Program-made: the position numbers and the translations under genes
Part shown: piece by piece, positions 1 through 49,841 of the stretch
Layout of the letters: every line of letters begins with the position of its first letter
How positions within the stretch are numbered: the first letter of the stretch is position 1
Assembly: GCA_964442905.1 (NCBI GenBank)
Contig: CAYUBD010000001.1
Coordinates: forward strand, 1 to 49,841
Direction of reading: 5' to 3'
Length of the DNA stretch: 49,841 nt
DNA from: an uncultured archaeon
Lineage (GTDB): Archaea; Aenigmatarchaeota; Aenigmatarchaeia; QMZP01; JAFGSV01
The notes under the pieces: model-generated
What the model was told of the DNA's origin: nothing
Database searches by the model: none
The model's input: only the letters and a program-made list of their open reading frames with translations

Positions 1-112
1 CGTTGCAATGGTTTTCATCATCAGAAAGATGGAAAGACGGTTGTTCTGAAACTACATTTGTGTTTTTGGTTACAAGCTTTTTACCAGAAGCGGAAGCTCT
101 AAAAAGCCTGTA

Positions 113-1783
113 TTACATCTTCCCCGGAGCTTCTATCCCGAGAAGCTCCAGCGCGTTCCTCAAAGTTATACGAACTGCGTCCACGAGAGCCAGCCTTGCG
201 GCCATCTCCTTCTTCTCAGCCTTTATCACAGGAACGAACTGGTAGAACTCGTTGAACGTGTCGCACAATTCGTACGTGTAAGTGGCTATGTAATGGGGCC
301 TCATCTCGCGTCCTGCTTTTCCCACAAGCTCAGGGAATGCAGAAAGCTTCTTGATTACAGCGACTTCTTTCTCTCCGTTCAGTGCCGAAGCGTCGTACGC
401 AGGCCTTTTACCGGCCTTCCTCAGAATCGAGCAGCATCTCGCATGCGTGTACTGGAGGTAAGGCGCGTTGTTGCCTTCAAAGCTCAGTGCCCTCTCCCAG
501 TCGAATACTATGGTCTTCTCGGGAGAGACCTTGACCATGTCGTACTTGAGCGCTCCGAGCGCCACAATCCTTGCCGTCTTCTCAAGCTCACTCTTCGAGA
601 GCTTCGGGTTCTTCACTCTGGTTATCTTCCTGGCAGCCTCCAGCATCTTCTCCTTGAGATCCTCATACAGTATGACCTGCCCTTCCCTGGATTTCATCTT
701 CCCTGACTCCAGGTTCACAAGCCCGTAAGAAAGGTGATACTCCTTTTTGGCTATGGGCGATTTCATGATATCAAGGCTCTTGAACAGCTGCCTGAAGTGG
801 AGGTCCTGCTCGGAACCGACCACGTGTATTATCTTCGCGGGCTTGTACTCCCTGTCCTGCATCTGCGCCAGTATGAAGTCCTTTATGGAGTAAAGGGGCG
901 TATCGTCCTGAGTAAGCAGCACGTAGATGCCAAGACCGTACTTCTCGAGATCCATCACTATTGCGCCATCGCTCTCTTTCGCTGTTCCCTTCTTTTCGAG
1001 CTCTTTGGCCAGCTTTATGCCCGGACCCTCTACTTCGCTCTCGAAATATAAACGGTCGAATTTGATGCCGAAATCCCTGTACACGTCCTCAAAATAGTCA
1101 AGGCTCCATTTCCTGGTCTTCTTCCACAATGCTAAAAGGTCTTTCTTTCCCGCATAAAGGTTTTTGTTTATCTCCTTTATCTGGAGCTCTACCTTGTAGT
1201 TGGTCGCCTCCTTGCTCGCTTTCGCATACACTTTACCGAGCCATTCACCTTTCCCGTCTTCGGGTTCTTTCAAACCCAGGTTCAGCAGACCCCATATACA
1301 CCTTGCAACGTGCGGTCCTATGTCACCCTGGTAATTGACCCTTTTGATATCATAGCCCGCGAATGACATGGTCCTTGAAAGCGCCTCCCCGAGAGTCAGG
1401 TTCCTGGCATGGCCTATGTGAAGCGCCTTGTGCGTGTTGGGATGCGCGAACTCTATCATCATGCGCTCCTTCTTCTTTCCGGACCCGTAGCACCTGTCTT
1501 CCCTGAGCGCCTTGTCCATAACCTTCCCGCCGAGCTTCTCCCAGTCAGCGAAGAAGTTGACGTAAGGTCCCATGGATTTCACTTCCTTGACAGCACCGGA
1601 CGCTTTCATCTTCTTTTCAAGTACCGAAGCTATCTCGACAGGGTTCCTTCCATTCTTCCTGGCCAGCTCGAAGCAGGGAAAAGCCAGGTCGCCCATCTCT
1701 GGTTTCGGCGGCTCCTCGATAAGGGAAACGTCCAGCTTTGCCTTCTTCAGTAACTTCTCAACGTCAGTCCTCAGAAGCTGCAT
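113..1783 (-). CDS. argS: Arginine--tRNA ligase
   Basis: 556-aa ORF. Class-I HIGH signature in 'AHPNTHKALHIGHARN', a KMSKS-like 'GKMKSREG' loop, and length and C-terminal helical anticodon-binding region typical of ArgRS. Confidence 0.93.
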   Translation of the reverse strand: MQLLRTDVEKLLKKAKLDVSLIEEPPKPEMGDLAFPCFELARKNGRNPVEIASVLEKKMKASGAVKEVKSMGPYVNFFADWEKLGGKVMDKALREDRCYGSGKKKERMMIEFAHPNTHKALHIGHARNLTLGEALSRTMSFAGYDIKRVNYQGDIGPHVARCIWGLLNLGLKEPEDGKGEWLGKVYAKASKEATNYKVELQIKEINKNLYAGKKDLLALWKKTRKWSLDYFEDVYRDFGIKFDRLYFESEVEGPGIKLAKELEKKGTAKESDGAIVMDLEKYGLGIYVLLTQDDTPLYSIKDFILAQMQDREYKPAKIIHVVGSEQDLHFRQLFKSLDIMKSPIAKKEYHLSYGLVNLESGKMKSREGQVILYEDLKEKMLEAARKITRVKNPKLSKSELEKTARIVALGALKYDMVKVSPEKTIVFDWERALSFEGNNAPYLQYTHARCCSILRKAGKRPAYDASALNGEKEVAVIKKLSAFPELVGKAGREMRPHYIATYTYELCDTFNEFYQFVPVIKAEKKEMAARLALVDAVRITLRNALELLGIEAPGKM

Positions 1784-1843
1784 GGTATCACTATATGCTT
1801 TATTTGAGCCCGGAATTTAAATGTTGGGCGCCAAGAGAAAGGA

Positions 1844-2059
1844 CTAATCCTGCTTATTCTCACGTCTGGCCTTTCTGACCAGAAAACTTCTCTGCCTGAG
1901 AGCATCCATGTATTTCATATCCATTGCACCCGAGTCAAAATCATCACTGTTGAGAAGCATGTTGTATCTTTTATTGTAACGTGCATCGTTTTCATTGAAC
2001 TCTTCCAATGTTTTGGCTTTTTCCATCTCATTGATGTAACCTATAAGCACTTTTGGCAT
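1844..2059 (-). CDS. Hypothetical small protein (71 aa)
   Basis: ORF only. It lies in an AT-rich stretch and has no recognisable motif. Confidence 0.35.
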   Translation of the reverse strand: MPKVLIGYINEMEKAKTLEEFNENDARYNKRYNMLLNSDDFDSGAMDMKYMDALRQRSFLVRKARRENKQD

Positions 2060-2210
2060 ATTTTGTCTTGTTAGGAAACTTTTAAAAACAGTGAATGTGC
2101 CCGGAATTCAAAATTGAGAAGATTGATTGATACTGTTCGTGTTACTAAAAAATAGCAGTTAAAAATCCATTTAAAAAGCTTTTTCTTTGTATTGACAATA
2201 ACTGACGCAT

Positions 2211-2600
2211 ATGAACATCCTACAAGAGCATTTGGGAGAGATGGAGAACTTGGGGCATTCCCCGAGCAGGTACGCACCCAAGAGCCTCGCTTATTACCTG
2301 AGGACAGCATTTTCTAATCTTACAGGCTACCATTGCAACCAGTTCAGGAAGGTAAAGGAAAGCGACGTCATCGAGCACGTCCCGCAGAAAGAGAGTCTCT
2401 ATCCCAAAGACCTCGTGAACGAAAACATAGATGCCGGGAATTTTCTTTTTAATATCAATATCAACGAAGCGTCGCGTGTATGCATAGATGCAATTGATCT
2501 CAATAAAAAATACGATGCAGGTCTCGATGATGAAATATGCTTTCTCACTAGAAAGATTTTAGACACGTACGGCCGCCTCGCAATAGCGAAAAAGTCATAG
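2211..2600 (+). CDS. Hypothetical protein (129 aa)
   Basis: ORF with an ATG start, preceded by an AT-rich divergent promoter-like region (2060-2210). No recognisable motif. Confidence 0.4.
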   Translation: MNILQEHLGEMENLGHSPSRYAPKSLAYYLRTAFSNLTGYHCNQFRKVKESDVIEHVPQKESLYPKDLVNENIDAGNFLFNININEASRVCIDAIDLNKKYDAGLDDEICFLTRKILDTYGRLAIAKKS

Positions 2601-2626
2601 GACCTCAGACACCGTGAAGATTACAA

Positions 2627-2777
2627 TGGGCCCGGCCGGAATCTCGCCCTTCCGTACGAATACGGAAGTGATTCGAACCGGCGATTCCCGCCATTTTGCA
2701 ACCGTTTCCGTTAACGCTTTGCGCGAAGCGGAAAGGGTTACGTCAAGGCGATGTCATAGCCACTAGACCACGGGCCC
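2627..2777 (-). tRNA. tRNA-Val (anticodon GAC) interrupted by two introns
   Basis: Cloverleaf read by eye on the minus strand. Acceptor GGGCCCG/CGGGCCC plus discriminator A. D arm GUCU-AGUGGCUA-UGAC. Anticodon stem UCGCC/GGCGG with loop UUGACG(U). T arm GCCGG-UUCGAAU-CCGGC. The fold requires excising a 47-nt insert after position 37 (window 2694-2740) and a 31-nt insert at T-arm position 60/61 (window 2640-2670). Mature length is 73 nt and no CCA is encoded. Confidence 0.8.
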
Positions 2778-2800
2778 TCAGGTATATAATGAATATGTTA

Positions 2801-2810
2801 TTTTTATAAA
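2801..2810 (-). promoter_or_regulatory. TATA box for the tRNA-Val gene
   Basis: The minus strand reads TTTATAAAAA, 24-33 nt upstream of the tRNA 5' end (2777). This is typical archaeal TATA spacing. Confidence 0.5.
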
Positions 2811-2814
2811 TATC

Positions 2815-4098
2815 TTACTCTTTCGCCAGATACGCTACCTTGCCATTGATTATGGTTGCCTTGCATCGTCCGGGGAAGTTCATCCCCTCGTATGGGCTCC
2901 ATCCACACTTTGTTTTCAGGTCCTTTCTTTCAACGGTCTCGGGGCGCATGTCGAGAAGCGTGAGATTCGCTTCGTTTCCGGCCTTTATTTCCCTCCCCGG
3001 CAGTTTGAATGCCTTCACGGCATTGAATGACGTGATGTTAACAAGGTTATCGAACGGCATTCTGAAATGGATGTTAAGCGCAGCTATGAAGTTGGCGTAA
3101 TTGTCAAGTCCGGGCAGGCCTGAAAAGAACGGGGCATTCAGCTTCTCGCTGAGCCTGTGCGGGGCGTGGTCGGTCTCTATCCAGTCTATGTTGCCGTCAT
3201 ACAGCTCTTTCACAAGCGCCTGCACCTTTTCCCTCTTCCTGAGAGGAGGATTCACCTTGTAGTACAGCCCGCGGGACCTGTTCTGCATGGATTCATAGCT
3301 CAGCAGCAGATGATGCGGGGTTGCGCCGCACGAGACCTTCACGTTTCTGGCGCCATTGGCAAGGCTTACGGTTTCCGGCAGACTCGAATGACATATGTGC
3401 AGTTTACCCTTAAATCCGGACTTTACGGCAAAATCTATCTGATCCCTTACTGATTCCGTCTCGGCTGACGGGGACCTGATGTCGCACCATGTCTCCGGTC
3501 TGTTCACGCTCCATACCTTATTTTTGCATTTAGACATCTTTTCACAGTGGACCATTAGAATGCCCTTATAGCCGAGCCTGGCGAGCGTCTTGTAGACGAG
3601 AGCCTGGTCTTTCGGGTCCGTCAGCTGAAGATTGCCTGTGGATTCACCTGCGTACATCTTGAGGCCGACGACCTCATCGTACCTGCTCACGGCTTCGACG
3701 GCTTCCCTTATCTGTGCCTGCCTGCATGTGACGCCGCAGTAAATGCCGTATTCCACGGGTGTCCTGCTTTTCCTGTAAGTCTCAATCCTCTTTTCAACAT
3801 CCGTATGATGAAGTATGGGAGGGGATGTGTTCGGCATGTCGTGCATCCTTGTAACGCCTCCGTGCATTGCAGCCTCTCCTGCTGTCTTTATGGTCTCTTC
3901 TCCAGATTGGTTCCAGTCCCTGCAGTGCACATGCGGGTCTATGAAGCCCGGCATTATCACGTCCGCGGTTATGTCGGCCTTCTCAGAGAAATTGGTCAGC
4001 CTGTATATCTTGCCGTCGTGTATCTCAACGTACGCGTTCGTATGAATCTTTCCGGGTCCGCACACGACAGTCTTGCCGTGAAGTACAAGCTTGCTCAT
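2815..4098 (-). CDS. pyrC: Dihydroorotase (amidohydrolase superfamily)
   Basis: HxH metal motif 'DPHVHCRD' and a C-terminal 'DHAPH'. Its start overlaps the pyrK stop by 4 nt, downstream of pyrD-pyrK. Confidence 0.85.
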   Translation of the reverse strand: MSKLVLHGKTVVCGPGKIHTNAYVEIHDGKIYRLTNFSEKADITADVIMPGFIDPHVHCRDWNQSGEETIKTAGEAAMHGGVTRMHDMPNTSPPILHHTDVEKRIETYRKSRTPVEYGIYCGVTCRQAQIREAVEAVSRYDEVVGLKMYAGESTGNLQLTDPKDQALVYKTLARLGYKGILMVHCEKMSKCKNKVWSVNRPETWCDIRSPSAETESVRDQIDFAVKSGFKGKLHICHSSLPETVSLANGARNVKVSCGATPHHLLLSYESMQNRSRGLYYKVNPPLRKREKVQALVKELYDGNIDWIETDHAPHRLSEKLNAPFFSGLPGLDNYANFIAALNIHFRMPFDNLVNITSFNAVKAFKLPGREIKAGNEANLTLLDMRPETVERKDLKTKCGWSPYEGMNFPGRCKATIINGKVAYLAKE

Positions 4099-4886
4099 AA
4101 TTTCACCTTCTTGCCGCTTCCGTCCCTTTTGTAATGGCCGAATTCCGTCACCTTCTTCAGCTCTTCAAGCGTGAAGACAGGGCCTTCCTTGCATACCCTC
4201 CATCCTGTCGGATCGAGAACGCACGAGCCGCAGACACCGAAGCCGCATTTCATGTACCTCTCAAGCGAGAATTCCGCTGGTATGCCCGCATCCATGCATA
4301 TCCGGAACACCTCGGTCATCATCTTCTCAGGACCGCAGCAGCAGACGTAATCTACGCTACCATTTGTGATGACTTCGGTCAGGCATTCCGTGCAGAAGCC
4401 CTTGTGCCCGAACGAGCCGTCATCAGTCGCATATGATGTCTTCACCTTGCTGCCACTGAAGCGTTTCCTGTAAAGCAGCAGATCCTTGGTAGCCGCACCT
4501 GTTATGAGTAACACGTCCCTGCCTTTTCCGGACATGACATCAGCCAGGAACGCGATAGGCGCCGTGCCGTATCCGCCTCCGACAAGGGCGACCCGCTGAC
4601 CTTTGCCGGAAAATGCCCGCCCGTAAGGTCCCTGGATGCCTACCTTCCCGCCAATCTTCATGCCAAAGAGTTTTTCCGTGAACCTGCCCACATTCCGTAC
4701 AGTGAGCGCGAACCTGTCATTTTCCTGGTAAGAGACACCGAAAGGCTTCTGCCCGGCCCCGGGTATCCAGAGCATCACGAACTGCCCGGGTTTTGCGTCA
4801 ATGCTCCCGTTGAACCAGAAGCTCCTGGTGTCCCTGGCCTCCTTCTCTACCTTCTCTATCTCAAACATCACTGGCTTTTCACTCAT
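4095..4886 (-). CDS. pyrK: Dihydroorotate dehydrogenase electron-transfer subunit
   Basis: FAD/NAD-binding fold ('RVALVGGGYGTAP') and a C-terminal 2Fe-2S motif 'CGFGVCGSCV'. The start is set at the ATG at 4886 (MSEKPVMFEI); the track ORF extends to 4901. Confidence 0.85.
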   Translation of the reverse strand: MSEKPVMFEIEKVEKEARDTRSFWFNGSIDAKPGQFVMLWIPGAGQKPFGVSYQENDRFALTVRNVGRFTEKLFGMKIGGKVGIQGPYGRAFSGKGQRVALVGGGYGTAPIAFLADVMSGKGRDVLLITGAATKDLLLYRKRFSGSKVKTSYATDDGSFGHKGFCTECLTEVITNGSVDYVCCCGPEKMMTEVFRICMDAGIPAEFSLERYMKCGFGVCGSCVLDPTGWRVCKEGPVFTLEELKKVTEFGHYKRDGSGKKVKL

Positions 4887-5793
4887 GCGCAATCCCGACA
4901 ATATCCTTTATCTTTGAGTAGCCCTCTTCCTTCATGAATGCCGAAAGCTCCTCCGTAATCTTTCTGAAGACGTCAATGCCCCGGTAGTGGACAGCAGAGC
5001 CGACTCCTATGGCTGACGCGCCGGCCATGAGCATCTCCGCAGCGTCCATCCCCGTAGTGACGCCGCCGGTTCCTATGACCGGAATGTCCACGGCTTCGTA
5101 GACATCGTAGACGCATCTGACAGCTATGGGCTTTATCGCAGGTCCTGACAGGCCGCCGAACCCGAAGCTGAGCACGGGTTTTTTAGCTTTCGTCTCTATC
5201 ATCATGCCCGGGCCGGCCGTGTTTCCCATGTTGATGGCGTCCGCTCCTGCACTCTCTGCCGCTTTTGCGACCTCCCCGAGCGCCTGTATGCTCGGTGAAA
5301 GCTTGACTATCACAGGGAGCTTCGTGTTCTCTTTCACTGCGGCCGTTATATCGTGAGTGGACTCGGGTGTCCCCTGTCCTGCAAGCATGCCGTAGCCTGG
5401 CGTATGCGGGCATGATAGCGGGATTTCAACAGCCGCGAATTCTCCCGGAAGGAAATTCCCAGCCATGTATGCGAATTCTTCCGCATCAGCCCCTATGATG
5501 CTCGCAATCACCGGAGCGCCGACTTCCCTGAGCCCGCTGAATTCCTTCATGGCTTCCCTGAGCCCTGGGTTCGAATATCCGACAGCGTTTATCATGACTT
5601 CTCCGTCGGTCTGCACTATCGGCGCATCATGCCCCTTTCTCGGCTCCCTGCTGATGGACTTTATGGTGACTGCACCTGCGCCGTTTCCAACCATATTTTT
5701 CAGCGACGCTTTCGTGACACCCATTATTCCCGAAGCCAATATAAGCGGGTTTCGCATCTTCATGCCGCAAAAATTAACTGATAATTCAGGCAT
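4879..5793 (-). CDS. pyrD: Dihydroorotate dehydrogenase, class 1B catalytic subunit
   Basis: TIM-barrel FMN motifs 'GFGGLSGP' and 'IGTGGV'. Paired with pyrK. Confidence 0.9.
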   Translation of the reverse strand: MPELSVNFCGMKMRNPLILASGIMGVTKASLKNMVGNGAGAVTIKSISREPRKGHDAPIVQTDGEVMINAVGYSNPGLREAMKEFSGLREVGAPVIASIIGADAEEFAYMAGNFLPGEFAAVEIPLSCPHTPGYGMLAGQGTPESTHDITAAVKENTKLPVIVKLSPSIQALGEVAKAAESAGADAINMGNTAGPGMMIETKAKKPVLSFGFGGLSGPAIKPIAVRCVYDVYEAVDIPVIGTGGVTTGMDAAEMLMAGASAIGVGSAVHYRGIDVFRKITEELSAFMKEEGYSKIKDIVGIAHE

Positions 5794-5873
5794 ACTATTT
5801 TCTTATTGCGATAATATAAAACATATATTTGCCAATCATTTTTTTAAACTGCTTTTCTATAATTCTAATCCTT

Positions 5874-7907
5874 ATGTCTAAAACAGACGAACGTGATATG
5901 GACGTGAAGCCGGATGAAGTCGAAAAGCTCAGGCTTTTTCTTAATGATGACTACGGAAAGGAACTGTACAAGGCATCCGAGGAGGAGATACCCCTCATCG
6001 TTGATTTCAGAAGGCTGGACAGGAAATTCAGCGAACTGTCCCAGATACTGCTTGAAAGGCCCGAATATTTCATCAGGATGACCAAGACAGCCGTGGACGG
6101 CATAGACCTCCCGGGTCCGGTGAGAGTGAGATTCTCCGGTCTGCCTGAGACAAGCACGGTCAGCATCCGTGACCTCAGGTCAAAGCATATAGGAAAGTTC
6201 ATATGCGTTGAGGGCATTGTGAGGAGAGCGTCGGAGATAAGGCCTGAAATTGTTGCGATTGACTGGAAGTGCTATGAATGCGACCATGTGACAAGGCATC
6301 CAGTGAACGGGACTTTCATTTCGAAGCCATTCAGGTGCGGGAATGTAATTGAAGGCAAATCATGCGACGGGAAGGCATTCTCTGAAGAGAACAAGGTGAT
6401 GATTGATGCACGCTGGGTCACGATAGAGGAGCCGTTCGAACTCACGGAGGGAGAGAAGCCTTCCCAGGTCAATGTATGGCTCAGTGAAGATCTCGTGTCT
6501 CCGGATGGCAGGAGGATGACGGATCCGGGCAACCGGCTCAAGATGCTGGGCATACTGAAGGAAGTGCCTAAAGGCAAGATAGGATCTGTCAAGCTGGATT
6601 TCTTCATGGACGCGAATAACGTCGAACCAACGGAGACCACGTGGGAGAGGCTCAAGATAAGCAAGAAGGAGGAGGAACAGATACAAGAGTTCGCAAGGGA
6701 CCCGATGATATATGAGAAACTGGTGGATTCCATGGCGCCTTCGCTTTACGGCCTCCGTCATATAAAGGAGTCGATAATACTCCAGCTTTTCGGCGGGGTT
6801 CAGAGGAAGCTGCCGGACGGCACTCACTTCAGGGGCGACATACACATACTCATAATAGGTGACCCTTCGTCCGGTAAGTCTCAGCTGCTTAAGCTGGTTC
6901 CGGAGATTGTGCCGCGCGGACGATATGTTTCAGGGAAGGGGGTCACTGGTGCCGGATTGACCGCAACCGTTACCAAGGATGAGCAGTTCATGGGCGGCTG
7001 GGTCCTTGAAGCAGGAGCGCTTGTGCTCACCAACAAGGGTCTTCTCGCCATAGACGAGTTCGAGAAGATGAACACCGATGATCAGGTGGCCATGCATGAA
7101 GCGTTGGAGCAGGGCACCATCAGTATCGCGAAGGCCAGCATAGTTGCAACATTGCCTGCGAAGACGTCCGTTCTTGCGGGCGGCAATCCGAAGTTCTCAA
7201 GGTTCGATCCCATGAGGAGCATAAGCGAGCAGATAGACATCCCGCCAACGCTGCTTAGCAGGTTCGACCTCAAGTTCACTCTGAGGGACGTTCCCGACGG
7301 CAAGGTTGACAGGAAGATAGTCGAGCACGTCCTGAAGAGCAGGCACGAGGCTGATCTTATTAAACCTGCCATATCACCCGACCTCGTAAGGAAGTATGTG
7401 GCCTACGCGAAGGAGAGGCAAACCCCGCAGTTGACACCGGAGGTGAGCAAACTTCTGAAGAATTTCTATGTAAAGACAAGGTCAAGGGCAGAAGGCGGGG
7501 GACCGGTTCCCATCACGCTTAGGCAGTTCGAGGCCCTTATGAGGCTTGCAGAGGCTTCTGCCAAGATACGGCTTTCCGACGAGATAACCAAGGACGACGC
7601 CAACAGGGCCATAAGGCTCATGAAGGACTCGCTCAAGGATCTCGGTTACGACACAGAAACCGGTGAGATAGACATCGACAGGAGTGAGGGAGGAACGTCC
7701 TTCAGCGAGAGGTCCAGGATAACCACTATACTGAACCTTATAGACAAGCTTTCAGGCGATGCGAATGACATAGTGCCTCTCGGAAAGCTGAGGGAGGCCG
7801 CAGCTAAGGACGGCATAGATTCCGCTGAAGTGGATGAGGTAATCGACAGGCTCAAGAGGGAAGGAATTCTATTCGAGCCAAACCCGGGATACGTCCAGAG
7901 GCCTTAG
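5874..7907 (+). CDS. mcm: MCM replicative helicase
   Basis: Zn motif 'CYECDH...CGN...CDG', Walker A 'GDPSSGKSQ', Walker B 'AIDEFEKM', and Arg finger 'SRFDL'. The start is set at the ATG at 5874 (MSKTDERD). No intein is present. Confidence 0.95.
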   Translation: MSKTDERDMDVKPDEVEKLRLFLNDDYGKELYKASEEEIPLIVDFRRLDRKFSELSQILLERPEYFIRMTKTAVDGIDLPGPVRVRFSGLPETSTVSIRDLRSKHIGKFICVEGIVRRASEIRPEIVAIDWKCYECDHVTRHPVNGTFISKPFRCGNVIEGKSCDGKAFSEENKVMIDARWVTIEEPFELTEGEKPSQVNVWLSEDLVSPDGRRMTDPGNRLKMLGILKEVPKGKIGSVKLDFFMDANNVEPTETTWERLKISKKEEEQIQEFARDPMIYEKLVDSMAPSLYGLRHIKESIILQLFGGVQRKLPDGTHFRGDIHILIIGDPSSGKSQLLKLVPEIVPRGRYVSGKGVTGAGLTATVTKDEQFMGGWVLEAGALVLTNKGLLAIDEFEKMNTDDQVAMHEALEQGTISIAKASIVATLPAKTSVLAGGNPKFSRFDPMRSISEQIDIPPTLLSRFDLKFTLRDVPDGKVDRKIVEHVLKSRHEADLIKPAISPDLVRKYVAYAKERQTPQLTPEVSKLLKNFYVKTRSRAEGGGPVPITLRQFEALMRLAEASAKIRLSDEITKDDANRAIRLMKDSLKDLGYDTETGEIDIDRSEGGTSFSERSRITTILNLIDKLSGDANDIVPLGKLREAAAKDGIDSAEVDEVIDRLKREGILFEPNPGYVQRP

Positions 7908-7916
7908 AATTGAACG

Positions 7917-7922
7917 TTTTTT
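7917..7922 (+). terminator. Oligo-T tract downstream of mcm
   Basis: TTTTTT lies 10 nt after the mcm stop codon. Archaeal termination commonly uses oligo-T. Confidence 0.35.
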
Positions 7923-7947
7923 AAGCACATAAGTGCAATATAATATT

Positions 7948-8244
7948 ATGAACTGTCCCAAATGCCAGGGCGGGGCTTATCTCGCCGACGAAGACCTTGT
8001 AAAGGTCATGGAAACATCCGCCCCCATGAAGCTTGTCATAAGGCAGACTTTTGTATGCCGTGCCTGTGCAGAGAGGTTCAGCAGGATAGTCTGGGACGAT
8101 TTCGATTCCAGAAAAAAGGACTTGCTGGACTCATCAGATGGCGTCCAGACGGTTTCACTCGCAGAGCAGCGGGTTTCAAGTCCATATTCCCAGCAGACAC
8201 CTGACCAGGCCGCTTCAGGCATCCAGTTCCTTGACAGCGTTTAG
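7948..8244 (+). CDS. Small zinc-ribbon protein (98 aa)
   Basis: Two CxxC pairs (CPKC ... CRAC). The start is set at the ATG at 7948 (MNCPKCQGG). Confidence 0.5.
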   Translation: MNCPKCQGGAYLADEDLVKVMETSAPMKLVIRQTFVCRACAERFSRIVWDDFDSRKKDLLDSSDGVQTVSLAEQRVSSPYSQQTPDQAASGIQFLDSV

Positions 8245-8296
8245 GTGATTGGGACCCATCCCACTGTTTATAAAATTTGGCGTCTTAGATGCTTTT

Positions 8297-8632
8297 ATGA
8301 AGTACTTCTTCAATGAAAATCCTGATGACGGTTTCCAGCATATGAATTATAGCGTGGCAGTGGAACTAATGCCTGGTAGAAGCGGCTACATAACAAAGGT
8401 CGGTTTTTCAAGAAAGGGCCCGGTTTTTCACGACGAACACGATGGTGTCAGAATATTTGATGGCAGCGGTGGGTTTCCGAAAGACATAACATCATGGGAC
8501 GATAGACATTACAGGAAACTCCGCACGAGCTTCGAGTACCCGGAAGATGAGATAAGAGAAATAGTGGACGTCCTTGTGGGTCATTTTGAAAATCTGAACG
8601 ATGCTTCAAAAACTGACAAAACCTTTAAATAA
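8297..8632 (+). CDS. Hypothetical protein (111 aa)
   Basis: ORF. TTTATAAAAT at 8267-8276 lies about 25 nt upstream of the ATG at 8297, which suggests a leaderless transcript. Confidence 0.45.
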   Translation: MKYFFNENPDDGFQHMNYSVAVELMPGRSGYITKVGFSRKGPVFHDEHDGVRIFDGSGGFPKDITSWDDRHYRKLRTSFEYPEDEIREIVDVLVGHFENLNDASKTDKTFK

Positions 8633-8653
8633 TACCCATGAACAATAGTTCAT

Positions 8654-8950
8654 ATGAAAAAATCTTCATATAATAACTTCTTCCTGAACTTTGCCACGCA
8701 ATCGAAGTTCGATATAATCATGGCGCTGAAGGAAGGTCCCCTCAGCGTCACGGAAATAGCAGAAAAACTGGGTGACGAGCAGAGCGCTGTTTCCCATAAC
8801 CTGGGAAAGATGAGCACATGCCATATACTGAATATGAAGAAGGAAGGAAAGCAGCGGATATACTCGCTCAATGCGGATACAGTTATTCCGATACTGAAGA
8901 TTGTTGAAGGTCATGTGAAGAGATGCTGCCTCAGGGGGTGCGAGAGATGA
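8654..8950 (+). CDS. ArsR/SmtB-family wHTH regulator with a C-terminal Cys cluster
   Basis: wHTH core 'LSVTEIAEKLGDEQSAVSHNLGKM' and a C-terminal 'RCCLRGCER'. Its stop overlaps the iscS start (ATGA at 8947-8950). Confidence 0.8.
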   Translation: MKKSSYNNFFLNFATQSKFDIIMALKEGPLSVTEIAEKLGDEQSAVSHNLGKMSTCHILNMKKEGKQRIYSLNADTVIPILKIVEGHVKRCCLRGCER

Positions 8951-10095
8951 ATAAGATATACCTGGACAATGCCGCCACAACTCCGGTCGACCCCGAGGTT
9001 GTGAAGGCTATGGAACCGTATTTCACGAAGGATTTCGGTAACATGGCGAGCCTTCATTCCTGCGGAAGGGATGCCGATTACGCTGTGGAAAAATCAAGAC
9101 GTGACATCAGTAAGAATGTCAACGGAAAGGACCACAGGCTTGTATTCACGAGCGGAGGCACCGAGTCTAACAATTTTGCTCTTAAAGGTATAGCATTCGC
9201 CAATCGCGAGAAAGGTAAGCACATAATCACAACGAGGATGGAACATGACTGCATACTCAATACAGGGAAATGGCTGGAAAAACAGGGATTTGATGTTACA
9301 TACCTTCCTGTCGATAAGCAGGGATTTGTAAGGACTGCGGATTTTGAGAATTCCATAAGAAAGGACACGATCCTAGCAACAGTCATTCACGCTAACAATG
9401 AGATAGGCACTATACAGAATATCAGAGAGCTCGGAAAAATAGCCCATGAAAAAGGCGTTTTGTTCCATACGGATGCCTGCCAGAGCTTCACGAAAGTTCC
9501 AATCGACCTGAAGAAGGACAATATAGATCTCATGACCGTGAACTCCCATAAGATATACGGACCGAAGGGTGTTGGCGGGCTGTTCATAAAACAGGGCATT
9601 CACATAGATCCGCTCTTGCACGGAGGAGGACAGGAGTTTGGTTACAGAAGCGGTACTGTCAATGTCTCAGGCGTAGTCGGATTCGCAAAGGCGGTTGACA
9701 TGATGAAGGAAAAACACGTGCAGCACATGGCAAAACTCAGGGACATGCTGATAGACGGTGCCCTGAAAATAGACGATTCGTGGCTCAACGGACCCAGAGG
9801 AAATGACAGGCTGTGCAACAACGCGCACTTCTCTTTCGAACACATAGAAGGCGAGTCGCTCATCATACATCTTGACCTGAAAGGCATCGCAGCCTCCACA
9901 GGTTCTGCATGTTCATCGAAGTCCCTGGAACCGAGCCATGTGCTGACTGCAATAGGCCTGAAGCCAGAAGAGTCACACGGATCCATAAGGTTCAGCGTGG
10001 GAAGGGACAATACAAAAGAGGAAATAGCATACACCCTGGGGTCTCTCGAGGAAGCCGTGGAAACGCTGAGGAAGATAAGCCCGTTCAAGAGGTGA
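8947..10095 (+). CDS. iscS: Cysteine desulfurase (IscS/NifS class)
   Basis: PLP-lysine motif 'SHKIYGPKG' and active-site loop 'STGSACSS'. N-terminus 'MNKIYLDNAATTP'. Confidence 0.92.
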   Translation: MNKIYLDNAATTPVDPEVVKAMEPYFTKDFGNMASLHSCGRDADYAVEKSRRDISKNVNGKDHRLVFTSGGTESNNFALKGIAFANREKGKHIITTRMEHDCILNTGKWLEKQGFDVTYLPVDKQGFVRTADFENSIRKDTILATVIHANNEIGTIQNIRELGKIAHEKGVLFHTDACQSFTKVPIDLKKDNIDLMTVNSHKIYGPKGVGGLFIKQGIHIDPLLHGGGQEFGYRSGTVNVSGVVGFAKAVDMMKEKHVQHMAKLRDMLIDGALKIDDSWLNGPRGNDRLCNNAHFSFEHIEGESLIIHLDLKGIAASTGSACSSKSLEPSHVLTAIGLKPEESHGSIRFSVGRDNTKEEIAYTLGSLEEAVETLRKISPFKR

Positions 10096-10097
10096 AT

Positions 10098-10496
10098 ATG
10101 ATGACACTTAATTACAGTCCCAAGGTGATGGATCATTTCAGGAAGCCGCAGAACATGGGGGAGATCAAGAACCCGGACGGCGTCGGCCAGATAGGAAACA
10201 AGATATGCGGCGACGTGATGAAGATTTACATAAGGGTCGGGAAGAAGGACGGAAAGGATATCATAGACGATATAAAGTTCCAGACGTTCGGCTGCGTCTC
10301 TGCCATAGCAACGACATCCATGACGACCATGCTCGCGAAGGGTAAGACCCTTGACGATGCCAAGAAAATAACGAGGGACGACGTCGCCAATGCGCTCGGG
10401 GGACTGCCGCCTATCAAGATTCACTGCTCGAACATGGCATCTGAGGCGCTTGAAGCCGCGATCAATGATTACAGGAAGAAATCGAAGAAGAAATGA
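10098..10496 (+). CDS. iscU: Fe-S cluster scaffold IscU/NifU-like
   Basis: Three conserved Cys contexts: 'GNKICGD', 'FGCVSAIA' and 'KIHCSNMA'. It starts 3 nt after the iscS stop. Confidence 0.9.
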   Translation: MMTLNYSPKVMDHFRKPQNMGEIKNPDGVGQIGNKICGDVMKIYIRVGKKDGKDIIDDIKFQTFGCVSAIATTSMTTMLAKGKTLDDAKKITRDDVANALGGLPPIKIHCSNMASEALEAAINDYRKKSKKK

Positions 10497-10544
10497 AACA
10501 CATAAAAGCCAGGAGGAGAAAGAAAAAGGATTTAGGTGAATATT

Positions 10545-10760
10545 ATGGCAAAGATAACGAAGGACAGCACACTTGCAAAAGCACTGGAGGTTCCGGGAGC
10601 TGAAAAGATACTCGAGCACTTCAACACGCCGTGCGTGCACTGCCCGATGGCGGCCATGGAGATGAACAAGCTCAAGCTCGGCGAGATAGCATCCATGTAC
10701 GGGCTCGACCTCGACGGGCTTCTCAGTGAGCTGAACAAGAAGGCAGGGGCGAAGAAATGA
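10545..10760 (+). CDS. DUF1858-type small redox-disulfide domain protein
   Basis: 'TPCVHCPMAAMEM...LGEIA' resembles the hybrid-cluster-protein-associated DUF1858 domain. An AGGAGG motif lies upstream. Confidence 0.65.
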   Translation: MAKITKDSTLAKALEVPGAEKILEHFNTPCVHCPMAAMEMNKLKLGEIASMYGLDLDGLLSELNKKAGAKK

Positions 10761-11263
10761 GGATTCTCTATATCACAGCTGGCGTCCTAGTGCTGGCTTT
10801 ACTGCTCGTTTCAGGATGCATAAACGATTCCGTGTCAGAGACAGCAGGAACATTGGATGCCGAATCCGCCGGGCATGCACTGAACGATACCGGGGCTGAA
10901 GTGACACCTATCGAAGAACCTGATGCCATGCTTCCGGATGGCGCGAACATACTCGTAGGTGACATAGTGATTGAGAATGAACTTTACCACTCAGGCGAAC
11001 TGATGCGGTTCAACGTGTCTGTAAGTTCGGACATATACCTTGAAGGGGTTTCGGTAAGCGCTGCCGGCATAAGCGGTAAAATGAACATGGAAAAAACAGT
11101 CAATATTTCAGAGGGCGATAACCTGATCGCTTTCGAATTCGGCCTGCCGGGATGTAACGTCTGCGGAGGCATAAAGGCGGGAACACATACTATAGTCACG
11201 AGTGTTTACTACTCAGGCGAACTCGTGGCCGGGAATTCAACGTCAGTGGAGATACGGCAGTGA
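10757..11263 (+). CDS. Predicted lipoprotein with a beta-sandwich-like domain
   Basis: Signal peptide plus lipobox 'LLVSGC'. Internal repeat 'Y(H/Y)SGEL'. ATGA overlap with the upstream gene. Confidence 0.6.
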   Translation: MRILYITAGVLVLALLLVSGCINDSVSETAGTLDAESAGHALNDTGAEVTPIEEPDAMLPDGANILVGDIVIENELYHSGELMRFNVSVSSDIYLEGVSVSAAGISGKMNMEKTVNISEGDNLIAFEFGLPGCNVCGGIKAGTHTIVTSVYYSGELVAGNSTSVEIRQ

Positions 11264-11267
11264 TCAT

Positions 11268-11630
11268 ATGGTGTTATTCTGCATACCCTGTCTTGCACTT
11301 CTGGTTTATTTCGGTGTAGCCGGCATATTCTTTCCCAAATACAGGACATACATACGGGAAGGATGGAGATGCTTCAGCGACAAGCTCCGGGGAAGGAAAT
11401 GCTCGGTGTCATTCGACAACAGGATGAGGATTGCATTCAGCGCATGGCTTGCTCATCACAGAATGACAAGACTGGGCCGCTGGTTCAACAGTGAGCGGAA
11501 CTTCAGCATGTTCATGACCACGTTCGCTATAGTCTCGACGGTCCTGACAATATACTTCATATGGCTTTTCATACAGTTCCAGATAAACTCGCCGTGTGAC
11601 GTGGGCGATGTCTGTTCTGTTGACATGTAA
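11268..11630 (+). CDS. Cys-rich membrane protein
   Basis: Hydrophobic N- and C-terminal helices and a 'CIPC' motif. The ATG at 11268 lies 5 nt after the upstream stop. Confidence 0.5.
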   Translation: MVLFCIPCLALLVYFGVAGIFFPKYRTYIREGWRCFSDKLRGRKCSVSFDNRMRIAFSAWLAHHRMTRLGRWFNSERNFSMFMTTFAIVSTVLTIYFIWLFIQFQINSPCDVGDVCSVDM

Positions 11631-11646
11631 ATTATAAGCGCCAAAA

Positions 11647-12120
11647 CTAACCGAAAACAGCCGCTATCCAGCTGCCTATGCTGTGCGTCAGCAATATTAT
11701 GAACAGCGTCAGTACCACGTGTTCTGAAATCGTCCAGACCGGATTCTTTTTTTCACGCCTGGCTATGAAATAGCTCAGAACTGTTATAAGAATCAGTCCC
11801 AATACCACGCTCACCATTACAGCCGTCTGTATCGGGAGCAGGACTATCGGTATTACGAAGGTTATTCCTACCAGAAACTTGGCAAGGAACGTGGAGATTG
11901 TCGATTCCCTCACTTCCTTGGAGCTCTTGTCTGAAGCCTCTTCCGATATGTGCATGCCGAGCGAGTCCGAAAGCGCATCCGCTATGGCTATTATCAGTAT
12001 GCCGCTTATTATGATTGCAACAGAACTCGTGCTCGCGTTCAGTCCCACTATAAGGGCGAGCGTCGTTATTATGGCTGTCGTCATCCCGAAGCTGAAGCCC
12101 TTTCTTAGGGAGATGTTCAT
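11647..12120 (-). CDS. VIT1/CCC1-like membrane protein (putative iron/manganese transporter)
   Basis: About 5 hydrophobic segments, plus an 'ADALSDSLGMHISEEAS' loop reminiscent of the VIT family. Confidence 0.5.
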   Translation of the reverse strand: MNISLRKGFSFGMTTAIITTLALIVGLNASTSSVAIIISGILIIAIADALSDSLGMHISEEASDKSSKEVRESTISTFLAKFLVGITFVIPIVLLPIQTAVMVSVVLGLILITVLSYFIARREKKNPVWTISEHVVLTLFIILLTHSIGSWIAAVFG

Positions 12121-12196
12121 AAATATATATTGAAAAGTTTCTTAATATTTGCAACGTTTCCATGTCTTTAAAAATGTTGGCATCATTCTATCCGTC

Positions 12197-12841
12197 ATGG
12201 TCAATACGATTTTCAGGGAATCCGGGCTGAGCTATTCCAATCTCAGGGATTACATCGACAGTGAGAATATAGGCATAGTGCTGGTGGGTGATGTCCACGA
12301 CCCGGGCATTGATCATGAGATACAGGGAAATGTCCTTGAGGCAATCAGGCCTGATTACTACCTGCACGAGTTTCTCGAGGACAGTGATTATCTCTCCCAA
12401 ACTGAAATAAAGAACGTTCTTGAACATCCTACGAAGCATGACCCCAATACTGCATACATCTTCCGCCTTGCCCAGAGGCACGGCACCAAGCTTATCGGGT
12501 GTGACCTGAAAGGGCAGGGTATGGATTATCTGGATGAAGCGCCAGAGGAAGAGATTGCGGAATGGACCAAAAGAAATCCTGATGATGATGGTCTTGGCTT
12601 CATTAATGTTCTGCGTGAAAAGAAGATGGGAAATATGGCCAAAAGATACCATAGGAAATCTGGTTCACCCGTGGTGGAAGCGGTAGGTGCATATCATCTG
12701 ATTGACAGCTCTTCCATATATCAGGTCCTTAAGGGAAATAACGTGTACATGATATATCCGTCTTTTCACAAAAGCGACAGAATCCAGACTCGTCGCCTAC
12801 GTGAAACGGAAACCTTCAGAGGAAAACACCTGAAACTTTGA
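12197..12841 (+). CDS. Hypothetical protein, possibly TIKI/TraB/ChaN superfamily
   Basis: Two GxxH motifs ('VGDVHD', 'VGAYHL') with intervening conserved acidic/Arg residues. A TATA-like CTTTAAAAAT sits about 25 nt upstream of the ATG at 12197. Confidence 0.45.
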   Translation: MVNTIFRESGLSYSNLRDYIDSENIGIVLVGDVHDPGIDHEIQGNVLEAIRPDYYLHEFLEDSDYLSQTEIKNVLEHPTKHDPNTAYIFRLAQRHGTKLIGCDLKGQGMDYLDEAPEEEIAEWTKRNPDDDGLGFINVLREKKMGNMAKRYHRKSGSPVVEAVGAYHLIDSSSIYQVLKGNNVYMIYPSFHKSDRIQTRRLRETETFRGKHLKL

Positions 12842-12887
12842 AATCTGCCTGATTTTACTTAAAAGACATCTTCCAGAAATATAATCG

Positions 12888-13259
12888 ATGACAAAGACCA
12901 TAATCTTTTTCGGGAGCGAAGTGTCAGGAGACGACACGGCTTTCAAAGTAATGGAACTTCTGAAAGGCAAGGTGAAGGCGAAGCTGGTGAAATGTGAAAG
13001 CGTTCACGACATGCCTGACGAAGGCGAAGTGACGATAGTCGATGTTGTCGAAGGCATAAAGAACGTGCAATTATTCACGGACATTGATGATTTCTCGCGC
13101 GTGAAGAGCGTCAGCGTGCACGACCTCGACCTCTGCACTCACCTCAAGATAATGAAGGAGATGGACTGGCCGCTCAAGGTGAATATAATAGGGGTGCCTT
13201 CCGGCATGAAACCTGATAAAGCAGTCCCGGAAGTCAGGAAGCTCATCTCTTCAGCCTGA
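12888..13259 (+). CDS. Divergent [NiFe]-hydrogenase maturation endopeptidase-like protein
   Basis: The pattern 'IIFFGSEVSGDD ... IVDVV ... SVHDLDL ... NIIGV' matches the GDD / D / H metal-ligand layout of HybD/HycI-type proteases. Confidence 0.55.
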   Translation: MTKTIIFFGSEVSGDDTAFKVMELLKGKVKAKLVKCESVHDMPDEGEVTIVDVVEGIKNVQLFTDIDDFSRVKSVSVHDLDLCTHLKIMKEMDWPLKVNIIGVPSGMKPDKAVPEVRKLISSA

Positions 13260-13380
13260 AATTCAGAAAGTGCGTGGAACATGAGAAACCGGGGTCGTAG
13301 GCCCTTATCAGCATCTCGAGTCTGTGCCGTATCTCTTAATAGTGCTTCCTTGATATTCCGGACGGATATTCTCTATCTCA

Positions 13381-13404
13381 TTCCATAAAAGGCAGGCACT
13401 GCCT
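13381..13404 (-). terminator. Hairpin plus T-run downstream of the SDR gene
   Basis: AGGCAG-GCA-CTGCCT (6-bp stem) lies immediately after the stop at 13407, followed on the minus strand by TTTT. Confidence 0.35.
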
Positions 13405-13406
13405 GT

Positions 13407-14147
13407 TTATTGTATCGTCCATCCCCCGTCAACAGCAATTATCTGGCCTGTTATATACTCAGACCGGTCTGATGCGAGGAAAACGACGGCATTCGCTATA
13501 TCTTCAGGGATGCCCATCCTTTTCCACGGGATTGCCGCAATTGTCTGTTTCTTGACATCCTCGCTTGAAGATTGGTTCGCTCCGGGAGTGTCTATCGCGC
13601 CGGGCGCGACAGCGTTCACGTTTATTTTTTTGGGAGCCATCTCCAGCGCAAGCGCCCTTATCATGCCGTTTATCCCGCCTTTTGACGCGCAGTAATGGGC
13701 CAACCCCGGGAATCCGACGAAGGAAGCTATAGAGGAGACGCTTACAATCTTGCTTCCCGGCTTCATGACTTTTGCAGCGGCCTGGGAGCACAGGAACACG
13801 CTCTTCAGATTAACATCCAGTACCTTGTCCCAGTTATCCTCGGTCATGTCAAGGAATGGTACAAAAGGGTATATGCCGGCATTGTTTACAAGAATGTCCA
13901 GCCTTCCGAATTTTTTCATCGTTTTTGCAATCAACTCATCAACTTCCGGTTTATTCGAGACGTCGCACTTCACAGCGAGCCCCTTGACACCTTTCTTTTC
14001 AATCTCTTTCACGACATTTTCGCAATCCTTCTGATCCATGTCGCTTACGACGACATTGCACCCTTCCTTTGCAAGGGCAAGAACTATCCCATAACCGATA
14101 CCCCGGCGGGAACCAGTAACTATTGCAACCTTTCCTTTCAATGTCAT
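13407..14147 (-). CDS. Short-chain dehydrogenase/reductase (FabG-like)
   Basis: 'TGSRRGIG' cofactor motif, 'NNAG', and catalytic 'YCASKGG'. The start is set at MTLKGKVAIVTG (14147). Confidence 0.9.
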   Translation of the reverse strand: MTLKGKVAIVTGSRRGIGYGIVLALAKEGCNVVVSDMDQKDCENVVKEIEKKGVKGLAVKCDVSNKPEVDELIAKTMKKFGRLDILVNNAGIYPFVPFLDMTEDNWDKVLDVNLKSVFLCSQAAAKVMKPGSKIVSVSSIASFVGFPGLAHYCASKGGINGMIRALALEMAPKKINVNAVAPGAIDTPGANQSSSEDVKKQTIAAIPWKRMGIPEDIANAVVFLASDRSEYITGQIIAVDGGWTIQ

Positions 14148-14382
14148 GTTTTCACTTCCCATAATTTTACAAACTTAAACAACTTACTTATATTGTTGTT
14201 AATTTGCGCTTTTAAATTTTTCGAAGTGTAAAATCCACTTTCTAACCAACTCTGAAGGTCTTTCTTCCCCAGAAAATAGCTCCCGTACTGCGTCATCAGA
14301 ACCACAATAATATTAGTAGGACCAGCGGCATAAATTTGTTGAGCTGGAGAACGGTTAAAAAACTTCTTTCCAAACATCGTTC

Positions 14383-14814
14383 ATGGGCGCGGATGTCAAA
14401 AGGCAGTTCTGGGAGACCTGCAAGTACAGATTCGGAAATCTGGACATAGACGTCGCCAAGGCTGAAAAGGCTAACCCGGACTGGGCCCTCTGGAGAAAGA
14501 TAAGAGGTGAAGAAGAAACGGCAGCCTCGCGGTTTCTGAAAGAGAATGACATCAACGAGTGCTATTACTGCCAGTGCCCTGAAATGGTGGATCTGGGAAG
14601 GCGGGGTTTCTATTTCAAGGACGGCGTGATAAACAATGAGGGCAAATTCGTCCCGAGCATAAAGCTTTTCACCCTGGACCTATCAGACTACATCGAAGGG
14701 CCCGTAGGACCCGAACCGCTTGAAGATGCGGGATATCTGGAACGTATTATCAACATGGGACTCAGGATGTGCGCCCACTGCAGGTTCTATCAGCCTGATG
14801 GGGATCCGGGATAG
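14383..14814 (+). CDS. Hypothetical Cys-rich protein (143 aa)
   Basis: ORF with 'CYYCQC' and 'CAHC' motifs. It lies directly upstream of hypA. Confidence 0.5.
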   Translation: MGADVKRQFWETCKYRFGNLDIDVAKAEKANPDWALWRKIRGEEETAASRFLKENDINECYYCQCPEMVDLGRRGFYFKDGVINNEGKFVPSIKLFTLDLSDYIEGPVGPEPLEDAGYLERIINMGLRMCAHCRFYQPDGDPG

Positions 14815-14855
14815 TTTTTTATATCAGTGCGGCAACTAAAGTGAAAGGGTATCTT

Positions 14856-15236
14856 ATGCACGACATGTCAGTAGCGCAGATGGTCGTGGACGAAGTGACG
14901 TCCAGGCTCAGGGAAAAGAGGATAAAGAAGATAGAAATCGAGATGGAGGCAGGTTCTCTCAGGTTCCATGACACCACACAGGTGGAATTCTGGATAAGGG
15001 AGCTTCTCCGGCAGGAATTCGGAAAAAACCTAAAGGTCTCCGTAAAGATAGCGAAGGTCGAACCGAGGATAAAATGCGGCTGCGGTTACAGGGGGGCCGT
15101 GGACGAGGAGGAAAACGACCACGAGCTCATGCATCAGGGAATATTCACAATGAAGTGCCCTAAGTGTAGTTCCGAGGATTACGAAATCGTCCAGGGCAAC
15201 GACGTCGTGCTGAAGAAGATAAACGTGACCGAGTAA
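14856..15236 (+). CDS. hypA: Hydrogenase nickel-insertion protein HypA
   Basis: N-terminal 'MHDMSVAQ' (an MHE-type Ni site) and zinc motif 'CGCG ... CPKC'. Confidence 0.8.
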   Translation: MHDMSVAQMVVDEVTSRLREKRIKKIEIEMEAGSLRFHDTTQVEFWIRELLRQEFGKNLKVSVKIAKVEPRIKCGCGYRGAVDEEENDHELMHQGIFTMKCPKCSSEDYEIVQGNDVVLKKINVTE

Positions 15237-15286
15237 CTGTTCTTTGAGCTATGCGCATATTTTAGCATCTTGCCAATAAATAAAAC

Positions 15287-16450
15287 ATGAAAGACCTGCT
15301 GAAGTTCTATCTGGAATCGTTCTTCAGGAACCAGAAGTACTTCGCTCCCGTGTTCGTCCTGTTCCTGCAGTTCCACCACCTCAGCATATCAGAGGTCTTC
15401 ATGGTCCTGGCCGCGGGAAGCATCGCGGGTTTCGTGCTCGAGATACCTACCGGGGTCGTGGCTGACATCTTCGGGAAGAAGAGAAGCCTGATAATAGCCA
15501 GGATAGCAGTGTTCGCGTCATATGTGGTCTTCGGACTCTCGGATACGTTCTGGATGTTCGTGATAGCCAACGTGCTGTTCGAGTTCGGATGGGCGATGAG
15601 GTCCGGGACCGAGGGGGCGTTCGTGTACGATTTCGTGGTCCAGCATAATGACAGGATACGGCTCCATTTCACTGAGCTGAGAAGCAGACAGAAGTTCTTC
15701 GACGTGCTGGGAAGTTCTTTTGCAGCTTTCGTGGGCGGAATCATCGCTCTGTTCTACGGATTCAACGCCGTGTTCCTCGTGGGGGCAGTGCCCGCCCTTG
15801 CGAGCGTGTTCATTGTGGCATCATTCAGTGAGATAAAGGAGAGGAGAGAGAGGCCCGGGATGATATCTTCGATAAAACATGTGAGATCGTCACTTAATGA
15901 GCTTCGCGGCAAGAGGATGCTGGTGATGATCATACTGAACGCCACGCTGTTCTCTTCGGCGTTCGCCGTCATTAACGGGTTCATGCAACCGTACATGGTG
16001 GAAGCAGGCATAGGGCTCGAATGGTTCGGCATAATCTATGCGGCAACCCTGGCAGCCGCGGCGTTCGGTGCCCTGTATACGCACAGAATAGAGAAAAGGA
16101 TAGGCGGCCTAATGTCCCTGAATATCATATCCATGCTCGCATTCGTGCCGGCCCTGGTCATCGGCCTCGGGCACGTCTCCCTGTTCGGGGTCATCCTCCT
16201 GATGACAGTAATAGTGGTCCATAAGGTCCGCCTGCCGATAACGAGTAACCAGCTCAATCTCCGCATGGGATCCGGGAACAGGGCGACTCTCGGCTCGTTC
16301 AACAGTATGTCGAAGTACATAGGGTCCAGCATAGCCCTTCCCATAGCAGGCTTCGTAGCAGAGATATTCTCGATGCACACAGCCATGCTCATATTCTCGC
16401 TGGTGCTCCTTGTAAATTTCACCGTCTTCTACCTGAGACAGGAGAAGTAA
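15287..16450 (+). CDS. MFS-type transporter
   Basis: About 12 hydrophobic segments and a 'GVVADIFGKKRS' loop 2-3 motif. Confidence 0.7.
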   Translation: MKDLLKFYLESFFRNQKYFAPVFVLFLQFHHLSISEVFMVLAAGSIAGFVLEIPTGVVADIFGKKRSLIIARIAVFASYVVFGLSDTFWMFVIANVLFEFGWAMRSGTEGAFVYDFVVQHNDRIRLHFTELRSRQKFFDVLGSSFAAFVGGIIALFYGFNAVFLVGAVPALASVFIVASFSEIKERRERPGMISSIKHVRSSLNELRGKRMLVMIILNATLFSSAFAVINGFMQPYMVEAGIGLEWFGIIYAATLAAAAFGALYTHRIEKRIGGLMSLNIISMLAFVPALVIGLGHVSLFGVILLMTVIVVHKVRLPITSNQLNLRMGSGNRATLGSFNSMSKYIGSSIALPIAGFVAEIFSMHTAMLIFSLVLLVNFTVFYLRQEK

Positions 16451-16515
16451 TCACCTAACTATTATAGCACGCACTCTTCTTGGAACTTTCGTTTAAAAAC
16501 ACGTTTACGGAAAAA

Positions 16516-16857
16516 TCACTGCCTGAAGCCTATAATCCGGCTGAAATTCACGATGGCGCCTTTTCTGGTTATTACATCATTTGCAGCCGTGAGTAATGCC
16601 CATACCGAAGCTGAGACCAGCGTCATCGGGCCGCCGACGCTCAGCATCTCGGGCAGGACTTCCATTATTCCTGCGGTAAGGAAAGGAGGATAAGGTATTA
16701 TCTCTCCGTGGGCGACGTGCTCGACCATCAGCATCGCTACAGCGCCCCACAGCATGGCGTTGAGCCAGTTTATGTTCAGCCTTTTCGGAAAGAACCTTGC
16801 CAGTAATGTAGTTATTATGCCGAGACCCATCGGAACGATAAAGCATGCCATATTCAT
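16516..16857 (-). CDS. Small membrane protein (paralogue B)
   Basis: Three TM segments. Shares 'LN..(W/L)L..MLWGA.AM(L)MVEHV' with the adjacent gene, and the two genes overlap by 4 nt. Confidence 0.55.
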   Translation of the reverse strand: MNMACFIVPMGLGIITTLLARFFPKRLNINWLNAMLWGAVAMLMVEHVAHGEIIPYPPFLTAGIMEVLPEMLSVGGPMTLVSASVWALLTAANDVITRKGAIVNFSRIIGFRQ

Positions 16858-17144
16858 TTACTCCCATTTTTTACCATTTTCATTGATATTATTACATAAA
16901 TCTCCCATACTATTAATATCGGTATGAGCATCGCGATGCCCAGCACGGTCCCGTTCGTGATCATCCCCTCGGTCGTCATCTCTATGAATTCACCGCCCTC
17001 GTAGCCAAGGACATGGTCCACAAGTATCATGACCGAAGCTCCCCATAACATCAGGGAAAGAAGGTTCAGCTTGTATTTCTTGGGCGCCGTTATCCAAAGC
17101 GCGGTCGCGCCGATTGCCGCAAGCATGGTAGTTATGAGCCACAT
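16854..17144 (-). CDS. Small membrane protein (paralogue A)
   Basis: Three TM segments and the motif 'LNLLSLMLWGASVMILVDHV'. Confidence 0.55.
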   Translation of the reverse strand: MWLITTMLAAIGATALWITAPKKYKLNLLSLMLWGASVMILVDHVLGYEGGEFIEMTTEGMITNGTVLGIAMLIPILIVWEIYVIISMKMVKNGSK

Positions 17145-17212
17145 ATGAAAAACACCTTAATAGTGATAAATGATGAAATTCATTAATAAGTTTTTCTCAG
17201 CAACTCTAGGCT

Positions 17213-17650
17213 ATGAACGTACTGATGGGCATAGGCAACGAGCTGAAAGGGGACGATGGCATAGGCAACATCATAGCCAGGAAGTTCAGGGTACCTGGCT
17301 GGAAGAGCATACCATGCGAGACCGTCCCCGAGAATTTCACGTCCGTGGTTAAGAGGGAAAACCCCGGGATTCTTGTCATAGTTGACGCGACTGAGATGGG
17401 ACTCCGTCCAGGCGAATTCAGACATATACCCAAAGAGAAGCTCGGTTCCGATGTCGTTGGAACGCACGGGATACCGCTCCGGCACCTCGTCTCCTATCTT
17501 GAGGATTCTGCAGGCAGAATCATCTTCATAGGCATACAGCCCGGGAACATGAAAATCGGAGAATCTGTTTCCAACGAAGTCACCGATGCGGGTGATGAGA
17601 TAACAGAAATAATCAAAAAATCGGACTTTTCTGGCATAAAAGCGCTATAG
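17213..17650 (+). CDS. hycI: Hydrogenase maturation endopeptidase HycI
   Basis: 'LMGIGNELKGDDGIG', 'VIVDATEMG', 'GTHGIPL' and 'IFIGIQP' line up along the whole length with E. coli HycI. Confidence 0.85.
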   Translation: MNVLMGIGNELKGDDGIGNIIARKFRVPGWKSIPCETVPENFTSVVKRENPGILVIVDATEMGLRPGEFRHIPKEKLGSDVVGTHGIPLRHLVSYLEDSAGRIIFIGIQPGNMKIGESVSNEVTDAGDEITEIIKKSDFSGIKAL

Positions 17651-17715
17651 GTCGGACATCAGATACCTTTATAAAGACTTACTTACTAATAAGTAGTAAC
17701 AGAAAGGTGTATATT

Positions 17716-18159
17716 ATGGATACTGACGTATGTGTCGAAGAGGCGAAGAAGCTGGATAGTTCGGAGAGTGGAACCAGCAGGTTTGATTTTTCTAAACTGC
17801 CAAGATACGAGGGAATCACGCTGGAGGAGGCGGGAGCCATGCTATCAGACGAGAAGAAAAAGGTCGACACACTGGACAGGAGATACAGGGAAGGATGGAT
17901 TCTGAGGCACATGCCGCTGAAGACGAAGCACTACAACCAGCTTGAGGATTCAAACCTTGAAATAGGCAAGATTCGAAGAGGTCTCGAAGGCTCGCTTTAT
18001 GAAATTCCTTCTCTTATGAAAGAGGATTTGGAATCGCTGAAAACCCAGATAGACAGGATGGAGATTGAGTATGGCGGGAATGTGGAGATGAAGTTCAAAG
18101 ACGCACCCATTATTCCAAAGTACCTCTACATTCTAGGCACATGCTTTACGGGTAAATGA
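17716..18159 (+). CDS. Hypothetical acidic protein (147 aa)
   Basis: ORF. TATA-like CTTTATAAAG at about 17667 and AGGTG before the ATG at 17716. Confidence 0.45.
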   Translation: MDTDVCVEEAKKLDSSESGTSRFDFSKLPRYEGITLEEAGAMLSDEKKKVDTLDRRYREGWILRHMPLKTKHYNQLEDSNLEIGKIRRGLEGSLYEIPSLMKEDLESLKTQIDRMEIEYGGNVEMKFKDAPIIPKYLYILGTCFTGK

Positions 18160-18175
18160 TTAGGGAGGTGTGAAT

Positions 18176-18508
18176 ATGAATTATTCCGGATTAGATGTCA
18201 TGGAGAAAAACAAGGTTACGGGAGCAGGCGCTATCGGCCTTAACAGGGCTCATGATTATCTGGATGGGGAAATCCATCTCAACGGCGAGCTCAACCCGCT
18301 TTATACAGGACTTTGGAACACTCTCAGATATATGACACACACTAAGCAGGGATATAAAGAGTGGGGACGCGAAGGAGAAAGGGGAGGCCATTTATGGCGC
18401 ACTATGGAAGATGTCGCTACCACTATTAAAAGATTGAAAAGAGAAAAGGACGCAAAAATCACCGGTGAACTCCGCGAAGTCCTTCCCGGGCTCAGACTTT
18501 ACTGTTAA
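18176..18508 (+). CDS. Hypothetical protein (110 aa), tandem paralogue 1
   Basis: Strong SD (GGGAGGTG) before the ATG at 18176. Shares 'Y(L/I).GEI....L......LY.GL.NT..Y...H' with the next gene. Confidence 0.5.
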   Translation: MNYSGLDVMEKNKVTGAGAIGLNRAHDYLDGEIHLNGELNPLYTGLWNTLRYMTHTKQGYKEWGREGERGGHLWRTMEDVATTIKRLKREKDAKITGELREVLPGLRLYC

Positions 18509-18541
18509 TTTTTTAATTGACTTGAATTGGGAGATAATGAT

Positions 18542-18784
18542 ATGAAATACGGTCTAGGTACAGCAGATGGATTTAGCCTCGCTAAGAAATATATCAGTGG
18601 AGAGATTAGCGAGACTGAGTTAACAGATATCATAGGAAAGAGTCCCGAGAGACTCTACGAAGGCCTTTTGAACACGATGAACTATCTTAACGAACATGGA
18701 AACAATGGCGTCGTGAAGGAACTCGGCATGAAAGCAACTCTTGATAATTTCAAGCACAAGCAGGCCATTCCATCTTCCGTGTGA
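18542..18784 (+). CDS. Hypothetical protein (80 aa), tandem paralogue 2
   Basis: SD GGGAG before the ATG at 18542. Shares a motif with 18176-18508. Confidence 0.5.
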   Translation: MKYGLGTADGFSLAKKYISGEISETELTDIIGKSPERLYEGLLNTMNYLNEHGNNGVVKELGMKATLDNFKHKQAIPSSV

Positions 18785-18800
18785 GCCTGATTTTCCGCAT

Positions 18801-20078
18801 TTATCGTCTTTTTCGTCCTCTGAAACGGGGATTCGAGTCTGAACTAGAGTTACTTCGGCCTCTGCTGAAGTTCGGTCTTCTTCCCTGGCTTGAACTTCCG
18901 CCGCCTCCGCTGTATCCGGACCTTCTCGGACGCGACCCGTACGATGTCCTGTCACGTATGAACTGGACCTTTTGGAAATGTGGCATCTGCGCCTGTACGA
19001 TATCAAGGTCTTCTTCCCTGTTTATCCTTCTGAAGTTATCATGGTCCCTGTTCGTGAGAAGCGTTACGGCATTCCCGGCTTCGCCGGCTCTTGCCGTCCT
19101 GCCTATCCTGTGTATATAGTCCTTCCCTGTCTTCGGGGCGTCGTAATTGTATACATGCGTTATGTTCTTTATGTCCAGTCCCCTCGCTGCGACATCGGTG
19201 GCCACGAGTACGTCTATTTTCTCCTTCCTGAGCGATTCGAGCGACTTCTCCCTCATACTCTGCGACATGCCGCCGTGTATCTCCAATGCGTCTATTCCCT
19301 GCTTTCTTAGATTCTTGGCGACCGTGCCTGCTTCCTCCCTGGTTGCGCAGAACACCAAAGCCAGACCGGGCGTCGCATTCCTCAGAAGGTGCACCAGAAG
19401 AGGGAACTTGTCCCCCTGGTAGTGTATGTCGTAGTATGACTGCCTGAGCTTGCTGGTATCAACATATGACTGTGTCCGTATCATAGCGGGATTCTTCAGG
19501 TGCCTGTTCATTATTTCCTCTATATCATAAGATACGGTCGCGCTGAACATGAGCGTCTGCCTATCTCTGGGGACGTGCCTTATTATCTTCTCGACGTCAT
19601 CTATGAAACCCATATCCAGCATCCGGTCGGTCTCGTCAAGCACAAGGAACTTCACGTTCCTGAATGATATGGTTTCCCTGCTGAGGTGGTCAAGTATCCT
19701 TCCCGGTGTCCCGACCACGACGTTCGCTGTCCTTAAGTCCCTCATCTGCGGCTCTATGCCCACACCGCCGTATACGCTTATGACTTTCACTCCCAGCACG
19801 TTTCCGAAGTCCCTGAAAACGTCAGTCACCTGGACGCAGAGCTCCCTCGTAGGAGTAAGCACGAGAACCTGCAGGCCCTTCCCGGGATCTATCTTATCGA
19901 GAATGGGAAGAGCAAACGCCATGGTCTTACCTGAGCCGGTCTCTGCCTGGCCGACGACATCTTTTCCTTCAAGTATTAACGGTATAGTTTTTTGCTGTAT
20001 GTCCGTGGGCTCTTCAAATTGCAGTTCCCTGGATTTCTGGAGGAGCTTAGGATTTATATGCAGTTCTTCGAATTTCAT
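18801..20078 (-). CDS. DEAD-box RNA helicase with a C-terminal RG/RGG-rich tail
   Basis: Q motif 'FEEPTDIQ', motif I 'AETGSGKT', motif II 'DETD', 'SAT', and motif VI 'HRIGRTARAG'. Tail 'RRSGYSGGGGSSSQGRRPNFSRGR'. Confidence 0.92.
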   Translation of the reverse strand: MKFEELHINPKLLQKSRELQFEEPTDIQQKTIPLILEGKDVVGQAETGSGKTMAFALPILDKIDPGKGLQVLVLTPTRELCVQVTDVFRDFGNVLGVKVISVYGGVGIEPQMRDLRTANVVVGTPGRILDHLSRETISFRNVKFLVLDETDRMLDMGFIDDVEKIIRHVPRDRQTLMFSATVSYDIEEIMNRHLKNPAMIRTQSYVDTSKLRQSYYDIHYQGDKFPLLVHLLRNATPGLALVFCATREEAGTVAKNLRKQGIDALEIHGGMSQSMREKSLESLRKEKIDVLVATDVAARGLDIKNITHVYNYDAPKTGKDYIHRIGRTARAGEAGNAVTLLTNRDHDNFRRINREEDLDIVQAQMPHFQKVQFIRDRTSYGSRPRRSGYSGGGGSSSQGRRPNFSRGRSNSSSDSNPRFRGRKRR

Positions 20079-20104
20079 GTTATATCATTTCCCTGAAAAT
20101 AAGG

Positions 20105-20536
20105 CTAAGAGATTCCCACGACCTTGAACTTGAATGTCAGTGTTTTTCCTGCAAGAGGGTGGTTCATGTCAACGGTTGTTCCCTTTTCTGTAACCTTTAT
20201 CACCTTTGCCTCTATGTCTATTCCGTTCGGCATGTGCATTCCGATCATCATCCCGGCCTTTAACTCATTTCCCGGAGGCATGCTCTCTTTTGGTATCTGC
20301 CTTACAAGGAACGGCTTATGATCACCGTAAGCTTCTGACGGTTTCAGCGTCACTGTCTTTTCCTCACCGGCTTTCATGCCGACTACCTCATTATCAAATC
20401 CCGGAATCATCTGTCCTCCGCCCACCTTGAATTCCAGCGGCTCTCCGCCGTGCTTCTCGGTGCTGTCGAACACTTCACCATCTTCAAGCCTGCCTTCGTA
20501 TTCAACTTTCACCATGTCGCCTTTCTTTATAGTCAT
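20105..20536 (-). CDS. slyD: FKBP-type peptidyl-prolyl isomerase, SlyD-like (with IF insert, no His-rich tail)
   Basis: 'VKVEYEGRLEDGEVFDST ... FKVGGGQMIPGFDNEVVGMKAGE ... HPLAGKTLTFKFKV'. The start is set at the ATG at 20536. Confidence 0.8.
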   Translation of the reverse strand: MTIKKGDMVKVEYEGRLEDGEVFDSTEKHGGEPLEFKVGGGQMIPGFDNEVVGMKAGEEKTVTLKPSEAYGDHKPFLVRQIPKESMPPGNELKAGMMIGMHMPNGIDIEAKVIKVTEKGTTVDMNHPLAGKTLTFKFKVVGIS

Positions 20537-20591
20537 TCCATCAACCTTTATAGCACATAGGATGCATCCTTTATAAAACTTACAATAACGG

Positions 20592-21614
20592 TTATTTCCT
20601 TGTGCCGCTTCTGAAGAATTCATGCATCATGGCTGTGGTAAATCCTCTTATCATCGTCAGCGGCTCCCCTTTTACGGCGCCTAACCCGCGCGTGCATCCG
20701 TAGTAGCACGGCGTCCTGGTATAGCAGCGCCTTATCGGACAGCGCATTTTCTGCCTGATCTCGTTCCATTCCCTGTTTATGTCGATCTTCCTGAGATCGA
20801 AGAACGCCGGTAGCTCAAGGCAGGGGCTTAGCGTGCCTTCTGATGTTATCCTGAGCGAGTTAACGAATGCATCGCACGGACCTACGTCTTCCCCCCGCAG
20901 ATACCGCACGTTACCGTCGATAAATGCACCGTTTAAGGGTGACAATCTGTCACGCGTCTTTTCCATTTCCGCTATTATTTCTTCCATTTTCCTGTTATTT
21001 TTGAGGCTCAGGGATGCATCTGAGTCCGAAGCGTAATTCATCACATCATTGTAAGTATTGAAGGTCAATGCCAGCCCAAGCCTGTGGGCGAATCGCCTTA
21101 TATCATCGAGCTCCCTGTAGTTGATGCTGGTTATCGTGGCATGCAGGCCGCCCCTGAGGCCTTCATGTTCTGAAAGCGATCTTATGTTCTTCAGGACGGT
21201 TTCGAACCTGTCAACACCTCTTATCCGGGCGTATTTCTTCCTGTCAAGCGTATCGAGGCTGACAGTCACTGTAATCCTTCCTCGGGTGTTAAGCCTGTCC
21301 AGTTTCTTCAGTGTATTTTCGGACAAAAGTATCCCGTTTGTTATGACATTGATGTCAAATCCAAGTCCGTTGAGTATCCTTGTTACCTCAAAGAATTCCT
21401 TGTGTACGAGCGGCTCCCCGCCCTGAAGGAATACCGTATGGATGCCGAACTTCTTGAGGTCGGTGAAGACTTTCTTAATCTCAGGCAGCGTCATCTCCTT
21501 CTCCCGGCGCTTCCATATGCTGCACATGGCGCATCTGGAGTTGCACCTTGTTGTGACATCATAGACGCAGAGCGTAGGCTTCCCTGTAAAGATATTCAGA
21601 AGGCTTTTCCACAT
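20592..21614 (-). CDS. Radical SAM enzyme with a Cys-rich (SPASM/twitch-like) C-terminal region
   Basis: 'CNSRCAMC' CxxxCxxC motif, a 'GGEPL' SAM motif, and C-terminal Cys residues (CDAF...C...C..RC....C..GC). The start is set at the ATG at 21614, 26 nt downstream of the mbhN stop. Confidence 0.8.
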   Translation of the reverse strand: MWKSLLNIFTGKPTLCVYDVTTRCNSRCAMCSIWKRREKEMTLPEIKKVFTDLKKFGIHTVFLQGGEPLVHKEFFEVTRILNGLGFDINVITNGILLSENTLKKLDRLNTRGRITVTVSLDTLDRKKYARIRGVDRFETVLKNIRSLSEHEGLRGGLHATITSINYRELDDIRRFAHRLGLALTFNTYNDVMNYASDSDASLSLKNNRKMEEIIAEMEKTRDRLSPLNGAFIDGNVRYLRGEDVGPCDAFVNSLRITSEGTLSPCLELPAFFDLRKIDINREWNEIRQKMRCPIRRCYTRTPCYYGCTRGLGAVKGEPLTMIRGFTTAMMHEFFRSGTRK

Positions 21615-21640
21615 AGTATCACGTATTAGTAGGTGTGTAT

Positions 21641-22018
21641 TTAATCTTTCTTGTAATCCGCCAGAAGAAACTCGTCGGTGAACGTCAGGCACTTGACGGG
21701 GCAGACGTTGACGCATTCCCCGCAGAACGTGCACCTGGAGGGGTAGTATTTGATTTTCCTGGTCTTGGGGTCGAATACGACGGCATTCGCAGGGCATACC
21801 TTTACGCAGAGCTGGCAGCCTATGCACTTCTTCCTGTCGTAGGCTATCTTGCCCCGGAAGCCTTTCGGCAGATGGACTGGCGGATTCAGCTTTACTTTTC
21901 CTCTTTTGACATCCTTCAGCAGGGCATTTACGGACTTCGGTGCGTGCTTCGCCGGGAACTGGTTTGTGAAAGCTTTCCTGAATAGCTGCTTCAGAAGCTC
22001 GAATTGCATAGTAAGCAT
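21641..22018 (-). CDS. mbhN: Membrane-bound hydrogenase subunit MbhN (NuoI-like, 2x[4Fe-4S])
   Basis: 'CIGCQLCVKVCP' and 'CTFCGECVNVCP'. It is the last gene of the mbh array. Confidence 0.85.
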   Translation of the reverse strand: MLTMQFELLKQLFRKAFTNQFPAKHAPKSVNALLKDVKRGKVKLNPPVHLPKGFRGKIAYDRKKCIGCQLCVKVCPANAVVFDPKTRKIKYYPSRCTFCGECVNVCPVKCLTFTDEFLLADYKKD

Positions 22019-22019
22019 A

Positions 22020-23027
22020 TCACACCATCCTCAATAGCACATCGGCACTTACCAGCAGAAGCCCCAGAAGGGCTATGAGAGTCGTGTAGCCCCAGTATAC
22101 CTTGACCACCTGCGTAATCCTGAACCTCGCCAGAGCCACCCTTATGAAGGTCGAGCTGAGGAACACGACTACGAAAAGCTTGAAAAGGAAGAACAGCCCG
22201 TTGGCTGCCATCCAGAACACCGGATATCCCGATGTTAATACGAAAGCGGAAAGATCGAAGGGAAGGAACAGCGCTATGACCAGCGACCCCATTACAACCA
22301 TCTTGACAGCACTGGCAAGATAGAACAGCGCCAGGTTCCTTCCTGAATACTCCACCAGCAGGCCCCCTGCTATTTCTGTTTCAGCTTCAGCAGCGTCCAC
22401 CGGAATTATTCCAAGCTCACCGGTTGTCACGAATATAAGCACTATGAACAGCAGGAAAAGACCGGATGCACCGACCGGCCCTACAAGCGTCCATACATTA
22501 GCCCATGAAACGGCCCCAATATCGAATGCTGCTTCCATACCACCTGACATGGACATGAGCCATGCTATGGATATTATGGCTATCGCCAGCGGGAATTCGT
22601 AGCTTAACATTGCTATCATCTCCCTTTGGGCACCGACAGTTGCGTAGGGCGATGATGATGCGAAGCCGCCTATAACAAGTGCCAAAGACGGGAATATGAG
22701 CAGGTAAAGAATAACTATAAGGTCTCCGTAACCTCCCAGCAGTGATATTCCGAAGAGCGGGACGTACAGCAGCAGTAAAAGTGATGATGCAAGTGCAACG
22801 ACTGGCATCAGGTTGAATATCCATGCAACCGCATTCTTCGGTACAATGTTTTCTTTCATCAACAACTTTTTAACGTCTATGAATGGCTGCCTTAGCGGAG
22901 GGCCTACCCTTGCCTGCATCCTGGCCGCAAGCCTCCTGTCAATACCTTTGTAGAAGAGACCGAGTATTATGCCGACGGCAGCGAATCCCGGAATTAGCAT
23001 CAGATTCCACAGCAGCAGGTCAATCAT
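22020..23027 (-). CDS. mbhM: Membrane-bound hydrogenase subunit MbhM (NuoH-like)
   Basis: A polytopic membrane protein of 335 aa, positioned between the large subunit and the NuoI-like subunit. Confidence 0.85.
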   Translation of the reverse strand: MIDLLLWNLMLIPGFAAVGIILGLFYKGIDRRLAARMQARVGPPLRQPFIDVKKLLMKENIVPKNAVAWIFNLMPVVALASSLLLLLYVPLFGISLLGGYGDLIVILYLLIFPSLALVIGGFASSSPYATVGAQREMIAMLSYEFPLAIAIISIAWLMSMSGGMEAAFDIGAVSWANVWTLVGPVGASGLFLLFIVLIFVTTGELGIIPVDAAEAETEIAGGLLVEYSGRNLALFYLASAVKMVVMGSLVIALFLPFDLSAFVLTSGYPVFWMAANGLFFLFKLFVVVFLSSTFIRVALARFRITQVVKVYWGYTTLIALLGLLLVSADVLLRMV

Positions 23028-24270
23028 TTTTCAGCAACCTCCTGATTTCCTTGGTCTTTTCAACTGACAGCCTGTGAAGCATGTCCTGCGTAAGTATGCT
23101 GTTGCTCTTACCGGACACCACAGCCCTGTTGGTGCATGACATGCATGGGTCAATCGATGCTGCAATGATTGGTATGTCGGCAATCTGTTCCCCCATGAGC
23201 ATGGGTATCCATGCCATGATGTTGTTGTATGTCGGGGCTCTCACCTTCCACGAGTACGGCGAATCCTCGTCTACCATCTTTACATAATGGAATACCTCAC
23301 CCCTTGGTGCCTCAAGACGTCCTATTCCCTCGCCTTTGACATCCCTCAGGCCTGCAAGCACCTTCGGTATCTTCTCCTCGTAGGTTATCTTCCCTTCCGG
23401 CATCTGCTTCAGGCATTTGTCAATTATCTCTGCGGATTGCTTTACCTCAAGAAGCCTTGCTATCACGCGGTCATAGACGTCCCCGCGGATTTCACCTGTT
23501 ATTATGTCGGGTGTCATGATCTCAATGTCAAGGTCAGGATAAGCCGCGTATGACTCGTCAATCCTTACGTCCTTCTTCACTCCTGACGCCCTTGCCGTCG
23601 GACCTACTGCGCATGTTGCGAGTGCCTCCTTCTTCGTCAGTATACCAACGTCCCTTGTCCTTGATTTTATGACGGGGTCCTTCAGAAATATCTTGCCAAG
23701 CTTGTCAAAGCTCTTGACATAATAGTCAACGGTCTTCTTTACGGCCGGGAACTGCTTCTTGGTTATGTCCCTTCGTACGCCGCCTATGGTTATTATGGCC
23801 TTGGTTATCCTGTTTCCTGTGAGATACTCTATGGTATCGAGCACGTTCTCCCTGAGCTTCCATGTGTAGTGCAGGACAGAATCAAAGCCCAGCTCATGTG
23901 CTGCCACACCGGCCCATAGTACATGGGAGTGTATCCTTTCCAACTCCGCCATGATGGTCCTTATGTATCCTGCCCTTTCGGGAACCTCTATCTGTGCTAT
24001 GGACTCGACAGCCTTGGAGAAAGCAAGACTGTGGCAGATGTTGCATATGCCGCATATCCTCTCGGCAAGGAACAGTATCTGGATTGGATTCCTTCTTGTT
24101 CCTATCCATTCTATCCCTCTGTGAACCTGGCTCAATTCGAAGTCAACACCTGTGACTTTCTCACCTTCTATGGACATATTCAGCTTTACGGGCTCCTTGA
24201 GTGCAGGATGCACAGGCCCTATTGAGATCGAATATGAAGTATCGCATGCACCGAATGTATTTTTCCCCAT
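23020..24270 (-). CDS. mbhL: [NiFe] hydrogenase large subunit MbhL (group 4)
   Basis: Intact Ni-Fe ligand motifs 'RICGICNICH' and 'DPCMSCTNR', followed by a 34-aa C-terminal extension that is the substrate for an endopeptidase. Confidence 0.93.
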   Translation of the reverse strand: MGKNTFGACDTSYSISIGPVHPALKEPVKLNMSIEGEKVTGVDFELSQVHRGIEWIGTRRNPIQILFLAERICGICNICHSLAFSKAVESIAQIEVPERAGYIRTIMAELERIHSHVLWAGVAAHELGFDSVLHYTWKLRENVLDTIEYLTGNRITKAIITIGGVRRDITKKQFPAVKKTVDYYVKSFDKLGKIFLKDPVIKSRTRDVGILTKKEALATCAVGPTARASGVKKDVRIDESYAAYPDLDIEIMTPDIITGEIRGDVYDRVIARLLEVKQSAEIIDKCLKQMPEGKITYEEKIPKVLAGLRDVKGEGIGRLEAPRGEVFHYVKMVDEDSPYSWKVRAPTYNNIMAWIPMLMGEQIADIPIIAASIDPCMSCTNRAVVSGKSNSILTQDMLHRLSVEKTKEIRRLLKND

Positions 24271-24278
24271 AATATCAC

Positions 24279-24791
24279 CTAGTTTGTCCTCCTCACCAGC
24301 TTTTCCGGACCCTTCTCATCATTTCTCCACGGGAACACGCCCTTCGGGAAAGTTTCGTCCAGGAACAGCCTCCTGGAATCAGGTATGCCCTTTATCTTTA
24401 CTCCCAGCATCTCCTGCATCTCTCTCTCCGTTATCAGTGCACCGGGTATAATACCCGTTATGGTATCAACAACCGGATCCTTCTTCGGAAGATTCACCTT
24501 CATTGTCAGCACGATTTCTCCTGTCCTGTGGGCGTAATTGACGGTGAAATGGTAGTTGATGACAATATTCTTCCCGGCATCGTATCCGGAGCAGACCGAG
24601 AAGTGCGGATCCGGATATTGTTTGCATAGATGCCTGACAGCCTTCTTTAGCGCGGTCCTGTCGACTTCGAACCACACGCGCTTCAGGTGATTCGTATGCT
24701 TCATCTTGTGGGGTATCTTCTCAACCATACCTTTCCTCACTTTGGTCCCGAACTTGTTCTTGAAAGATTTCAAAACGCTTTCAGGCGTCAT
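24279..24791 (-). CDS. mbhK: Membrane-bound hydrogenase subunit MbhK (NuoC-like)
   Basis: NuoC-like fold and position. The start at 24791 forms an ATGA overlap with the mbhJ stop. Confidence 0.85.
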   Translation of the reverse strand: MTPESVLKSFKNKFGTKVRKGMVEKIPHKMKHTNHLKRVWFEVDRTALKKAVRHLCKQYPDPHFSVCSGYDAGKNIVINYHFTVNYAHRTGEIVLTMKVNLPKKDPVVDTITGIIPGALITEREMQEMLGVKIKGIPDSRRLFLDETFPKGVFPWRNDEKGPEKLVRRTN

Positions 24792-25216
24792 TTTTTCGCC
24801 TCCGCATCTTCCAGCTTCTTCCATGCCTTCACCACGCCGTCAATTATGGCCTCGGGCCTTGGCGGGCAGCCAGGCACATAGACATCCACAGGGACTATCC
24901 TGTCAACCGGGCCTACCAGATTATATGATTCATAGAACACACCACCGGTGCTCCCGCAGTTGCCTACGCACATAACGACCTTGGGATCAGGCGTCTGGTC
25001 GTAAACCCTTTTCAGCTTGTCCTTCATGTCCCTCGTCACCGGTCCTGTCACAAGCAGAACGTCAGCATGCCTTGGTGTTCCTACCAGCTTTATGCCGAAT
25101 CTCTCTACATCATATCTCGGAGTGAGTGCTGCCACTATCTCTATGTCGCATCCATTGCACGAACCTGTGTTGACATGGAAGGCCCACAATGACCTGTTGA
25201 GGTCCTTTATGCTCAT
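24788..25216 (-). CDS. mbhJ: [NiFe] hydrogenase small subunit MbhJ (NuoB-like)
   Basis: Four-Cys proximal cluster motif: 'GSCNGCDIE', 'GNCGSTGG' and 'GCPPRPE'. Confidence 0.9.
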   Translation of the reverse strand: MSIKDLNRSLWAFHVNTGSCNGCDIEIVAALTPRYDVERFGIKLVGTPRHADVLLVTGPVTRDMKDKLKRVYDQTPDPKVVMCVGNCGSTGGVFYESYNLVGPVDRIVPVDVYVPGCPPRPEAIIDGVVKAWKKLEDAEAKK

Positions 25217-25554
25217 GCCATGCCTCCAATCAGTATTACAGCCGCAACGATCACGATCAGCAGTACGAAAGAGTAAATGTAATCATTCACTATACCGGTA
25301 TGTAATCTCACCATCCATCTGTAATATTTTTTCATGGCCTCGAAGAAACCCCAGTACAGGTTGCCTGGATGTATATTCTTTTCCGGTGCCACCCCGCCTG
25401 AAAAGAATGGAACAGTCTGCTCTGTGCCTTTTTTGTACTTCTTCGTGCCTGTCGACCTTATCAGATATACAACTATGATTATGATTGCGGCTGCCGCCAG
25501 GAGCGCAAGGGGGCTCCACACTCCGGATACTGTCCTGAACATGATGTCTATCAT
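25213..25554 (-). CDS. mbhI: Membrane-bound hydrogenase subunit MbhI
   Basis: Small two-TM protein in the position of P. furiosus mbhI. It has 4-nt overlaps on both sides. Confidence 0.6.
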   Translation of the reverse strand: MIDIMFRTVSGVWSPLALLAAAAIIIIVVYLIRSTGTKKYKKGTEQTVPFFSGGVAPEKNIHPGNLYWGFFEAMKKYYRWMVRLHTGIVNDYIYSFVLLIVIVAAVILIGGMA

Positions 25555-27092
25555 ATTACCGCTCCTATGTATGCAGGCGTATTAATCAGTGCCTGTACAG
25601 CCGGCGCCACGACCATTTCCATTGCAAGATTCGGGAAAATACCGAACAGGAATATGAAGAATACCAGCACGCACATGGTGAATGCCATGCTCAGTGGAAG
25701 TGGCCTGACATGTCCCTTGTACGGCACTCCGAGGAAGACTGACGCGAATATCTTTACGAACAGTGCAAGCATCATTATGCTCCCGACTATGCCTATTATG
25801 GCCAGCATGGGATTGAGGTAATACACAGATTCATAGATGAGCAGCTTGCTTGCGAATCCATTCATCGGTGGCATGCCCGAAATTGCCAGCAGACCTATCA
25901 TGAACATCAGCGTCAGGAAAGCTGATCTGTGAGCAATCCCGCTGACATCGTCTAGATCCTCTTTCTTTGTTATGTACAGCAGACTGCCTGTCACAAGGAA
26001 TATCAGGCTGAGGTCGAGGATATCATTAAGCATGTGGAACACGCCTCCTGAAAATGCCTGAAGAGCAAATCCGCTGACATTGGGAAGAGCTGTCATGCCT
26101 GTTCCTACGCCAAGAAGCACATATCCTATTTCCGCAACAGCAGCATAACCTATCAGCCTTCTGAGATTCTTCTGCGGGATTGCCATTGTCACGCCCACAA
26201 AAACGGACAAAGCACCAAGGATTACCGCAAGCCACCCAAAAGTGCCGCTGAGAACAGGACCGAAGATTGTGAAGCATATCCTGAACAGGACGTACAGCGA
26301 CAGGATCGCTGTAGTAAGAAGCAGTACGGTAACCTGCGAGGGTGCCTGCTGGTATGCATCAGGCTTCCACATGTGCACAGGGAAAGAGCCGCTCTTGAGC
26401 AGCAGGGCCGAAGCCAGTAGTGACAGTGCAGCGACATCAAGGAATGAATACCTTATCACGACTTCACCTGCTATTGCGGCCATGTTGAGCAGGTGATACT
26501 TCCCGTAAAGAATACCAACGCCGAAAAGCAGGAAGAGTGCACCCACGGATGAGATGACTATGTACTTGAATGCAGCTTCAAGCGATTCCCCGGACCTGTG
26601 ATACGCTATAAGGCCGGCAGAAGCTATGGATGATATCTCAAGGAATACGAATAGTGTGAAGAAGTCCCCTGTGAGCGTAAGACCAATCATTGCGGCTGAA
26701 AGCAAAAGCAGTAACGTGTAGAACTTGTCAAGGCCCTCCTCCTCTTTCATGAACTTCCATGAATATACGGCGGCAAGGAATGCTATGCTTATTGCCAGGA
26801 GAGCGAACAGCGCAGAAAATGCGTCTGCAACTAGTATAATACGTATGGGGAATCCGAACGGCGATGTCAGGCTGGGAACCGATGCACCAAGCGTATATAC
26901 ATGCGTATTGCCAGCGAATACATCCTGAGCGAGCAGTATCATCACAAGTTCCGTGAATGCCAGCGAAAGTATTACCCAGAGGTTCCTTACCAATTTTCCC
27001 ACTTTCCCAACAAGCGGTGCAACGAATGCTGCCATCAGGGGTATGGCTATCGCGAGTGCAAGCGAGTGCTCAAGCAGAAAAGGCAGGCTCAT
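25551..27092 (-). CDS. mbhH: Membrane-bound hydrogenase subunit MbhH (MrpD/NuoL-M-N antiporter-like)
   Basis: 513-aa polytopic protein with the antiporter-like 'proton-conducting' fold. Confidence 0.85.
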   Translation of the reverse strand: MSLPFLLEHSLALAIAIPLMAAFVAPLVGKVGKLVRNLWVILSLAFTELVMILLAQDVFAGNTHVYTLGASVPSLTSPFGFPIRIILVADAFSALFALLAISIAFLAAVYSWKFMKEEEGLDKFYTLLLLLSAAMIGLTLTGDFFTLFVFLEISSIASAGLIAYHRSGESLEAAFKYIVISSVGALFLLFGVGILYGKYHLLNMAAIAGEVVIRYSFLDVAALSLLASALLLKSGSFPVHMWKPDAYQQAPSQVTVLLLTTAILSLYVLFRICFTIFGPVLSGTFGWLAVILGALSVFVGVTMAIPQKNLRRLIGYAAVAEIGYVLLGVGTGMTALPNVSGFALQAFSGGVFHMLNDILDLSLIFLVTGSLLYITKKEDLDDVSGIAHRSAFLTLMFMIGLLAISGMPPMNGFASKLLIYESVYYLNPMLAIIGIVGSIMMLALFVKIFASVFLGVPYKGHVRPLPLSMAFTMCVLVFFIFLFGIFPNLAMEMVVAPAVQALINTPAYIGAVI

Positions 27093-27427
27093 CCTGACAG
27101 CCTCCTCTTTCTTGTATCAAGGCTCTTCCAGTGCGGATAAATCAGTATGATGAAAGACAGCATGAGCGCAGTCACTGCCAGGCTTATGACTATGGAAGTC
27201 AGGGTGAGCGCCTGTGGAATAGGCAGCACCATTTCAAGCTGCGTGGCAGCCGTGAATATGGGCGCTATCCCTCCTTCCCTGTATCCAAGTGAGACCAGGA
27301 AAAGATTCACGCCGCCGCTTATCACGGTTATCGCCATGACTATCTTTATCAGGTTCTTCTTGAGCACAGCCGCGGATATGCCCAGCGTAATCATCAGCAC
27401 GACTGCAATGAAGTGTATGCTTATCAT
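27089..27427 (-). CDS. mbhG: Membrane-bound hydrogenase subunit MbhG (MrpC/NuoK-like)
   Basis: Three-TM small protein in the collinear position. Confidence 0.7.
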   Translation of the reverse strand: MISIHFIAVVLMITLGISAAVLKKNLIKIVMAITVISGGVNLFLVSLGYREGGIAPIFTAATQLEMVLPIPQALTLTSIVISLAVTALMLSFIILIYPHWKSLDTRKRRLSG

Positions 27428-27894
27428 TCTTCCTCCTTGGGGTAGTTGAACATGAGCACCAGAATCGCGGTCAGTGCGGCAGCGACCTCAAGGCCCACCG
27501 CGACGTTCATGATGGGCACCACACCACCGCTCAGCAGGTAACCGGGATTCGGCCCGAACGGTACGGACATCCCGAAATAATATGAGCTGTTGGCCAGGTA
27601 GTTGCTGAAGAAGGTGAATGAAAGTCCTACCAGAGCAACCAGGCCGAAAAGAAGCAGGCCTATGCTTTCAGCCATGGAGAATAGTCCCTCCCTTCCCGCG
27701 AGCTTCCTGGCCTTGTCCTTTCCAAACGCCACAAGGAACATTGCTACAAGCGTTGCCAGGATTGCTCCTCCCGGGAATCCGCCGCCAGGTGACAGGTGCC
27801 CGTGGACGATAACATAGAAACCGAACATCATTACCGGAACCAGAAGTATGCCGACAACTGTTCTCACAATTACGGACATTTCCGAACCTATCAT
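27424..27894 (-). CDS. mbhF: Membrane-bound hydrogenase subunit MbhF (MrpB-like)
   Basis: Polytopic membrane protein in the collinear position. Confidence 0.7.
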   Translation of the reverse strand: MIGSEMSVIVRTVVGILLVPVMMFGFYVIVHGHLSPGGGFPGGAILATLVAMFLVAFGKDKARKLAGREGLFSMAESIGLLLFGLVALVGLSFTFFSNYLANSSYYFGMSVPFGPNPGYLLSGGVVPIMNVAVGLEVAAALTAILVLMFNYPKEEE

Positions 27895-28169
27895 CTTCCG
27901 AACCCCCTGAACAAAAGGAAAATACCGCTGGCTGCCGCGAAGAGTACACTAGCTTCGCCAAGTGTGTCCAGACCCCTGTAATCGAATAATATCGCAGCCA
28001 CGATGTTGTTTGATCCTGTATCGGCCTGGCCGTTTTGTATGAAGTAATCATCCATGGTGGCGTGTGATGGCATGCCGAAGTCATGAAGCTTCGTTGACGT
28101 AAAGACAAGGAATGCGAACAGCGCCAGCAGCGTCAGCACCTTAAACGTCTTTATCTTACACATTCTCAT
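27891..28169 (-). CDS. mbhE: Membrane-bound hydrogenase subunit MbhE
   Basis: Small membrane protein in the collinear position. Confidence 0.65.
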   Translation of the reverse strand: MRMCKIKTFKVLTLLALFAFLVFTSTKLHDFGMPSHATMDDYFIQNGQADTGSNNIVAAILFDYRGLDTLGEASVLFAAASGIFLLFRGFGR

Positions 28170-28404
28170 ACCTCTCTGTCTTTCTTATGGCCATCATGAA
28201 TATGGCGGTCGTCAGCCCTGCTCCCACGGCAGCCTCTGCTATGGCTACGTCCGGGGCATGAAGCAGGTAGAACTCCACGGACAGCAGAAGGCTCATGGCT
28301 GCCAGATAGATGACTGAAACGAGCAGGTCACGCACCTTTAGTGCCATGAATGCGGTACCTACCACACCGGCTAGCAGCAGCCCGTGTATGACCTCCAGTA
28401 TCAT
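28156..28404 (-). CDS. mbhD: Membrane-bound hydrogenase subunit MbhD
   Basis: Small three-TM protein in the collinear position. Confidence 0.65.
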   Translation of the reverse strand: MILEVIHGLLLAGVVGTAFMALKVRDLLVSVIYLAAMSLLLSVEFYLLHAPDVAIAEAAVGAGLTTAIFMMAIRKTERYENV

Positions 28405-28748
28405 TTCTTTGCACCCCCAAGAGCATCCACTATGGCTTTTGCAGGCTTTATTCCGCTCCTGTGGGCGGCCCTTGCTATGGCATGCGCACCGGTAGGGTTT
28501 GTAAGGAGTATGATGAACATCACTATGAATGTGTGTACAGAAAGGGATACATAGACAATCTCACCGGAAAGGACCATCATTACACCGTAGGCAATGACCC
28601 CGAGATAGAGGAATATCGAACCGAACGTTGTGCACTTGGTCGCACCATGCATCCTTGTGTAAACGTCAGGGAACCTGTGGAGGGCGAGCGTTCCAAGTGT
28701 ATGGAAAATCATGCCTATTCCTATCAGAAGGTATACCAGCCAGTTCAT
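28401..28748 (-). CDS. mbhC: Membrane-bound hydrogenase subunit MbhC (MrpG-like)
   Basis: MnhG-like 'HAxxKxxxxG' region ('MHGATKCTTFG'). Confidence 0.7.
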   Translation of the reverse strand: MNWLVYLLIGIGMIFHTLGTLALHRFPDVYTRMHGATKCTTFGSIFLYLGVIAYGVMMVLSGEIVYVSLSVHTFIVMFIILLTNPTGAHAIARAAHRSGIKPAKAIVDALGGAKK

Positions 28749-29029
28749 GCCCTCTCCTCCAGGTATTTTGATATGAAGAGGGTGGTCACGAAAGCCAGCA
28801 TGGCATACACGATCGCAACATCCACGTATATGATTTCACCGAATGCAGCTCCGAGCAGCACGAAGGTAGCCACTGCAAGCGTATTTATGGTGTCGACGGC
28901 CACGACCCTGTCAGGTGCGGTCTTTCCAAGGAAAGCCCTGATTACGGCTACCATCATCAGAAGTACCAGTACGCCTGATACCAGCAGGAATTCGCTTCCC
29001 ATTATCATTCTGCTATCCTCCTCGCCCAT
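28745..29029 (-). CDS. mbhB: Membrane-bound hydrogenase subunit MbhB (MrpF-like)
   Basis: Three-TM small protein in the collinear position. Confidence 0.7.
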   Translation of the reverse strand: MGEEDSRMIMGSEFLLVSGVLVLLMMVAVIRAFLGKTAPDRVVAVDTINTLAVATFVLLGAAFGEIIYVDVAIVYAMLAFVTTLFISKYLEERA

Positions 29030-29520
29030 TTGATGAACGAGCCGCAGACTTCCTCTGGCTTCGGTGTCTTGCTGTCAAGGTGTATGCAGTGCACATAAAT
29101 GTTGTTCTTCTCGTCGACATCAACTGACAGCGTCCCAGGTGTAAGCGTTATGGAATTTGCAAGAAGAGCTACTCCAAAATCGTTTCTGAGCCCGGTTGGA
29201 ACCTTTACAATTCCTGGCCTTATTCTTCCTGTAATTACCCTATATGCCACGTCAATATTCGCCTTGGCCATGCTGAAGAATAGTGGCCCGACAGCATAAA
29301 TCACGAACTTTGCTATTCGTGCAGGGCTGATGAATCCAATGGCTGATTTGACATGCACGCCCTTCAGCATCTTCCTTACCACAACAGCAGTAAAAAAGGA
29401 AAAAACCAGACCGGTTGCCGCTTCACTCGTGCTCCAGAAAAGGATGTCTGTGCCTGACCCTGCAGTAAGAGCCAGATAGAATATCAGCGAAAAAACGAAT
29501 GAGACAACCAAAACTGCCAT
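29005..29520 (-). CDS. mbhA: Membrane-bound hydrogenase subunit MbhA (MrpE-like)
   Basis: MrpE-like protein and first gene of the array. The start is set at the ATG at 29520 (MAVLVVSF); the track ORF uses an upstream TTG that would overlap the FTR-like gene. Confidence 0.7.
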   Translation of the reverse strand: MAVLVVSFVFSLIFYLALTAGSGTDILFWSTSEAATGLVFSFFTAVVVRKMLKGVHVKSAIGFISPARIAKFVIYAVGPLFFSMAKANIDVAYRVITGRIRPGIVKVPTGLRNDFGVALLANSITLTPGTLSVDVDEKNNIYVHCIHLDSKTPKPEEVCGSFIKWARRIAE

Positions 29521-29564
29521 ACAGATTATTGTATCGCGGTTATTATATTTATTCGAGTTAGACG

Positions 29565-29828
29565 CTATTTCACAAAAAGGTTGCAATGGCAGTGACCCAT
29601 TTCATTTATCTCGTCCTTGTGGTAGATGCACGGGCAGATTATCTTTTTGTCCACTTCCTTGTTTCCTGTGACCATCCTGCACGGGCAGTATCTGGCTCCG
29701 TGCTTCTTCTCGTTCGCAAGAAGACCATTGCAGAGACCCTCGACTATTTTATCATTGGGATTAAGTTTGAATCCCTGGCTTTCAGCATATTTGGCATATG
29801 TCTTCTTCATCTGTTCTTTCTCATCCAT
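29565..29828 (-). CDS. Ferredoxin:thioredoxin reductase catalytic-subunit-like protein (FTRc/FDR family)
   Basis: Diagnostic CPC ... CPC ... CHC spacing ('YCPCRM', 'ICPCIYH', 'GHCHCNLF'). Confidence 0.8.
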   Translation of the reverse strand: MDEKEQMKKTYAKYAESQGFKLNPNDKIVEGLCNGLLANEKKHGARYCPCRMVTGNKEVDKKIICPCIYHKDEINEMGHCHCNLFVK

Positions 29829-29881
29829 GTAATCAACTCCTAAAGCTAATGAAATTATCTAAATAAAATATTGTGTGCAGT

Positions 29882-30049
29882 TCACTTGCTTATCGCTCCA
29901 ACAGGACACGCACTTATGCCTTCATCGATGCATGATGCCTTTGGGTCCTTGACGTGGGCCTTCCCGTCGTCTTTTATCTCGAATCCGTCAGGACATACTG
30001 CTGTGCAAGCACCGCAGCCTATGCATTTATCTGCGTCAACATTAACCAT
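29882..30049 (-). CDS. Mono-cluster [4Fe-4S] ferredoxin (55 aa; shorter than every ORF listed in the supplied track)
   Basis: Hand translation of the minus strand gives MVNVDADKCIGCGACTAVCPDGFEIKDDGKAHVKDPKASCIDEGISACPVGAISK. GGAGGT lies 7 nt upstream of the ATG. The overlapping plus-strand 60-aa ORF has no motif. Confidence 0.8.
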   Translation of the reverse strand: MVNVDADKCIGCGACTAVCPDGFEIKDDGKAHVKDPKASCIDEGISACPVGAISK

Positions 30050-30103
30050 TTGAAAACCTCCATCGTCCTTATTAGCTCGGATGATTAATAAATATTACGA
30101 TTA

Positions 30104-30484
30104 TCATTTCACTCCGTCAAGAACAAAACATGCTTCATAGACTACTTCTATACCATGCTCTTTGCAGAAAACCACGGCCTTCCTGGATTCGGAACCTGGC
30201 TGCATCCATATCCTGCCGATTCCAAGGCGCTTACATTCCTTTACTATCTTCTCCGTTACTTTTGGTTTGACTACAACTAGAACGATGTCAGGTTTTTCAG
30301 GAAGCGATTCGATGTCAGGAAAACACGGCTCACCATCTATCTGACTCTGCTTGGGATTCACAGGGAAAACAGTGAATCCATCTTTCCTGAGCTGTCTGAA
30401 TATCTTGTAACCCCATTTCTCAGGATTTCTTGAAGCACCTACAAGTGCAATTATATTATCCTTTTTCAGAAAATCACTGTTCAT
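30104..30484 (-). CDS. CoA-binding domain protein (YccU-like)
   Basis: 'IALVGASRNPEKWGY ... VFPVNP ... DIVLVVV' Rossmann-like CoA-binding signature. Confidence 0.75.
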   Translation of the reverse strand: MNSDFLKKDNIIALVGASRNPEKWGYKIFRQLRKDGFTVFPVNPKQSQIDGEPCFPDIESLPEKPDIVLVVVKPKVTEKIVKECKRLGIGRIWMQPGSESRKAVVFCKEHGIEVVYEACFVLDGVK

Positions 30485-30527
30485 GCAGCACCATCTCATA
30501 TTTTACTTGATATTCCTGCCATGCCAT

Positions 30528-30848
30528 TCAACCACCAAAAATCCGCTTGATTAAAGATTTCCTCAGGCCAAGAAGGTTTTCTATATCCTTTCTGAGGTTT
30601 TCTTCACTGGGTACACCGACTATCCTTTTGACAACTTTGCTGTCATCATCCACGAAGATCATGGCCGGTGTAGCATTTACATCATAGCTCAGTGCCAGAC
30701 TTTTTCCTTCGTTTCCCTTTGTCTTGATCCTTGTAAGAGTCAGTCCGTGCTCATAATATTCTGGTGCTACGCTGTTCGCGACCTTCTCTGCCTTCGGGCA
30801 GTGCGGACAGTTTGATGAAACAAAAAGCAACAACTTCATGACTTTCAC
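30528..30848 (-). CDS. Glutaredoxin-like/thioredoxin-fold protein (CPHC active site)
   Basis: 'LLLFVSSNCPHCPKAEKV' and the cis-Pro region 'ATPAMIF'. Its start overlaps the upstream thioredoxin stop by 4 nt. Confidence 0.7.
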   Translation of the reverse strand: MKVMKLLLFVSSNCPHCPKAEKVANSVAPEYYEHGLTLTRIKTKGNEGKSLALSYDVNATPAMIFVDDDSKVVKRIVGVPSEENLRKDIENLLGLRKSLIKRIFGG

Positions 30849-31186
30849 AAGTGCTTTTCAAGCCATTCCTTTACCATGTGCTGTGGCATGCTGCCGATGA
30901 AGTCTGCAACGACCTTCCCGTCCTTGAACATCATGACTGCAGGTATGCTGCTGACGTTGTATTTCCGGGCGTTTTCGGTGCTCTCATCGACGTTGACCTT
31001 TGCCAGTATGAACTTCCCGTCATATTCCTCTGAAAGCAATGTCAGTATCGGACTCAGGATGTTGCATGGCCCGCACCAAGGTGCCCAGAAATCGATAACA
31101 ACAGGAACTTTCTGCGACTGGTCTATAACCTTCTCCTGGAATTCGCTGTCAGAAACCTCGATTGTGTTTTTCATAAATTCCTCCAA
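30845..31186 (-). CDS. trxA: Thioredoxin (WCGPC)
   Basis: 'VVIDFWAPWCGPCNIL ... SIPAVMMFKDG'. Confidence 0.9.
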   Translation of the reverse strand: MEEFMKNTIEVSDSEFQEKVIDQSQKVPVVIDFWAPWCGPCNILSPILTLLSEEYDGKFILAKVNVDESTENARKYNVSSIPAVMMFKDGKVVADFIGSMPQHMVKEWLEKHL

Positions 31187-31227
31187 TCAGAACAATTCGC
31201 TTAGCACATTAAAATATCTTTCGCTTC

Positions 31228-31431
31228 TCAGTTCTTTTTCTTTCTGACCTTTATCTTCTTCGGCATGCCGAAAATCTTGTTTTGACCGAGAGCCTCGAGT
31301 TTGTATCTTCCGCAGTCCCTGAACTTCCCATTGCAGTACTTCTTTATAAGGTCCTTCTCACCCCTCATTTCATAAACGATCTTCAGGGGACAGTAGTCGA
31401 ACAGCTTGCATCTTCTCGCCTTTCCGGGCAT
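31228..31431 (-). CDS. Small Cys-rich protein with a lysine-rich tail (67 aa)
   Basis: Four Cys (C..C at 'CKLFDYC' and 'YCNGKFRDC') and the tail 'KKIKVRKKKN'. It starts directly after the znuB stop. Confidence 0.5.
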   Translation of the reverse strand: MPGKARRCKLFDYCPLKIVYEMRGEKDLIKKYCNGKFRDCGRYKLEALGQNKIFGMPKKIKVRKKKN

Positions 31432-32244
31432 TCAGCCACCTGCAATTTTGTCAAGAGACAGTCCCAATATATAAATCAATGATGTAATGAGCACTATAAC
31501 AGGACCTGTCGGCAGGTTGGTCATGTATGAAAGCAGAAGACCGGAAGTCATTGCCGCAAGAGTTATCAACGTAGCAGATATCATCATCTTCTTTATGGTC
31601 CTGCAGAAGATACGTGAAGTTGCCGCCGGCATGGTGAGTATTGCAATCAAAAGCACTATCCCCACAGCCTGTATAAGCATGACTATCGTGAGTGCTATAA
31701 GGGATATGAGCACAGTATACACTACGGAAACCGGCACGTTCCTTATCTGAGCATGCTCCTCGTCGTATGTAACTGACATAATGGTGTTGAACATCAAAAC
31801 TGTCGTTAAGATTACCACCACATCAAGCATGGCTATGAGTATAATATCTGTTGTGCTTACCAGTATGATGTTTCCGAAAAGGTATGAGAAGAGATCAGCT
31901 GCATAACCCGGAGTCATGAACATGAAAATGAGGCCTATTGCCATTCCTGTCGCCCATGAGAAGCTAAGCATTACGTCAAACCTTTCACCGTTTTTTCTCA
32001 TGAGTGATATGCCAAGAGAAGACAGAAGGCTGAAGATCAGCGCTCCTAATATCGGATTTGCTCCGAGGAAGTAGCTTATTCCAAGACCGCCAAAGGTGGT
32101 ATGAGATATGGAACCCGTTATCATCGACATCTTCTTTACGACTATGTAAGTACCGATTATGCCGCTTGCGAGAGAAGCAAGAACACTCATAAGCAGGGCG
32201 TTCTGAAAAAACTGGTAAGACAGCATCTCAATCATTAAGACCAC
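31432..32244 (-). CDS. znuB: Zinc/manganese ABC transporter permease
   Basis: ABC-3-family polytopic permease that overlaps the ATPase gene. Confidence 0.85.
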   Translation of the reverse strand: MVLMIEMLSYQFFQNALLMSVLASLASGIIGTYIVVKKMSMITGSISHTTFGGLGISYFLGANPILGALIFSLLSSLGISLMRKNGERFDVMLSFSWATGMAIGLIFMFMTPGYAADLFSYLFGNIILVSTTDIILIAMLDVVVILTTVLMFNTIMSVTYDEEHAQIRNVPVSVVYTVLISLIALTIVMLIQAVGIVLLIAILTMPAATSRIFCRTIKKMMISATLITLAAMTSGLLLSYMTNLPTGPVIVLITSLIYILGLSLDKIAGG

Positions 32245-32941
32245 ACGTCCTTTGGATTATGTCCTTGCCTTTTTCATGATAGCCGAGACTGTGGAAGTTG
32301 CACTTGTTTATGCATGCGACTTCTTTTGCGTATTTTGAGATAAGTTCCAGGTTGTGATCAACGACTACAACTGCGATCCCTTTGTTTATTTCCTTTAGGA
32401 TTCTGTATAGGTCTTCCTTCATCTTGATGTCAACGTTTGCTGTAGGTTCGTCAAGTATGATTATCTTCGGCTTGCTTGCAATGGCCCTTGATATGAAAAC
32501 CCTCTGCTTTTCTCCGCCAGACAGTTCACTCAGCATCTTGTCCTTAAATTCGAATATTTTCATTTTTTTCATTGCGTCCTCTGCGATCATTCTGTCCTTT
32601 TCAGAGAACCACTTGAATAAGCTATTTCCCAGCGTGCTCGTCATGACTACCTGTTCAACGGTTATGGGGTAATTGAAATCGATATCTTCGAATTGCGAAA
32701 GGTATCCTACTTCCCTCCTGCCTTTCTTCGGACTTTTTCCAAAAACCTTTATTTCCCCCGAATCGGGCCTGAGAAGGCCAAGTATGAGCTTAATGAGCGT
32801 GGTCTTGCCTCCGCCGTTCGGACCGACTATTCCAAGGAAATCCTTTTCATAAATCTTCAGACTGACGTTTTCTATAAGCTCTTCTCCATTATAGCTGAAC
32901 GATACATCTTTAAGTTCTATTATATCTTTCTTGGCGGCCAT
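32228..32941 (-). CDS. znuC: Zinc/manganese ABC transporter ATPase
   Basis: Walker A 'GPNGGGKTT', signature 'LSGGEKQR' and Walker B 'IIILDEP'. Confidence 0.9.
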   Translation of the reverse strand: MAAKKDIIELKDVSFSYNGEELIENVSLKIYEKDFLGIVGPNGGGKTTLIKLILGLLRPDSGEIKVFGKSPKKGRREVGYLSQFEDIDFNYPITVEQVVMTSTLGNSLFKWFSEKDRMIAEDAMKKMKIFEFKDKMLSELSGGEKQRVFISRAIASKPKIIILDEPTANVDIKMKEDLYRILKEINKGIAVVVVDHNLELISKYAKEVACINKCNFHSLGYHEKGKDIIQRTCGLND

Positions 32942-32995
32942 TTTAATCTCCTGTTAAAAGAATTGATTATGAGAATAAAAGAATTTAAGAAAAGA

Positions 32996-33907
32996 TTAGG
33001 TTACAAGTTCTGAACTTATGGTGTCCCCTACCTGCATCATGTTCTCTATATAATTCTCTGAAAGAGGGTCTATCTGTACCACTACCCCTTTAATCTGCTC
33101 CGCGACTGATTGTGCCGTCTCGGTGCTGAACTGGCTCTGGACGAATATGACCTTTATGTCGTGCTCCGTTGCTTCCTCTATGATATGCGCAACATCCTGA
33201 ACTATCGGTTCCTTGCCTTCTTTCTCTATTGATATCTGCTCGAAACCATACTCATCTGCCAGGTATCCCCATGCCGGATGGAATACCAACATCTTCTTCG
33301 TGCTGATTCCTGACATCGTCTGCCTGAGTTTCGAGTCCAGTTCGTTGAGTCTTGCTATGTATGCATCGGCGTTTTTCCTGTATTCTGCCGCATTCTCAGG
33401 GTCGTATTCTGCGAGTGTCTCATATATGGTCCCGACCTGGATTATCACGCTCTTTGGTGAAAGCCATAAGTGTGGATCGATACCCTCGTGATTTTCTTCA
33501 TGCTCGTGTTCCTCACTTTCGGAAAAAAATCTCAGCTTTATGCCTTCACTCGTATCGACAACAATCATACCAGGGTTCATTGATTCTATCCTTGACGCGT
33601 GAGCCTTCTCGAATGCTATATGGCCTATACGGAAATATATTTCGGCCTTCTCGATGCTGACAGCATCTGCTGGGGTAAGCACATATGTTGCCGGGCTCGC
33701 ACCGGGCGAAATCAGTTCGACTACATTTACATGGTCCCCTCCGACCGAACTTACGAATTCCTTCTGCGGGATTATGCTTACTAAGACGTCTATTTTGCCA
33801 TTATCTGCCGTCTCTGCATTCTGCTGTAGGCATCCGGATGATGTCATGACCGCAAATACTGCAAGGACAGTGAGAATTCTATATCTGCCAAATCTCATCG
33901 GAATCAA
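32996..33907 (-). CDS. znuA: Zinc ABC transporter substrate-binding lipoprotein
   Basis: Lipobox 'TSSGC', an acidic/His-rich loop 'SESEEHEHEENHEGIDPHLW', and a cluster-9 SBP layout. Confidence 0.85.
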   Translation of the reverse strand: MIPMRFGRYRILTVLAVFAVMTSSGCLQQNAETADNGKIDVLVSIIPQKEFVSSVGGDHVNVVELISPGASPATYVLTPADAVSIEKAEIYFRIGHIAFEKAHASRIESMNPGMIVVDTSEGIKLRFFSESEEHEHEENHEGIDPHLWLSPKSVIIQVGTIYETLAEYDPENAAEYRKNADAYIARLNELDSKLRQTMSGISTKKMLVFHPAWGYLADEYGFEQISIEKEGKEPIVQDVAHIIEEATEHDIKVIFVQSQFSTETAQSVAEQIKGVVVQIDPLSENYIENMMQVGDTISSELVT

Positions 33908-33968
33908 TTATTATCCGGAATGGTAATTATTAAATGTTATTGATTGTTGTTATCAGTAAGGACAATCA

Positions 33969-34424
33969 TTAAACCCACCTTCTGACTTTCTTCCTGTAAT
34001 CCAGATATTTCTTCCCGAAGGCCTTCTCAAGGTTCTTATCCTCGTCACCTATAAATATGTATTTCATCATTGCCACGAAAGCAAAGGGGAAAATGAACGT
34101 GAGAAGTGATCCGAGAAGCACGGATTCCCCGAGCAGTATCATGAACATTCCCAGGTACATGGGATGCCTACTTATCCTGAATACGCCTGAGACAACGAGC
34201 TTTGAGGGCATTAGGTGGGGCTTCACGGTCGTGGAATTCTTCTTGAACGCCATGTCAGCCTGGATGTTGAGCATGATGCCTATAATTATCAGCAGCGTAC
34301 CGGCATAGGAAACGGGCGCTTCTATCACTGCAACTGAAGGCAAAAGTAAATGCACGACTGCTGACACCGCAAGAAGCATGAGGAAGTAGTTGGTCGGCAT
34401 TATTCTGTTCAGTTTCATACCCAT
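33969..34424 (-). CDS. ICMT/PEMT-family membrane methyltransferase-like protein
   Basis: 'GVFRISRHPMYLG' and the C-terminal 'E...L...FG..Y..Y...V' motif. Confidence 0.65.
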   Translation of the reverse strand: MGMKLNRIMPTNYFLMLLAVSAVVHLLLPSVAVIEAPVSYAGTLLIIIGIMLNIQADMAFKKNSTTVKPHLMPSKLVVSGVFRISRHPMYLGMFMILLGESVLLGSLLTFIFPFAFVAMMKYIFIGDEDKNLEKAFGKKYLDYRKKVRRWV

Positions 34425-35830
34425 CCCAAAAGCATGGCTATCCCGAGAAGCACTATTATCGACCCTGCCACAAGGTGCAGGTACTTTATGTTATTGTCCT
34501 TCCATCCTGAGACGTTCTCGACTTCCCTGACACCGAGATATACGACTATGGTTATAGCAGCCATCGGGAGAACGAATATAAGGTTGTAAAGCAGCAGAAG
34601 CGGTATCGTCTGCAGAAGGTCCATGGCTGACAATATGCCACCGGCTATCACGTAAGGACCTATTGTGCATGGAAGAAGGAATATAGTCACGAAAGCGCCC
34701 ACTACGAATGCTCCGGCAGGGGATGTTATCTGGCCTATGACCTTCTTGAGCCTGGGCCTCATGAACATGGGCATCTCGGTCATCAGGCCGCCTGGCTTGT
34801 ACCAGAAGAAATCCTTGAGGTTCAGTATCCCCAGTATGATTGCGGCGAATCCGAGTATCTTGTAGAGCGTCAGCCTCACATATGTTATGGCCTGTATGAG
34901 CTGGAAGAACTTTATTATGACAAGACCGTAGATTATGTACATCACGAAGACGGAAACCGTGAAGGCTATTCCGGCAAGCAGGATGTTCCTCTTCTTCTCA
35001 GGGTTGTAAGTGAGTATCGATATGAGCATGAGCGTAAGCACGGCCAGCGCGCACGGATTGACGGCATCCACTGCAGCCAGCGACAGCAGCTTCACGAGTG
35101 TGATATCCACAGGGCTTTCGCTCATTTCAGCATGGGTGATGTTGTCACACGGATGGTCTACTGTATGGTTCGTCTCTACGCATTCACCGTTCCACTCAAG
35201 CTTTGTGTTCCCGATTATCAGGGCATGCTGAAAATCCACACTGCTTCCCGAAAGAGGTACTGGCTCTGCGACATCGAGAGAGAAATCCTCACCTTCGACA
35301 ATCTTTGTGATGTCTTCCTCTGTGAGGAGCGCCCTCATTACCGAATCATCAGAACCACTGCCGGGAACGAGAATCCTGTCCTTCGTCCATATCTTGGGTT
35401 TTCCCGGAAGCGATGAGATGTCAAGTTCTTCGATGGCGACGTTCCTCCCGTCTAAAAGCGGACATCCACTCTTTCCAAGATTCCCCATGAAAGCCTCGGC
35501 GTTCTGTATTATTGGAATGTCCCCTATGAGCGCGTTGTCACTATCGAATATCAGAAGGGGCACACCCATGCCAGAGCCGTATACCTCATCATAGCTGTAA
35601 AGCAATGGAGCGTTCTCCCCAATCTGATAAAGCTCATACTCTATGATTACGAGTTCAGGGTGGCTGACAAGAAGGTCGTTCAGTACAAATGGGTCTGCAT
35701 TGGCACAATGCGGGCAACCTATGCCTGTGAAATAGACCGCGCATATGCTTTTATCAGCCTGCGCACTTGCCTGCGGGACCGCGAGAGCAATCAAAGCCAA
35801 TATTACCAGAAATGTTATTGCATTTTTCAT
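34415..35830 (-). CDS. Extracytoplasmic thioredoxin-like domain fused to a CcdA/DsbD-type thiol-disulfide transmembrane transporter
   Basis: Signal peptide; 'GIGCPHCANADP' in the N-terminal domain; a C-terminal 6-TM region with 'VNPCALAVL' and 'LLPCTIGPY'. Confidence 0.75.
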   Translation of the reverse strand: MKNAITFLVILALIALAVPQASAQADKSICAVYFTGIGCPHCANADPFVLNDLLVSHPELVIIEYELYQIGENAPLLYSYDEVYGSGMGVPLLIFDSDNALIGDIPIIQNAEAFMGNLGKSGCPLLDGRNVAIEELDISSLPGKPKIWTKDRILVPGSGSDDSVMRALLTEEDITKIVEGEDFSLDVAEPVPLSGSSVDFQHALIIGNTKLEWNGECVETNHTVDHPCDNITHAEMSESPVDITLVKLLSLAAVDAVNPCALAVLTLMLISILTYNPEKKRNILLAGIAFTVSVFVMYIIYGLVIIKFFQLIQAITYVRLTLYKILGFAAIILGILNLKDFFWYKPGGLMTEMPMFMRPRLKKVIGQITSPAGAFVVGAFVTIFLLPCTIGPYVIAGGILSAMDLLQTIPLLLLYNLIFVLPMAAITIVVYLGVREVENVSGWKDNNIKYLHLVAGSIIVLLGIAMLLGWV

Positions 35831-35910
35831 GGTATCATATTTTGTTTGTTTATATAAAATATTTTACGGTTTTCTTCGCTTTTCGGCATAGGATTTTTTT
35901 GCAGTTTCTT

Positions 35911-36237
35911 TTACAATCTTCCTCTTCCCTGACCGCCGCCGCCCCGGCCTTGACCTCTGCCGTCCCGGGGTCCTATACCGAGACCTTTTCCCCCGCCGGA
36001 TCCCATACCTCTGCCACGGCCGTATCCCTGGCTAAATTTAGTGTCCGTATCCTTATTGCCGGTTCCAGTATCATCAAGCATGAGAGCTCCTGTGGGGCAT
36101 GCATTTGCAGCATCATGCAGGCATCCTGCCTTTTCATTACTTATTCTCGCCTTTCCCCCGGACATTTCTATTCCTTCCGGGCAGACGCCCGCGCAGGCTC
36201 CGCAACCCGCACACCTTGCTTCGTCTATTCTTACCAT
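35911..36237 (-). CDS. Mono-cluster ferredoxin fused to a Gly/Arg-rich tail
   Basis: 'CAGCGACAGVCP ... C...ANACP' has the same Cys pattern as the 55-aa ferredoxin. It is followed by 'GYGRGRGMGSGGGKGLGIGPRDGRGQGRGGGGQGRGRL'. Confidence 0.8.
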   Translation of the reverse strand: MVRIDEARCAGCGACAGVCPEGIEMSGGKARISNEKAGCLHDAANACPTGALMLDDTGTGNKDTDTKFSQGYGRGRGMGSGGGKGLGIGPRDGRGQGRGGGGQGRGRL

Positions 36238-36238
36238 C

Positions 36239-36541
36239 TTAAACCTTCCACCCTTCCTGCGCCAGTTTCATGAATCTTGCCTTTTCCTTCTCATCCATTT
36301 CGGTCATTTTTACCTCAATCTCTACATTCCTGTCCAGCTTCCTTATGTATTCCTTTACAAGTTTGATGAGACCTTCCTTAATCGGGATATTCAGGAACGG
36401 AAGCGCCAACGTAAGAGTAACTTTATCCTTTCCGATGCTTATATTTCTTATCATCCCGAGCTTCACAAGGCTGTAACTTATCTCCGGATGCATGGCCTTT
36501 GATAGTGCACCTTCAACATCTTCTTTTGAGATTTGTTCCAT
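36239..36541 (-). CDS. DUF59 (MIP18/SufT-like) Fe-S assembly domain protein
   Basis: 'V..AL..V.DPE(I)...LV.LGMI' core ('ALSKAMHPEISYSLVKLGMI'). The start is set at the ATG at 36541, and its stop abuts the next gene's ATG. Confidence 0.7.
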   Translation of the reverse strand: MEQISKEDVEGALSKAMHPEISYSLVKLGMIRNISIGKDKVTLTLALPFLNIPIKEGLIKLVKEYIRKLDRNVEIEVKMTEMDEKEKARFMKLAQEGWKV

Positions 36542-36554
36542 ATCAGTCCCTCTT

Positions 36555-36914
36555 TTATCCATCGGCCGCATTCTCCATAAGACTTTCAATTCTTTCTATA
36601 CTCTTTTCTGCAACTTTTATTTCTTTGTTGAAATGCCTTTTCATCCTTTCGAGAAAAGCTTTCTTTTCCTCTTTAGTATTAAAATTTTCCATAAGCTTCT
36701 TGGTTTTTTTCAGATTCTCTTCCACTTCTTGTGGAATCTTTTCACTATCATGCTCTACTGCTCCTTGAGGACATGCATCATGGCATTTTCCGCATCTAAT
36801 GCATTTTTCCATGTCTATTTCAGCCTTTCCTTCTTCCAGGCTGATAGCTCCTGATGGACACATTTTGACGCAAATTCCGCAACCAGTGCATCTCTCTTTA
36901 TCAATCCATGGCAT
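36555..36914 (-). CDS. 2x[4Fe-4S] ferredoxin with a charged helical C-terminal tail
   Basis: 'CTGCGICVKMCP' and 'CIRCGKCHDACP', then about 65 aa rich in K/E that are predicted to be helical. GAGGTG SD upstream. Confidence 0.8.
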   Translation of the reverse strand: MPWIDKERCTGCGICVKMCPSGAISLEEGKAEIDMEKCIRCGKCHDACPQGAVEHDSEKIPQEVEENLKKTKKLMENFNTKEEKKAFLERMKRHFNKEIKVAEKSIERIESLMENAADG

Positions 36915-36985
36915 TTCAACACCTCGATTTTTTAATTCCGTGTTAAATCATTTTATATAATTTCAATACTTAATAATTTTACCCA

Positions 36986-37372
36986 TTATCTCTTGCGCTT
37001 TGGTACAGGATCTCTTATCACGGTTTCCGGGTCAGTCGTGGAGAGGAAAACGTTCTTTGTCATTTTGAGAGCACCCGTAGGGCATATGTCCTGGCACAGG
37101 CCGCAGAAGCAGCATTTGCCAAGGTCAATCTTCGGGTAGGTTTTCTTGTATTTATCCTTATATTTTTTTGGCAATTCTACCATTTCTATGGCTTTATTCG
37201 GACATATCCTGGCGCAAAGCCCGCAGGACACGCACTTGTTTATGTCGTAGTCATGCTCTCCCCTGTATCCTTCGGCTATGTGTATAGATTCCGCGGGAAA
37301 CCTAACCGTAATCGGTCTTCTGAACATGTTCTTAATAACCTCTGATAACATTCCGAATTTCATTTTCTTCAC
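36986..37372 (-). CDS. NuoI/MbhN-like 2x[4Fe-4S] subunit
   Basis: 'CVSCGLCARICP' and 'CCFCGLCQDICP'. ATGA overlap with the upstream gene. Confidence 0.8.
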   Translation of the reverse strand: MKKMKFGMLSEVIKNMFRRPITVRFPAESIHIAEGYRGEHDYDINKCVSCGLCARICPNKAIEMVELPKKYKDKYKKTYPKIDLGKCCFCGLCQDICPTGALKMTKNVFLSTTDPETVIRDPVPKRKR

Positions 37373-38472
37373 CTATCCATATCTGCCGGGCATGGATTCA
37401 AGCTCCAGTAAATAGCCGGCACGTCTGCAATCTGGCTGCCTACCAGCAGATGCTCGAGAACCGGTATCATATGCAAAAATGACGGTCCCCTTATCTTGCA
37501 TCTGTAGGGACTCCCGGTTCCGTCTCCGACCATATACACGCCTGCCTCTCCTCTTGCAATCTCATTCCTTATGTATACTTCCCCCTTTGGAATCTTGGCA
37601 GCCAATTCGGGCTTCAGCGAAGGCTCTCTCACTTTCCCTCCGGGCAATTCATTCAGAGCCTGCCTTACGATTTTCATCGACTGCTCGATTTCCCTTATCC
37701 CGATAACATATCTGGAGTACGAGTCTCCTTCATTCATAATCGGGACATCAAAATCAAACTGGTCATATACTTCATACGGATCGTCGAGTCTCACATCGGT
37801 CTTCATACCGCTTGCCCTCAGGACAGGTCCGGTCGCGCCCAATCTCACAGCATCTTTCAGTTTTAGCACACCGATACCCTTCATTCTTGAGAGCAGAGCG
37901 GGGTTTTCGAGCTTTTCCAGCATCTTCATTCTGTCTACCTTATCCAGAACCTTTAGTATTCTTTCTCTGGCTCTGTCAGGCAAGTCCCTTCTTACCCCTC
38001 CCGGGCATATGTAGCCTGCGGGATAGACCCTTCCCCCGGTGACGGACTCGAAGATATCCAGTATGTAGTCCCTGTAGCCGAATGCCAGCTTGAACCCCGT
38101 ATCGAAGCCGGTGCCCATTGACATAGCGCCATACCAGATGATATGAGATTGTATCCTGGACAGCTCTGCCATTATGACCCTTATGTATTTCGCCCTTTCC
38201 GGAATCACTGTTCCAGTCAGCTCGTCCACAGCTTCTGCATGTGCCAGGTTCCATGCAAGCGGCTCCAGTACACAGATCCTCTCAGATAACACCCCATTCA
38301 GCATAGGTGTCCTGCTTTCCATTAATTTCACAAAACCCCTGTGCAGATATCCCGGATCTGACTTGGCACCTGTGACATTTTCCCCGTTCACCTTCAGTTT
38401 TACGGAGAAATTTCCGGAGCCTGGATGGGCCGGTCCAAATGGAAGGTCGTAATCTTTTGACACTTCAATCAT
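37369..38472 (-). CDS. NuoD/[NiFe]-large-subunit-like protein lacking two of the four Ni-Fe cysteines
   Basis: Collinear with MbhL, but the motifs read 'RICVLEPLAW' and 'NPCPADMDR' and the protein ends there (no cleavable tail). Confidence 0.85.
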   Translation of the reverse strand: MIEVSKDYDLPFGPAHPGSGNFSVKLKVNGENVTGAKSDPGYLHRGFVKLMESRTPMLNGVLSERICVLEPLAWNLAHAEAVDELTGTVIPERAKYIRVIMAELSRIQSHIIWYGAMSMGTGFDTGFKLAFGYRDYILDIFESVTGGRVYPAGYICPGGVRRDLPDRARERILKVLDKVDRMKMLEKLENPALLSRMKGIGVLKLKDAVRLGATGPVLRASGMKTDVRLDDPYEVYDQFDFDVPIMNEGDSYSRYVIGIREIEQSMKIVRQALNELPGGKVREPSLKPELAAKIPKGEVYIRNEIARGEAGVYMVGDGTGSPYRCKIRGPSFLHMIPVLEHLLVGSQIADVPAIYWSLNPCPADMDR

Positions 38473-38987
38473 GCTTCCTCCTCCCAGTAAACTTTTTCTC
38501 TTTCGTTTTCCTTGTCATAATGCTCCTTTCTTACGTATGCTTTCCAGTCAAAGTCACGCCTGAATGGTGGGGGCCCTTTCCAGTTCTCCAGGAAGAGTTC
38601 TGACAGGTCGGGATTTCCGGTGAATTTCACTCCGAAAAGCTCGTGTGACTCCCTTTCGTGTATCTGGGCGTTCTTCCCCCATATCGTGCCGACAGAATCG
38701 ATGACAGGGTCCTTCCTACTTATCTTTGTCTTTATGGTAAGCGCCATTTTATCATCGTATGACCATAGATGGTATGCGATTACGTATTTCCCCTCTTTAA
38801 GTATATCCGTGACGGAAATTGCAGATAGGTGGTCAAATCCGAGACCTTTCACATGCTTGCACAGGCTCGGCAGCTTTGCCTTCGTGGTTTCCACCCAAAT
38901 CCTGCGCTCTTTTTGGACCCTCACGTCGGCTGAGAATTTTCTCCTTATCTTACCAGCCATTTCCTTCCCACTTATATTAGTGCTCAT
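38469..38987 (-). CDS. NuoC/MbhK-like subunit
   Basis: NuoC-like 'LSAISVTD ... HLWS ... ERE.HELFG' features. The start at 38987 forms ATGA with the upstream stop. Confidence 0.8.
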   Translation of the reverse strand: MSTNISGKEMAGKIRRKFSADVRVQKERRIWVETTKAKLPSLCKHVKGLGFDHLSAISVTDILKEGKYVIAYHLWSYDDKMALTIKTKISRKDPVIDSVGTIWGKNAQIHERESHELFGVKFTGNPDLSELFLENWKGPPPFRRDFDWKAYVRKEHYDKENEREKVYWEEEA

Positions 38988-39424
38988 TTGCTCTCCTTCC
39001 CGTTCATCTTTTCCACGTGTTCGACAATCTGGTGGATGGCATGGAATACTGCCTCGGGCCTCGGCGGACACCCGGGTATGTACATGTCCACAGGTATATG
39101 GTCCCCCACCCTTTTAACGGTATTGTAAGAATCCCAGTACATCCCACCGCTCATGGTGCATGAACCCATGGCTATAACAACTCTCGGCTCAGGCATCTGC
39201 TCATATATCCTTTTGGCTCTTTCCATGGACTTGAAGGTCTGGTATCCCGCGATGATCAGGCAGTCAGCGTGCCTGGGTGACCCGACCGGTATTATGCCGA
39301 ACCTCTCCATGTCCCACCTAGAGCCGACAACTGGCAGCAGTTCCGTGAAACCGCAGGAATTGAACCAGTTAAAAATCCATATGGATTTTACGAGCCGTTT
39401 TAGTTTTTTTGATTCTTCAGACAT
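38984..39424 (-). CDS. NuoB/MbhJ-like subunit with only three cluster cysteines
   Basis: 'NSCGFTELL' (compared with MbhJ 'GSCNGCDIE'), 'GSCTMSGG' and 'GCPPRPE'. Confidence 0.85.
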   Translation of the reverse strand: MSEESKKLKRLVKSIWIFNWFNSCGFTELLPVVGSRWDMERFGIIPVGSPRHADCLIIAGYQTFKSMERAKRIYEQMPEPRVVIAMGSCTMSGGMYWDSYNTVKRVGDHIPVDMYIPGCPPRPEAVFHAIHQIVEHVEKMNGKESK

Positions 39425-39447
39425 CTGTTCACCAATATTTCAAAATA

Positions 39448-39855
39448 TTATCCAAGATTCTTGTCCAGCCATTCCCGTACCAATGGCTCTCCCATGGCCC
39501 CAAGGAATTCATCGGCAACCTGACCGTTTTTGAACATCTTTACAGCCGGGATGCCTGTAATTCCATATTTTTGAGCAAGCTCCTGGTTTTCATTGACATC
39601 GACTTTTGCCAGAATGAATTTCCCTTTATAGTCATTGGCCAGCTTCTCCAGTATCGGGCCAAGTATAAGGCATGGAGAGCACCACACCGCCCAGAAATCA
39701 ACGACAACGGGAACCTTCTGCGACTGGTCTATAACCAGTTGCTGAAAGTTGTCAGCACCAACTTCGATTTTGGTTTCCATGTTCTTTTCCACTTTTGTTT
39801 TTTCAAGCATGTTCTCCATTTTCTCTTTTCTTATCCTGGCAAGCTCATCATCCAT
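39448..39855 (-). CDS. Thioredoxin paralogue (WCSPC) with an N-terminal helical extension
   Basis: 'VVVDFWAVWCSPCLIL ... GIPAVKMFKNG', roughly 60% identical by eye to the 30845-31186 thioredoxin. The start is set at the ATG at 39855. Confidence 0.85.
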   Translation of the reverse strand: MDDELARIRKEKMENMLEKTKVEKNMETKIEVGADNFQQLVIDQSQKVPVVVDFWAVWCSPCLILGPILEKLANDYKGKFILAKVDVNENQELAQKYGITGIPAVKMFKNGQVADEFLGAMGEPLVREWLDKNLG

Positions 39856-39856
39856 T

Positions 39857-39870
39857 CTATCACGTGATAG
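39857..39870. promoter_or_regulatory. Perfect 14-bp palindrome CTATCACGTGATAG (candidate operator)
   Basis: Lies between the minus-strand TATA-like TTTTAATATAT (about 39886-39896) and the trx start codon (39855), over the predicted transcription start. Confidence 0.4.
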
Positions 39871-39996
39871 TGGATATTGTATTTGATATATTAAAATATT
39901 TTGTCCAGATTTGAAACCAGAGATTAACATAATCGGGAGGCCTTTTAGCATAGTATCTATAAGAACAGAAAACAATTTACAAGCAGGCGATGAAAA

Positions 39997-40725
39997 ATGA
40001 ATGACATTTTACTGATAGTATTTTTGATATTTGTCGGGCAAACCTTGGGCTCTCTGGTAGGACTGATAAAAAAACCGAAAAAGACTTTTTTATACGCTTC
40101 CCTGGCATTCGCTGCTTCCATGATGCTGGGCATATCCTTCTTCCAGCTGATACCCGAAAGCATGGAAATCGCGTCTCTCCATATAGTGGCAGCCTCCTTC
40201 TTTCTTGGAATAGCAATAATGTGGATTGTTGACAAGCTTTTACCCCATATAAATCCTGAGCTGCTCAAAAAAGAGAAGCCTTCTGTTAAAAGAAGCGTTA
40301 CCATGCTTGTTATTGGCATAGCCTTGCATAATTTCCCAGAAGGATTGGCAATTGGGGTCGGTTTTGCTTTGACACCTGCTTTGGGAATTATGATAGCATT
40401 AGGGATTGCGGCCCAGGATATTCCGGAGAATATCGCTACAATCGTCCCATTGTACGGCTTAACCAAAAAGAGAATGAAATCTTTTGTTATACTGACAGCA
40501 ACGATATTGTTTGAGGTTATTGGCTTTGTTTTCGGCTATTATCTTTTAAGAGGAATGTCACTAGGATTGTTAGGAGCATCTCTTGCAATTGCAGCAGGGT
40601 TTATGACTTATATCTCCATAGAAGAACTGATTCCGGCGGCACAAATAAAACAAAATCCTAAGATAGGTTTTACCGGTATTATTTTGGGATTAGTGTGTGT
40701 CTTGTTAATAAGCCTTTTGGGCTAA
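39997..40725 (+). CDS. zupT: ZIP-family zinc transporter
   Basis: Eight hydrophobic segments and the ZIP signature 'ALHNFPEGLAIG' / 'AAQDIPENIA'. Confidence 0.85.
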   Translation: MNDILLIVFLIFVGQTLGSLVGLIKKPKKTFLYASLAFAASMMLGISFFQLIPESMEIASLHIVAASFFLGIAIMWIVDKLLPHINPELLKKEKPSVKRSVTMLVIGIALHNFPEGLAIGVGFALTPALGIMIALGIAAQDIPENIATIVPLYGLTKKRMKSFVILTATILFEVIGFVFGYYLLRGMSLGLLGASLAIAAGFMTYISIEELIPAAQIKQNPKIGFTGIILGLVCVLLISLLG

Positions 40726-40754
40726 AGTGGTGAAAATTGTTAAAAACCACACTT

Positions 40755-42050
40755 TTACTTCACAGACTCGCAGGCCGAGACAATCGCATCGGCAAATGGC
40801 AGTGGTGTCAGTTCCGGATGCGCAGCATAATTCACTTTGAGCAGGTCGCTGATTGTTGATTTTTTCTGGATAGCGAGAGAAATTACGTTAATAATTCCCG
40901 GCACGATGTGGCCAGAGCCTATAACCTGCGCCCCTATCACCTTCTTATCATCATCGAAAACCAGTTTTGTCGTCAATGGCTTCGCGTCAGGCTGGGTATC
41001 GTATTTGTCCAGCGTTTCGCTCGTTCCTACTTTGTAATTTATTTCCTCGACCTTTGCCTGCTCTTCCGTCAGTCCCACTCTTCCCAGGGAATGTCCGGCT
41101 ATCTCCGTTACGGTTGGGTTAAGCACTCCCTCAAATGCAGACTTCCTGCCGCATATGCTCATCCCTGCGACCTTTGCCTGCAGGACCACTGTGATTACCA
41201 GTCCGCTTTGCAGGGGATTCTTTGTCAGCATGGAAAACGTCTCGGCACAGTCGCCCACGGCGTAAACATTCTTGATGTTAGTCCTCATCCTTCTGTCTGT
41301 TTTTATGCCGAACTTCCCCACCTTTATCCCGCTTCTTTCCGCCAGACCCGTTTCGGCCCTTACCCCGGCCGTCATCAGAACGACATCGGCCTTTATGTCC
41401 ATGCCTCCTGCGTGAACGGCTTTGACTTTGCTGTCACCTATCAGCTTTTCGACAGGCTTACCCAATAATACATTTACTCCGTTTTTCGACAGCGCGTCCT
41501 CAATCTTTCCGGAGAATTCACGGTCAAATGAAGGAAGCAGATATGGCAGCATTTCGACCAGAGAAACCTTGAACTTATCCGACAGCAGAGCGGCCGTCTC
41601 CACGCCTATCATGCCTCCGCCGATTATAGCGATGTCATGCGAGGCTTTCAGCGCCTTGGATATCTTCATGGTGTCATCAGCTGTTCTTATCGTAAAGACA
41701 TTCTCCAGGCCTATGCCATCTATCGGGAGGAGAAACGGCTCCGCGCCGGTTGCAAAAACCAGATGGTCGTATCTGAAGCTTTCCTTTTTTGTCCTGACCG
41801 TCCTGCTTTTGACATCAACTGATAGGGCTTCATCATGTATCAGCCTGGCGCCCGTTCCTGTTATCATGGATTCAGGCTTTTTGCATTTCCCGAGGCTGTC
41901 AATGCCCGCAAGCACGTAGGGTGACGAGCACCGGATGAAAATGCTTTTCTCTTTACCTATAACGGTTATGTCAGCGTCTGGTCTGATCTTCTTGATCACA
42001 TGGGACGTGACAATTCCCCCGGCACCAGCTCCTATAATGACGACTTTCAT
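40755..42050 (-). CDS. FAD-dependent pyridine nucleotide-disulfide oxidoreductase (CoA-disulfide reductase / NAD(P)H sulfur reductase / NADH oxidase class)
   Basis: 'VIIGAGAGG' FAD motif, single redox Cys context 'FIRCSSPYVL', second dinucleotide motif 'IIGGGMIGVE', and 'AVGDC'. Confidence 0.85.
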   Translation of the reverse strand: MKVVIIGAGAGGIVTSHVIKKIRPDADITVIGKEKSIFIRCSSPYVLAGIDSLGKCKKPESMITGTGARLIHDEALSVDVKSRTVRTKKESFRYDHLVFATGAEPFLLPIDGIGLENVFTIRTADDTMKISKALKASHDIAIIGGGMIGVETAALLSDKFKVSLVEMLPYLLPSFDREFSGKIEDALSKNGVNVLLGKPVEKLIGDSKVKAVHAGGMDIKADVVLMTAGVRAETGLAERSGIKVGKFGIKTDRRMRTNIKNVYAVGDCAETFSMLTKNPLQSGLVITVVLQAKVAGMSICGRKSAFEGVLNPTVTEIAGHSLGRVGLTEEQAKVEEINYKVGTSETLDKYDTQPDAKPLTTKLVFDDDKKVIGAQVIGSGHIVPGIINVISLAIQKKSTISDLLKVNYAAHPELTPLPFADAIVSACESVK

Positions 42051-42102
42051 ATTATCTCTATCTTATTTGTTTTATTTATTTTATGACCGCAGCTTTACAA
42101 GT

Positions 42103-43005
42103 CTATTTAATGCTACCAGCTTCCTCAGTGACGTTCTTGAGTATATCCATGAAAATAGATTCGAATTTCTTTTCATAAACCACCACAGGCTTCCCGTTGA
42201 CAAGGGCATCCACGAATCTCCTGTCGTATGGTATTTTACCCAGAAGCTTGATACCCATGCTCTCCGCAAAGCGCTCTATCTTCCTGCTGAACTCCGGATT
42301 GAGGTCGAACTTGTTTATAACCAGTCCGCTCTTTATTCCGAAATGGCTCACTATCTTGAGCGCCCTCTTTACATCACTTAGGGCAGACGGCGTGGGCTCA
42401 GTGACGGCTATCACGTAATCAGATCCCATGACCGACGCTATCACCGGGCATCCTATACCAGCAGCCGCGTCTGTCAACATGATATCCGCCTTTTCGTCTG
42501 CCGCCAGGGATGAAGCCCTGTCCTTGACAATATATATGACCTTCCCTGAGCCCGACTCGCCCATCTTCAGCTGGCCGGTGACTAGAGGGAAGCCGTAAGG
42601 GCTCCTGCCGGTTCCTATCATGGCGTTCTTCACTTCCTCAAGCCTTATAGCTTTCTCCGGGCATATGAGCTCGCAGGCCCCGCATCCCTCGCAGAAAAGG
42701 CTCCTGAAGACCGGTATTTTCTTCTTCTCGTTCCAGCTTATGGCACCGAACGCGCATACATCCCTGCATTTCCCGCAACCTGTGCATCTCTTCTCGTCAA
42801 GCACTGCTTTCTTGTTCGTGGTTATATCTTCCCAGGAATCGTAGTCCTTTTCGTCCATACCCAGACTCAGTCCCAGATCCGGCGCATCGACGTCGCAGTC
42901 TGCCACGACTATCTTCTTCTCTTTTGCGAGAAGCACGGAAAGCGACGAGCTGAGCATGGACTTGCCGACCCCGCCCTTGCCTGAAACGACTGTTATCTTC
43001 TTCAT
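42103..43005 (-). CDS. MinD/ParA-superfamily P-loop ATPase with an inserted 2x[4Fe-4S] ferredoxin domain (COG1149 type)
   Basis: Deviant Walker A 'GKGGVGKS'. Insert with 'CTGCGKCRDVC' and 'CEGCGACELICP'. Confidence 0.85.
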   Translation of the reverse strand: MKKITVVSGKGGVGKSMLSSSLSVLLAKEKKIVVADCDVDAPDLGLSLGMDEKDYDSWEDITTNKKAVLDEKRCTGCGKCRDVCAFGAISWNEKKKIPVFRSLFCEGCGACELICPEKAIRLEEVKNAMIGTGRSPYGFPLVTGQLKMGESGSGKVIYIVKDRASSLAADEKADIMLTDAAAGIGCPVIASVMGSDYVIAVTEPTPSALSDVKRALKIVSHFGIKSGLVINKFDLNPEFSRKIERFAESMGIKLLGKIPYDRRFVDALVNGKPVVVYEKKFESIFMDILKNVTEEAGSIK

Positions 43006-43784
43006 AAGACAGGCCTCCTCATTTTGGTCTCAGTCATATCTATGGGCTTTGCGTCCGGTTTTTCAAGGTCATAGATGGATATCGCATTGAGCCCCTTTTT
43101 GATGAATATATCCGTTATCCCCCCAAGCTCACTTCCGGAGAGAGGCTTTGACGTGCTCGGCCTTAAGGGTGTGTCTATCTGCACCTCGTCAGGCTTTATG
43201 GACGCAGCGAGATCAGCCAGCTCATCCGCGAGCCCCCGGTTCTCCTCAATCAACATAATCTGCAGTGACAACTTCCCCTCGTATTCGCTCCTGAAAAGCC
43301 TGAGTGAGTTTATTATCTCGCCAAGCCTCAGGCCTTCAGCGGGCCTGTTTACCTTCATGAACGTCTCGTAATCCGGAGCGTCGAGTTTCGCGACCACGTG
43401 GCCTATCTTCTTCAGGTCTTTCCGGACATCGGGACGGGGCATCAGGGACGAGTTCGTCAGTATTGCAGTCGGGAGTCCGCTCATCTTCTTTGCGGTTTCC
43501 GCCAGCTCTCCCAGATTGGAAGCAAGCGTGGGCTCTGAATTGCCGGAGAATGTTATTATCTGCGGGTCAGTCTTCTTGAGCGCATCCTGCAGGTCCTTCT
43601 CGACAGCTTCCCTCTGCACGAAGACCTTCCTTTCGGTCATGTATGTGAGGGGGCCCAGAGACTGTAACTGGCAGTAGATGCAGTCGAAGCTGCAAATCCT
43701 GCTGCCGGGTGCGGAGCACACGGGGTCTATGCCTAGTGAAATCCCGAGCCTCCTTGAAGGCACGGGGCCGTAGACAGTCTTCAT
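43002..43784 (-). CDS. Small radical SAM enzyme
   Basis: 'YGPVPSRRLGISLGI' N-terminus and the 'CSFDCIYC' CxxxCxxC motif. ATGA overlaps on both sides. Confidence 0.85.
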   Translation of the reverse strand: MKTVYGPVPSRRLGISLGIDPVCSAPGSRICSFDCIYCQLQSLGPLTYMTERKVFVQREAVEKDLQDALKKTDPQIITFSGNSEPTLASNLGELAETAKKMSGLPTAILTNSSLMPRPDVRKDLKKIGHVVAKLDAPDYETFMKVNRPAEGLRLGEIINSLRLFRSEYEGKLSLQIMLIEENRGLADELADLAASIKPDEVQIDTPLRPSTSKPLSGSELGGITDIFIKKGLNAISIYDLEKPDAKPIDMTETKMRRPVL

Positions 43785-44443
43785 ATCTCAATCACGCTCC
43801 CGGCCTTTATCTCCCTGAAATTGTCCGGATACTTCTTTCGTATCTCGGCGGTATGCTGCGTGCAGTGACATGGTGAAAGCATCTCTATACCATCCAGCTT
43901 CCCGAAATCCGAGAAGCCGTGGAAGCCGCCCATTATCCAGTATATCTCTCCCATCTCACGCGCTTTCGTTATTATGTTTCCGACTCCGGGATGTGAGCAT
44001 CCCGCTATGACTATAAGGCCTTTCGGTGTCTTCAGCACGAGCGACTGCTCGTCGGGCAGGTCGCCGCCGCTTTCCAGCTCACCGGTCGTGTAGACGTTCT
44101 CCGTTATCCTTTCCTGCCCTCTTATCTCCTTTATCTTCGACCTTCCCCTGGCCGTGGCCTTCGTCTTCCCAGAGAAGGACGCAGGGATGAGCACCTCCGG
44201 GTTTTCCGTGTGCTTCAGCAGCTCATCCAGCCCGCCGGTGTGATCCCAGTGGTCGTGAGAAAGCACGATGATGTCTATGGATGCGGGGTCTATGCCCAGC
44301 TTCTCCATGTTCTCCATAAGGGGTTTTCCCTTATCACCGCAGTCGAAAAGTATCTTTTTGCCGTTCTCTATAAGGCATGAGAAACCCCATCCTGACCTGA
44401 GTCCCTCTTCAGCATTGTTGTCATACACAATTGTTATCTTCAT
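43781..44443 (-). CDS. Metallo-beta-lactamase-fold protein (COG1237 type)
   Basis: 'LSHDHWDH' metal motif and 'CSHPG'. The start at 44443 forms ATGA with the upstream stop. Confidence 0.8.
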   Translation of the reverse strand: MKITIVYDNNAEEGLRSGWGFSCLIENGKKILFDCGDKGKPLMENMEKLGIDPASIDIIVLSHDHWDHTGGLDELLKHTENPEVLIPASFSGKTKATARGRSKIKEIRGQERITENVYTTGELESGGDLPDEQSLVLKTPKGLIVIAGCSHPGVGNIITKAREMGEIYWIMGGFHGFSDFGKLDGIEMLSPCHCTQHTAEIRKKYPDNFREIKAGSVIEI

Positions 44444-45285
44444 TTCATCAGCCACCCCGCAAGCGCCTTTATGTTGGCATCCTTCACAGCTTCTCCTTTT
44501 GAATAGCTCTGCATGACGGATTTGCTGTATGGTATCCTTGCTATTATCTCGACGCCGTACTTTTTTGCAATCTTCTCTATGAGCTCAGGCTTTCCCACGT
44601 CCGACCTGTTGAGGATTATCTTGCCCGGAACGCCAAGCACCTTCATCAGCTTCAGTATCAGCTCAAGGTCGTGTGCTCCCAGCGGCGTGGGCTCTGTTAC
44701 AGCCAGCGCGATGTCGTTCTCCAGGAGCGCTGTTATCACGTCGCAGTGCGTGCCTGCGGCCGTGTCGGTTATGACGAAATCATAGTCGGGGCTTCTCGAT
44801 TTAACGATATCCTTGGCAGCTTCCACAACGAACTCCGAGACCGGCTCCCCGGGCTTCAGCTCCCCGCTTATCAGGTCAACACTGCCTTTACTTCCCTCAT
44901 AAACGGTGCCTATCTCCTTGTAGGTCTTTCCTATTGCGCCTGTCGGGCAGGCTATCATGCAGGCCCCGCAACCGCTGCACTGCTCGGGAACGAATATGGG
45001 ATATTTCCCTTTTATCTGAACGATGGAGTTCGTCGTGCATACTTCGGAACACCTTCCGCACTTCGTGCATTTGCTGAAATCCCACTTTGGTATGACCTGT
45101 TTCACAGTCTTTACCTTCCTTCTTCTTGTCGAAAGAATCAGATGGTCGTTCGGGCAGTCCACGTCAGCATCAAAAAGCAGCACCTTCCCGCGCTTTGAAA
45201 GCTCAGCTGCCAGTGCAGTGGCTACCGTTGACTTTCCGGTGCCTCCCTTCCCGCCGGTTACAGCTATCTTCAAAGTTATCACCAT
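44440..45285 (-). CDS. MinD/ParA-superfamily P-loop ATPase with an inserted ferredoxin domain (second copy)
   Basis: 'GGKGGTGKS'. Insert with 'CTKCGRCSEVC' and 'CSGCGACMIACP'. Confidence 0.85.
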   Translation of the reverse strand: MVITLKIAVTGGKGGTGKSTVATALAAELSKRGKVLLFDADVDCPNDHLILSTRRRKVKTVKQVIPKWDFSKCTKCGRCSEVCTTNSIVQIKGKYPIFVPEQCSGCGACMIACPTGAIGKTYKEIGTVYEGSKGSVDLISGELKPGEPVSEFVVEAAKDIVKSRSPDYDFVITDTAAGTHCDVITALLENDIALAVTEPTPLGAHDLELILKLMKVLGVPGKIILNRSDVGKPELIEKIAKKYGVEIIARIPYSKSVMQSYSKGEAVKDANIKALAGWLMK

Positions 45286-45343
45286 TCATGGACCCGACAC
45301 GTTCCGAAGAATAGAAAATCCCGGACAGCCGGCAGAAACTTCA

Positions 45344-45673
45344 TCAGCGCCCGCAGTTTCCCTCAAGGTCTTTAAGCCTGTCAAAATTACTGACAACTTC
45401 CCTAACGGTCCTGAACGTGCCTGTCTTCAGCTTTATTCCCATTTTGCCGCACAGCTCAATCGCCCTCATGCCCATTTCGAACGTGTATATGGCATCCACG
45501 TCGAGGCCTTCGAGAGCCACGACAGGCGAGCATCCCTGCGTGGGCTTGACTTCCACTACATCAAGCTTCTTCCGGGAAGAATCGTATACCGCCATGAGCT
45601 GCACGTGACCGAAATGGGGATGCACCTTGGAATCCATTCCCTTGTTCTCTATCAAAGCCATTGCTATTTTCAT
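45344..45673 (-). CDS. NifX/NifB-C-terminal-domain-like protein (COG1433 type)
   Basis: 'MKIAMAL ... HFGHVQLMAVYD ...' matches the dinitrogenase FeMo-cofactor-biosynthesis-domain pattern. Confidence 0.75.
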   Translation of the reverse strand: MKIAMALIENKGMDSKVHPHFGHVQLMAVYDSSRKKLDVVEVKPTQGCSPVVALEGLDVDAIYTFEMGMRAIELCGKMGIKLKTGTFRTVREVVSNFDRLKDLEGNCGR

Positions 45674-45698
45674 TCACAACACCTTTTTATCCTGAAAA

Positions 45699-46145
45699 TC
45701 ACTGCTGCCACCGTCTGCCTCTGCCGGCACCTGTTCCGCCGCCTCTTCCGCTTCCCATGCCGGATCCGAAACCTCCGGGCATGCCTATTCCCATCACGCC
45801 GGGAGCATTAACCTTTGTAAGCTTTCCCTGCATGAACTGCATGACGTTTTCCTCAACTGTTCCTGCGGTTCCGGCGTATGCTTCTATCCCGACCTGCTGG
45901 AAGACTCCGAATGCTCTGGGACCGACCGCGCCTGATATGACTGCCTTGACGCCCTCATTCCCGACCGTCTGGGCGGCCATTATGCCTGCGCCGCCGCCCT
46001 GCATTGCCGCGCCGTTCTGGACATCCTTGTGACCGGTTATCTTCTTGCCGTCTGTCTCTACTATGACAAACCATGGGCACCTTCCGAAAACCGGACTTGT
46101 CTGGCTTTTCAGTCCCTGCCCTGTCGAACTTACTGCTATCTTCAT
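45699..46145 (-). CDS. IssA-like protein: NifX/NifB-family domain with a Gly/Arg-rich C-terminal tail
   Basis: 'MKIAVSSTG ... VFGRCPWFVIVE ...' domain plus the tail 'GMPGGFGSGMGSGRGGGTGAGRGRRWQQ'. This is the same architecture as the P. furiosus thioferrate storage protein IssA. Confidence 0.75.
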   Translation of the reverse strand: MKIAVSSTGQGLKSQTSPVFGRCPWFVIVETDGKKITGHKDVQNGAAMQGGGAGIMAAQTVGNEGVKAVISGAVGPRAFGVFQQVGIEAYAGTAGTVEENVMQFMQGKLTKVNAPGVMGIGMPGGFGSGMGSGRGGGTGAGRGRRWQQ

Positions 46146-46195
46146 ATTATTACCTCCAAAATTTTCTGTTTGAATAGATTTCTTTTACTCCTTTA

Positions 46196-46519
46196 TTACC
46201 TTTTAGTGAATCTTCTTGCTGTCTCGGCTGCGTCAGTCTCCTCAGGTACCACATCATTTCTTTTCCAGGGATATGGGCCTTTTGCCTGGAGTGGCCTGAC
46301 CGTGACAAGTGTCCCCAGACCATCATCAAAATTTTCCTCTATGTACCTTTTTAGCTTAGGCCCTCTTTCTCCGGGCGGGGCATCTCTAATATATGATGGC
46401 AGTTCAAGGCTGTATATCATATCATCCGAAGAAACTACCAGCAGATATTCTGCTTTGCTGAGATGCGCTGCCCTGTAAAGTTCACCGTCTTTGTATGAAA
46501 CGATTGCTGCTTTTTTCAT
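46196..46519 (-). CDS. Hypothetical protein (107 aa) inside the cluster
   Basis: ORF. Its N-terminus 'MKKAAIVSYKDG...AAHLSKAEYLLVVSSDD' faintly resembles the first strands of the NifX-like fold. Confidence 0.5.
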   Translation of the reverse strand: MKKAAIVSYKDGELYRAAHLSKAEYLLVVSSDDMIYSLELPSYIRDAPPGERGPKLKRYIEENFDDGLGTLVTVRPLQAKGPYPWKRNDVVPEETDAAETARRFTKR

Positions 46520-46563
46520 TTTTCACCCTAGATATTTCACCGTTCAAATCCACTTCAATGCTA

Positions 46564-46974
46564 TTATTTCTCCTTTTTGATTTCAGCTATTCTCTTTTCT
46601 ATCGATTCCATCTCCTGCCTGATTGCTTCCAGTTCCTGTTTCAGCATATTTTTCTCCTGCTCCAGGGACTGGCTTTCCTGCTCCTTTGTCGGCTGTGCAA
46701 AAGGGTATGCTGGCTGCTGTACTGGCTGAACCGGCACGGTTTGTGTCTGTACCGGGTAACCTGCTCCGGCCCTGTACCATCCAGGCTGTCCAGTGGTCCT
46801 TGCCCAGAACCTGTTTCCCCTTCCTCGTCCGAATGCTGCCGCTCCTCTTCCGGCAAAACCACGTCCGAATCCGGCATTTGCGAATCCTGGAGCCTGGAAA
46901 CCGCTGCAGTAACCCATTCCTCTTCCTGTCATCGAACCCATTCCCATAGGTCCTGTTCCGTCTCCTGCTGGCAT
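46564..46974 (-). CDS. DUF5320-type protein (GRG-rich N-terminal half, C-terminal coiled coil)
   Basis: 'MPAGDGTGPMGMGSMTGRGMGYC ... FGRGFAGRG ... GRGRGNR', then 'LKQELEAIRQEMESIEKRIAEIKKEK'. Confidence 0.75.
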   Translation of the reverse strand: MPAGDGTGPMGMGSMTGRGMGYCSGFQAPGFANAGFGRGFAGRGAAAFGRGRGNRFWARTTGQPGWYRAGAGYPVQTQTVPVQPVQQPAYPFAQPTKEQESQSLEQEKNMLKQELEAIRQEMESIEKRIAEIKKEK

Positions 46975-47001
46975 ATCAACACCTCCTATTCAATTTTAAC
47001 A

Positions 47002-47436
47002 TCAAGCCCTTCCCATGGGCGTTCCGCACTTCGGGCATTTCTGCTGGAAGCATGGCATTCCTCTCTCGTGTGCTGCGATCTCCCCGCACTTCGGGCAGAC
47101 GCAATTACCACCGGGGCCGAGCCCCTGTCCTCCTTTGAGTCCTTTTCCCATCATGTAATCACCTCCTCCTATACGCAGGGCTTTCCCTTTTATCAGTGAT
47201 TCCGCTATCTTCTTCCTTGCGGAAGCGAGCACCCTGTGAAACGTTGGCCTTGAAACATGCATCTTCTTTGCGCATTCCTCCTGCTCGAGACCCTCATAAT
47301 CCTTGAGCCTTACAGCCTCTATTTCCTCCACGCTGAGAGCGTTCTCTTCAAGCTCCCTCATGGGTATGCCTGATGGCTTGAAGTATGTCACATCAGGTTC
47401 CCTCTGGACCATCCTGGTCTTTTTCGGCCTTACCAT
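47002..47436 (-). CDS. DUF134/UPF0251 predicted DNA-binding protein with a C-terminal zinc ribbon
   Basis: 'MVRPKKTRMV...P.VTYFKP.G ... LSVEEIEAVRLKDYEGLEQEECAKKMHVSRPTFHRVL' (sigma-70 region-4-like HTH) and the C-terminal 'CPKC ... CPKC'. The start is set at the ATG at 47436. Confidence 0.8.
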   Translation of the reverse strand: MVRPKKTRMVQREPDVTYFKPSGIPMRELEENALSVEEIEAVRLKDYEGLEQEECAKKMHVSRPTFHRVLASARKKIAESLIKGKALRIGGGDYMMGKGLKGGQGLGPGGNCVCPKCGEIAAHERGMPCFQQKCPKCGTPMGRA

Positions 47437-47506
47437 TATGAACATATGTCCATAATGATTTAAAAAGTTTACGGTGGATGGGCTTTGTTTAAGCATGCTT
47501 TCGCAG

Positions 47507-49841
47507 TCACTTTTTGAGAACAAGTTCCGCATAGAACGTATCGTCATCTGATTTCTCTATCCTGAAGCCACGCTTCCTGAGCATGTTCCTCATTATCACG
47601 TTGTCGCGCAGGAAGCTGGCATAAATCTTGCCTATCCCCCGCTTCTTCGCTATCTCAAGGACGTAATCAGCCATCCTGTTTCCAAGGTCCTTGTTCTGCC
47701 ACGGGTCCGCCACCACTATGGCGAATTCCGCGCTCTCATTATATGCATCGGCTATTATCCTCGCAACACCTATCATCTTCTTTTTCCCGCGCTCTTCTAT
47801 CTCGGCTATTATCGCTATCTCCCTGTCATAGTCGTTCTGCGTGTACCTTATGAGCATGTCGTGGGATATATCGCTTATCAGCTCGAAGAACCTGAATCGC
47901 TGTGTCTGCTCCGAGAACTTGGTGAACATCTCGCCTTCCATGTGCTCGTCCTCGGGCTTTATGGGCCTGAGCAGGACTTTTTTCCCGTCGTTCATGGTGA
48001 ATTCAGTGATGTACTCCTTCGGGTACGGCGATATCACGAGATGTGAGTATGGCTTGACCTTCTTCCCCCTGAGCGTTTCATCAAGAACCACCTTTGCATC
48101 CATGGCAACGCCGCCTTTCTCGTCTATGCCGAACGGGTTTATGTCAATCTCCTTTATCTGCGGGAAGTCCTGCAGAAGATAAGCGAACTTGTAGAGAAGG
48201 AATTCCAGCACCCTGATGTCCACACCTTTCATGCCTCTGTAGCCCTTGAGCAGCTTGTATATCTTCGTTTCCTCTATTATCCTCCTCGCAAGCACCATGT
48301 TAAGCGGTGGAAGGCCTACATTCGTGTCCTTGAAGACCTCGACGGCGACGCCTCCCATTCCGAATAGTATCACCGGGCCGAATATCGGGTCTTTCTTGCT
48401 TCCGAACAGCAGCTCGTACTTCTTGCTTACCATCTTCTCCATGAACACGCCTTCTATCTTTGCATTGGGTTCATGCTTTTTTGCGGACGTGATTATTTTT
48501 CCGAATGCCCTGGCTGCTTCATCCTTTGTCTTTATTCCCAGCATGACGCCTCCCACATCGGTCTTGTGCAGTATGTCAGGCGACATGATCTTCATCACGA
48601 CCGGGAAACCAATCTTCTGGGCGACTGATTCAGCCTCTTTCGCACTTTTGGCAACGCCACTCTTGGTGACGGGTATCCCATAGTTCGAGAGCATCTCCTT
48701 GGCTTCATTTTCCGTGAGCGCATTCCTTCCTTCGCTGAACGCCTTTTCCACGATCTTCCTGTTCTCTTCGGTCCTGGGAACTATCTCATGCGGTATGGTG
48801 GACGGTGTCTCGTAAAGAAGCTCTATGTTCCTCGCATACCTGTACATGTACATGAATGACTTTACGGCGTGCTCTGGAGTCTCGTAGACAGGCACGTTCG
48901 AATTCTTGAGTATTTCCTTGGCATCGATGACATCCCTTCCGCCAAGCCACGATGCAAGTACGATCTTCTTCATGGGCTTGTTGAGCTCGCCTATCTGCCT
49001 CGCTATGCCGCTCGCATCAGTCATTGCCTGCGGCGTGAGCATCACGAGTATACCGTCAACGTTCTCATCGTTCATGCAGGCATCTATCGCTATCTTGAAC
49101 CGGTCGGCTCCGGCATCACCAAGGACGTCTATGGGATTCGAGAGGTTGCATATCGGCGGCAGTGACTTTTTCAGCGTTTCAACAGTTTCCTTCCCGAGCA
49201 CTGCAAGCTCACCTCCCAGCGATGCCAGCGAATCCGTTGCTATCACGCCTGGACCGCCTGCGTTCGTTACTATCGCAAGCTTCTTACCTTTCGGCCTCCT
49301 CTGCATGGAAAGCGTCTGCGCGCAGTCGAACAGTTCTCCTATCTCGTTGACCCTCACGACTCCCGCCCGCTTGAATGCGGCGTCAAAAACGAGGTCATTG
49401 CCTGCCAGCGCTCCTGTATGGGATCTGGCAGCACGGGCGCCGGCCTCGCTCCTGCCTGCCTTGAGGACGACTATAGGTTTGGTCCTCGCGAACGACCTGG
49501 CCGCGCTGAGAAACTTCTTGGCATCTCTCAGGGATTCCATGTATATGACTATGCTGGACGTGTTGGCATCGCTTCCGAAATAATCTATGAGGTCATGGAA
49601 GCTTACGTCTATCATCGAGCCTATCGAGACGAAATAGCTGAATCCGACATTCTGGTTGATGGACCAGTCGAGCATGGCCGTTCCCAGCGCGCCGCTCTGC
49701 GAGATGAATGCTATCCTCCCCTTCTTGGGAACCCTGCTCCCGAACGTTGCGTTGAGGTTTATGTATGGGTTTATGAGTCCCAGGCAGTTCGGTCCTATTA
49801 TCCTCATGCCGTAACTTCGTGCTTTTACCAGTATCTCTTCC
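47507..49841 (-). CDS. ADP-forming acetyl-CoA synthetase-like protein fused to a C-terminal GNAT acetyltransferase (Pat-like architecture); 5' end lies outside the window
   Basis: Succinyl-CoA-synthetase-like region with phosphohistidine motif 'RSHTGALAG', an ATP-grasp region ('GFPVVMKIMSPDILHKTDVGGV'), and a C-terminal GNAT ('VADPWQNKDLGNRM'). The reading frame stays open to the window edge. Confidence 0.85.
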   Translation of the reverse strand, partial: EEILVKARSYGMRIIGPNCLGLINPYINLNATFGSRVPKKGRIAFISQSGALGTAMLDWSINQNVGFSYFVSIGSMIDVSFHDLIDYFGSDANTSSIVIYMESLRDAKKFLSAARSFARTKPIVVLKAGRSEAGARAARSHTGALAGNDLVFDAAFKRAGVVRVNEIGELFDCAQTLSMQRRPKGKKLAIVTNAGGPGVIATDSLASLGGELAVLGKETVETLKKSLPPICNLSNPIDVLGDAGADRFKIAIDACMNDENVDGILVMLTPQAMTDASGIARQIGELNKPMKKIVLASWLGGRDVIDAKEILKNSNVPVYETPEHAVKSFMYMYRYARNIELLYETPSTIPHEIVPRTEENRKIVEKAFSEGRNALTENEAKEMLSNYGIPVTKSGVAKSAKEAESVAQKIGFPVVMKIMSPDILHKTDVGGVMLGIKTKDEAARAFGKIITSAKKHEPNAKIEGVFMEKMVSKKYELLFGSKKDPIFGPVILFGMGGVAVEVFKDTNVGLPPLNMVLARRIIEETKIYKLLKGYRGMKGVDIRVLEFLLYKFAYLLQDFPQIKEIDINPFGIDEKGGVAMDAKVVLDETLRGKKVKPYSHLVISPYPKEYITEFTMNDGKKVLLRPIKPEDEHMEGEMFTKFSEQTQRFRFFELISDISHDMLIRYTQNDYDREIAIIAEIEERGKKKMIGVARIIADAYNESAEFAIVVADPWQNKDLGNRMADYVLEIAKKRGIGKIYASFLRDNVIMRNMLRKRGFRIEKSDDDTFYAELVLKK

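Follow-up and report, generated by a model that had tools for sequence, protein, structure and literature searches.

A strictly conserved glycine/arginine tail motif on small ferredoxins of archaea and bacteria

The window (the whole stretch of DNA analysed, 49,841 nucleotides long) encodes a mono-cluster [4Fe-4S] ferredoxin, here called Fd1, that ends in a glycine- and arginine-rich tail built around a strictly conserved motif. We identified the conserved core of this tail, LGxGPRDGRGxGxGGGG, in ~50 relatives from both archaea and bacteria, and nearly all of the carriers are ferredoxins. The motif appears to be undescribed so far: no Pfam family matches the Fd1 tail, the tail profile matched nothing among PDB sequences at E<=10, and a literature search returned nothing on ferredoxin Gly/Arg tails and nothing on the function of DUF5320, the family with which the tail had been linked. 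Our best explanation, which we hold tentatively, is that the tail serves as a ferredoxin-specific anchor that fastens an electron carrier to an anionic target of the NifX-like system, most likely its Fe-S cargo.

The tailed ferredoxin, its neighbors, and a second ferredoxin

The following features bear directly on the tail and on the operon in which it is encoded:

35911..36237, minus strand: Fd1, mono-cluster [4Fe-4S] ferredoxin with a C-terminal Gly/Arg tail, 108 aa (open reading frame and Pfam)
36070..36237, minus strand: Fd1 ferredoxin core, residues 1-56, CxxCxxCxxxCP ... C ... CP, six Cys
35914..36069, minus strand: Fd1 predicted disordered region, residues 57-108, a variable polar linker followed by the Gly/Arg tail
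35932..35982, minus strand: invariant tail motif, L86-G102, LGIGPRDGRGQGRGGGG (from 50 non-redundant sequences)
36239..36562, minus strand: DUF59 / FeS_assembly_P protein, 107 aa, ATG at 36562 (Pfam PF01883, E 2e-11)
36555..36914, minus strand: Fd2, 2x[4Fe-4S] ferredoxin with a helical hairpin extension, 119 aa (Pfam and AF2)
36558..36752, minus strand: Fd2 C-terminal helical hairpin, residues 55-119, with helices at 60-75 and 81-118 (alignment and AF2)
36951..36960, minus strand: TATA-like box, ttatataaaa, 37-46 nt upstream of the Fd2 start (sequence reading)
29882-30049, minus strand: tail-less paralogue of the Fd1 core, a 55-aa ferredoxin

All of the open reading frames named in an earlier note on this DNA are present on the minus strand, with the coordinates and sequences quoted there. 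Fd1 scores above the Pfam cut-offs for Fer4 (31.7 bits; cut-off 21.1), Fer4_15 (31.8; 22.4) and Fer4_13 (26.4; 24.5), and it contains the CxxCxxC...CP ligand set of a single-cluster [4Fe-4S] ferredoxin. The Cys ligands are invariant among 24 homologues, and the pLDDT of the core in the AlphaFold (AF2) model is 75-84. The two extra Cys of the core are presumably placed as in disulfide-bearing single-cluster ferredoxins. As the earlier note observed, the Cys spacing of the core is identical to that of the tail-less 55-aa ferredoxin; the two share 47% identity (E 2e-17). Given this match to a protein without a tail, the tail was added to an otherwise standard ferredoxin core, as had been suspected. 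In searches with Fd1 and Fd2, the nearest named homologues are from Woesearchaeota, Aenigmarchaeota, and Altiarchaeales.

Fd2 has two CxxCxxCxxxCP motifs, eight invariant Cys and a ferredoxin fold, scores 68.8 bits against Fer4 and 61.3 bits against Fer4_10, and is above cut-off for dicluster models. Its K/E-rich, helical extension folds as a hairpin in the AF2 model (pLDDT 92), and a Foldseek search of this model against the PDB matched ferredoxin cores only, with no relative of the hairpin. We identified 349 homologue clusters (60-80% identity), in the alignment of which H55, D56, E58, I60, E63, N67, F87, R90, and E103 of the extension are invariant. Fd2 is a separate, large, and highly conserved family, and its extension is not a generic coiled coil. 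Natural Fd2-Fd1 fusions were sought among long Fd2 homologues and none were found. Of these long homologues, P0252 has another small protein as the fusion partner of Fd2, and P0150 has an N-terminal extension.

Between the two ferredoxins lies the DUF59 gene, which the earlier note did not mention. From the DUF59 ATG to the Fd2 stop the two genes overlap by 8 nt, and 1 nt separates the DUF59 stop from the start of Fd1, so Fd2, DUF59, and Fd1 form a tight three-gene operon. The gene call at locus L001 is likewise of 107 aa. The TATA-like box upstream of Fd2 is probably the operon's own promoter.

The tail motif and its carriers

The Fd1 tail has several properties in common with IssA-type tails: it is 51% Gly and 18% Arg, carries a net charge of +7, and lies in a region (residues 57-108) with AF2 pLDDT <50 throughout, and it is predicted to be disordered on its own. 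It contains one Pro and one Tyr. The tail is present in 24 of 24 Fd1 homologues; the earlier note had listed tail-less orthologues as a sign against its proposal, and the orthologues retain the tail.

A scan of 185,579 species genomes recovered 26 loci and a metagenome scan recovered 54; several hundred further motif matches in the two scans were not confirmed by tblastn. Pooling gave 54 non-redundant loci, from which 50 proteins could be aligned. Across these 50 non-redundant proteins, the 11 fixed positions of L-G-x-G-P-R-D-G-R-G-x-G-x-G are 100% conserved, within an extended consensus of GxGxG-L-G-x-G-P-R-D-G-R-G-x-G-x-G-G-G-G, a motif that the earlier note had not recognized. The residue that follows Leu-Gly is Arg in 74% of the proteins and Ile in about a quarter, and the linker from core to motif varies from 18 to 51 aa. 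Pairwise identity is 0.83 in the motif versus 0.50 in the cores; when one-cluster carriers are compared with two-cluster carriers, the values are 0.81 and 0.39, respectively. P-R-D-G is presumably a strong turn former between alternating Gly/Arg arms.

At the invariant positions of the motif, all four Gly, six Leu, and five Arg codons are used, and Pro and Asp are also synonymously variable. Because the codons vary freely at synonymous sites, selection acts on the protein and not on the DNA. The same variation rules out a DNA-level cause of the conservation, such as a repeat or an RNA element. The earlier note had allowed that the tail might be generic low complexity, which is at odds with 11 positions that are 100% conserved. 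Thus, what looks like a "low-complexity" Gly/Arg tail in a prokaryote can be a motif under strict conservation.

By core type, 35 of the tail carriers are mono-cluster ferredoxins, 18 are di-cluster ferredoxins, and 2 are other proteins. When an HMM of the tail only was run against 1.84 billion representative proteins, it matched 23 clusters at E<=1e-3, about 17 of which are small ferredoxins or ferredoxin fragments. No DUF5320 protein and no NifX-like protein was matched in this search.

The composition of the tail resembles that of RGG regions, such as the one in the DEAD-box helicase of the window, raising the question of whether the tail is a nucleic-acid-binding or condensate-forming region unrelated to Fe-S handling. 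RGG-like segments in Methanosarcina DUF134 and DUF5320 proteins have been flagged as possible quadruplex binders (PMC7565180), and prokaryotic arginine/glycine LCRs are enriched in RNA-binding proteins (PMC6821194); both reports favor such a role. However, RGG/GAR regions consist of degenerate RGG/RG repeats that conserve composition and not sequence, a pattern that the Fd1 tail, with its fixed positions, does not display. Further, the tail profile gives the helicase tail no higher score than its shuffled sequences, the module is confined to ferredoxins, and no recurrent RNA-related genes occur among 146 neighbor proteins. We consider an RGG-type function distinctly unlikely.

The other glycine-rich segments considered in the earlier note belong to two proteins encoded elsewhere in the window:

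46564..46974, minus strand: DUF5320 protein (Pfam PF17253, E 6e-23, 82.3 bits against a cut-off of 27)
45699..46145, minus strand: NifX/IssA-type (Nitro_FeMo-Co) protein with a short G/R tail (Pfam E 1.7e-21)

It was proposed there that the Fd1 and Fd2 tails are homologous DUF5320 modules grafted onto ferredoxins, so that each of the two ferredoxins would bear one half of a DUF5320 protein. Based on 42 sequences, the DUF5320 signature comprises the N-terminal MPxGDGTGPxGxGxxTGRGxGxC with an invariant Cys and a C-terminal coiled coil (TKEQE...RIxEL). The N-terminal signature with its invariant Cys is absent from Fd1, the Fd2 tail has invariant residues of its own, and a Pfam search at E<=0.1 yielded no DUF5320 match on either ferredoxin. 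The profile-profile comparison that the note recommended was run with hhalign, and the probabilities of a relationship to DUF5320 are 11.7% for the Fd1 tail profile, 13.6% for the whole Fd1 family, and 10.8% for the Fd2 family. The last alignment spans 33 columns and pairs the Fd2 helix with the coiled coil, the same region in which the note had perceived an echo of DUF5320; at that probability, the echo does not hold up.

We also scored each glycine-rich segment with the Fd1-tail profile and compared the result with 300 shuffles of the segment's own composition. Fd1 scores 41.9 bits (reached by 0/300 shuffles), the tail of the NifX-like protein 3.1 bits (5/300), and the DUF5320 N-terminus -3.2 bits (6/300), while the DUF134 C-terminus and the DEAD-box helicase tail do not rise above their shuffles. 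The small excess seen for two of the segments is attributed to a common Gly-x-Gly periodicity and not to homology. Hence, the likeness that the note reported among the three Gly-rich segments is one of composition and periodicity only. Although the slight excess over shuffles, the pairing of the Fd2 helix with the coiled coil, and the presence of DUF5320 genes at 9 of 54 loci could be cited for grafted DUF5320 modules, the low hhalign probabilities, absolute scores of 3 and -3 bits where a true tail reaches 42, and the missing signature make this origin highly improbable.

Gene neighborhoods and the possible role of the tail

Two further types of gene in the window are relevant to the genomic context of the tail:

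44440..45285, minus strand: MinD/CbiA P-loop ATPase with an inserted 2x[4Fe-4S] domain (Pfam; second copy at 42103-43005)
29565-29828, minus strand: ferredoxin:thioredoxin-reductase-like (FTR-like) catalytic subunit (Pfam FeThRed_B, E 6e-25)

Overall, the region from 29.5 to 47.5 kb contains a whole set of genes for Fe-S handling and thiol reduction. The window also encodes three thioredoxins, a DsbD-like protein, and a CoA-disulfide-reductase-like protein.

Neighborhoods were examined at the 54 non-redundant loci, many on short contigs, using local profiles for recurrent neighbors; families were censused among 146 neighbor proteins from 28 loci. Full-length Fd2 adjoins the tailed ferredoxin at 10 of 54 loci and lies within 3 kb at 18, and a NifX-like gene adjoins it at 13 and lies within 3 kb at 16. 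One or the other is adjacent at 23 loci and within 3 kb at 34, leaving 20 loci with neither in that range. Based on Pfam, most of the neighboring NifX-like genes are ~190-aa fusions of a ferredoxin with a Nitro_FeMo-Co domain, and the ferredoxin part of the fusions at loci L016 and L026 is an Fd1-type core. MinD-Fer4 genes occur at 14/54 loci, and at least one of NifX-like, DUF5320, and MinD-Fer4 occurs at 30/54. The DUF59 Fe-S assembly gene was identified at 5 loci. Genes of the thioredoxin system are present at 24/54 loci (thioredoxin at 20, FTR-like at 6, HdrB-like at 7), with thioredoxin within 3 kb of the tailed ferredoxin at 17. An arsenite-methyltransferase-like class I SAM enzyme of 183-199 aa is encoded within 3 kb at 16/54 loci. 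Judged against the one to few copies per genome expected of such genes, these frequencies appear far above chance. Fd2 occurs mostly without a tailed ferredoxin, and the loci in question have the same kind of gene company.

All three pairwise fusions exist: ferredoxin with tail (Fd1), ferredoxin with NifX-like domain, and NifX-like domain with cationic tail (the protein at 45699-46145, and IssA). The functional link to the IssA-type/DUF5320 gene set drawn in the earlier note is plausible and is supported by neighborhoods and domain fusions, though not by homology of the tails.

In the tentative explanation that we prefer, which takes up the earlier note's idea of an electron carrier placed on Fe-S material, the Fd1 core would be that of an ordinary low-potential [4Fe-4S] ferredoxin, extended by a module consisting of a flexible linker (18-51 residues) and a cationic Gly/Arg segment around an invariant turn. 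The disordered tail would act as a short linear motif by which Fd1 is held on an anionic and invariant target within the NifX-like (IssA-family)/MinD-Fer4/DUF5320 set. Most likely, this target would be the Fe-S cargo that a NifX-like domain holds, or the domain together with its cargo, and the anchored Fd1 could feed in or remove electrons during Fe-S build-up or reductive release. Co-translated with Fd1 in this lineage, the hairpin-bearing Fd2 and the DUF59 Fe-S assembly protein would be its partners. Favoring an anchor of this type are the invariance of the motif in 50 proteins with cores that are only 50% identical, the restriction of the tail to ferredoxins and its proximity to NifX-like, DUF5320, or MinD-Fer4 genes at 30 loci, the complete triangle of fusions, and the DUF59 gene inside the operon. 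A non-protein ligand would fit, since the motif is invariant across two domains of life and there is no universal protein neighbor. Yet the lack of a universal neighbor, including the 20 loci with neither Fd2 nor a NifX-like gene within 3 kb, also counts against an anchor to this system, as does the lack of a detectable sequence relationship between the tail and the Gly-rich segments of IssA-like or DUF5320 proteins. In addition, the tail does not have the Pro and aromatic content described for IssA, thioredoxin-system genes are about as frequent as those for Fe-S handling, and the invariance of the motif, in contrast to the low sequence conservation of IssA tails, would be expected just as well of a motif with one specific protein as its partner.

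The main rival is such a protein partner. The tail might dock Fd1 on a disulfide reductase of the FTR-like or HdrB-like type (or on Fd2), with the Fe-S genes being mere neighbors in a redox island. Thioredoxin is the commonest neighbor other than ferredoxins and methyltransferases (10 of 146 proteins), the gene immediately after the tailed ferredoxin is FTR-like at four loci (L004, L008, L009, and L041), and an HdrB-like CCG protein adjoins it at three. The thiol-reduction genes of the window point the same way, and linear motifs recognized by folded proteins are typically just as strictly invariant, Pro and Asp included. However, neither FTR (6/54 loci) nor HdrB (7/54) is a general partner, and a protein partner conserved enough to keep the motif unchanged in both archaea and bacteria ought to be recurrent and recognizable; no neighbor is. 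As for Fd2, its 349 clusters compare with 24 tailed ones, and most occur without a tailed ferredoxin. Docking on the thiol system is possible, but we regard it as doubtful.

Alternatively, the tail could be a substrate or switch for an enzyme, for example if its arginines were methylated by the small SAM methyltransferase, which is the commonest neighbor and is adjacent at 8 loci. This enzyme is absent from the operon in the window, and its best matches are to arsenite-methyltransferase-like models, below cut-off, and not to protein arginine methyltransferases. Its occurrence together with thioredoxin and HdrBC-like genes points to chemistry on small molecules. Modification of the tail is thus very unlikely to explain its conservation. 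An encapsulin-type cargo-loading peptide or other sorting signal is hardly credible. The C-terminal site behind a flexible linker would suit such a signal, as would "GLGIG" in the tail, which we take to be faintly like encapsulin loading peptides, but no encapsulin shell family was found among the 146 neighbor proteins from 28 loci, the position past the Leu is mostly Arg with Ile in only about a quarter of proteins, and no transmembrane segment follows.

A bolder extension of the anchor is unlikely, if conceivable: tailed ferredoxins, ferredoxin-NifX-like fusions, and tailed NifX-like proteins might be three versions of one machine, a redox-wired Fe-S store. The NifX-like domain would hold an inorganic Fe-S polymer, a sequence-specific arginine-ladder turn (GxGxGPRDGRGxGxG) would lie along that polymer, and the tethered [4Fe-4S] cluster would add or withdraw electrons to build or dissolve the mineral. 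If true, this would be the first electron carrier known to be attached to a biomineral through a peptide that serves this purpose.

Comparison with known systems

How anaerobes store, move, and re-mobilize iron-sulfur material is poorly understood. To our knowledge, IssA is the only characterized iron-sulfur store, and we know of no described route by which electrons reach it. Many uncultured archaea and bacteria encode a tailed ferredoxin beside NifX-like, MinD-Fer4, DUF5320, DUF59, and thioredoxin-system genes, and the motif, being a short and synthesizable peptide, could be used to fish out its target, providing an experimental handle on Fe-S storage.

The CxxCxxC...CP ligands of the Fd1 core are common to Pyrococcus/Thermotoga-type mono-cluster [4Fe-4S] ferredoxins (Fer4_13, Fer4_15), but Fd1 has in addition a 52-residue extension, predicted to be disordered, with a conserved motif. 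Eukaryote-type RGG/GAR regions are similar to the tail in composition and disorder, but are degenerate repeats, whereas the Fd1 tail is a single fixed motif found on ferredoxins only. DUF5320 (PF17253) shares with the tail Gly-richness with Arg, a P-x-(G)-D-G-x-G element, and overlapping gene neighborhoods; it differs in that its motif is N-terminal, with an invariant Cys and a coiled coil after it, and in its Gly register.

The segment of the window from 42103 to 47547 is reminiscent of the Desulfovibrio orange-protein (ORP)/MrpORP set in encoding NifX-like proteins, MinD/Mrp-type ATPases with ferredoxin inserts, and DUF134, although the NCBIfam MrpORP matches are partial and far below the family cut-off, and neither a tailed ferredoxin nor Fd2 is described for that set. 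An MBS-like complex and the CoADR-like gene make the window similar to the sulfur response of P. furiosus.

The closest functional parallel may be IssA itself, the iron-sulfur storage protein PF2025 of Pyrococcus furiosus (PMC5524996). Like Fd1, IssA is an Fe-S-related protein with a cationic, Gly-rich C-terminal tail that is predicted to be disordered, and NifX-type (IPR003731) domains such as that of IssA are in the genomic company of Fd1. Fd1 and Fd2 themselves match only Fer4 families, whereas IssA has the IPR003731 / Nitro_FeMo-Co domain. The IssA tail includes 11 Pro and 14 aromatics among 70 residues and is conserved only within Thermococcales (PMC5524996), in contrast to the Fd1 tail, which has its one Pro, almost no aromatics, and a motif invariant in archaea and bacteria; the two tails show no sequence relationship. 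Because the tail of IssA is loosely conserved and rich in Pro and aromatic residues, the Fd1 tail is not an IssA tail, but it may work like one.

The Gly/Arg motif outside ordinary tailed ferredoxins

The GPRDG[RE]G unit of the ferredoxin tail is also found as tandem repeats in proteins that are not ferredoxins. One (P0277) has a signal peptide, CPGFVDADGDGVCDN and five copies of GQGPRDGRG; another (P0286) is an anti-sigma-like protein whose GKGPRDGEG repeats are His-rich, and a third (P0269) is lipoprotein-like. In a Lokiarchaeota ferredoxin (P0015) the tail motif is doubled in tandem. The motif is also joined in frame to a flavoprotein fragment that lacks a ferredoxin domain:

L081:1383-1652, P0283, N-terminal thioredoxin-reductase-like flavoprotein fragment followed by the Gly/Arg tail motif

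This arrangement could reflect gene fusion, a frameshift or an assembly error.

Neighbors of the tailed ferredoxin

The most frequent non-ferredoxin neighbor is a SAM methyltransferase, whose closest models are for arsenite methyltransferase, with scores under the cut-off. In bacteria it occurs in the gene row thioredoxin-HdrC-HdrB-methyltransferase-ferredoxin. Another neighbor, an unannotated family characterized by an NHxGC motif and an acidic C-terminus, has no match in Pfam or NCBIfam. In 15 of the 54 non-redundant loci a member is encoded no more than 3 kb from the tailed ferredoxin, and in P0252 the family is fused onto the C-terminus of the 2x[4Fe-4S] ferredoxin (Fd2).

L006:4377-4934, L027:1847-2404, L032:10649-11236, L007:4904-5503, L024:2072-2638, SAM methyltransferase, 183-199 aa
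L005:4648-4878, L014:5753-5995, L015:5200-5424, NHxGC family, 74-80 aa

NifX-like C-termini and DUF5320

Several NifX-like proteins have in their C-terminal part TGPxHMGM, which recalls the DGTGPMGMG of the DUF5320 N-terminus, or a short G/R tail. The protein from locus L032 continues after its NifX-like domain into a coiled coil of DUF5320 type, which scores 21 bits. The tail of the window protein aligns with the DUF5320 N-terminus at an E value of only 0.21. The link between NifX-like tails and DUF5320 may be real, even with the ferredoxin tail separate.

L052:9092-9481, L035:6284-6658, L026:3558-3947, L032:1500-1994, NifX-like proteins
45699-46145, window, minus strand, NifX-like (IssA-like) protein

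Other window genes and a sulfur-response-like gene set

33969-35830, minus strand, DsbD-type membrane protein and overlapping PEMT/ICMT-type membrane methyltransferase
47002-47547, minus strand, DUF134 protein with C-terminal extension
47507-49807, minus strand, acyl-CoA synthetase-like/GNAT protein, 766 aa
37369-38472, minus strand, NuoD/MbhL-like large subunit (considered with 36986-39424 and 24279-29586)
40755-42050, CoA-disulfide-reductase-like gene

The next gene downstream of the operon that encodes the ferredoxins has a separate TATA-like box near 35850; its product is a 471-aa membrane protein that combines an N-terminal CxxC thioredoxin-like part with a DsbD-type transmembrane domain. 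The DUF134 extension consists of a Gly-rich linker (GKGLKGGQGLGPGG) followed by CxCPxCG...CPxCG, likely a zinc ribbon. In the 766-aa protein an ADP-forming acyl-CoA synthetase-like region precedes a GNAT acetyltransferase at the C-terminus, which is the domain layout of Pat-type protein acetyltransferases; the ORF extends nearly to the end of the window.

Each NiFe-binding motif of the NuoD/MbhL-like subunit retains only one Cys (RICVLE and NPCPADMDR). This pattern is reported for the sulfane reductase MBS, in which two of the four Cys remain (PMC7684303). With its Mrp-like subunits, the CoA-disulfide-reductase-like gene, thioredoxins and the IssA-like gene, the window gene set resembles the sulfur-response genes of Pyrococcus.

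Follow-up and report, generated by a model that had tools for sequence, protein, structure and literature searches.

Within the window, the whole 49,841-nucleotide stretch of DNA analyzed here, four close-packed genes on the minus strand (36986-39424) encode NuoB-, NuoC-, NuoD- and NuoI-type proteins. These are a NuoB/MbsJ-like small subunit (38984..39424; 146 aa; Pfam Oxidored_q6, E 1.7e-25); a NuoC/MbsK-like subunit (38469..38987; 172 aa from the ATG overlapping the B-like stop codon; Pfam Complex1_30kDa, E 9e-26); a NuoD/MbsL-like large subunit (37369..38472; 367 aa; Complex1_49kDa); and a NuoI/MbsN-like 2x[4Fe-4S] subunit (36986..37363; Pfam Fer4 and Fer4_7). For each of the B-, C-, D- and I-like proteins, the best complex-I-type match of solved structure was the respective chain of the P. 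furiosus MBS complex (6U8Y): J (6u8y_J, E 2e-39), K (6u8y_K, E 3.5e-13), L (6u8y_L, E 4.8e-87) and N (6u8y_N, E 3.6e-26). The initial annotation had called four intact genes joined by three ATGA overlaps; the open reading frames and the Pfam and NCBIfam domains support the gene calls, and the overlaps hold at 38984-38987 and 38469-38472, but 37369-37372 reads GTGA. The NuoI-like frame would span 36986-37372 if begun at the GTG at 37372, but alignment of homologues favors the ATG at 37363 (MKFGML...), leaving a 5-nt spacer rather than an overlap after the NuoD-like stop codon. As had also been claimed, no transmembrane helix was predicted in any of the four proteins, which is uninformative on solubility because MbhJKLN likewise lack one.

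The module is led, 23 nt upstream of the B-like gene, by a thioredoxin with a WCSPC motif (39448..39855, minus strand; TIGR01068, 99 bits, above the cut-off). It is followed on the same strand by a 2x[4Fe-4S] ferredoxin with a helical C-terminal extension (36555..36914; Pfam Fer4), a candidate electron donor; a DUF59/FeS_assembly_P protein (36239..36589; Pfam PF01883, E 2e-11); a second ferredoxin with a Gly/Arg-rich tail (35911..36237; Pfam Fer4); and a membrane protein with an N-terminal thioredoxin-like CPHC domain and a DsbD/CcdA-like transmembrane region (34415..35830; about nine hydrophobic segments; weak match to Pfam DsbD_2). The open reading frames and profile searches with Pfam and NCBIfam, which confirmed Thioredoxin, Oxidored_q6, Complex1_30kDa, Complex1_49kDa, Fer4 and FeS_assembly_P, agree with the association of thioredoxin, ferredoxin, DUF59 and Gly/Arg ferredoxin genes noted earlier. 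A minus-strand gene 0.9 kb upstream of the module (40755..42050) encodes a 431-aa flavoprotein resembling CoA-disulfide reductase and NSR (Pyr_redox_2, Pyr_redox_dim), with one active-site Cys region, IRCSSPY; its top NCBIfam match is CoA-disulfide reductase, below the cut-off. In P. furiosus, nsr and mbx are part of one S0 response.

No NuoH/MbhM-like or antiporter-like gene adjoins the module in the window, as the initial annotation had stated, and no arm gene lies within 7 kb. The sole membrane arm in the window belongs to a complete mbhA-N operon 7.4 kb downstream (21641..29586, minus strand), identified from its open reading frames and motifs, which encodes a true group-4 [NiFe] hydrogenase with its own complete head, an Mrp-type arm, MbhI and MbhM. 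Each arm subunit is single-copy in the window by tblastn. The module subunits are paralogues of the MbhJ/K/L/N of this operon, at 28-42% identity, and the MbhL and MbhJ of the window possess all the features of a [NiFe] hydrogenase, namely four Ni-Fe cysteines, E21, the tail and a four-Cys cluster.

The motifs of the MbhL of the window are RICGICNICH ... DPCMSCTNR, with 34 further residues as a tail, whereas the module protein reads RICVLEPLAW ... NPCPADMDR and ends at R367. Alignment upheld the proposed CxxE...CxxD substitutions, C67-x2-E70 (C67-V-L-E70) and C361-x2-D364 (C361-P-A-D364), together with the missing C-terminal maturation tail, and C67, E70, C361 and D364 are invariant across 14 family members. 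The [NiFe] site, as judged from these motifs, is lost. The large subunit also lacks an equivalent of MbhL E21, the Glu of proton reduction, which aligns with N21, and the quinone ligands H38 and Y87 of Nqo4 align with G20 and V68. Matches to solved structures ranked MbsL (4.8e-87) ahead of Nqo4 (3e-73) and P. furiosus MbhL (4e-47); identity was 42% to MbsL and about 42-43% to Nqo4, and the protein grouped with MbsL in a neighbor-joining tree without support values. The NCBIfam NuoD model NF004739 scored 376 bits against a cut-off of 360, and NuoB subfamily models passed for the small subunit.

Analysis of the small subunit identified three conserved cluster cysteines, in NSCGFTE, MGSCTMSGG and IPGCPPRPE, the first lying in a motif, WFNSCGFxE, found across the family. 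The initial annotation was right that three cysteines remain, but its Cys-to-Thr register is doubtful, as a gap-free alignment to MbsJ equates the Cys of NSCGFTE with C28, that of GSCT with C93 and that of PGCPP with C123. The non-ligand C25 of MbsJ is Asn in the window protein. The loop has the length of that in MbsJ, being 3-4 residues shorter than in MbhJ, against which MAFFT places a 4-residue gap, and the tandem Cys-Cys of NuoB (SCC) is replaced by Cys-Gly (SCG). The proximal [4Fe-4S] cluster is thus predicted to have three Cys ligands in an MbsJ-length loop. The missing Ni-Fe ligands, E21 and tail, together with the three-Cys cluster, indicate that the module cannot be a hydrogenase.

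These features indicate that the module is very probably the cytoplasmic peripheral arm, or head, of an MBS/Mbx-type member of the complex I/group-4 hydrogenase superfamily. A likeness to MBS had been noted in the initial annotation and is borne out by the structure matches to MbsL, MbsJ, MbsK and MbsN, the residual cysteines, the Glu/Asp replacements and the three-Cys motif. The J/K/L/N peripheral arm is shared chain by chain; MbsL too keeps the first Cys of each former CxxC (C85 and C385: RICVPEP...CPPDIDR) and has no tail; E21 and H38/Y87 are missing from both; and both have a three-Cys cluster in a shortened loop. MBS accepts electrons from ferredoxin, and the module has co-encoded ferredoxins and the NSR/CoADR-like gene nearby. 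In contrast, identity between module and MBS ranges from 42% (L) to roughly 55% (J), MbsJ C25 is missing, and MBS carries a nine-subunit arm with MbsM and MbsH/MbsH', whereas the window operon has no arm genes. The module family is found not in the Thermococcales, the order of MBS, but in mesophilic lineages of sediments, namely DPANN, Thermoplasmatota, Asgard and bacterial-labelled MAGs.

Other members of the superfamily show partial similarities. MBH (group 4d, 6CFW) has a paralogous J/K/L/N set and a ferredoxin donor, the arms adjoining the module family are closely related to true MBH arms, and the cassette repeatedly lies in or beside mbh operons; the module differs in lacking Ni-Fe ligands 2 and 4, E21 and the endopeptidase tail and in having a three-Cys rather than a four-Cys proximal cluster. 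Ehr is an umbrella class of group-4-like complexes without Ni-Fe ligands (PMC6349859), and relatives of the module likewise pair such a large subunit with Mrp-antiporter-like subunits, but Ehr is a loose class whose substrates are unknown, whereas the module family has specific MbsL and MbsJ signatures and Mbh-type arms.

A survey of related loci, numbered with the prefix L, showed that the module belongs to a very large and highly conserved family (58-87% identity), with members in Aenigmatarchaeota, Thermoplasmatota, Altiarchaeota and Heimdallarchaeia as well as in some MAGs labelled as bacterial. The B-C-D-I cassette lies inside an Mbh-type operon in about a quarter of 86 related loci, and orthologous cassettes (58-78% identity) are embedded in Mbh-type arm operons in at least 27. 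In several the cassette is the only head of a full mbhA-I plus M arm (L016, L033, L040, L043, L044, L048, L050, L055, L080, L081 and L084-86), and in others one A-H arm is common to the cassette and a hydrogenase head (L045, L047, L052-54 and L056). In L026/L020, L140, L147 and L127, which have just one M and one I, the cassette is inserted between mbhK and mbhL, both of them intact, and in L082 it is convergent to a head-less arm operon. The adjoining arms are of the Mbh/Mrp type, with MnhE, MrpF, PhaG, MbhD, MbhE, MnhB, MbhI, MbhM and one antiporter-like subunit; no arm of the NuoA/J/K/L/M/N type was found next to the cassette among the 86 family loci. These arms, with one antiporter-like MbhH plus MbhI, are unlike the MBS type, which has MbsH plus MbsH'. 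MbhM subunits cluster by lineage rather than by head type, and the MbhM of the window is 59% identical to those serving B-C-D-I heads in L016, L033 and L043.

Arm-less cassettes are also widespread. Arm genes are absent for at least 4 kb on both sides of the cassette in at least 24 related loci, among them contigs of more than 100 kb and two closed Heimdallarchaeum genomes, in which the 10 kb on either side were inspected, and from the immediate neighborhood of the cassette in the closest relative, L007. In the neighbor-joining tree, which carries no support values, the window D-like protein and that of L007 fall beside those of L016, L033 and L044, which are arm-linked, and the arm-less state has several origins inside arm-linked clades. 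Conversely, a search with MbhM gave 80 loci, of which about 25 are a..i-M operons that lack a head and are bordered by housekeeping genes. The head-less operons (mbhA-I plus M) are from Thermoplasmatota, and one MAG of the Thermoplasmatales, CAZWZY01, combines a head-less arm (contig 8) with an arm-less cassette (contig 15). This pairing is no proof that the arm serves the cassette because head-less arms of Thermoplasmatota have been assigned to separate true MbhJKLN heads (PMC9585477).

That assignment stems from Zhang et al. (2022), who described Thermoprofundales subgroup E with peripheral genes apart from a ten-gene mbhABCDEFGHIM operon and proposed that the split heads and arms can function independently (PMC9585477). 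The head-less arm operons found here match the published description. The published heads, by contrast, are true [NiFe] MbhJKLN that keep every catalytic residue, and the split is reported to occur in subgroup E alone (PMC9585477), whereas the window head is hydrogenase-dead and MBS-like and lies in an Aenigmatarchaeota-like genome beside an unsplit mbh operon.

Because arm genes adjoin the same head in many related genomes, the module is most likely part of a split or arm-sharing membrane complex rather than a new soluble enzyme. The overall reading that we prefer, an MBS-like head with a separately encoded Mbh/Mrp-type arm that carries out ion-coupled sulfur reduction, has in our estimate a probability of roughly 0.6. 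We propose that reduced ferredoxin, plausibly the co-encoded one, would feed electrons into the I-like subunit, through whose two clusters they would reach the B/D interface; the site-differentiated proximal cluster there would cleave the S-S bond of a sulfane-sulfur substrate reductively, as in P. furiosus MBS, where the three-Cys cluster itself reduces polysulfide (PMC7684303). Candidate substrates would be polysulfide and the per- or polysulfides of organic compounds, CoA or proteins. The analogy with MBS makes sulfane sulfur an evenly balanced call as the substrate of the window head, an extrapolation because MbsL, at only 42% identity, is no closer to the large subunit than Nqo4 is. Gene context hints at such a function through the NSR-like gene near the module and the sulfur-trafficking genes around the cassette in L003/L004. 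The head itself probably docks on a membrane arm rather than being free in the cytoplasm, held by an MbhM/MbhI-type anchor on an Mbh/Mrp-type ion-translocating arm. This could be the arm of the mbh operon downstream, in competition with MbhJKLN, or that of a head-less arm operon outside the window. If the head does dock, sulfur reduction would be coupled to Na+/H+ translocation.

The strongest competing explanation is that the module is a naturally soluble, four-subunit ferredoxin-dependent enzyme, no longer tied to ion pumping, that reduces sulfane sulfur, persulfide, disulfide or thioredoxin; we regard this as possible although unlikely. The arm-less cassettes of the window, of L007 and of the long-flank loci fit such an enzyme, as do the neighboring thioredoxin, ferredoxin, DsbD-like and NSR-like genes and the independent function claimed for the separated Thermoprofundales MBH heads and arms (PMC9585477). 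The isolated JKLN subcomplex of P. furiosus (C-MBS) is soluble and active with dimethyltrisulfide (PMC7684303), and strong purifying selection persists in the arm-less state. In contrast, no position of D, B or I showed a fixed difference between arm-less and arm-linked proteins, and conservation is not relaxed, with 185/367 positions of D at least 90% conserved in arm-less heads versus 175/367 in arm-linked heads. The beta1-beta2 loop FGPAHPGSGNF, which in MBS, MBH and complex I points toward the membrane anchor, is near-invariant in family members with and without an arm nearby, and the N-terminal helix of the I-like subunit is kept in arm-less heads to the same extent as in arm-linked homologues. 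The repeated appearance of the arm-less state within arm-linked clades and the existence of head-less arms in need of a head also argue against a dedicated soluble enzyme.

Nor is the thioredoxin, ferredoxin and DUF59 association a sign of solubility, because the same genes precede the membrane-linked operons of the nearest clade. A thioredoxin homologue lies upstream of all nine operons with the order mbhA..I-M-B-C-D-I and of none with the order A..I-B-C-D-I-M; the membrane-linked operons of L016 and L033 have upstream homologues 69% identical to the ferredoxin at 36555..36914; and DUF59 homologues adjoin the cassette or its arm in L033, L080, L009, L019 and L042. The series of thioredoxin, ferredoxin, DUF59 and Gly/Arg ferredoxin genes matches the genes preceding the arm in L033/L016, so that the window resembles such an operon minus its arm genes. 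The step in the initial annotation from a lack of adjoining membrane genes to a soluble system that could not be named is unsupported, given that arm-linked orthologues occur in at least 27 loci, that head-less arms exist and that fixed sequence differences are lacking; the MBS likeness stands. The possibility raised there, that this might be a split known complex, is one that the neighborhood survey comes close to establishing.

A Q-module of an ordinary quinone- or methanophenazine-reducing complex I, Fpo or NDH-1, with NuoAHJKLMN genes elsewhere, appears very improbable. The module shares its fold family and subunit set with such enzymes, public databases name the proteins NuoB, NuoC, NuoD and NuoI, NF004739 and the NuoB models pass, identity to Nqo4 (43%) equals that to MbsL, and Chloroflexi are reported with nuoBCDI apart from other nuo genes (PMC7117926). 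Yet the quinone His and Tyr are replaced by Gly and Val and the NuoB tandem Cys-Cys by Cys-Gly, two hydrogenase-derived cysteines are kept as in MbsL, and every arm adjoining the family is of the Mbh/Mrp type, never NuoA/J/K/L/M/N. Least credible of all is a non-functional remnant left by deletion of the arm genes from an L033-type operon, for although the gene order is that of L033/L016 minus ten arm genes, the four frames are uninterrupted and have coupled starts, no cluster ligand has been lost, and dN/dS against L007 is 0.07-0.12 at dS 0.5-1.0. These ratios, as low as those of neighboring genes, demonstrate that the module genes are under strong purifying selection and agree with the earlier view that the module is not decaying.

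Finally, several accessory genes recur around the cassette in relatives. The DsbD/CcdA-like gene of L007 begins at 3559, directly after the end of the I-like gene at 3530. Homologues of the Gly/Arg-tail ferredoxin form a cluster in 10 related loci, Pyr_redox_2-type flavoproteins occur within 10 kb of the cassette in 14, and the sulfur-trafficking genes TusA, YeeE, rhodanese and DsrE flank it in L003/L004.

Analysis of the window showed that eight small minus-strand genes form a head-to-tail row at 35911-39855, encoding in order a WCSPC thioredoxin, NuoB-, NuoC-, NuoD- and NuoI-like proteins, a 2x[4Fe-4S] ferredoxin, a DUF59/FeS_assembly_P protein and a Gly/Arg-tailed ferredoxin. These assignments, made in an initial annotation from sequence alone, were each backed by Pfam and NCBIfam. 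The ATGA overlaps reported between the four Nuo-like genes (36986-39424; the B-C-D-I cassette, or head) were found at the B/C and C/D junctions (38984-38987 and 38469-38472), but the third junction reads GTGA, and alignment with homologues favours the ATG at 37363 as the start of the I-like gene. The same strand carries, at 21641-29586, an intact mbhA-N operon of 14 genes with an MbhL that has the expected two CxxC pairs and 34-residue tail; beyond this operon, the window encodes no subunit of an Mbh/Mrp-type ion-translocating membrane module (mbhA-I plus M, here the arm). The host organism is probably a DPANN archaeon, because the window MCM helicase is 85% identical to a protein of a Candidatus Aenigmatarchaeota MAG.

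Comparison with solved structures related all four proteins to MBS (formerly Mbx), the membrane-bound sulfane sulfur reductase of P. furiosus. The comparison used sequence searches in place of an AlphaFold2 model of the D-like protein, which was poor (mean pLDDT 59 from a 14-sequence family alignment) and was dropped for fold searches. The top match of the D-like protein was P. furiosus MbsL (6u8y_L, E 4.8e-87), followed by T. thermophilus Nqo4 (3e-73) and P. furiosus MbhL (4e-47), and the top complex-I-type matches of the B-, C- and I-like proteins were 6u8y chains J, K and N. Identity of the D-like protein to MbsL is 42%, equal to that with Nqo4, and in a neighbour-joining (NJ) tree the D-like family sides with MbsL, apart from MbhL. 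MbsL (RICVPEP...CPPDIDR) and the D-like protein (RICVLEP...CPADMDR-stop) alike have lost the second Cys of each former CxxC pair and retain the first, and Asn, Gly and Val align with MbhL E21, Nqo4 H38 and Nqo4 Y87, respectively. The B-like protein aligns with MbsJ without gaps; the single Cys of NSCGFTE matches ligand C28, and the non-ligand C25 is replaced by Asn. Three Cys ligands of the proximal cluster are conserved, as had been noted, whereas the register of the reported Cys-to-Thr change is doubtful, because this Cys aligns with C28 and the loop is shorter than that of MbhJ. These same features, namely residual Cys, lost ligands and a 3-Cys cluster, define MBS's catalytic site; polysulfide is reduced there by the 3-Cys cluster itself, and a soluble JKLN subcomplex of MBS is active (PMC7684303). 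Upon ferricyanide treatment, the 3-Cys cluster of MBS was shown by EPR to convert to [3Fe-4S]. With structure matches and catalytic-site residues in agreement, the proposed resemblance to MBS was right, and we consider it settled, as far as sequence can predict, that the four proteins are a hydrogenase-dead head of the MBS type that oxidises ferredoxin and carries a site-differentiated proximal cluster. In the family motif WFNSCGFxE, x is Thr in the window, and some B-like subunits, arm-less and arm-linked alike, have Cys there; these C-G-F-C members could regain a fourth cluster ligand.

Mapping of all window proteins onto the related cassette loci by tblastn revealed diverse placements relative to arm genes (L-numbers denote loci with a cassette or an MbhM homologue). 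The cassette is the sole head of a full Mbh-type arm in operons ordered mbhA-B-C-D-E-F-G-H-I-M-B-C-D-I (L016, L033, L044, L080, L081, L084-86) or A..I-B-C-D-I-M (L040, L043, L048, L050, L055). Other operons combine two heads with one arm (L045, L047, L052-54 and L056, and likewise L124 from a metagenome scan): one mbhA-H set is followed by MbhI, B-C-D-I and MbhM and then by MbhI, MbhJ-K-L, MbhM and MbhN, with one Mrp-like module apparently common to the MBS-like and [NiFe] hydrogenase heads. L051 carries two full complexes side by side. The cassette also lies between intact mbhK and mbhL, as read from ORFs in L026 (8000-11443) and L020 (1-5520) and from the metagenome scan in L140, L147 and L127, in operons that are otherwise normal, with one MbhI and one MbhM. 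A putative hydrogenase maturation protease-like gene lies past mbhN in L020. In L082 the cassette is convergent to a head-less arm operon, and in the window and its closest relative, L007 (87% identity), it lies a few kb upstream of mbhA (7.4 kb in the window). The head genes are treated as a movable four-gene cassette that occurs with an arm of its own, on an arm also used by a hydrogenase, inside an mbh operon or alone.

No arm genes were found near the cassette in 24 loci with at least 4 kb on each side, an arrangement in line with a free cytoplasmic enzyme working without an arm. The initial annotation had gone further, proposing a soluble, thioredoxin- and ferredoxin-associated system that it could not name, partly from the absence of TM helices. 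We rejected this sign of solubility, because MbhJKLN, the head of the [NiFe] hydrogenase MBH, likewise lacks TM helices, which makes TM prediction uninformative. Comparison of 21 arm-linked with 22-23 arm-less sequences identified no position with a fixed difference in D, B or I, and conservation was slightly higher in the arm-less heads. The β1-β2 loop (FGPAHPGSGNF), one of three loops linking the head to membrane subunits in MBS, MBH and complex I (PMC7684303), is near-invariant family-wide and invariant in the 14-sequence alignment, with one substitution each in the arm-linked L047 and L051, and the I-like subunit keeps its N-terminal helix. MbhM subunits group by lineage rather than by head type, and those of cassette-head operons are 59% identical to the window MbhM. 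The four cassette genes have dN/dS values of 0.07-0.12 when the window is compared with L007, which is likewise arm-less.

In the NJ tree, the D-like proteins of the window and L007 adjoin those of the arm-linked L016, L033 and L044, and the arm-less state arises repeatedly. The accessory genes of the window (thioredoxin, a 69%-identical ferredoxin, Gly/Arg ferredoxin and DUF59) are those preceding the arm in L033 and L016, and therefore the window cassette locus looks like an L033-type operon without its ten arm genes. A thioredoxin homologue precedes nine of nine "M-first" operons and none of the "M-last" operons. At the family level, the picture largely corresponds to a split complex of known type, which the initial annotation had itself named as counting against its proposal. 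We consider the free enzyme less likely than a docked head, and the evidence falls short of establishing a new soluble system; the MBS analogy stands. The comparative evidence favours a head that still docks, and we propose, with a probability of about 0.6, that it does so on an Mbh-type arm, which would be one it shares with MbhJKLN or one encoded at another site.

Arms without a head do occur. A metagenome scan with an MbhM alignment (twelve sequences from cassette operons and one from the convergent arm operon of L082) returned 80 loci. In approximately 25 of these, an a-b-c-d-e-f-g-H-i-M operon has no head gene over a distance of up to 10 kb, and one such operon lies on a contig of 561 kb. 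Their MbhM subunits form one clade, with close homologues named Thermoplasmatota, and their neighbourhood is conserved and housekeeping in character: PolD, ThyX, the arm, an archaeosortase-like gene, phosphatidylserine decarboxylase and Trm1. The ten-gene (mbhA-I plus M) Thermoplasmatota operons (L087, L100, L132, L167, L169-L172) match the arm operon layout of the split MBH of Thermoprofundales subgroup E, for which Zhang et al. (2022) identified the separate head as true MbhJKLN and suggested independent functioning of heads and arms (PMC9585477). In view of this attribution, the head-less arms may serve JKLN, the cassette or both. In one MAG, CAZWZY01, contig 8 encodes a head-less arm and contig 15 an arm-less cassette (L015); we downgraded this case as proof of pairing, because the arm may serve a separately encoded MbhJKLN and MAG binning can err.

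A more tentative extension of docking is that the MBS-like cassette and [NiFe] MbhJKLN compete for or alternate on one Mbh/Mrp arm, in which case the window, the two-head operons and the mbhK-cassette-mbhL insertions would be states of one system. We regard such an exchange of heads as improbable on balance; if true, a ferredoxin-driven ion pump could be switched from protons to a sulfur or thiol acceptor and back, with no second set of the ten arm genes.

By analogy with MBS, the head probably cleaves S-S bonds of sulfane sulfur. This reading draws on an NSR/CoADR-like gene 0.9 kb upstream of the row, on TusA, YeeE, rhodanese and DsrE genes adjoining the cassette in L003/L004, and on two genes of L051: a 635-aa protein joining the C-like subunit with a GltD/SudA/NfnB-like module (Fer4_20 + Pyr_redox_2; 8041-9948), between the B-like and D-like genes, and a TrxR-like gene (CATC motif; 11688-12584) behind the I-like gene. 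The L051 genes suggest that in this lineage a pyridine-nucleotide or thiol module has joined the head. A "CoADR-like" neighbour cluster from 14 loci proved to mix CoADR-like, GltD/SudA-like and TrxR-like proteins and was retained only as Pyr_redox_2-type flavoprotein. In a bolder variant of the head-exchange reading, the physiological acceptor would be either the thioredoxin encoded in the row or a persulfide of a protein or of CoA, making the complex an ion-translocating ferredoxin:thiol reductase.

The family is large. The D-like protein had 6424 matches at E <= 1e-20 in the protein collection; the best 120 of these are 71-100% identical and, where named, are almost always called "NADH-quinone oxidoreductase subunit D"; the NuoBCDI label that databases give the family is a misnomer. 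A scan of one genome per species identified 80 cassette loci (58-87% identity) in Thermoplasmata/Thermoplasmatales, Altiarchaeota, Aenigmatarchaeota, Iainarchaeum and Heimdallarchaeota, the last with two closed genomes (Ca. Heimdallarchaeum CP084166 and CP084167), as well as in MAGs labelled Dehalococcoidia, Atribacterota, Thermotogae or Saccharibacteria. The spread to bacteria is tentative, as several of the labels look unreliable; Saccharibacteria, Dehalococcoidia and Atribacterota may be wrong and were given no weight. Doubtful labels include Saccharibacteria for L044, L080, L081 and L084-86 and Dehalococcoidia for L013, L020, L026 and others, and ERCC4- and KTI12-like genes are found on L001/L013, a contig labelled "Dehalococcoidia".

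To our knowledge, MBS has been characterised in Thermococcales only, and our results extend its catalytic signature to DPANN, Thermoplasmatota, Altiarchaeota, Asgard and bacterial-labelled sediment genomes. We found no prior description in the literature of the family as MBS-like, or of two-head operons, mbh-internal insertion or arm-less cassettes; MBS itself, the Ehr concept and the split MBH of Thermoprofundales come nearest, the last being the only close precedent. MBS is regarded as the link between hydrogenases and complex I, and models of complex I evolution assume modular assembly. If heads indeed swap on a shared arm or act unattached in the cytoplasm, they would provide direct evidence of such assembly in the present day; in metabolic reconstructions, "NuoBCDI" of sediment archaea would also be reread as ferredoxin-dependent sulfur reduction rather than NADH dehydrogenase or hydrogenase.

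Several neighbouring genes also encode redox or Fe-S proteins. A 471-aa membrane protein (34415-35830, minus strand) combines a signal/TM segment, an extracytoplasmic Trx-like CPHC domain and a DsbD/CcdA-like transmembrane region; its L007 counterpart (3559-4983) begins 29 nt past the I-like gene, and the protein may therefore be co-transcribed with the head. A gene resembling that for the catalytic subunit of ferredoxin:thioredoxin reductase (PF02943, E 6e-25; 29565-29828, minus strand) overlaps the mbhA start and has an L007 equivalent at the corresponding position (6681-7004); just upstream of it are genes for a CoA-binding protein (30104-30499), a Trx-fold CPHC protein (30528-30848) and a second thioredoxin (30845-31186). 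Finally, a conserved Fe-S-related cluster upstream of the row (42103-47547, minus strand), common to the cassette neighbourhood in L005/L006, encodes a DUF134 regulator-like protein (47002-47547), a Nitro_FeMo-Co/NifX-like protein (45699-46145), CbiA/MinD-type ATPases with inserted Fer4 domains (44440-45285 and 42103-43005), an MBL-fold protein (43781-44455) and a radical SAM protein (43002-43784).

Follow-up and report, generated by a model that had tools for sequence, protein, structure and literature searches.

The nine genes examined in this study form a real and widely conserved set that, to judge from sequence comparison, is related to the Desulfovibrio ORP ("orange protein") complex and to IssA of P. 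furiosus. We read them, with about even confidence, as an ORP-type, anaerobe-specific, ATP- and redox-driven system for storing and moving inorganic Fe-S (metal-sulfide) species. The genes were confirmed as nine co-directional open reading frames (g9 to g1) at positions 42103-47436 on the minus strand of the window, which is the whole 49.8-kb stretch of DNA that was analysed.

Organization and conservation of the gene cluster

Three 4-nt overlaps, each reading ATGA on the minus strand, link g4, g3, g2 and g1, and the remaining intergenic gaps in the nine-gene run are 27, 44, 50, 25 and 58 nt. Coordinates and sequence agree with the initial annotation, which had described nine minus-strand genes that overlap three times at ATGA and are otherwise at most 58 nt apart, and the operon-like organization that it drew from strand, short gaps and overlaps holds. 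All of its family calls were also recovered in a Pfam run (DUF134, DUF5320, two Nitro_FeMo-Co, two CbiA/ParA with 2x[4Fe-4S], Lactamase_B and Radical_SAM). From this layout, the nine genes probably constitute a single transcription unit, to which a tenth gene, encoding a CoADR/NSR-like pyridine nucleotide-disulfide oxidoreductase (40755-42050, minus strand; 251 bits on TIGR03385, below the 578.8 cut-off), probably belongs. The gap between g1 and this gene is 52 nt and contains no T-run, while a hairpin followed by T5 lies after the gene, at 40726-40754. Of 80 related loci, 10 have CoADR-like genes within the cluster or next to it, as in L026 and L032, where one stands between the two MinD-ferredoxin (MinD-Fd) genes, supporting the CoADR link suggested earlier.

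Conservation was surveyed in 80 genomes or loci anchored on the radical SAM (rSAM) gene. The same families share a strand in at least 27 loci, distributed over nine archaeal and 18 bacterial lineages, and MinD-Fd and NifX genes appear together on the rSAM strand in 27 of the 80. Where 7 kb or more of upstream sequence was available (44 loci), MinD-Fd genes are present in 25 cases and NifX genes in 26. Because the partner families lie almost only on the rSAM strand (same versus opposite strand: MinD-Fd 61/2, NifX 49/1, DUF134 18/1, DUF5320 22/0), these genes do not stand together by chance. The MinD-MBL-rSAM-MinD block (MBL, metallo-beta-lactamase) remains translationally coupled in relatives whose rSAM proteins are 67-71% identical. 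Rosetta-stone fusions are present in related loci (NifX::DUF5320, CDF::NifX, DUF134::Zn-ribbon and DUF5320N::Zn-ribbon), and the domains of the cluster are shuffled among one another. The recurrence in anaerobic archaea and bacteria proposed in the initial annotation is thus confirmed in rSAM-anchored loci of both domains, and its Fe-S theme is strengthened by the CDF::NifX fusions and by neighbours in related loci that include 13 ParA/NUBPL (Mrp-type, Mrp/NBP35) open reading frames, five NifU_N, five FeS_assembly_P, FeoB and metal permeases. In the window itself, the surroundings comprise the CoADR-like gene, a thioredoxin, ZIP, ZnuABC and a hydrogenase-like module without the NiFe cysteines. 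ArsP, CDF and ZIP neighbours would suit other metals equally well, an observation that runs against an Fe-S reading.

Regulator and candidate operator

The first gene, g9 (47002-47436, minus strand, 144 aa), encodes a DUF134/UPF0251 HTH regulator (DUF134, 7e-28) that also has a Gly-rich linker and, at its C-terminus, a zinc-ribbon-like module of six cysteines (112, 114, 117, 129, 134 and 137; Zn_Ribbon_1 E 0.0059 for the whole protein and 3.9e-4 for the C-terminus alone). This module resembles the small 'DUF5320 N-terminus + double Zn ribbon' proteins of bacterial clusters. An archaeal TATA-like box read from the sequence (TTTTTAAA, 47459-47466, minus strand) lies about 26 nt upstream of the g9 ATG, and the transcript would therefore be leaderless or near-leaderless. 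The start of g9 is ambiguous, with 47445 or 47547 used by gene callers elsewhere, and a start at 47436 on a leaderless mRNA is favoured because of the TATA-to-ATG spacing.

The TATA box is separated from the start codon of DUF134 by a 16-bp palindrome of the ATGAACATATGTTCAT type (ATGGACATATGTTCAT, 47438-47453, minus strand), so that the promoter region singled out by the initial annotation (47437-47506) contains a conserved operator-like element. The TATA-palindrome-ATG arrangement is shared with relatives L086, L088 and L089. A motif search allowing up to two mismatches in 1.14 Mb of related loci returned 19 matches where 0.55 were expected, and palindromes of the g9 type were located within 200 nt upstream of at least 14 of 20 non-redundant DUF134 genes. 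Wherever a cluster is split, the second promoter is also preceded by the palindrome, with extra copies ahead of DUF5320, NifX-like or MinD-Fd genes. Since the palindrome recurs upstream of DUF134 genes in both archaea and bacteria, it is probably the operator of the DUF134 regulator. A second palindrome with perfect half-sites (ATGAAC-N4-GTTCAT, 8638-8653, plus strand) is flanked by a TATA-like box and the start codon of an ArsR-family gene (8654-8950), which is followed by a class-V aminotransferase/cysteine desulfurase-like gene (8923-10095). These two sites are the only matches to the half-site pattern in the window (0.15 expected), and it is possible that the ArsR-family and cysteine desulfurase-like genes form a unit co-regulated with the cluster. 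The presence of an ArsR-family regulator behind such a site is also a counterpoint to DUF134 as the palindrome-binding protein.

MinD-ferredoxin ATPases and the ORP complex

Both g1 (42103-43005, minus strand, 300 aa) and g4 (44440-45285, minus strand, 281 aa) encode MinD/ParA-type P-loop ATPases by Pfam (CbiA, 7.8e-21 and 1.7e-18, respectively) and family alignment, with Fer4 dicluster (2x[4Fe-4S]) domains inserted at about residues 67-122. The family alignment contains a deviant Walker A motif, eight ferredoxin cysteines and two further conserved cysteines per subunit, with one cysteine beyond the eight being near-universal. Like the Mrp/NBP35/ApbC Fe-S carrier ATPases, which are their genomic partners in many related loci, g1 and g4 are SIMIBI P-loop ATPases with a deviant Walker A motif; however, they have neither the CXXC bridging motif nor the FeS_assembly_P domain, and carry instead the inserted ferredoxin domain and two separate conserved cysteines.

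Together with a NifX-like protein, this ATPase pair makes up a core that corresponds, in gene content and domain architecture, to the ORP complex of Desulfovibrio vulgaris (Orp3, Orp4, Orp5, Orp8, Orp9/MrpORP and the regulator OrpR). Both systems contain two paralogous MinD-type ATPases of roughly 30 kDa with two [4Fe-4S] motifs each, g1 and g4 (the latter annotated as Orp3/Orp4-like) being likened to Orp3/Orp4 by architecture and size rather than by alignment to DVU2103/DVU2104. Both also include a single-domain NifX-like protein, and both are anaerobe-specific, clustered and provided with a dedicated regulator. In addition, g1, g4, g5 and g6 each partially match MrpORP in profile searches, and Mrp/NBP35 Fe-S carriers are linked to many related loci. 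The ORP system is controlled by sigma54 and OrpR, whereas the window has the DUF134-Zn-ribbon protein and the candidate palindromic operator. Further members present in the window are DUF5320, a NifX protein with an Arg/Gly tail, a third protein of probable NifX fold, and the radical SAM, MBL and CoADR-like proteins. Unlike ORP, the window operon has no Mrp::NifX fusion; that it contains no Mrp/NBP35, IscU or Suf gene speaks against the Fe-S reading.

An archaeal origin has been proposed for the ORP system, whose operons are switched by redox potential (PMC8359166). MrpORP passes Fe-S clusters to Orp3, Orp4 and Orp8, which are purified together (PMC6345978). The initial annotation had stated that no function was assigned to the ensemble; this is only partly right because the core corresponds to a complex studied biochemically and genetically (PMC6345978, PMC8359166), although the role of ORP is still unclear. 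Purified Desulfovibrio ORP holds a Mo-Cu-S cluster (PMC6345978), and the orp mutant phenotype has been interpreted as a cell-division rather than an Fe-S defect (PMC6345978, PMC8359166), two results that also count against the Fe-S reading.

NifX-fold proteins and comparison with IssA

The NifX-like proteins are g5 (45344-45673, minus strand, 109 aa; Nitro_FeMo-Co, 4.9e-11), a short protein with a His-rich HPHFGH motif and three cysteines, and g6 (45699-46145, minus strand, 148 aa; Nitro_FeMo-Co, 1.7e-21), an MTH1175/ORP-type protein with an IssA-like Gly/Arg tail of 38 aa (15 Gly and 4 Arg, pI 12). In the PDB, g6 matches MTH1175 (1EO1, 6.8e-27), its nearest solved relative (44% identity over 117 residues), and D. 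gigas ORP (2WFB, 1.2e-12). The stand-alone MTH1175/TM1290/TM1816 family of structural-genomics targets, to which g6 is related, has little or no tail, unlike g6. Operationally, IssA is marked by a pI of at least 9, fewer than five cysteines and at least 20% Gly in the last 40 residues (PMC5524996), and all three marks are present in g6 (pI 10.1, one cysteine and 38% Gly). P. furiosus IssA (SipA, PF2025), which stores Fe-S as thioferrate, likewise has an IPR003731/Nitro_FeMo-Co domain followed by a cationic, Gly-rich and presumably disordered tail. However, the g6 tail is shorter (38 versus 70 aa), has fewer aromatic residues (2 of 38 versus 14 of 70) and has neither the Pro-rich segment nor the tail cysteine reported for IssA (PMC5524996). 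The claim that this tail is exactly as in IssA therefore stands for the pI, Cys and Gly marks and fails for length, composition and the missing cysteine; such a short, aromatic-poor tail is a further observation against the Fe-S reading.

The aromatic/Arg/Gly character and single cysteine of IssA are found instead in the separate DUF5320 protein g8 (46564-46974, minus strand, 136 aa; Pfam 6e-23), which has a cationic Gly/Arg/aromatic N-terminal half (pI 11.6, one cysteine), a Pro-rich linker and an acidic coiled coil. On the evidence of domain architecture, including the NifX::DUF5320 fusions of relatives, DUF5320 is the free-standing form of an Arg/Gly tail and coiled coil that relatives fuse to a NifX-like domain. 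The intervening g7 (46196-46519, minus strand, 107 aa) had been called an orphan, and it has no match in Pfam or NCBIfam and a negative hhalign alignment to NifX. It does, however, belong to a small, lineage-restricted family, with only five relatives among 1.84 billion representatives and an ortholog in the same position in L089/L090 (183 bits). Its AF2 model (pLDDT 91.5) has TM1290 as top Foldseek match and best superposition (1RDU, TM 0.63, E 2.4e-3), suggesting that g7 is probably a third, very divergent NifX-fold (RNase H-like) protein.

Both IssA and the window cluster are accompanied in the genome by NSR/CoADR-like and MBX-like genes, which in Thermococcales respond jointly to S0 by induction (PMC6981617). 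In Palaeococcus, S0 induces IssA, a second NifX protein, a 'CobQ with Fe-S domain' gene pair, Nsr and MBX (PMC6981617), and two IssA homologs rise in M. voltae on pyrite (PMC8516115).

Radical SAM and MBL proteins and alternative explanations

The radical SAM enzyme g2 (43002-43784, minus strand, 260 aa; Radical_SAM, 3.9e-10) is minimal, with a single CX3CX2C cluster motif (C31/C35/C38) and no auxiliary cysteines, and its AF2 model (pLDDT 95) returns only generic rSAM matches in Foldseek. The small MBL-fold protein g3 (43781-44443, minus strand, 220 aa, with a possible alternative GTG start at 44455; Lactamase_B, 1e-12) has an HDHWDH motif and matches 7dck (2e-35) and TM1679 (3.1e-21) in the PDB; MBL genes are found in 23 of the 80 rSAM loci. 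Matches to known proteins and structures give neither g2 nor g3 an assignable substrate, and since rSAM and MBL are each missing from many related clusters, both may be accessory. Their lack of a substrate and patchy occurrence also weigh against the Fe-S reading.

It is conceivable, though unlikely, that the cluster instead builds a metal-sulfur cofactor of complex or heterometallic type, in a pathway comparable to FeMo-co assembly, with g2 acting like NifB, g5, g6 and g7 as NifX-like carriers, and g1 and g4 as NifH-like reductases or insertases serving a specific client enzyme. The radical SAM, NifX-fold and SIMIBI-ATPase triad does parallel NifB, NifX (or NafY) and NifH, three superfamilies that also share one locus in nitrogenase assembly, where the carriers likewise hold labile anionic Fe-S species. 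The Mo-Cu-S cluster of ORP (PMC6345978), the rSAM gene placed tightly between two ATPase genes in several archaeal loci, and the two extra conserved MinD-Fd cysteines, which could bridge a cluster as in NifH, fit this explanation as well. Foldseek does match g2 to NifB structures, among others (TM about 0.63), but the fold fits TYW1, viperin and PFL-AE equally well, and g2 has only CX3CX2C and one non-conserved cysteine, hence no ligands for NifB-type auxiliary clusters. In addition, the ferredoxin insertions of g1 and g4 are absent from NifH, the cluster has no NifEN/NifDK-like genes, neither a nitrogenase-like gene nor any other obvious client is conserved next to it in the related loci or the window, and many MinD-Fd/NifX clusters lack the rSAM gene, such as the Desulfovibrio orp operons (PMC8359166).

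A metal and sulfide stress module, in which excess Fe, Zn or thiophilic metals are sequestered as sulfides alongside exporters, seems quite improbable. ArsP_1, ArsP_2, CDF::NifX fusions, ZIP and ZnuABC adjoin the cluster in the window and its relatives, and SipA/IssA was originally proposed, as cited in PMC6981617, to detoxify intracellular iron sulfide. However, the Mrp/NBP35, NifU_N and FeoB neighbours indicate that Fe-S is supplied and not disposed of, IssA can rebuild the clusters of ferredoxin in vitro (PMC5524996), and detoxification and storage are not mutually exclusive.

We consider it very improbable that there is no single ensemble and that an ORP-like module (g9-g4 and g1) merely encloses an unrelated radical SAM/MBL pair acting on another substrate, such as tRNA or a small molecule. 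The JGI label of the rSAM family is 'wyosine synthetase', TrmO_N genes follow the cluster in L066, L086 and L088, MinD-Fd/NifX genes are absent from about 40% of rSAM loci with enough flanking sequence, and MBL is frequently missing. Nevertheless, g2 scores only 33.5 bits on TYW1 (cut-off 318), the ATGA coupling of g4-g3-g2-g1 is conserved in relatives, and MinD-rSAM-MinD sandwiches recur in independent archaeal lineages (L013, L016 and L089), with that of L089 carrying its own copy of the palindrome. Finally, a cell-division or positioning system with spatially acting MinD-like ATPases, as proposed for Desulfovibrio ORP, whose orpR mutant has a morphology and division phenotype and whose MrpORP is localized at the cell pole (PMC6345978, PMC8359166), is scarcely credible despite the MinD/ParA membership of g1 and g4, as these score 63-77 bits on MinD models (far under the cut-off of 202) and contain ferredoxin insertions, the conserved neighbours are Fe-S and metal genes rather than division genes, and the ORP phenotype may be an indirect result of an Fe-S defect.

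Proposed role in Fe-S storage and trafficking

In an ORP-type system for Fe-S storage and trafficking, g6, g5 and probably g7 would carry, or provide a scaffold for, labile Fe-S species with incomplete Cys ligation, while the cationic Arg/Gly stretches of g6 and g8 would hold a polyanionic Fe-S phase electrostatically and the g8 coiled coil would join the assembly into multimers, as has been proposed for the tail of IssA. The g1 and g4 proteins could form a heterodimer, after Orp3/Orp4, that draws on ATP hydrolysis and its own [4Fe-4S] clusters for loading, reducing or releasing the bound clusters, and it is possible that they also act as low-potential reductant for the radical SAM enzyme g2, whose gene lies between theirs in the translationally coupled run. 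Sulfide or persulfide may be supplied or detoxified by the CoADR-like enzyme. By binding the palindrome that overlaps the transcription start, g9 would autoregulate the unit, and its Cys-rich C-terminus may sense metal or Fe-S. The initial proposal of a machine dedicated to thioferrate is a plausible hypothesis.

Gene content and conservation of the cluster

All nine minus-strand open reading frames proposed in the initial annotation are present between 42103 and 47436, and each of its family calls was confirmed by both Pfam and NCBIfam. In order of transcription, the cluster begins with g9 (47002-47436), which encodes a DUF134 protein (7e-28, 97.5 bits) with a six-cysteine C-terminal ribbon, followed by g8 (46564-46974), encoding a DUF5320 protein (6e-23, 82.3 bits; the gathering cut-off is 27 for both families), and g7 (46196-46519), encoding a 107-aa protein without a Pfam or NCBIfam match. 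The next two genes, g6 (45699-46145) and g5 (45344-45673), encode NifX-like proteins of the Nitro_FeMo-Co family (1.7e-21 and 4.9e-11, respectively). These are followed by two MinD-Fd ATPases, g4 (44440-45285) and g1 (42103-43005), in which a 2x[4Fe-4S] domain is inserted into a CbiA/ParA P-loop domain at residues ~67-122, and, between them, a metallo-beta-lactamase-fold (MBL) protein, g3 (43781-44443; Lactamase_B, 1e-12), and a radical SAM (rSAM) protein, g2 (43002-43784; Radical_SAM, 3.9e-10), whose CX3CX2C motif consists of C31, C35, and C38. The g4/g3, g3/g2, and g2/g1 junctions are ATGA overlaps on the minus strand, as initially reported; the other intergenic gaps are 27, 44, 50, 25, and 58 nt long, and GGAGG-like Shine-Dalgarno motifs precede most of the genes. 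An MCM helicase gene in the window, together with the TATA-type promoter described below, indicates that the host is an archaeon, and the nearest protein relatives come from metagenome-assembled genomes labelled Candidatus Aenigmarchaeota and from sediment metagenomes. No tRNA or Rfam elements were found within the window.

The rSAM protein g2 has thousands of homologs. An alignment of 36 of these served to retrieve 80 loci from species-representative genomes, and the loci were then searched with the proteins of the window. In 27 of the 80 loci, the rSAM strand carries one or more strong MinD-Fd genes and one or more NifX-like genes. Nine of the carrier loci are archaeal (Hadarchaeota, Micrarchaeota, Methanocellales, Halobacteriota, and unclassified) and 18 are bacterial (Dehalococcoidia/Chloroflexota, Omnitrophota, Auribacterota, Armatimonadota, Saganbacteria, Ignavibacteria, and Deltaproteobacteria). 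Where a locus extended at least 7 kb upstream (44 loci), the most commonly observed families were NifX-like (26 loci) and MinD-Fd (25), followed by DUF134 (18), DUF5320 (15), and MBL (14). Relative to the rSAM gene, 61 MinD-Fd genes were co-directional and 2 were not, and the corresponding counts for NifX were 49 and 1. The translationally coupled MinD-MBL-rSAM-MinD block is kept in two loci from close relatives (L086 and L088); in a third locus (L089) the MBL gene has been lost and the two halves of the cluster occur in changed order. CoADR-like genes lie within or adjoin the cluster in 10 of the 80 loci. The gene cluster is a real, non-random finding, and the radical SAM, MBL, and CoADR genes are recurrent members of this cluster type.

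To look for additional partners, 150 more ORFs of 22 positive loci were annotated with Pfam, which yielded DUF5320 (15 ORFs), Nitro_FeMo-Co (14), ParA/NUBPL of the Mrp/NBP35 type (13), NifU_N (5), and FeS_assembly_P (5); two fully annotated loci added FeoB, ArsP_2, zinc ribbons, CoaE, DUF1847, and TrmO_N. A small TrmO_N (SAM-binding) gene, missing from the window's cluster, is recurrent in related archaeal clusters, where it lies just 3' of the rSAM/MinD-Fd genes (L066, 11622-12056; L086, 9698-10204; L088, 11218-11724); in L066, DUF1847 is also found 3' of the rSAM gene. In two loci, the NifX fold is tied to metal export (L006, 4822-6147; L089, 11670-12920).

Promoter and candidate DUF134 operator

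The previously assigned g9 start codon at 47436 is supported by its distance of ~26 nt from a TATA-like element, TTTTTAAA (47459-47466, minus strand), a spacing that fits a leaderless transcript. The interval between this element and the start codon contains a 16-bp palindrome, ATGGACATATGTTCAT (47438-47453, minus strand), whose general pattern is ATGRRCATATGYYCAT. The same TATA-palindrome-ATG order occurs 5' of DUF134 in L086, L088, and L089, despite diverged flanking sequence. Across all fetched loci (1.14 Mb), the palindrome was found 19 times with at most two mismatches, compared to 0.55 occurrences expected, and 15 of the 19 sites are located no more than 150 nt upstream of a cluster gene. 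Under two complementary definitions, a CATATG-centred palindrome precedes at least 14 of 20 non-redundant DUF134 genes, where the background chance is ~0.004-0.01 per upstream region. Among the lineages with such a palindrome are Micrarchaeota, Methanocellales, Dehalococcoidia, Ignavibacteria, and Acidobacteriota. In interrupted or rearranged clusters, a further copy of the palindrome accompanies the second unit: in L086 and L088 it precedes DUF5320, and in L089 it overlaps the first MinD-Fd gene at its start. The one copy in the window's cluster fits a single transcription unit. These sequence comparisons point to the palindrome as a candidate operator of DUF134 that archaea and bacteria share, and give the DUF134 family a defined candidate operator sequence. 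No DUF134 binding site was found in the literature searched, and searches on DUF134, UPF0251, COG1342, DUF5320, COG1149, and COG1433 returned nothing relevant.

A scan for sigma70 promoters and intrinsic terminators was uninformative for an archaeal host. No T-run or hairpin was found 3' of g1; a hairpin followed by T5 is present at 40726-40754, 3' of the CoADR-like gene (40755-42050). Since a terminator-like hairpin occurs after the CoADR-like gene rather than after g1, and since such genes recur in related loci, 40755-42050 is a probable tenth member of the unit.

The half-site pattern has only two matches in the window, one in the DUF134 promoter and the other in a plus-strand region at 8624-10095. 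Here, a TATA-like CTTTAAATAA lies ahead of ATGAACAATAGTTCAT, in which the half-sites of the cluster palindrome are perfect; the ATG of a 98-aa ArsR-family regulator (8654-8950) comes immediately after, a layout identical to that of the DUF134 promoter. A class-V aminotransferase or cysteine desulfurase-like gene (8923-10095) follows. With only these two matches in the window, the ArsR-family unit may be part of the same regulon as the cluster; alternatively, the ArsR-family protein may itself be the palindrome-binding factor.

NifX-fold and Gly/Arg-rich proteins

The N-terminal domain of g6 (residues 13-105) matches PF02579 (IPR003731), as in IssA of Pyrococcus furiosus (PF2025), a thioferrate storage protein described as forming nanoparticles and reconstituting [4Fe-4S] ferredoxin (Vaccaro et al. 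2017). The nearest solved relative of g6, at 44% identity (6.8e-27), is MTH1175 (1EO1), which has been named an IssA-type protein (Vaccaro et al. 2017). [quoted passage not shown] 2017, PMC5524996, Supplementary Fig. 7); g6 has a pI of 10.10, one cysteine, and 15 glycines in those 40 residues (38%). The 38-aa tail of g6 contains two Pro, one Phe, one Trp, and no Cys, the sole cysteine (C23) being in the globular domain, whereas the tail of IssA runs to ~70 aa, is rich in aromatics (Trp), and has a Pro-rich stretch and the only Cys of the protein. The description of this tail as exactly that of IssA is thus overstated: g6 falls within the IssA limits for pI, cysteine number, and glycine content, but its tail differs in length, aromatic residues, the Pro-rich segment, and the tail cysteine.

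In g8, the N-terminal 75 residues (pI 11.6) include 22 Gly, 8 Arg, 11 aromatics, and a single Cys; a Pro-rich linker comes next, then an acidic coiled coil. Relatives of g6 include 191-193-aa fusions (P0242-P0254, L042, and L066) in which the NifX domain continues into (GMGRG)n and a Pro-rich linker, and then into a coiled coil recognized by Pfam as DUF5320. These fusions suggest that DUF5320 is a detached IssA-type tail with an oligomerization helix, which predicts an IssA-tail-like role for the module. The link between the g6 tail and DUF5320 comes from longer tails in relatives; the tail of g6 itself, taken as 44 aa, gave no match to Pfam DUF5320.

The C-terminal extension of g9, a Gly-rich segment with a double CxxC ribbon, resembles small proteins of bacterial clusters that join a DUF5320 N-terminus to a double zinc ribbon. 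Such 74-91-aa proteins, with the Gly-rich motif of the DUF5320 N-terminus (L042, 4672-5151; L014, 5254-5526), are located along with a separate Zn_ribbon_8 protein just before the first MinD-Fd gene of bacterial clusters; in the window, the Gly-rich and zinc ribbon module is fused to DUF134. The shuffling of the same few modules among cluster proteins is strong evidence for their functional linkage.

Only five relatives of g7 were found in 1.84 billion representative proteins, and an ortholog occupies the same cluster position in L089. A confident AlphaFold model built from five sequences (pLDDT 91.5, pTM 0.83) has the NifX-like TM1290 as its best PDB match (TM 0.63, E 2.4e-3); RNase H-like folds come next. 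A profile comparison of g7 with NifX (hhalign, alignments A3 vs A4) gave no support (probability 0.3). Based on the model, g7 is probably a third, very divergent NifX-fold protein.

ATPases, radical SAM, MBL, and CoADR-like proteins

The MinD-Fd proteins g1 (300 aa) and g4 (281 aa) each combine a CbiA/ParA domain with eight ferredoxin cysteines. Across 70 family members, these cysteines and a deviant Walker A motif (GKGGxGK) are conserved, and so are two additional cysteines: g1 C186, found in 99% of the sequences, and g1 C37, found in 77% (in another 17%, a Cys lies four residues from this position); in g4 the two are C44 and C181. By analogy with NifH, these additional cysteines could bind a metal or cluster between subunits.

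The model of g2 (pLDDT 95) matches generic rSAM enzymes in Foldseek (TYW1, viperin, DesII, NifB, and PFL-AE; TM 0.55-0.65). Of its four cysteines, only C31, C35, and C38 are invariant among 36 homologs. Two assignments were rejected: NifB-type radical SAM, as g2 is without the extra Cys/His ligands for auxiliary K-clusters, and TYW1/Taw1, the JGI label of its relatives (TIGR03972, 33.5 bits vs a cut-off of 317.95). The only match in a PDB sequence search was TYW1 (E 0.0036), and all NCBIfam matches were far below cut-off. The best solved relatives of g3 are uncharacterized structural-genomics MBL proteins (7dck, TM1679, and 2p4z), and literature searches on 7DCK, TM1679, and COG1237 found nothing useful. 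The CoADR-like protein has family-level membership only (TIGR03385, 251 bits vs a cut-off of 578.8), and by inspection its Cys41 lies in the context FIRCSSPY.

Comparison with ORP and IssA systems

The orange protein (ORP) complex of Desulfovibrio vulgaris comprises the paralogous ferredoxin-motif P-loop proteins Orp3 and Orp4, the NifX-like Orp8, Orp5, and the Mrp::NifX fusion Orp9; Orp3, Orp4, and Orp8 co-purify and accept Fe-S clusters from MrpORP, and the orp operons are expressed only at low redox potential (PMC6345978, PMC8359166). Homologs in Archaeoglobus show constitutive high expression (PMC3949148). The counterpart of the single-domain Orp8 in the window is g6, residues 2-114 of which match D. 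gigas ORP (PDB 2WFB, 1.2e-12), and g1 and g4 are likened by architecture to Orp3 and Orp4 as described (~31 kDa, two [4Fe-4S] motifs; PMC6345978). In contrast, the Orp9/MrpORP fusion is not in the window's cluster (NF041136 gave partial matches only, 23-70 bits vs a cut-off of 450), and no Mrp gene was found in 40755-47436; related loci commonly have Mrp-type genes that stand alone. Regulation also differs, being sigma54/OrpR-dependent for ORP, while the window has an archaeal host and a cluster-encoded regulator, DUF134. S0 induction in Palaeococcus covers IssA/SipA, a second NifX protein next to it, a gene pair annotated as CobQ with an Fe-S domain, Nsr, and MBX (PMC6981617), and two IssA homologs encoded four genes from each other are elevated on pyrite in Methanococcus voltae (PMC8516115).

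The cluster is a variant of ORP/IssA-type clusters. The initial annotation held that no function had been assigned to the ensemble; no characterized pathway has this exact gene set, but its core is of an already known and partly studied kind. The proposed general role in Fe-S chemistry is reasonable.

Genomic neighborhood

Neighbors of the cluster in the window are the CoADR/NSR-like gene, thioredoxin, ZIP, and ZnuABC genes, and a NuoB/C/D-like module. The window has two hydrogenase-type modules on the minus strand (36555-39424 and 22020-29586). In the first module, NuoB-like and NuoC-like genes and two ferredoxins flank a NuoD-like protein (37369-38472) that has lost its two NiFe CxxC motifs (one is replaced by RICVLE, the next by NPCPADMDR). 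The NuoD-like protein of the second module (23020-24270) keeps both motifs (RICGIC and DPCMSC) and, together with NuoH-like and Mrp-antiporter-like subunits, indicates an Mbh-like module, which adjoins a larger second radical SAM gene (411 aa; 20592-21827, minus strand). Metal and thiol genes at 31432-35830 (minus strand) and 39448-40725 encode a ZnuA/B/C-type ABC transporter, a thioredoxin, a ZIP transporter, and a 471-aa DsbD_2/SfLAP-like membrane protein; SfLAP, Trx, and Zip are also found 3' of the cluster in L086 and L088. An ADP-forming acetyl-CoA synthetase-like gene with a C-terminal GNAT fusion (47507-49807, minus strand) ends 70 nt upstream of g9, and in L089 such a gene lies near the cluster with Rad50/Mre11 genes between.

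Possible functions and significance

Family memberships, co-conservation, domain fusions, and the shared candidate operator are the observed basis of our best reading, to which we give an even chance, that the cluster is an ORP-type system for holding and trafficking Fe-S (metal-sulfide) species. The NifX-fold proteins would carry a labile Fe-S species, and an anionic Fe-S phase would be bound by the Arg/Gly modules and multimerized by the coiled coil. A MinD-Fd heterodimer would couple ATP and electrons to loading or release, and may also be the reductant of the rSAM enzyme, whose gene lies between those of the two ATPases. The CoADR-like enzyme would handle sulfane sulfur, and DUF134 would regulate its own unit through the palindrome, with the Cys ribbon as a putative sensor.

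There are several other potential explanations. A NifB/NifX/NifH-like line making a special cofactor, to be weighed with both the possible NifH-like site of the MinD-Fd proteins and the three invariant cysteines of g2, appears rather unlikely. Detoxification of metal or sulfide, to be considered beside the FeoB and ArsP_2 genes of related loci, is improbable. It is slightly less probable still that the rSAM and MBL genes are unrelated passengers, a proposal that faces their recurrence in this cluster type as well as the loss of the MBL gene from L089. A link to cell division has been suggested for the ORP complex (PMC6345978, PMC8359166), and such a function is very improbable here.

A broader joint reading, for which we see only a small chance, is that the cluster represents a third general Fe-S system of anaerobes in both domains, distinct from those of the ISC/SUF type. 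NifX-fold scaffolds and Arg/Gly-rich, coiled-coil DUF5320/IssA-tail modules would nucleate a polymeric, thioferrate-like Fe-S depot; the MinD-Fd ATPase pair and a dedicated rSAM enzyme would build or reductively mobilize this depot; and a DUF134 repressor with an Fe-S- or metal-sensing Cys-rich ribbon would control the regulon via a palindromic operator that moved together with the cluster between archaea and bacteria.

Iron and sulfide storage, buffering, and delivery in strict anaerobes are poorly understood, and the questions of what the ORP complex and the MTH1175/IssA-type NifX proteins do are more than a decade old. The system is widespread and will be no surprise to specialists; what is new here is the candidate DUF134 operator, the predicted tail role of DUF5320, the probable third NifX-fold protein, and the recurrent rSAM, MBL, and CoADR genes. 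The locus and its relatives indicate that ORP and MTH1175/IssA-type NifX proteins belong to one conserved, co-regulated set that also takes in DUF134, DUF5320, a minimal radical SAM protein, and often Mrp/NBP35. The predicted MinD-Fd/rSAM partnership is a testable element of this set, and with tractable organisms carrying the same genes now listed, the question of its function has been made testable.
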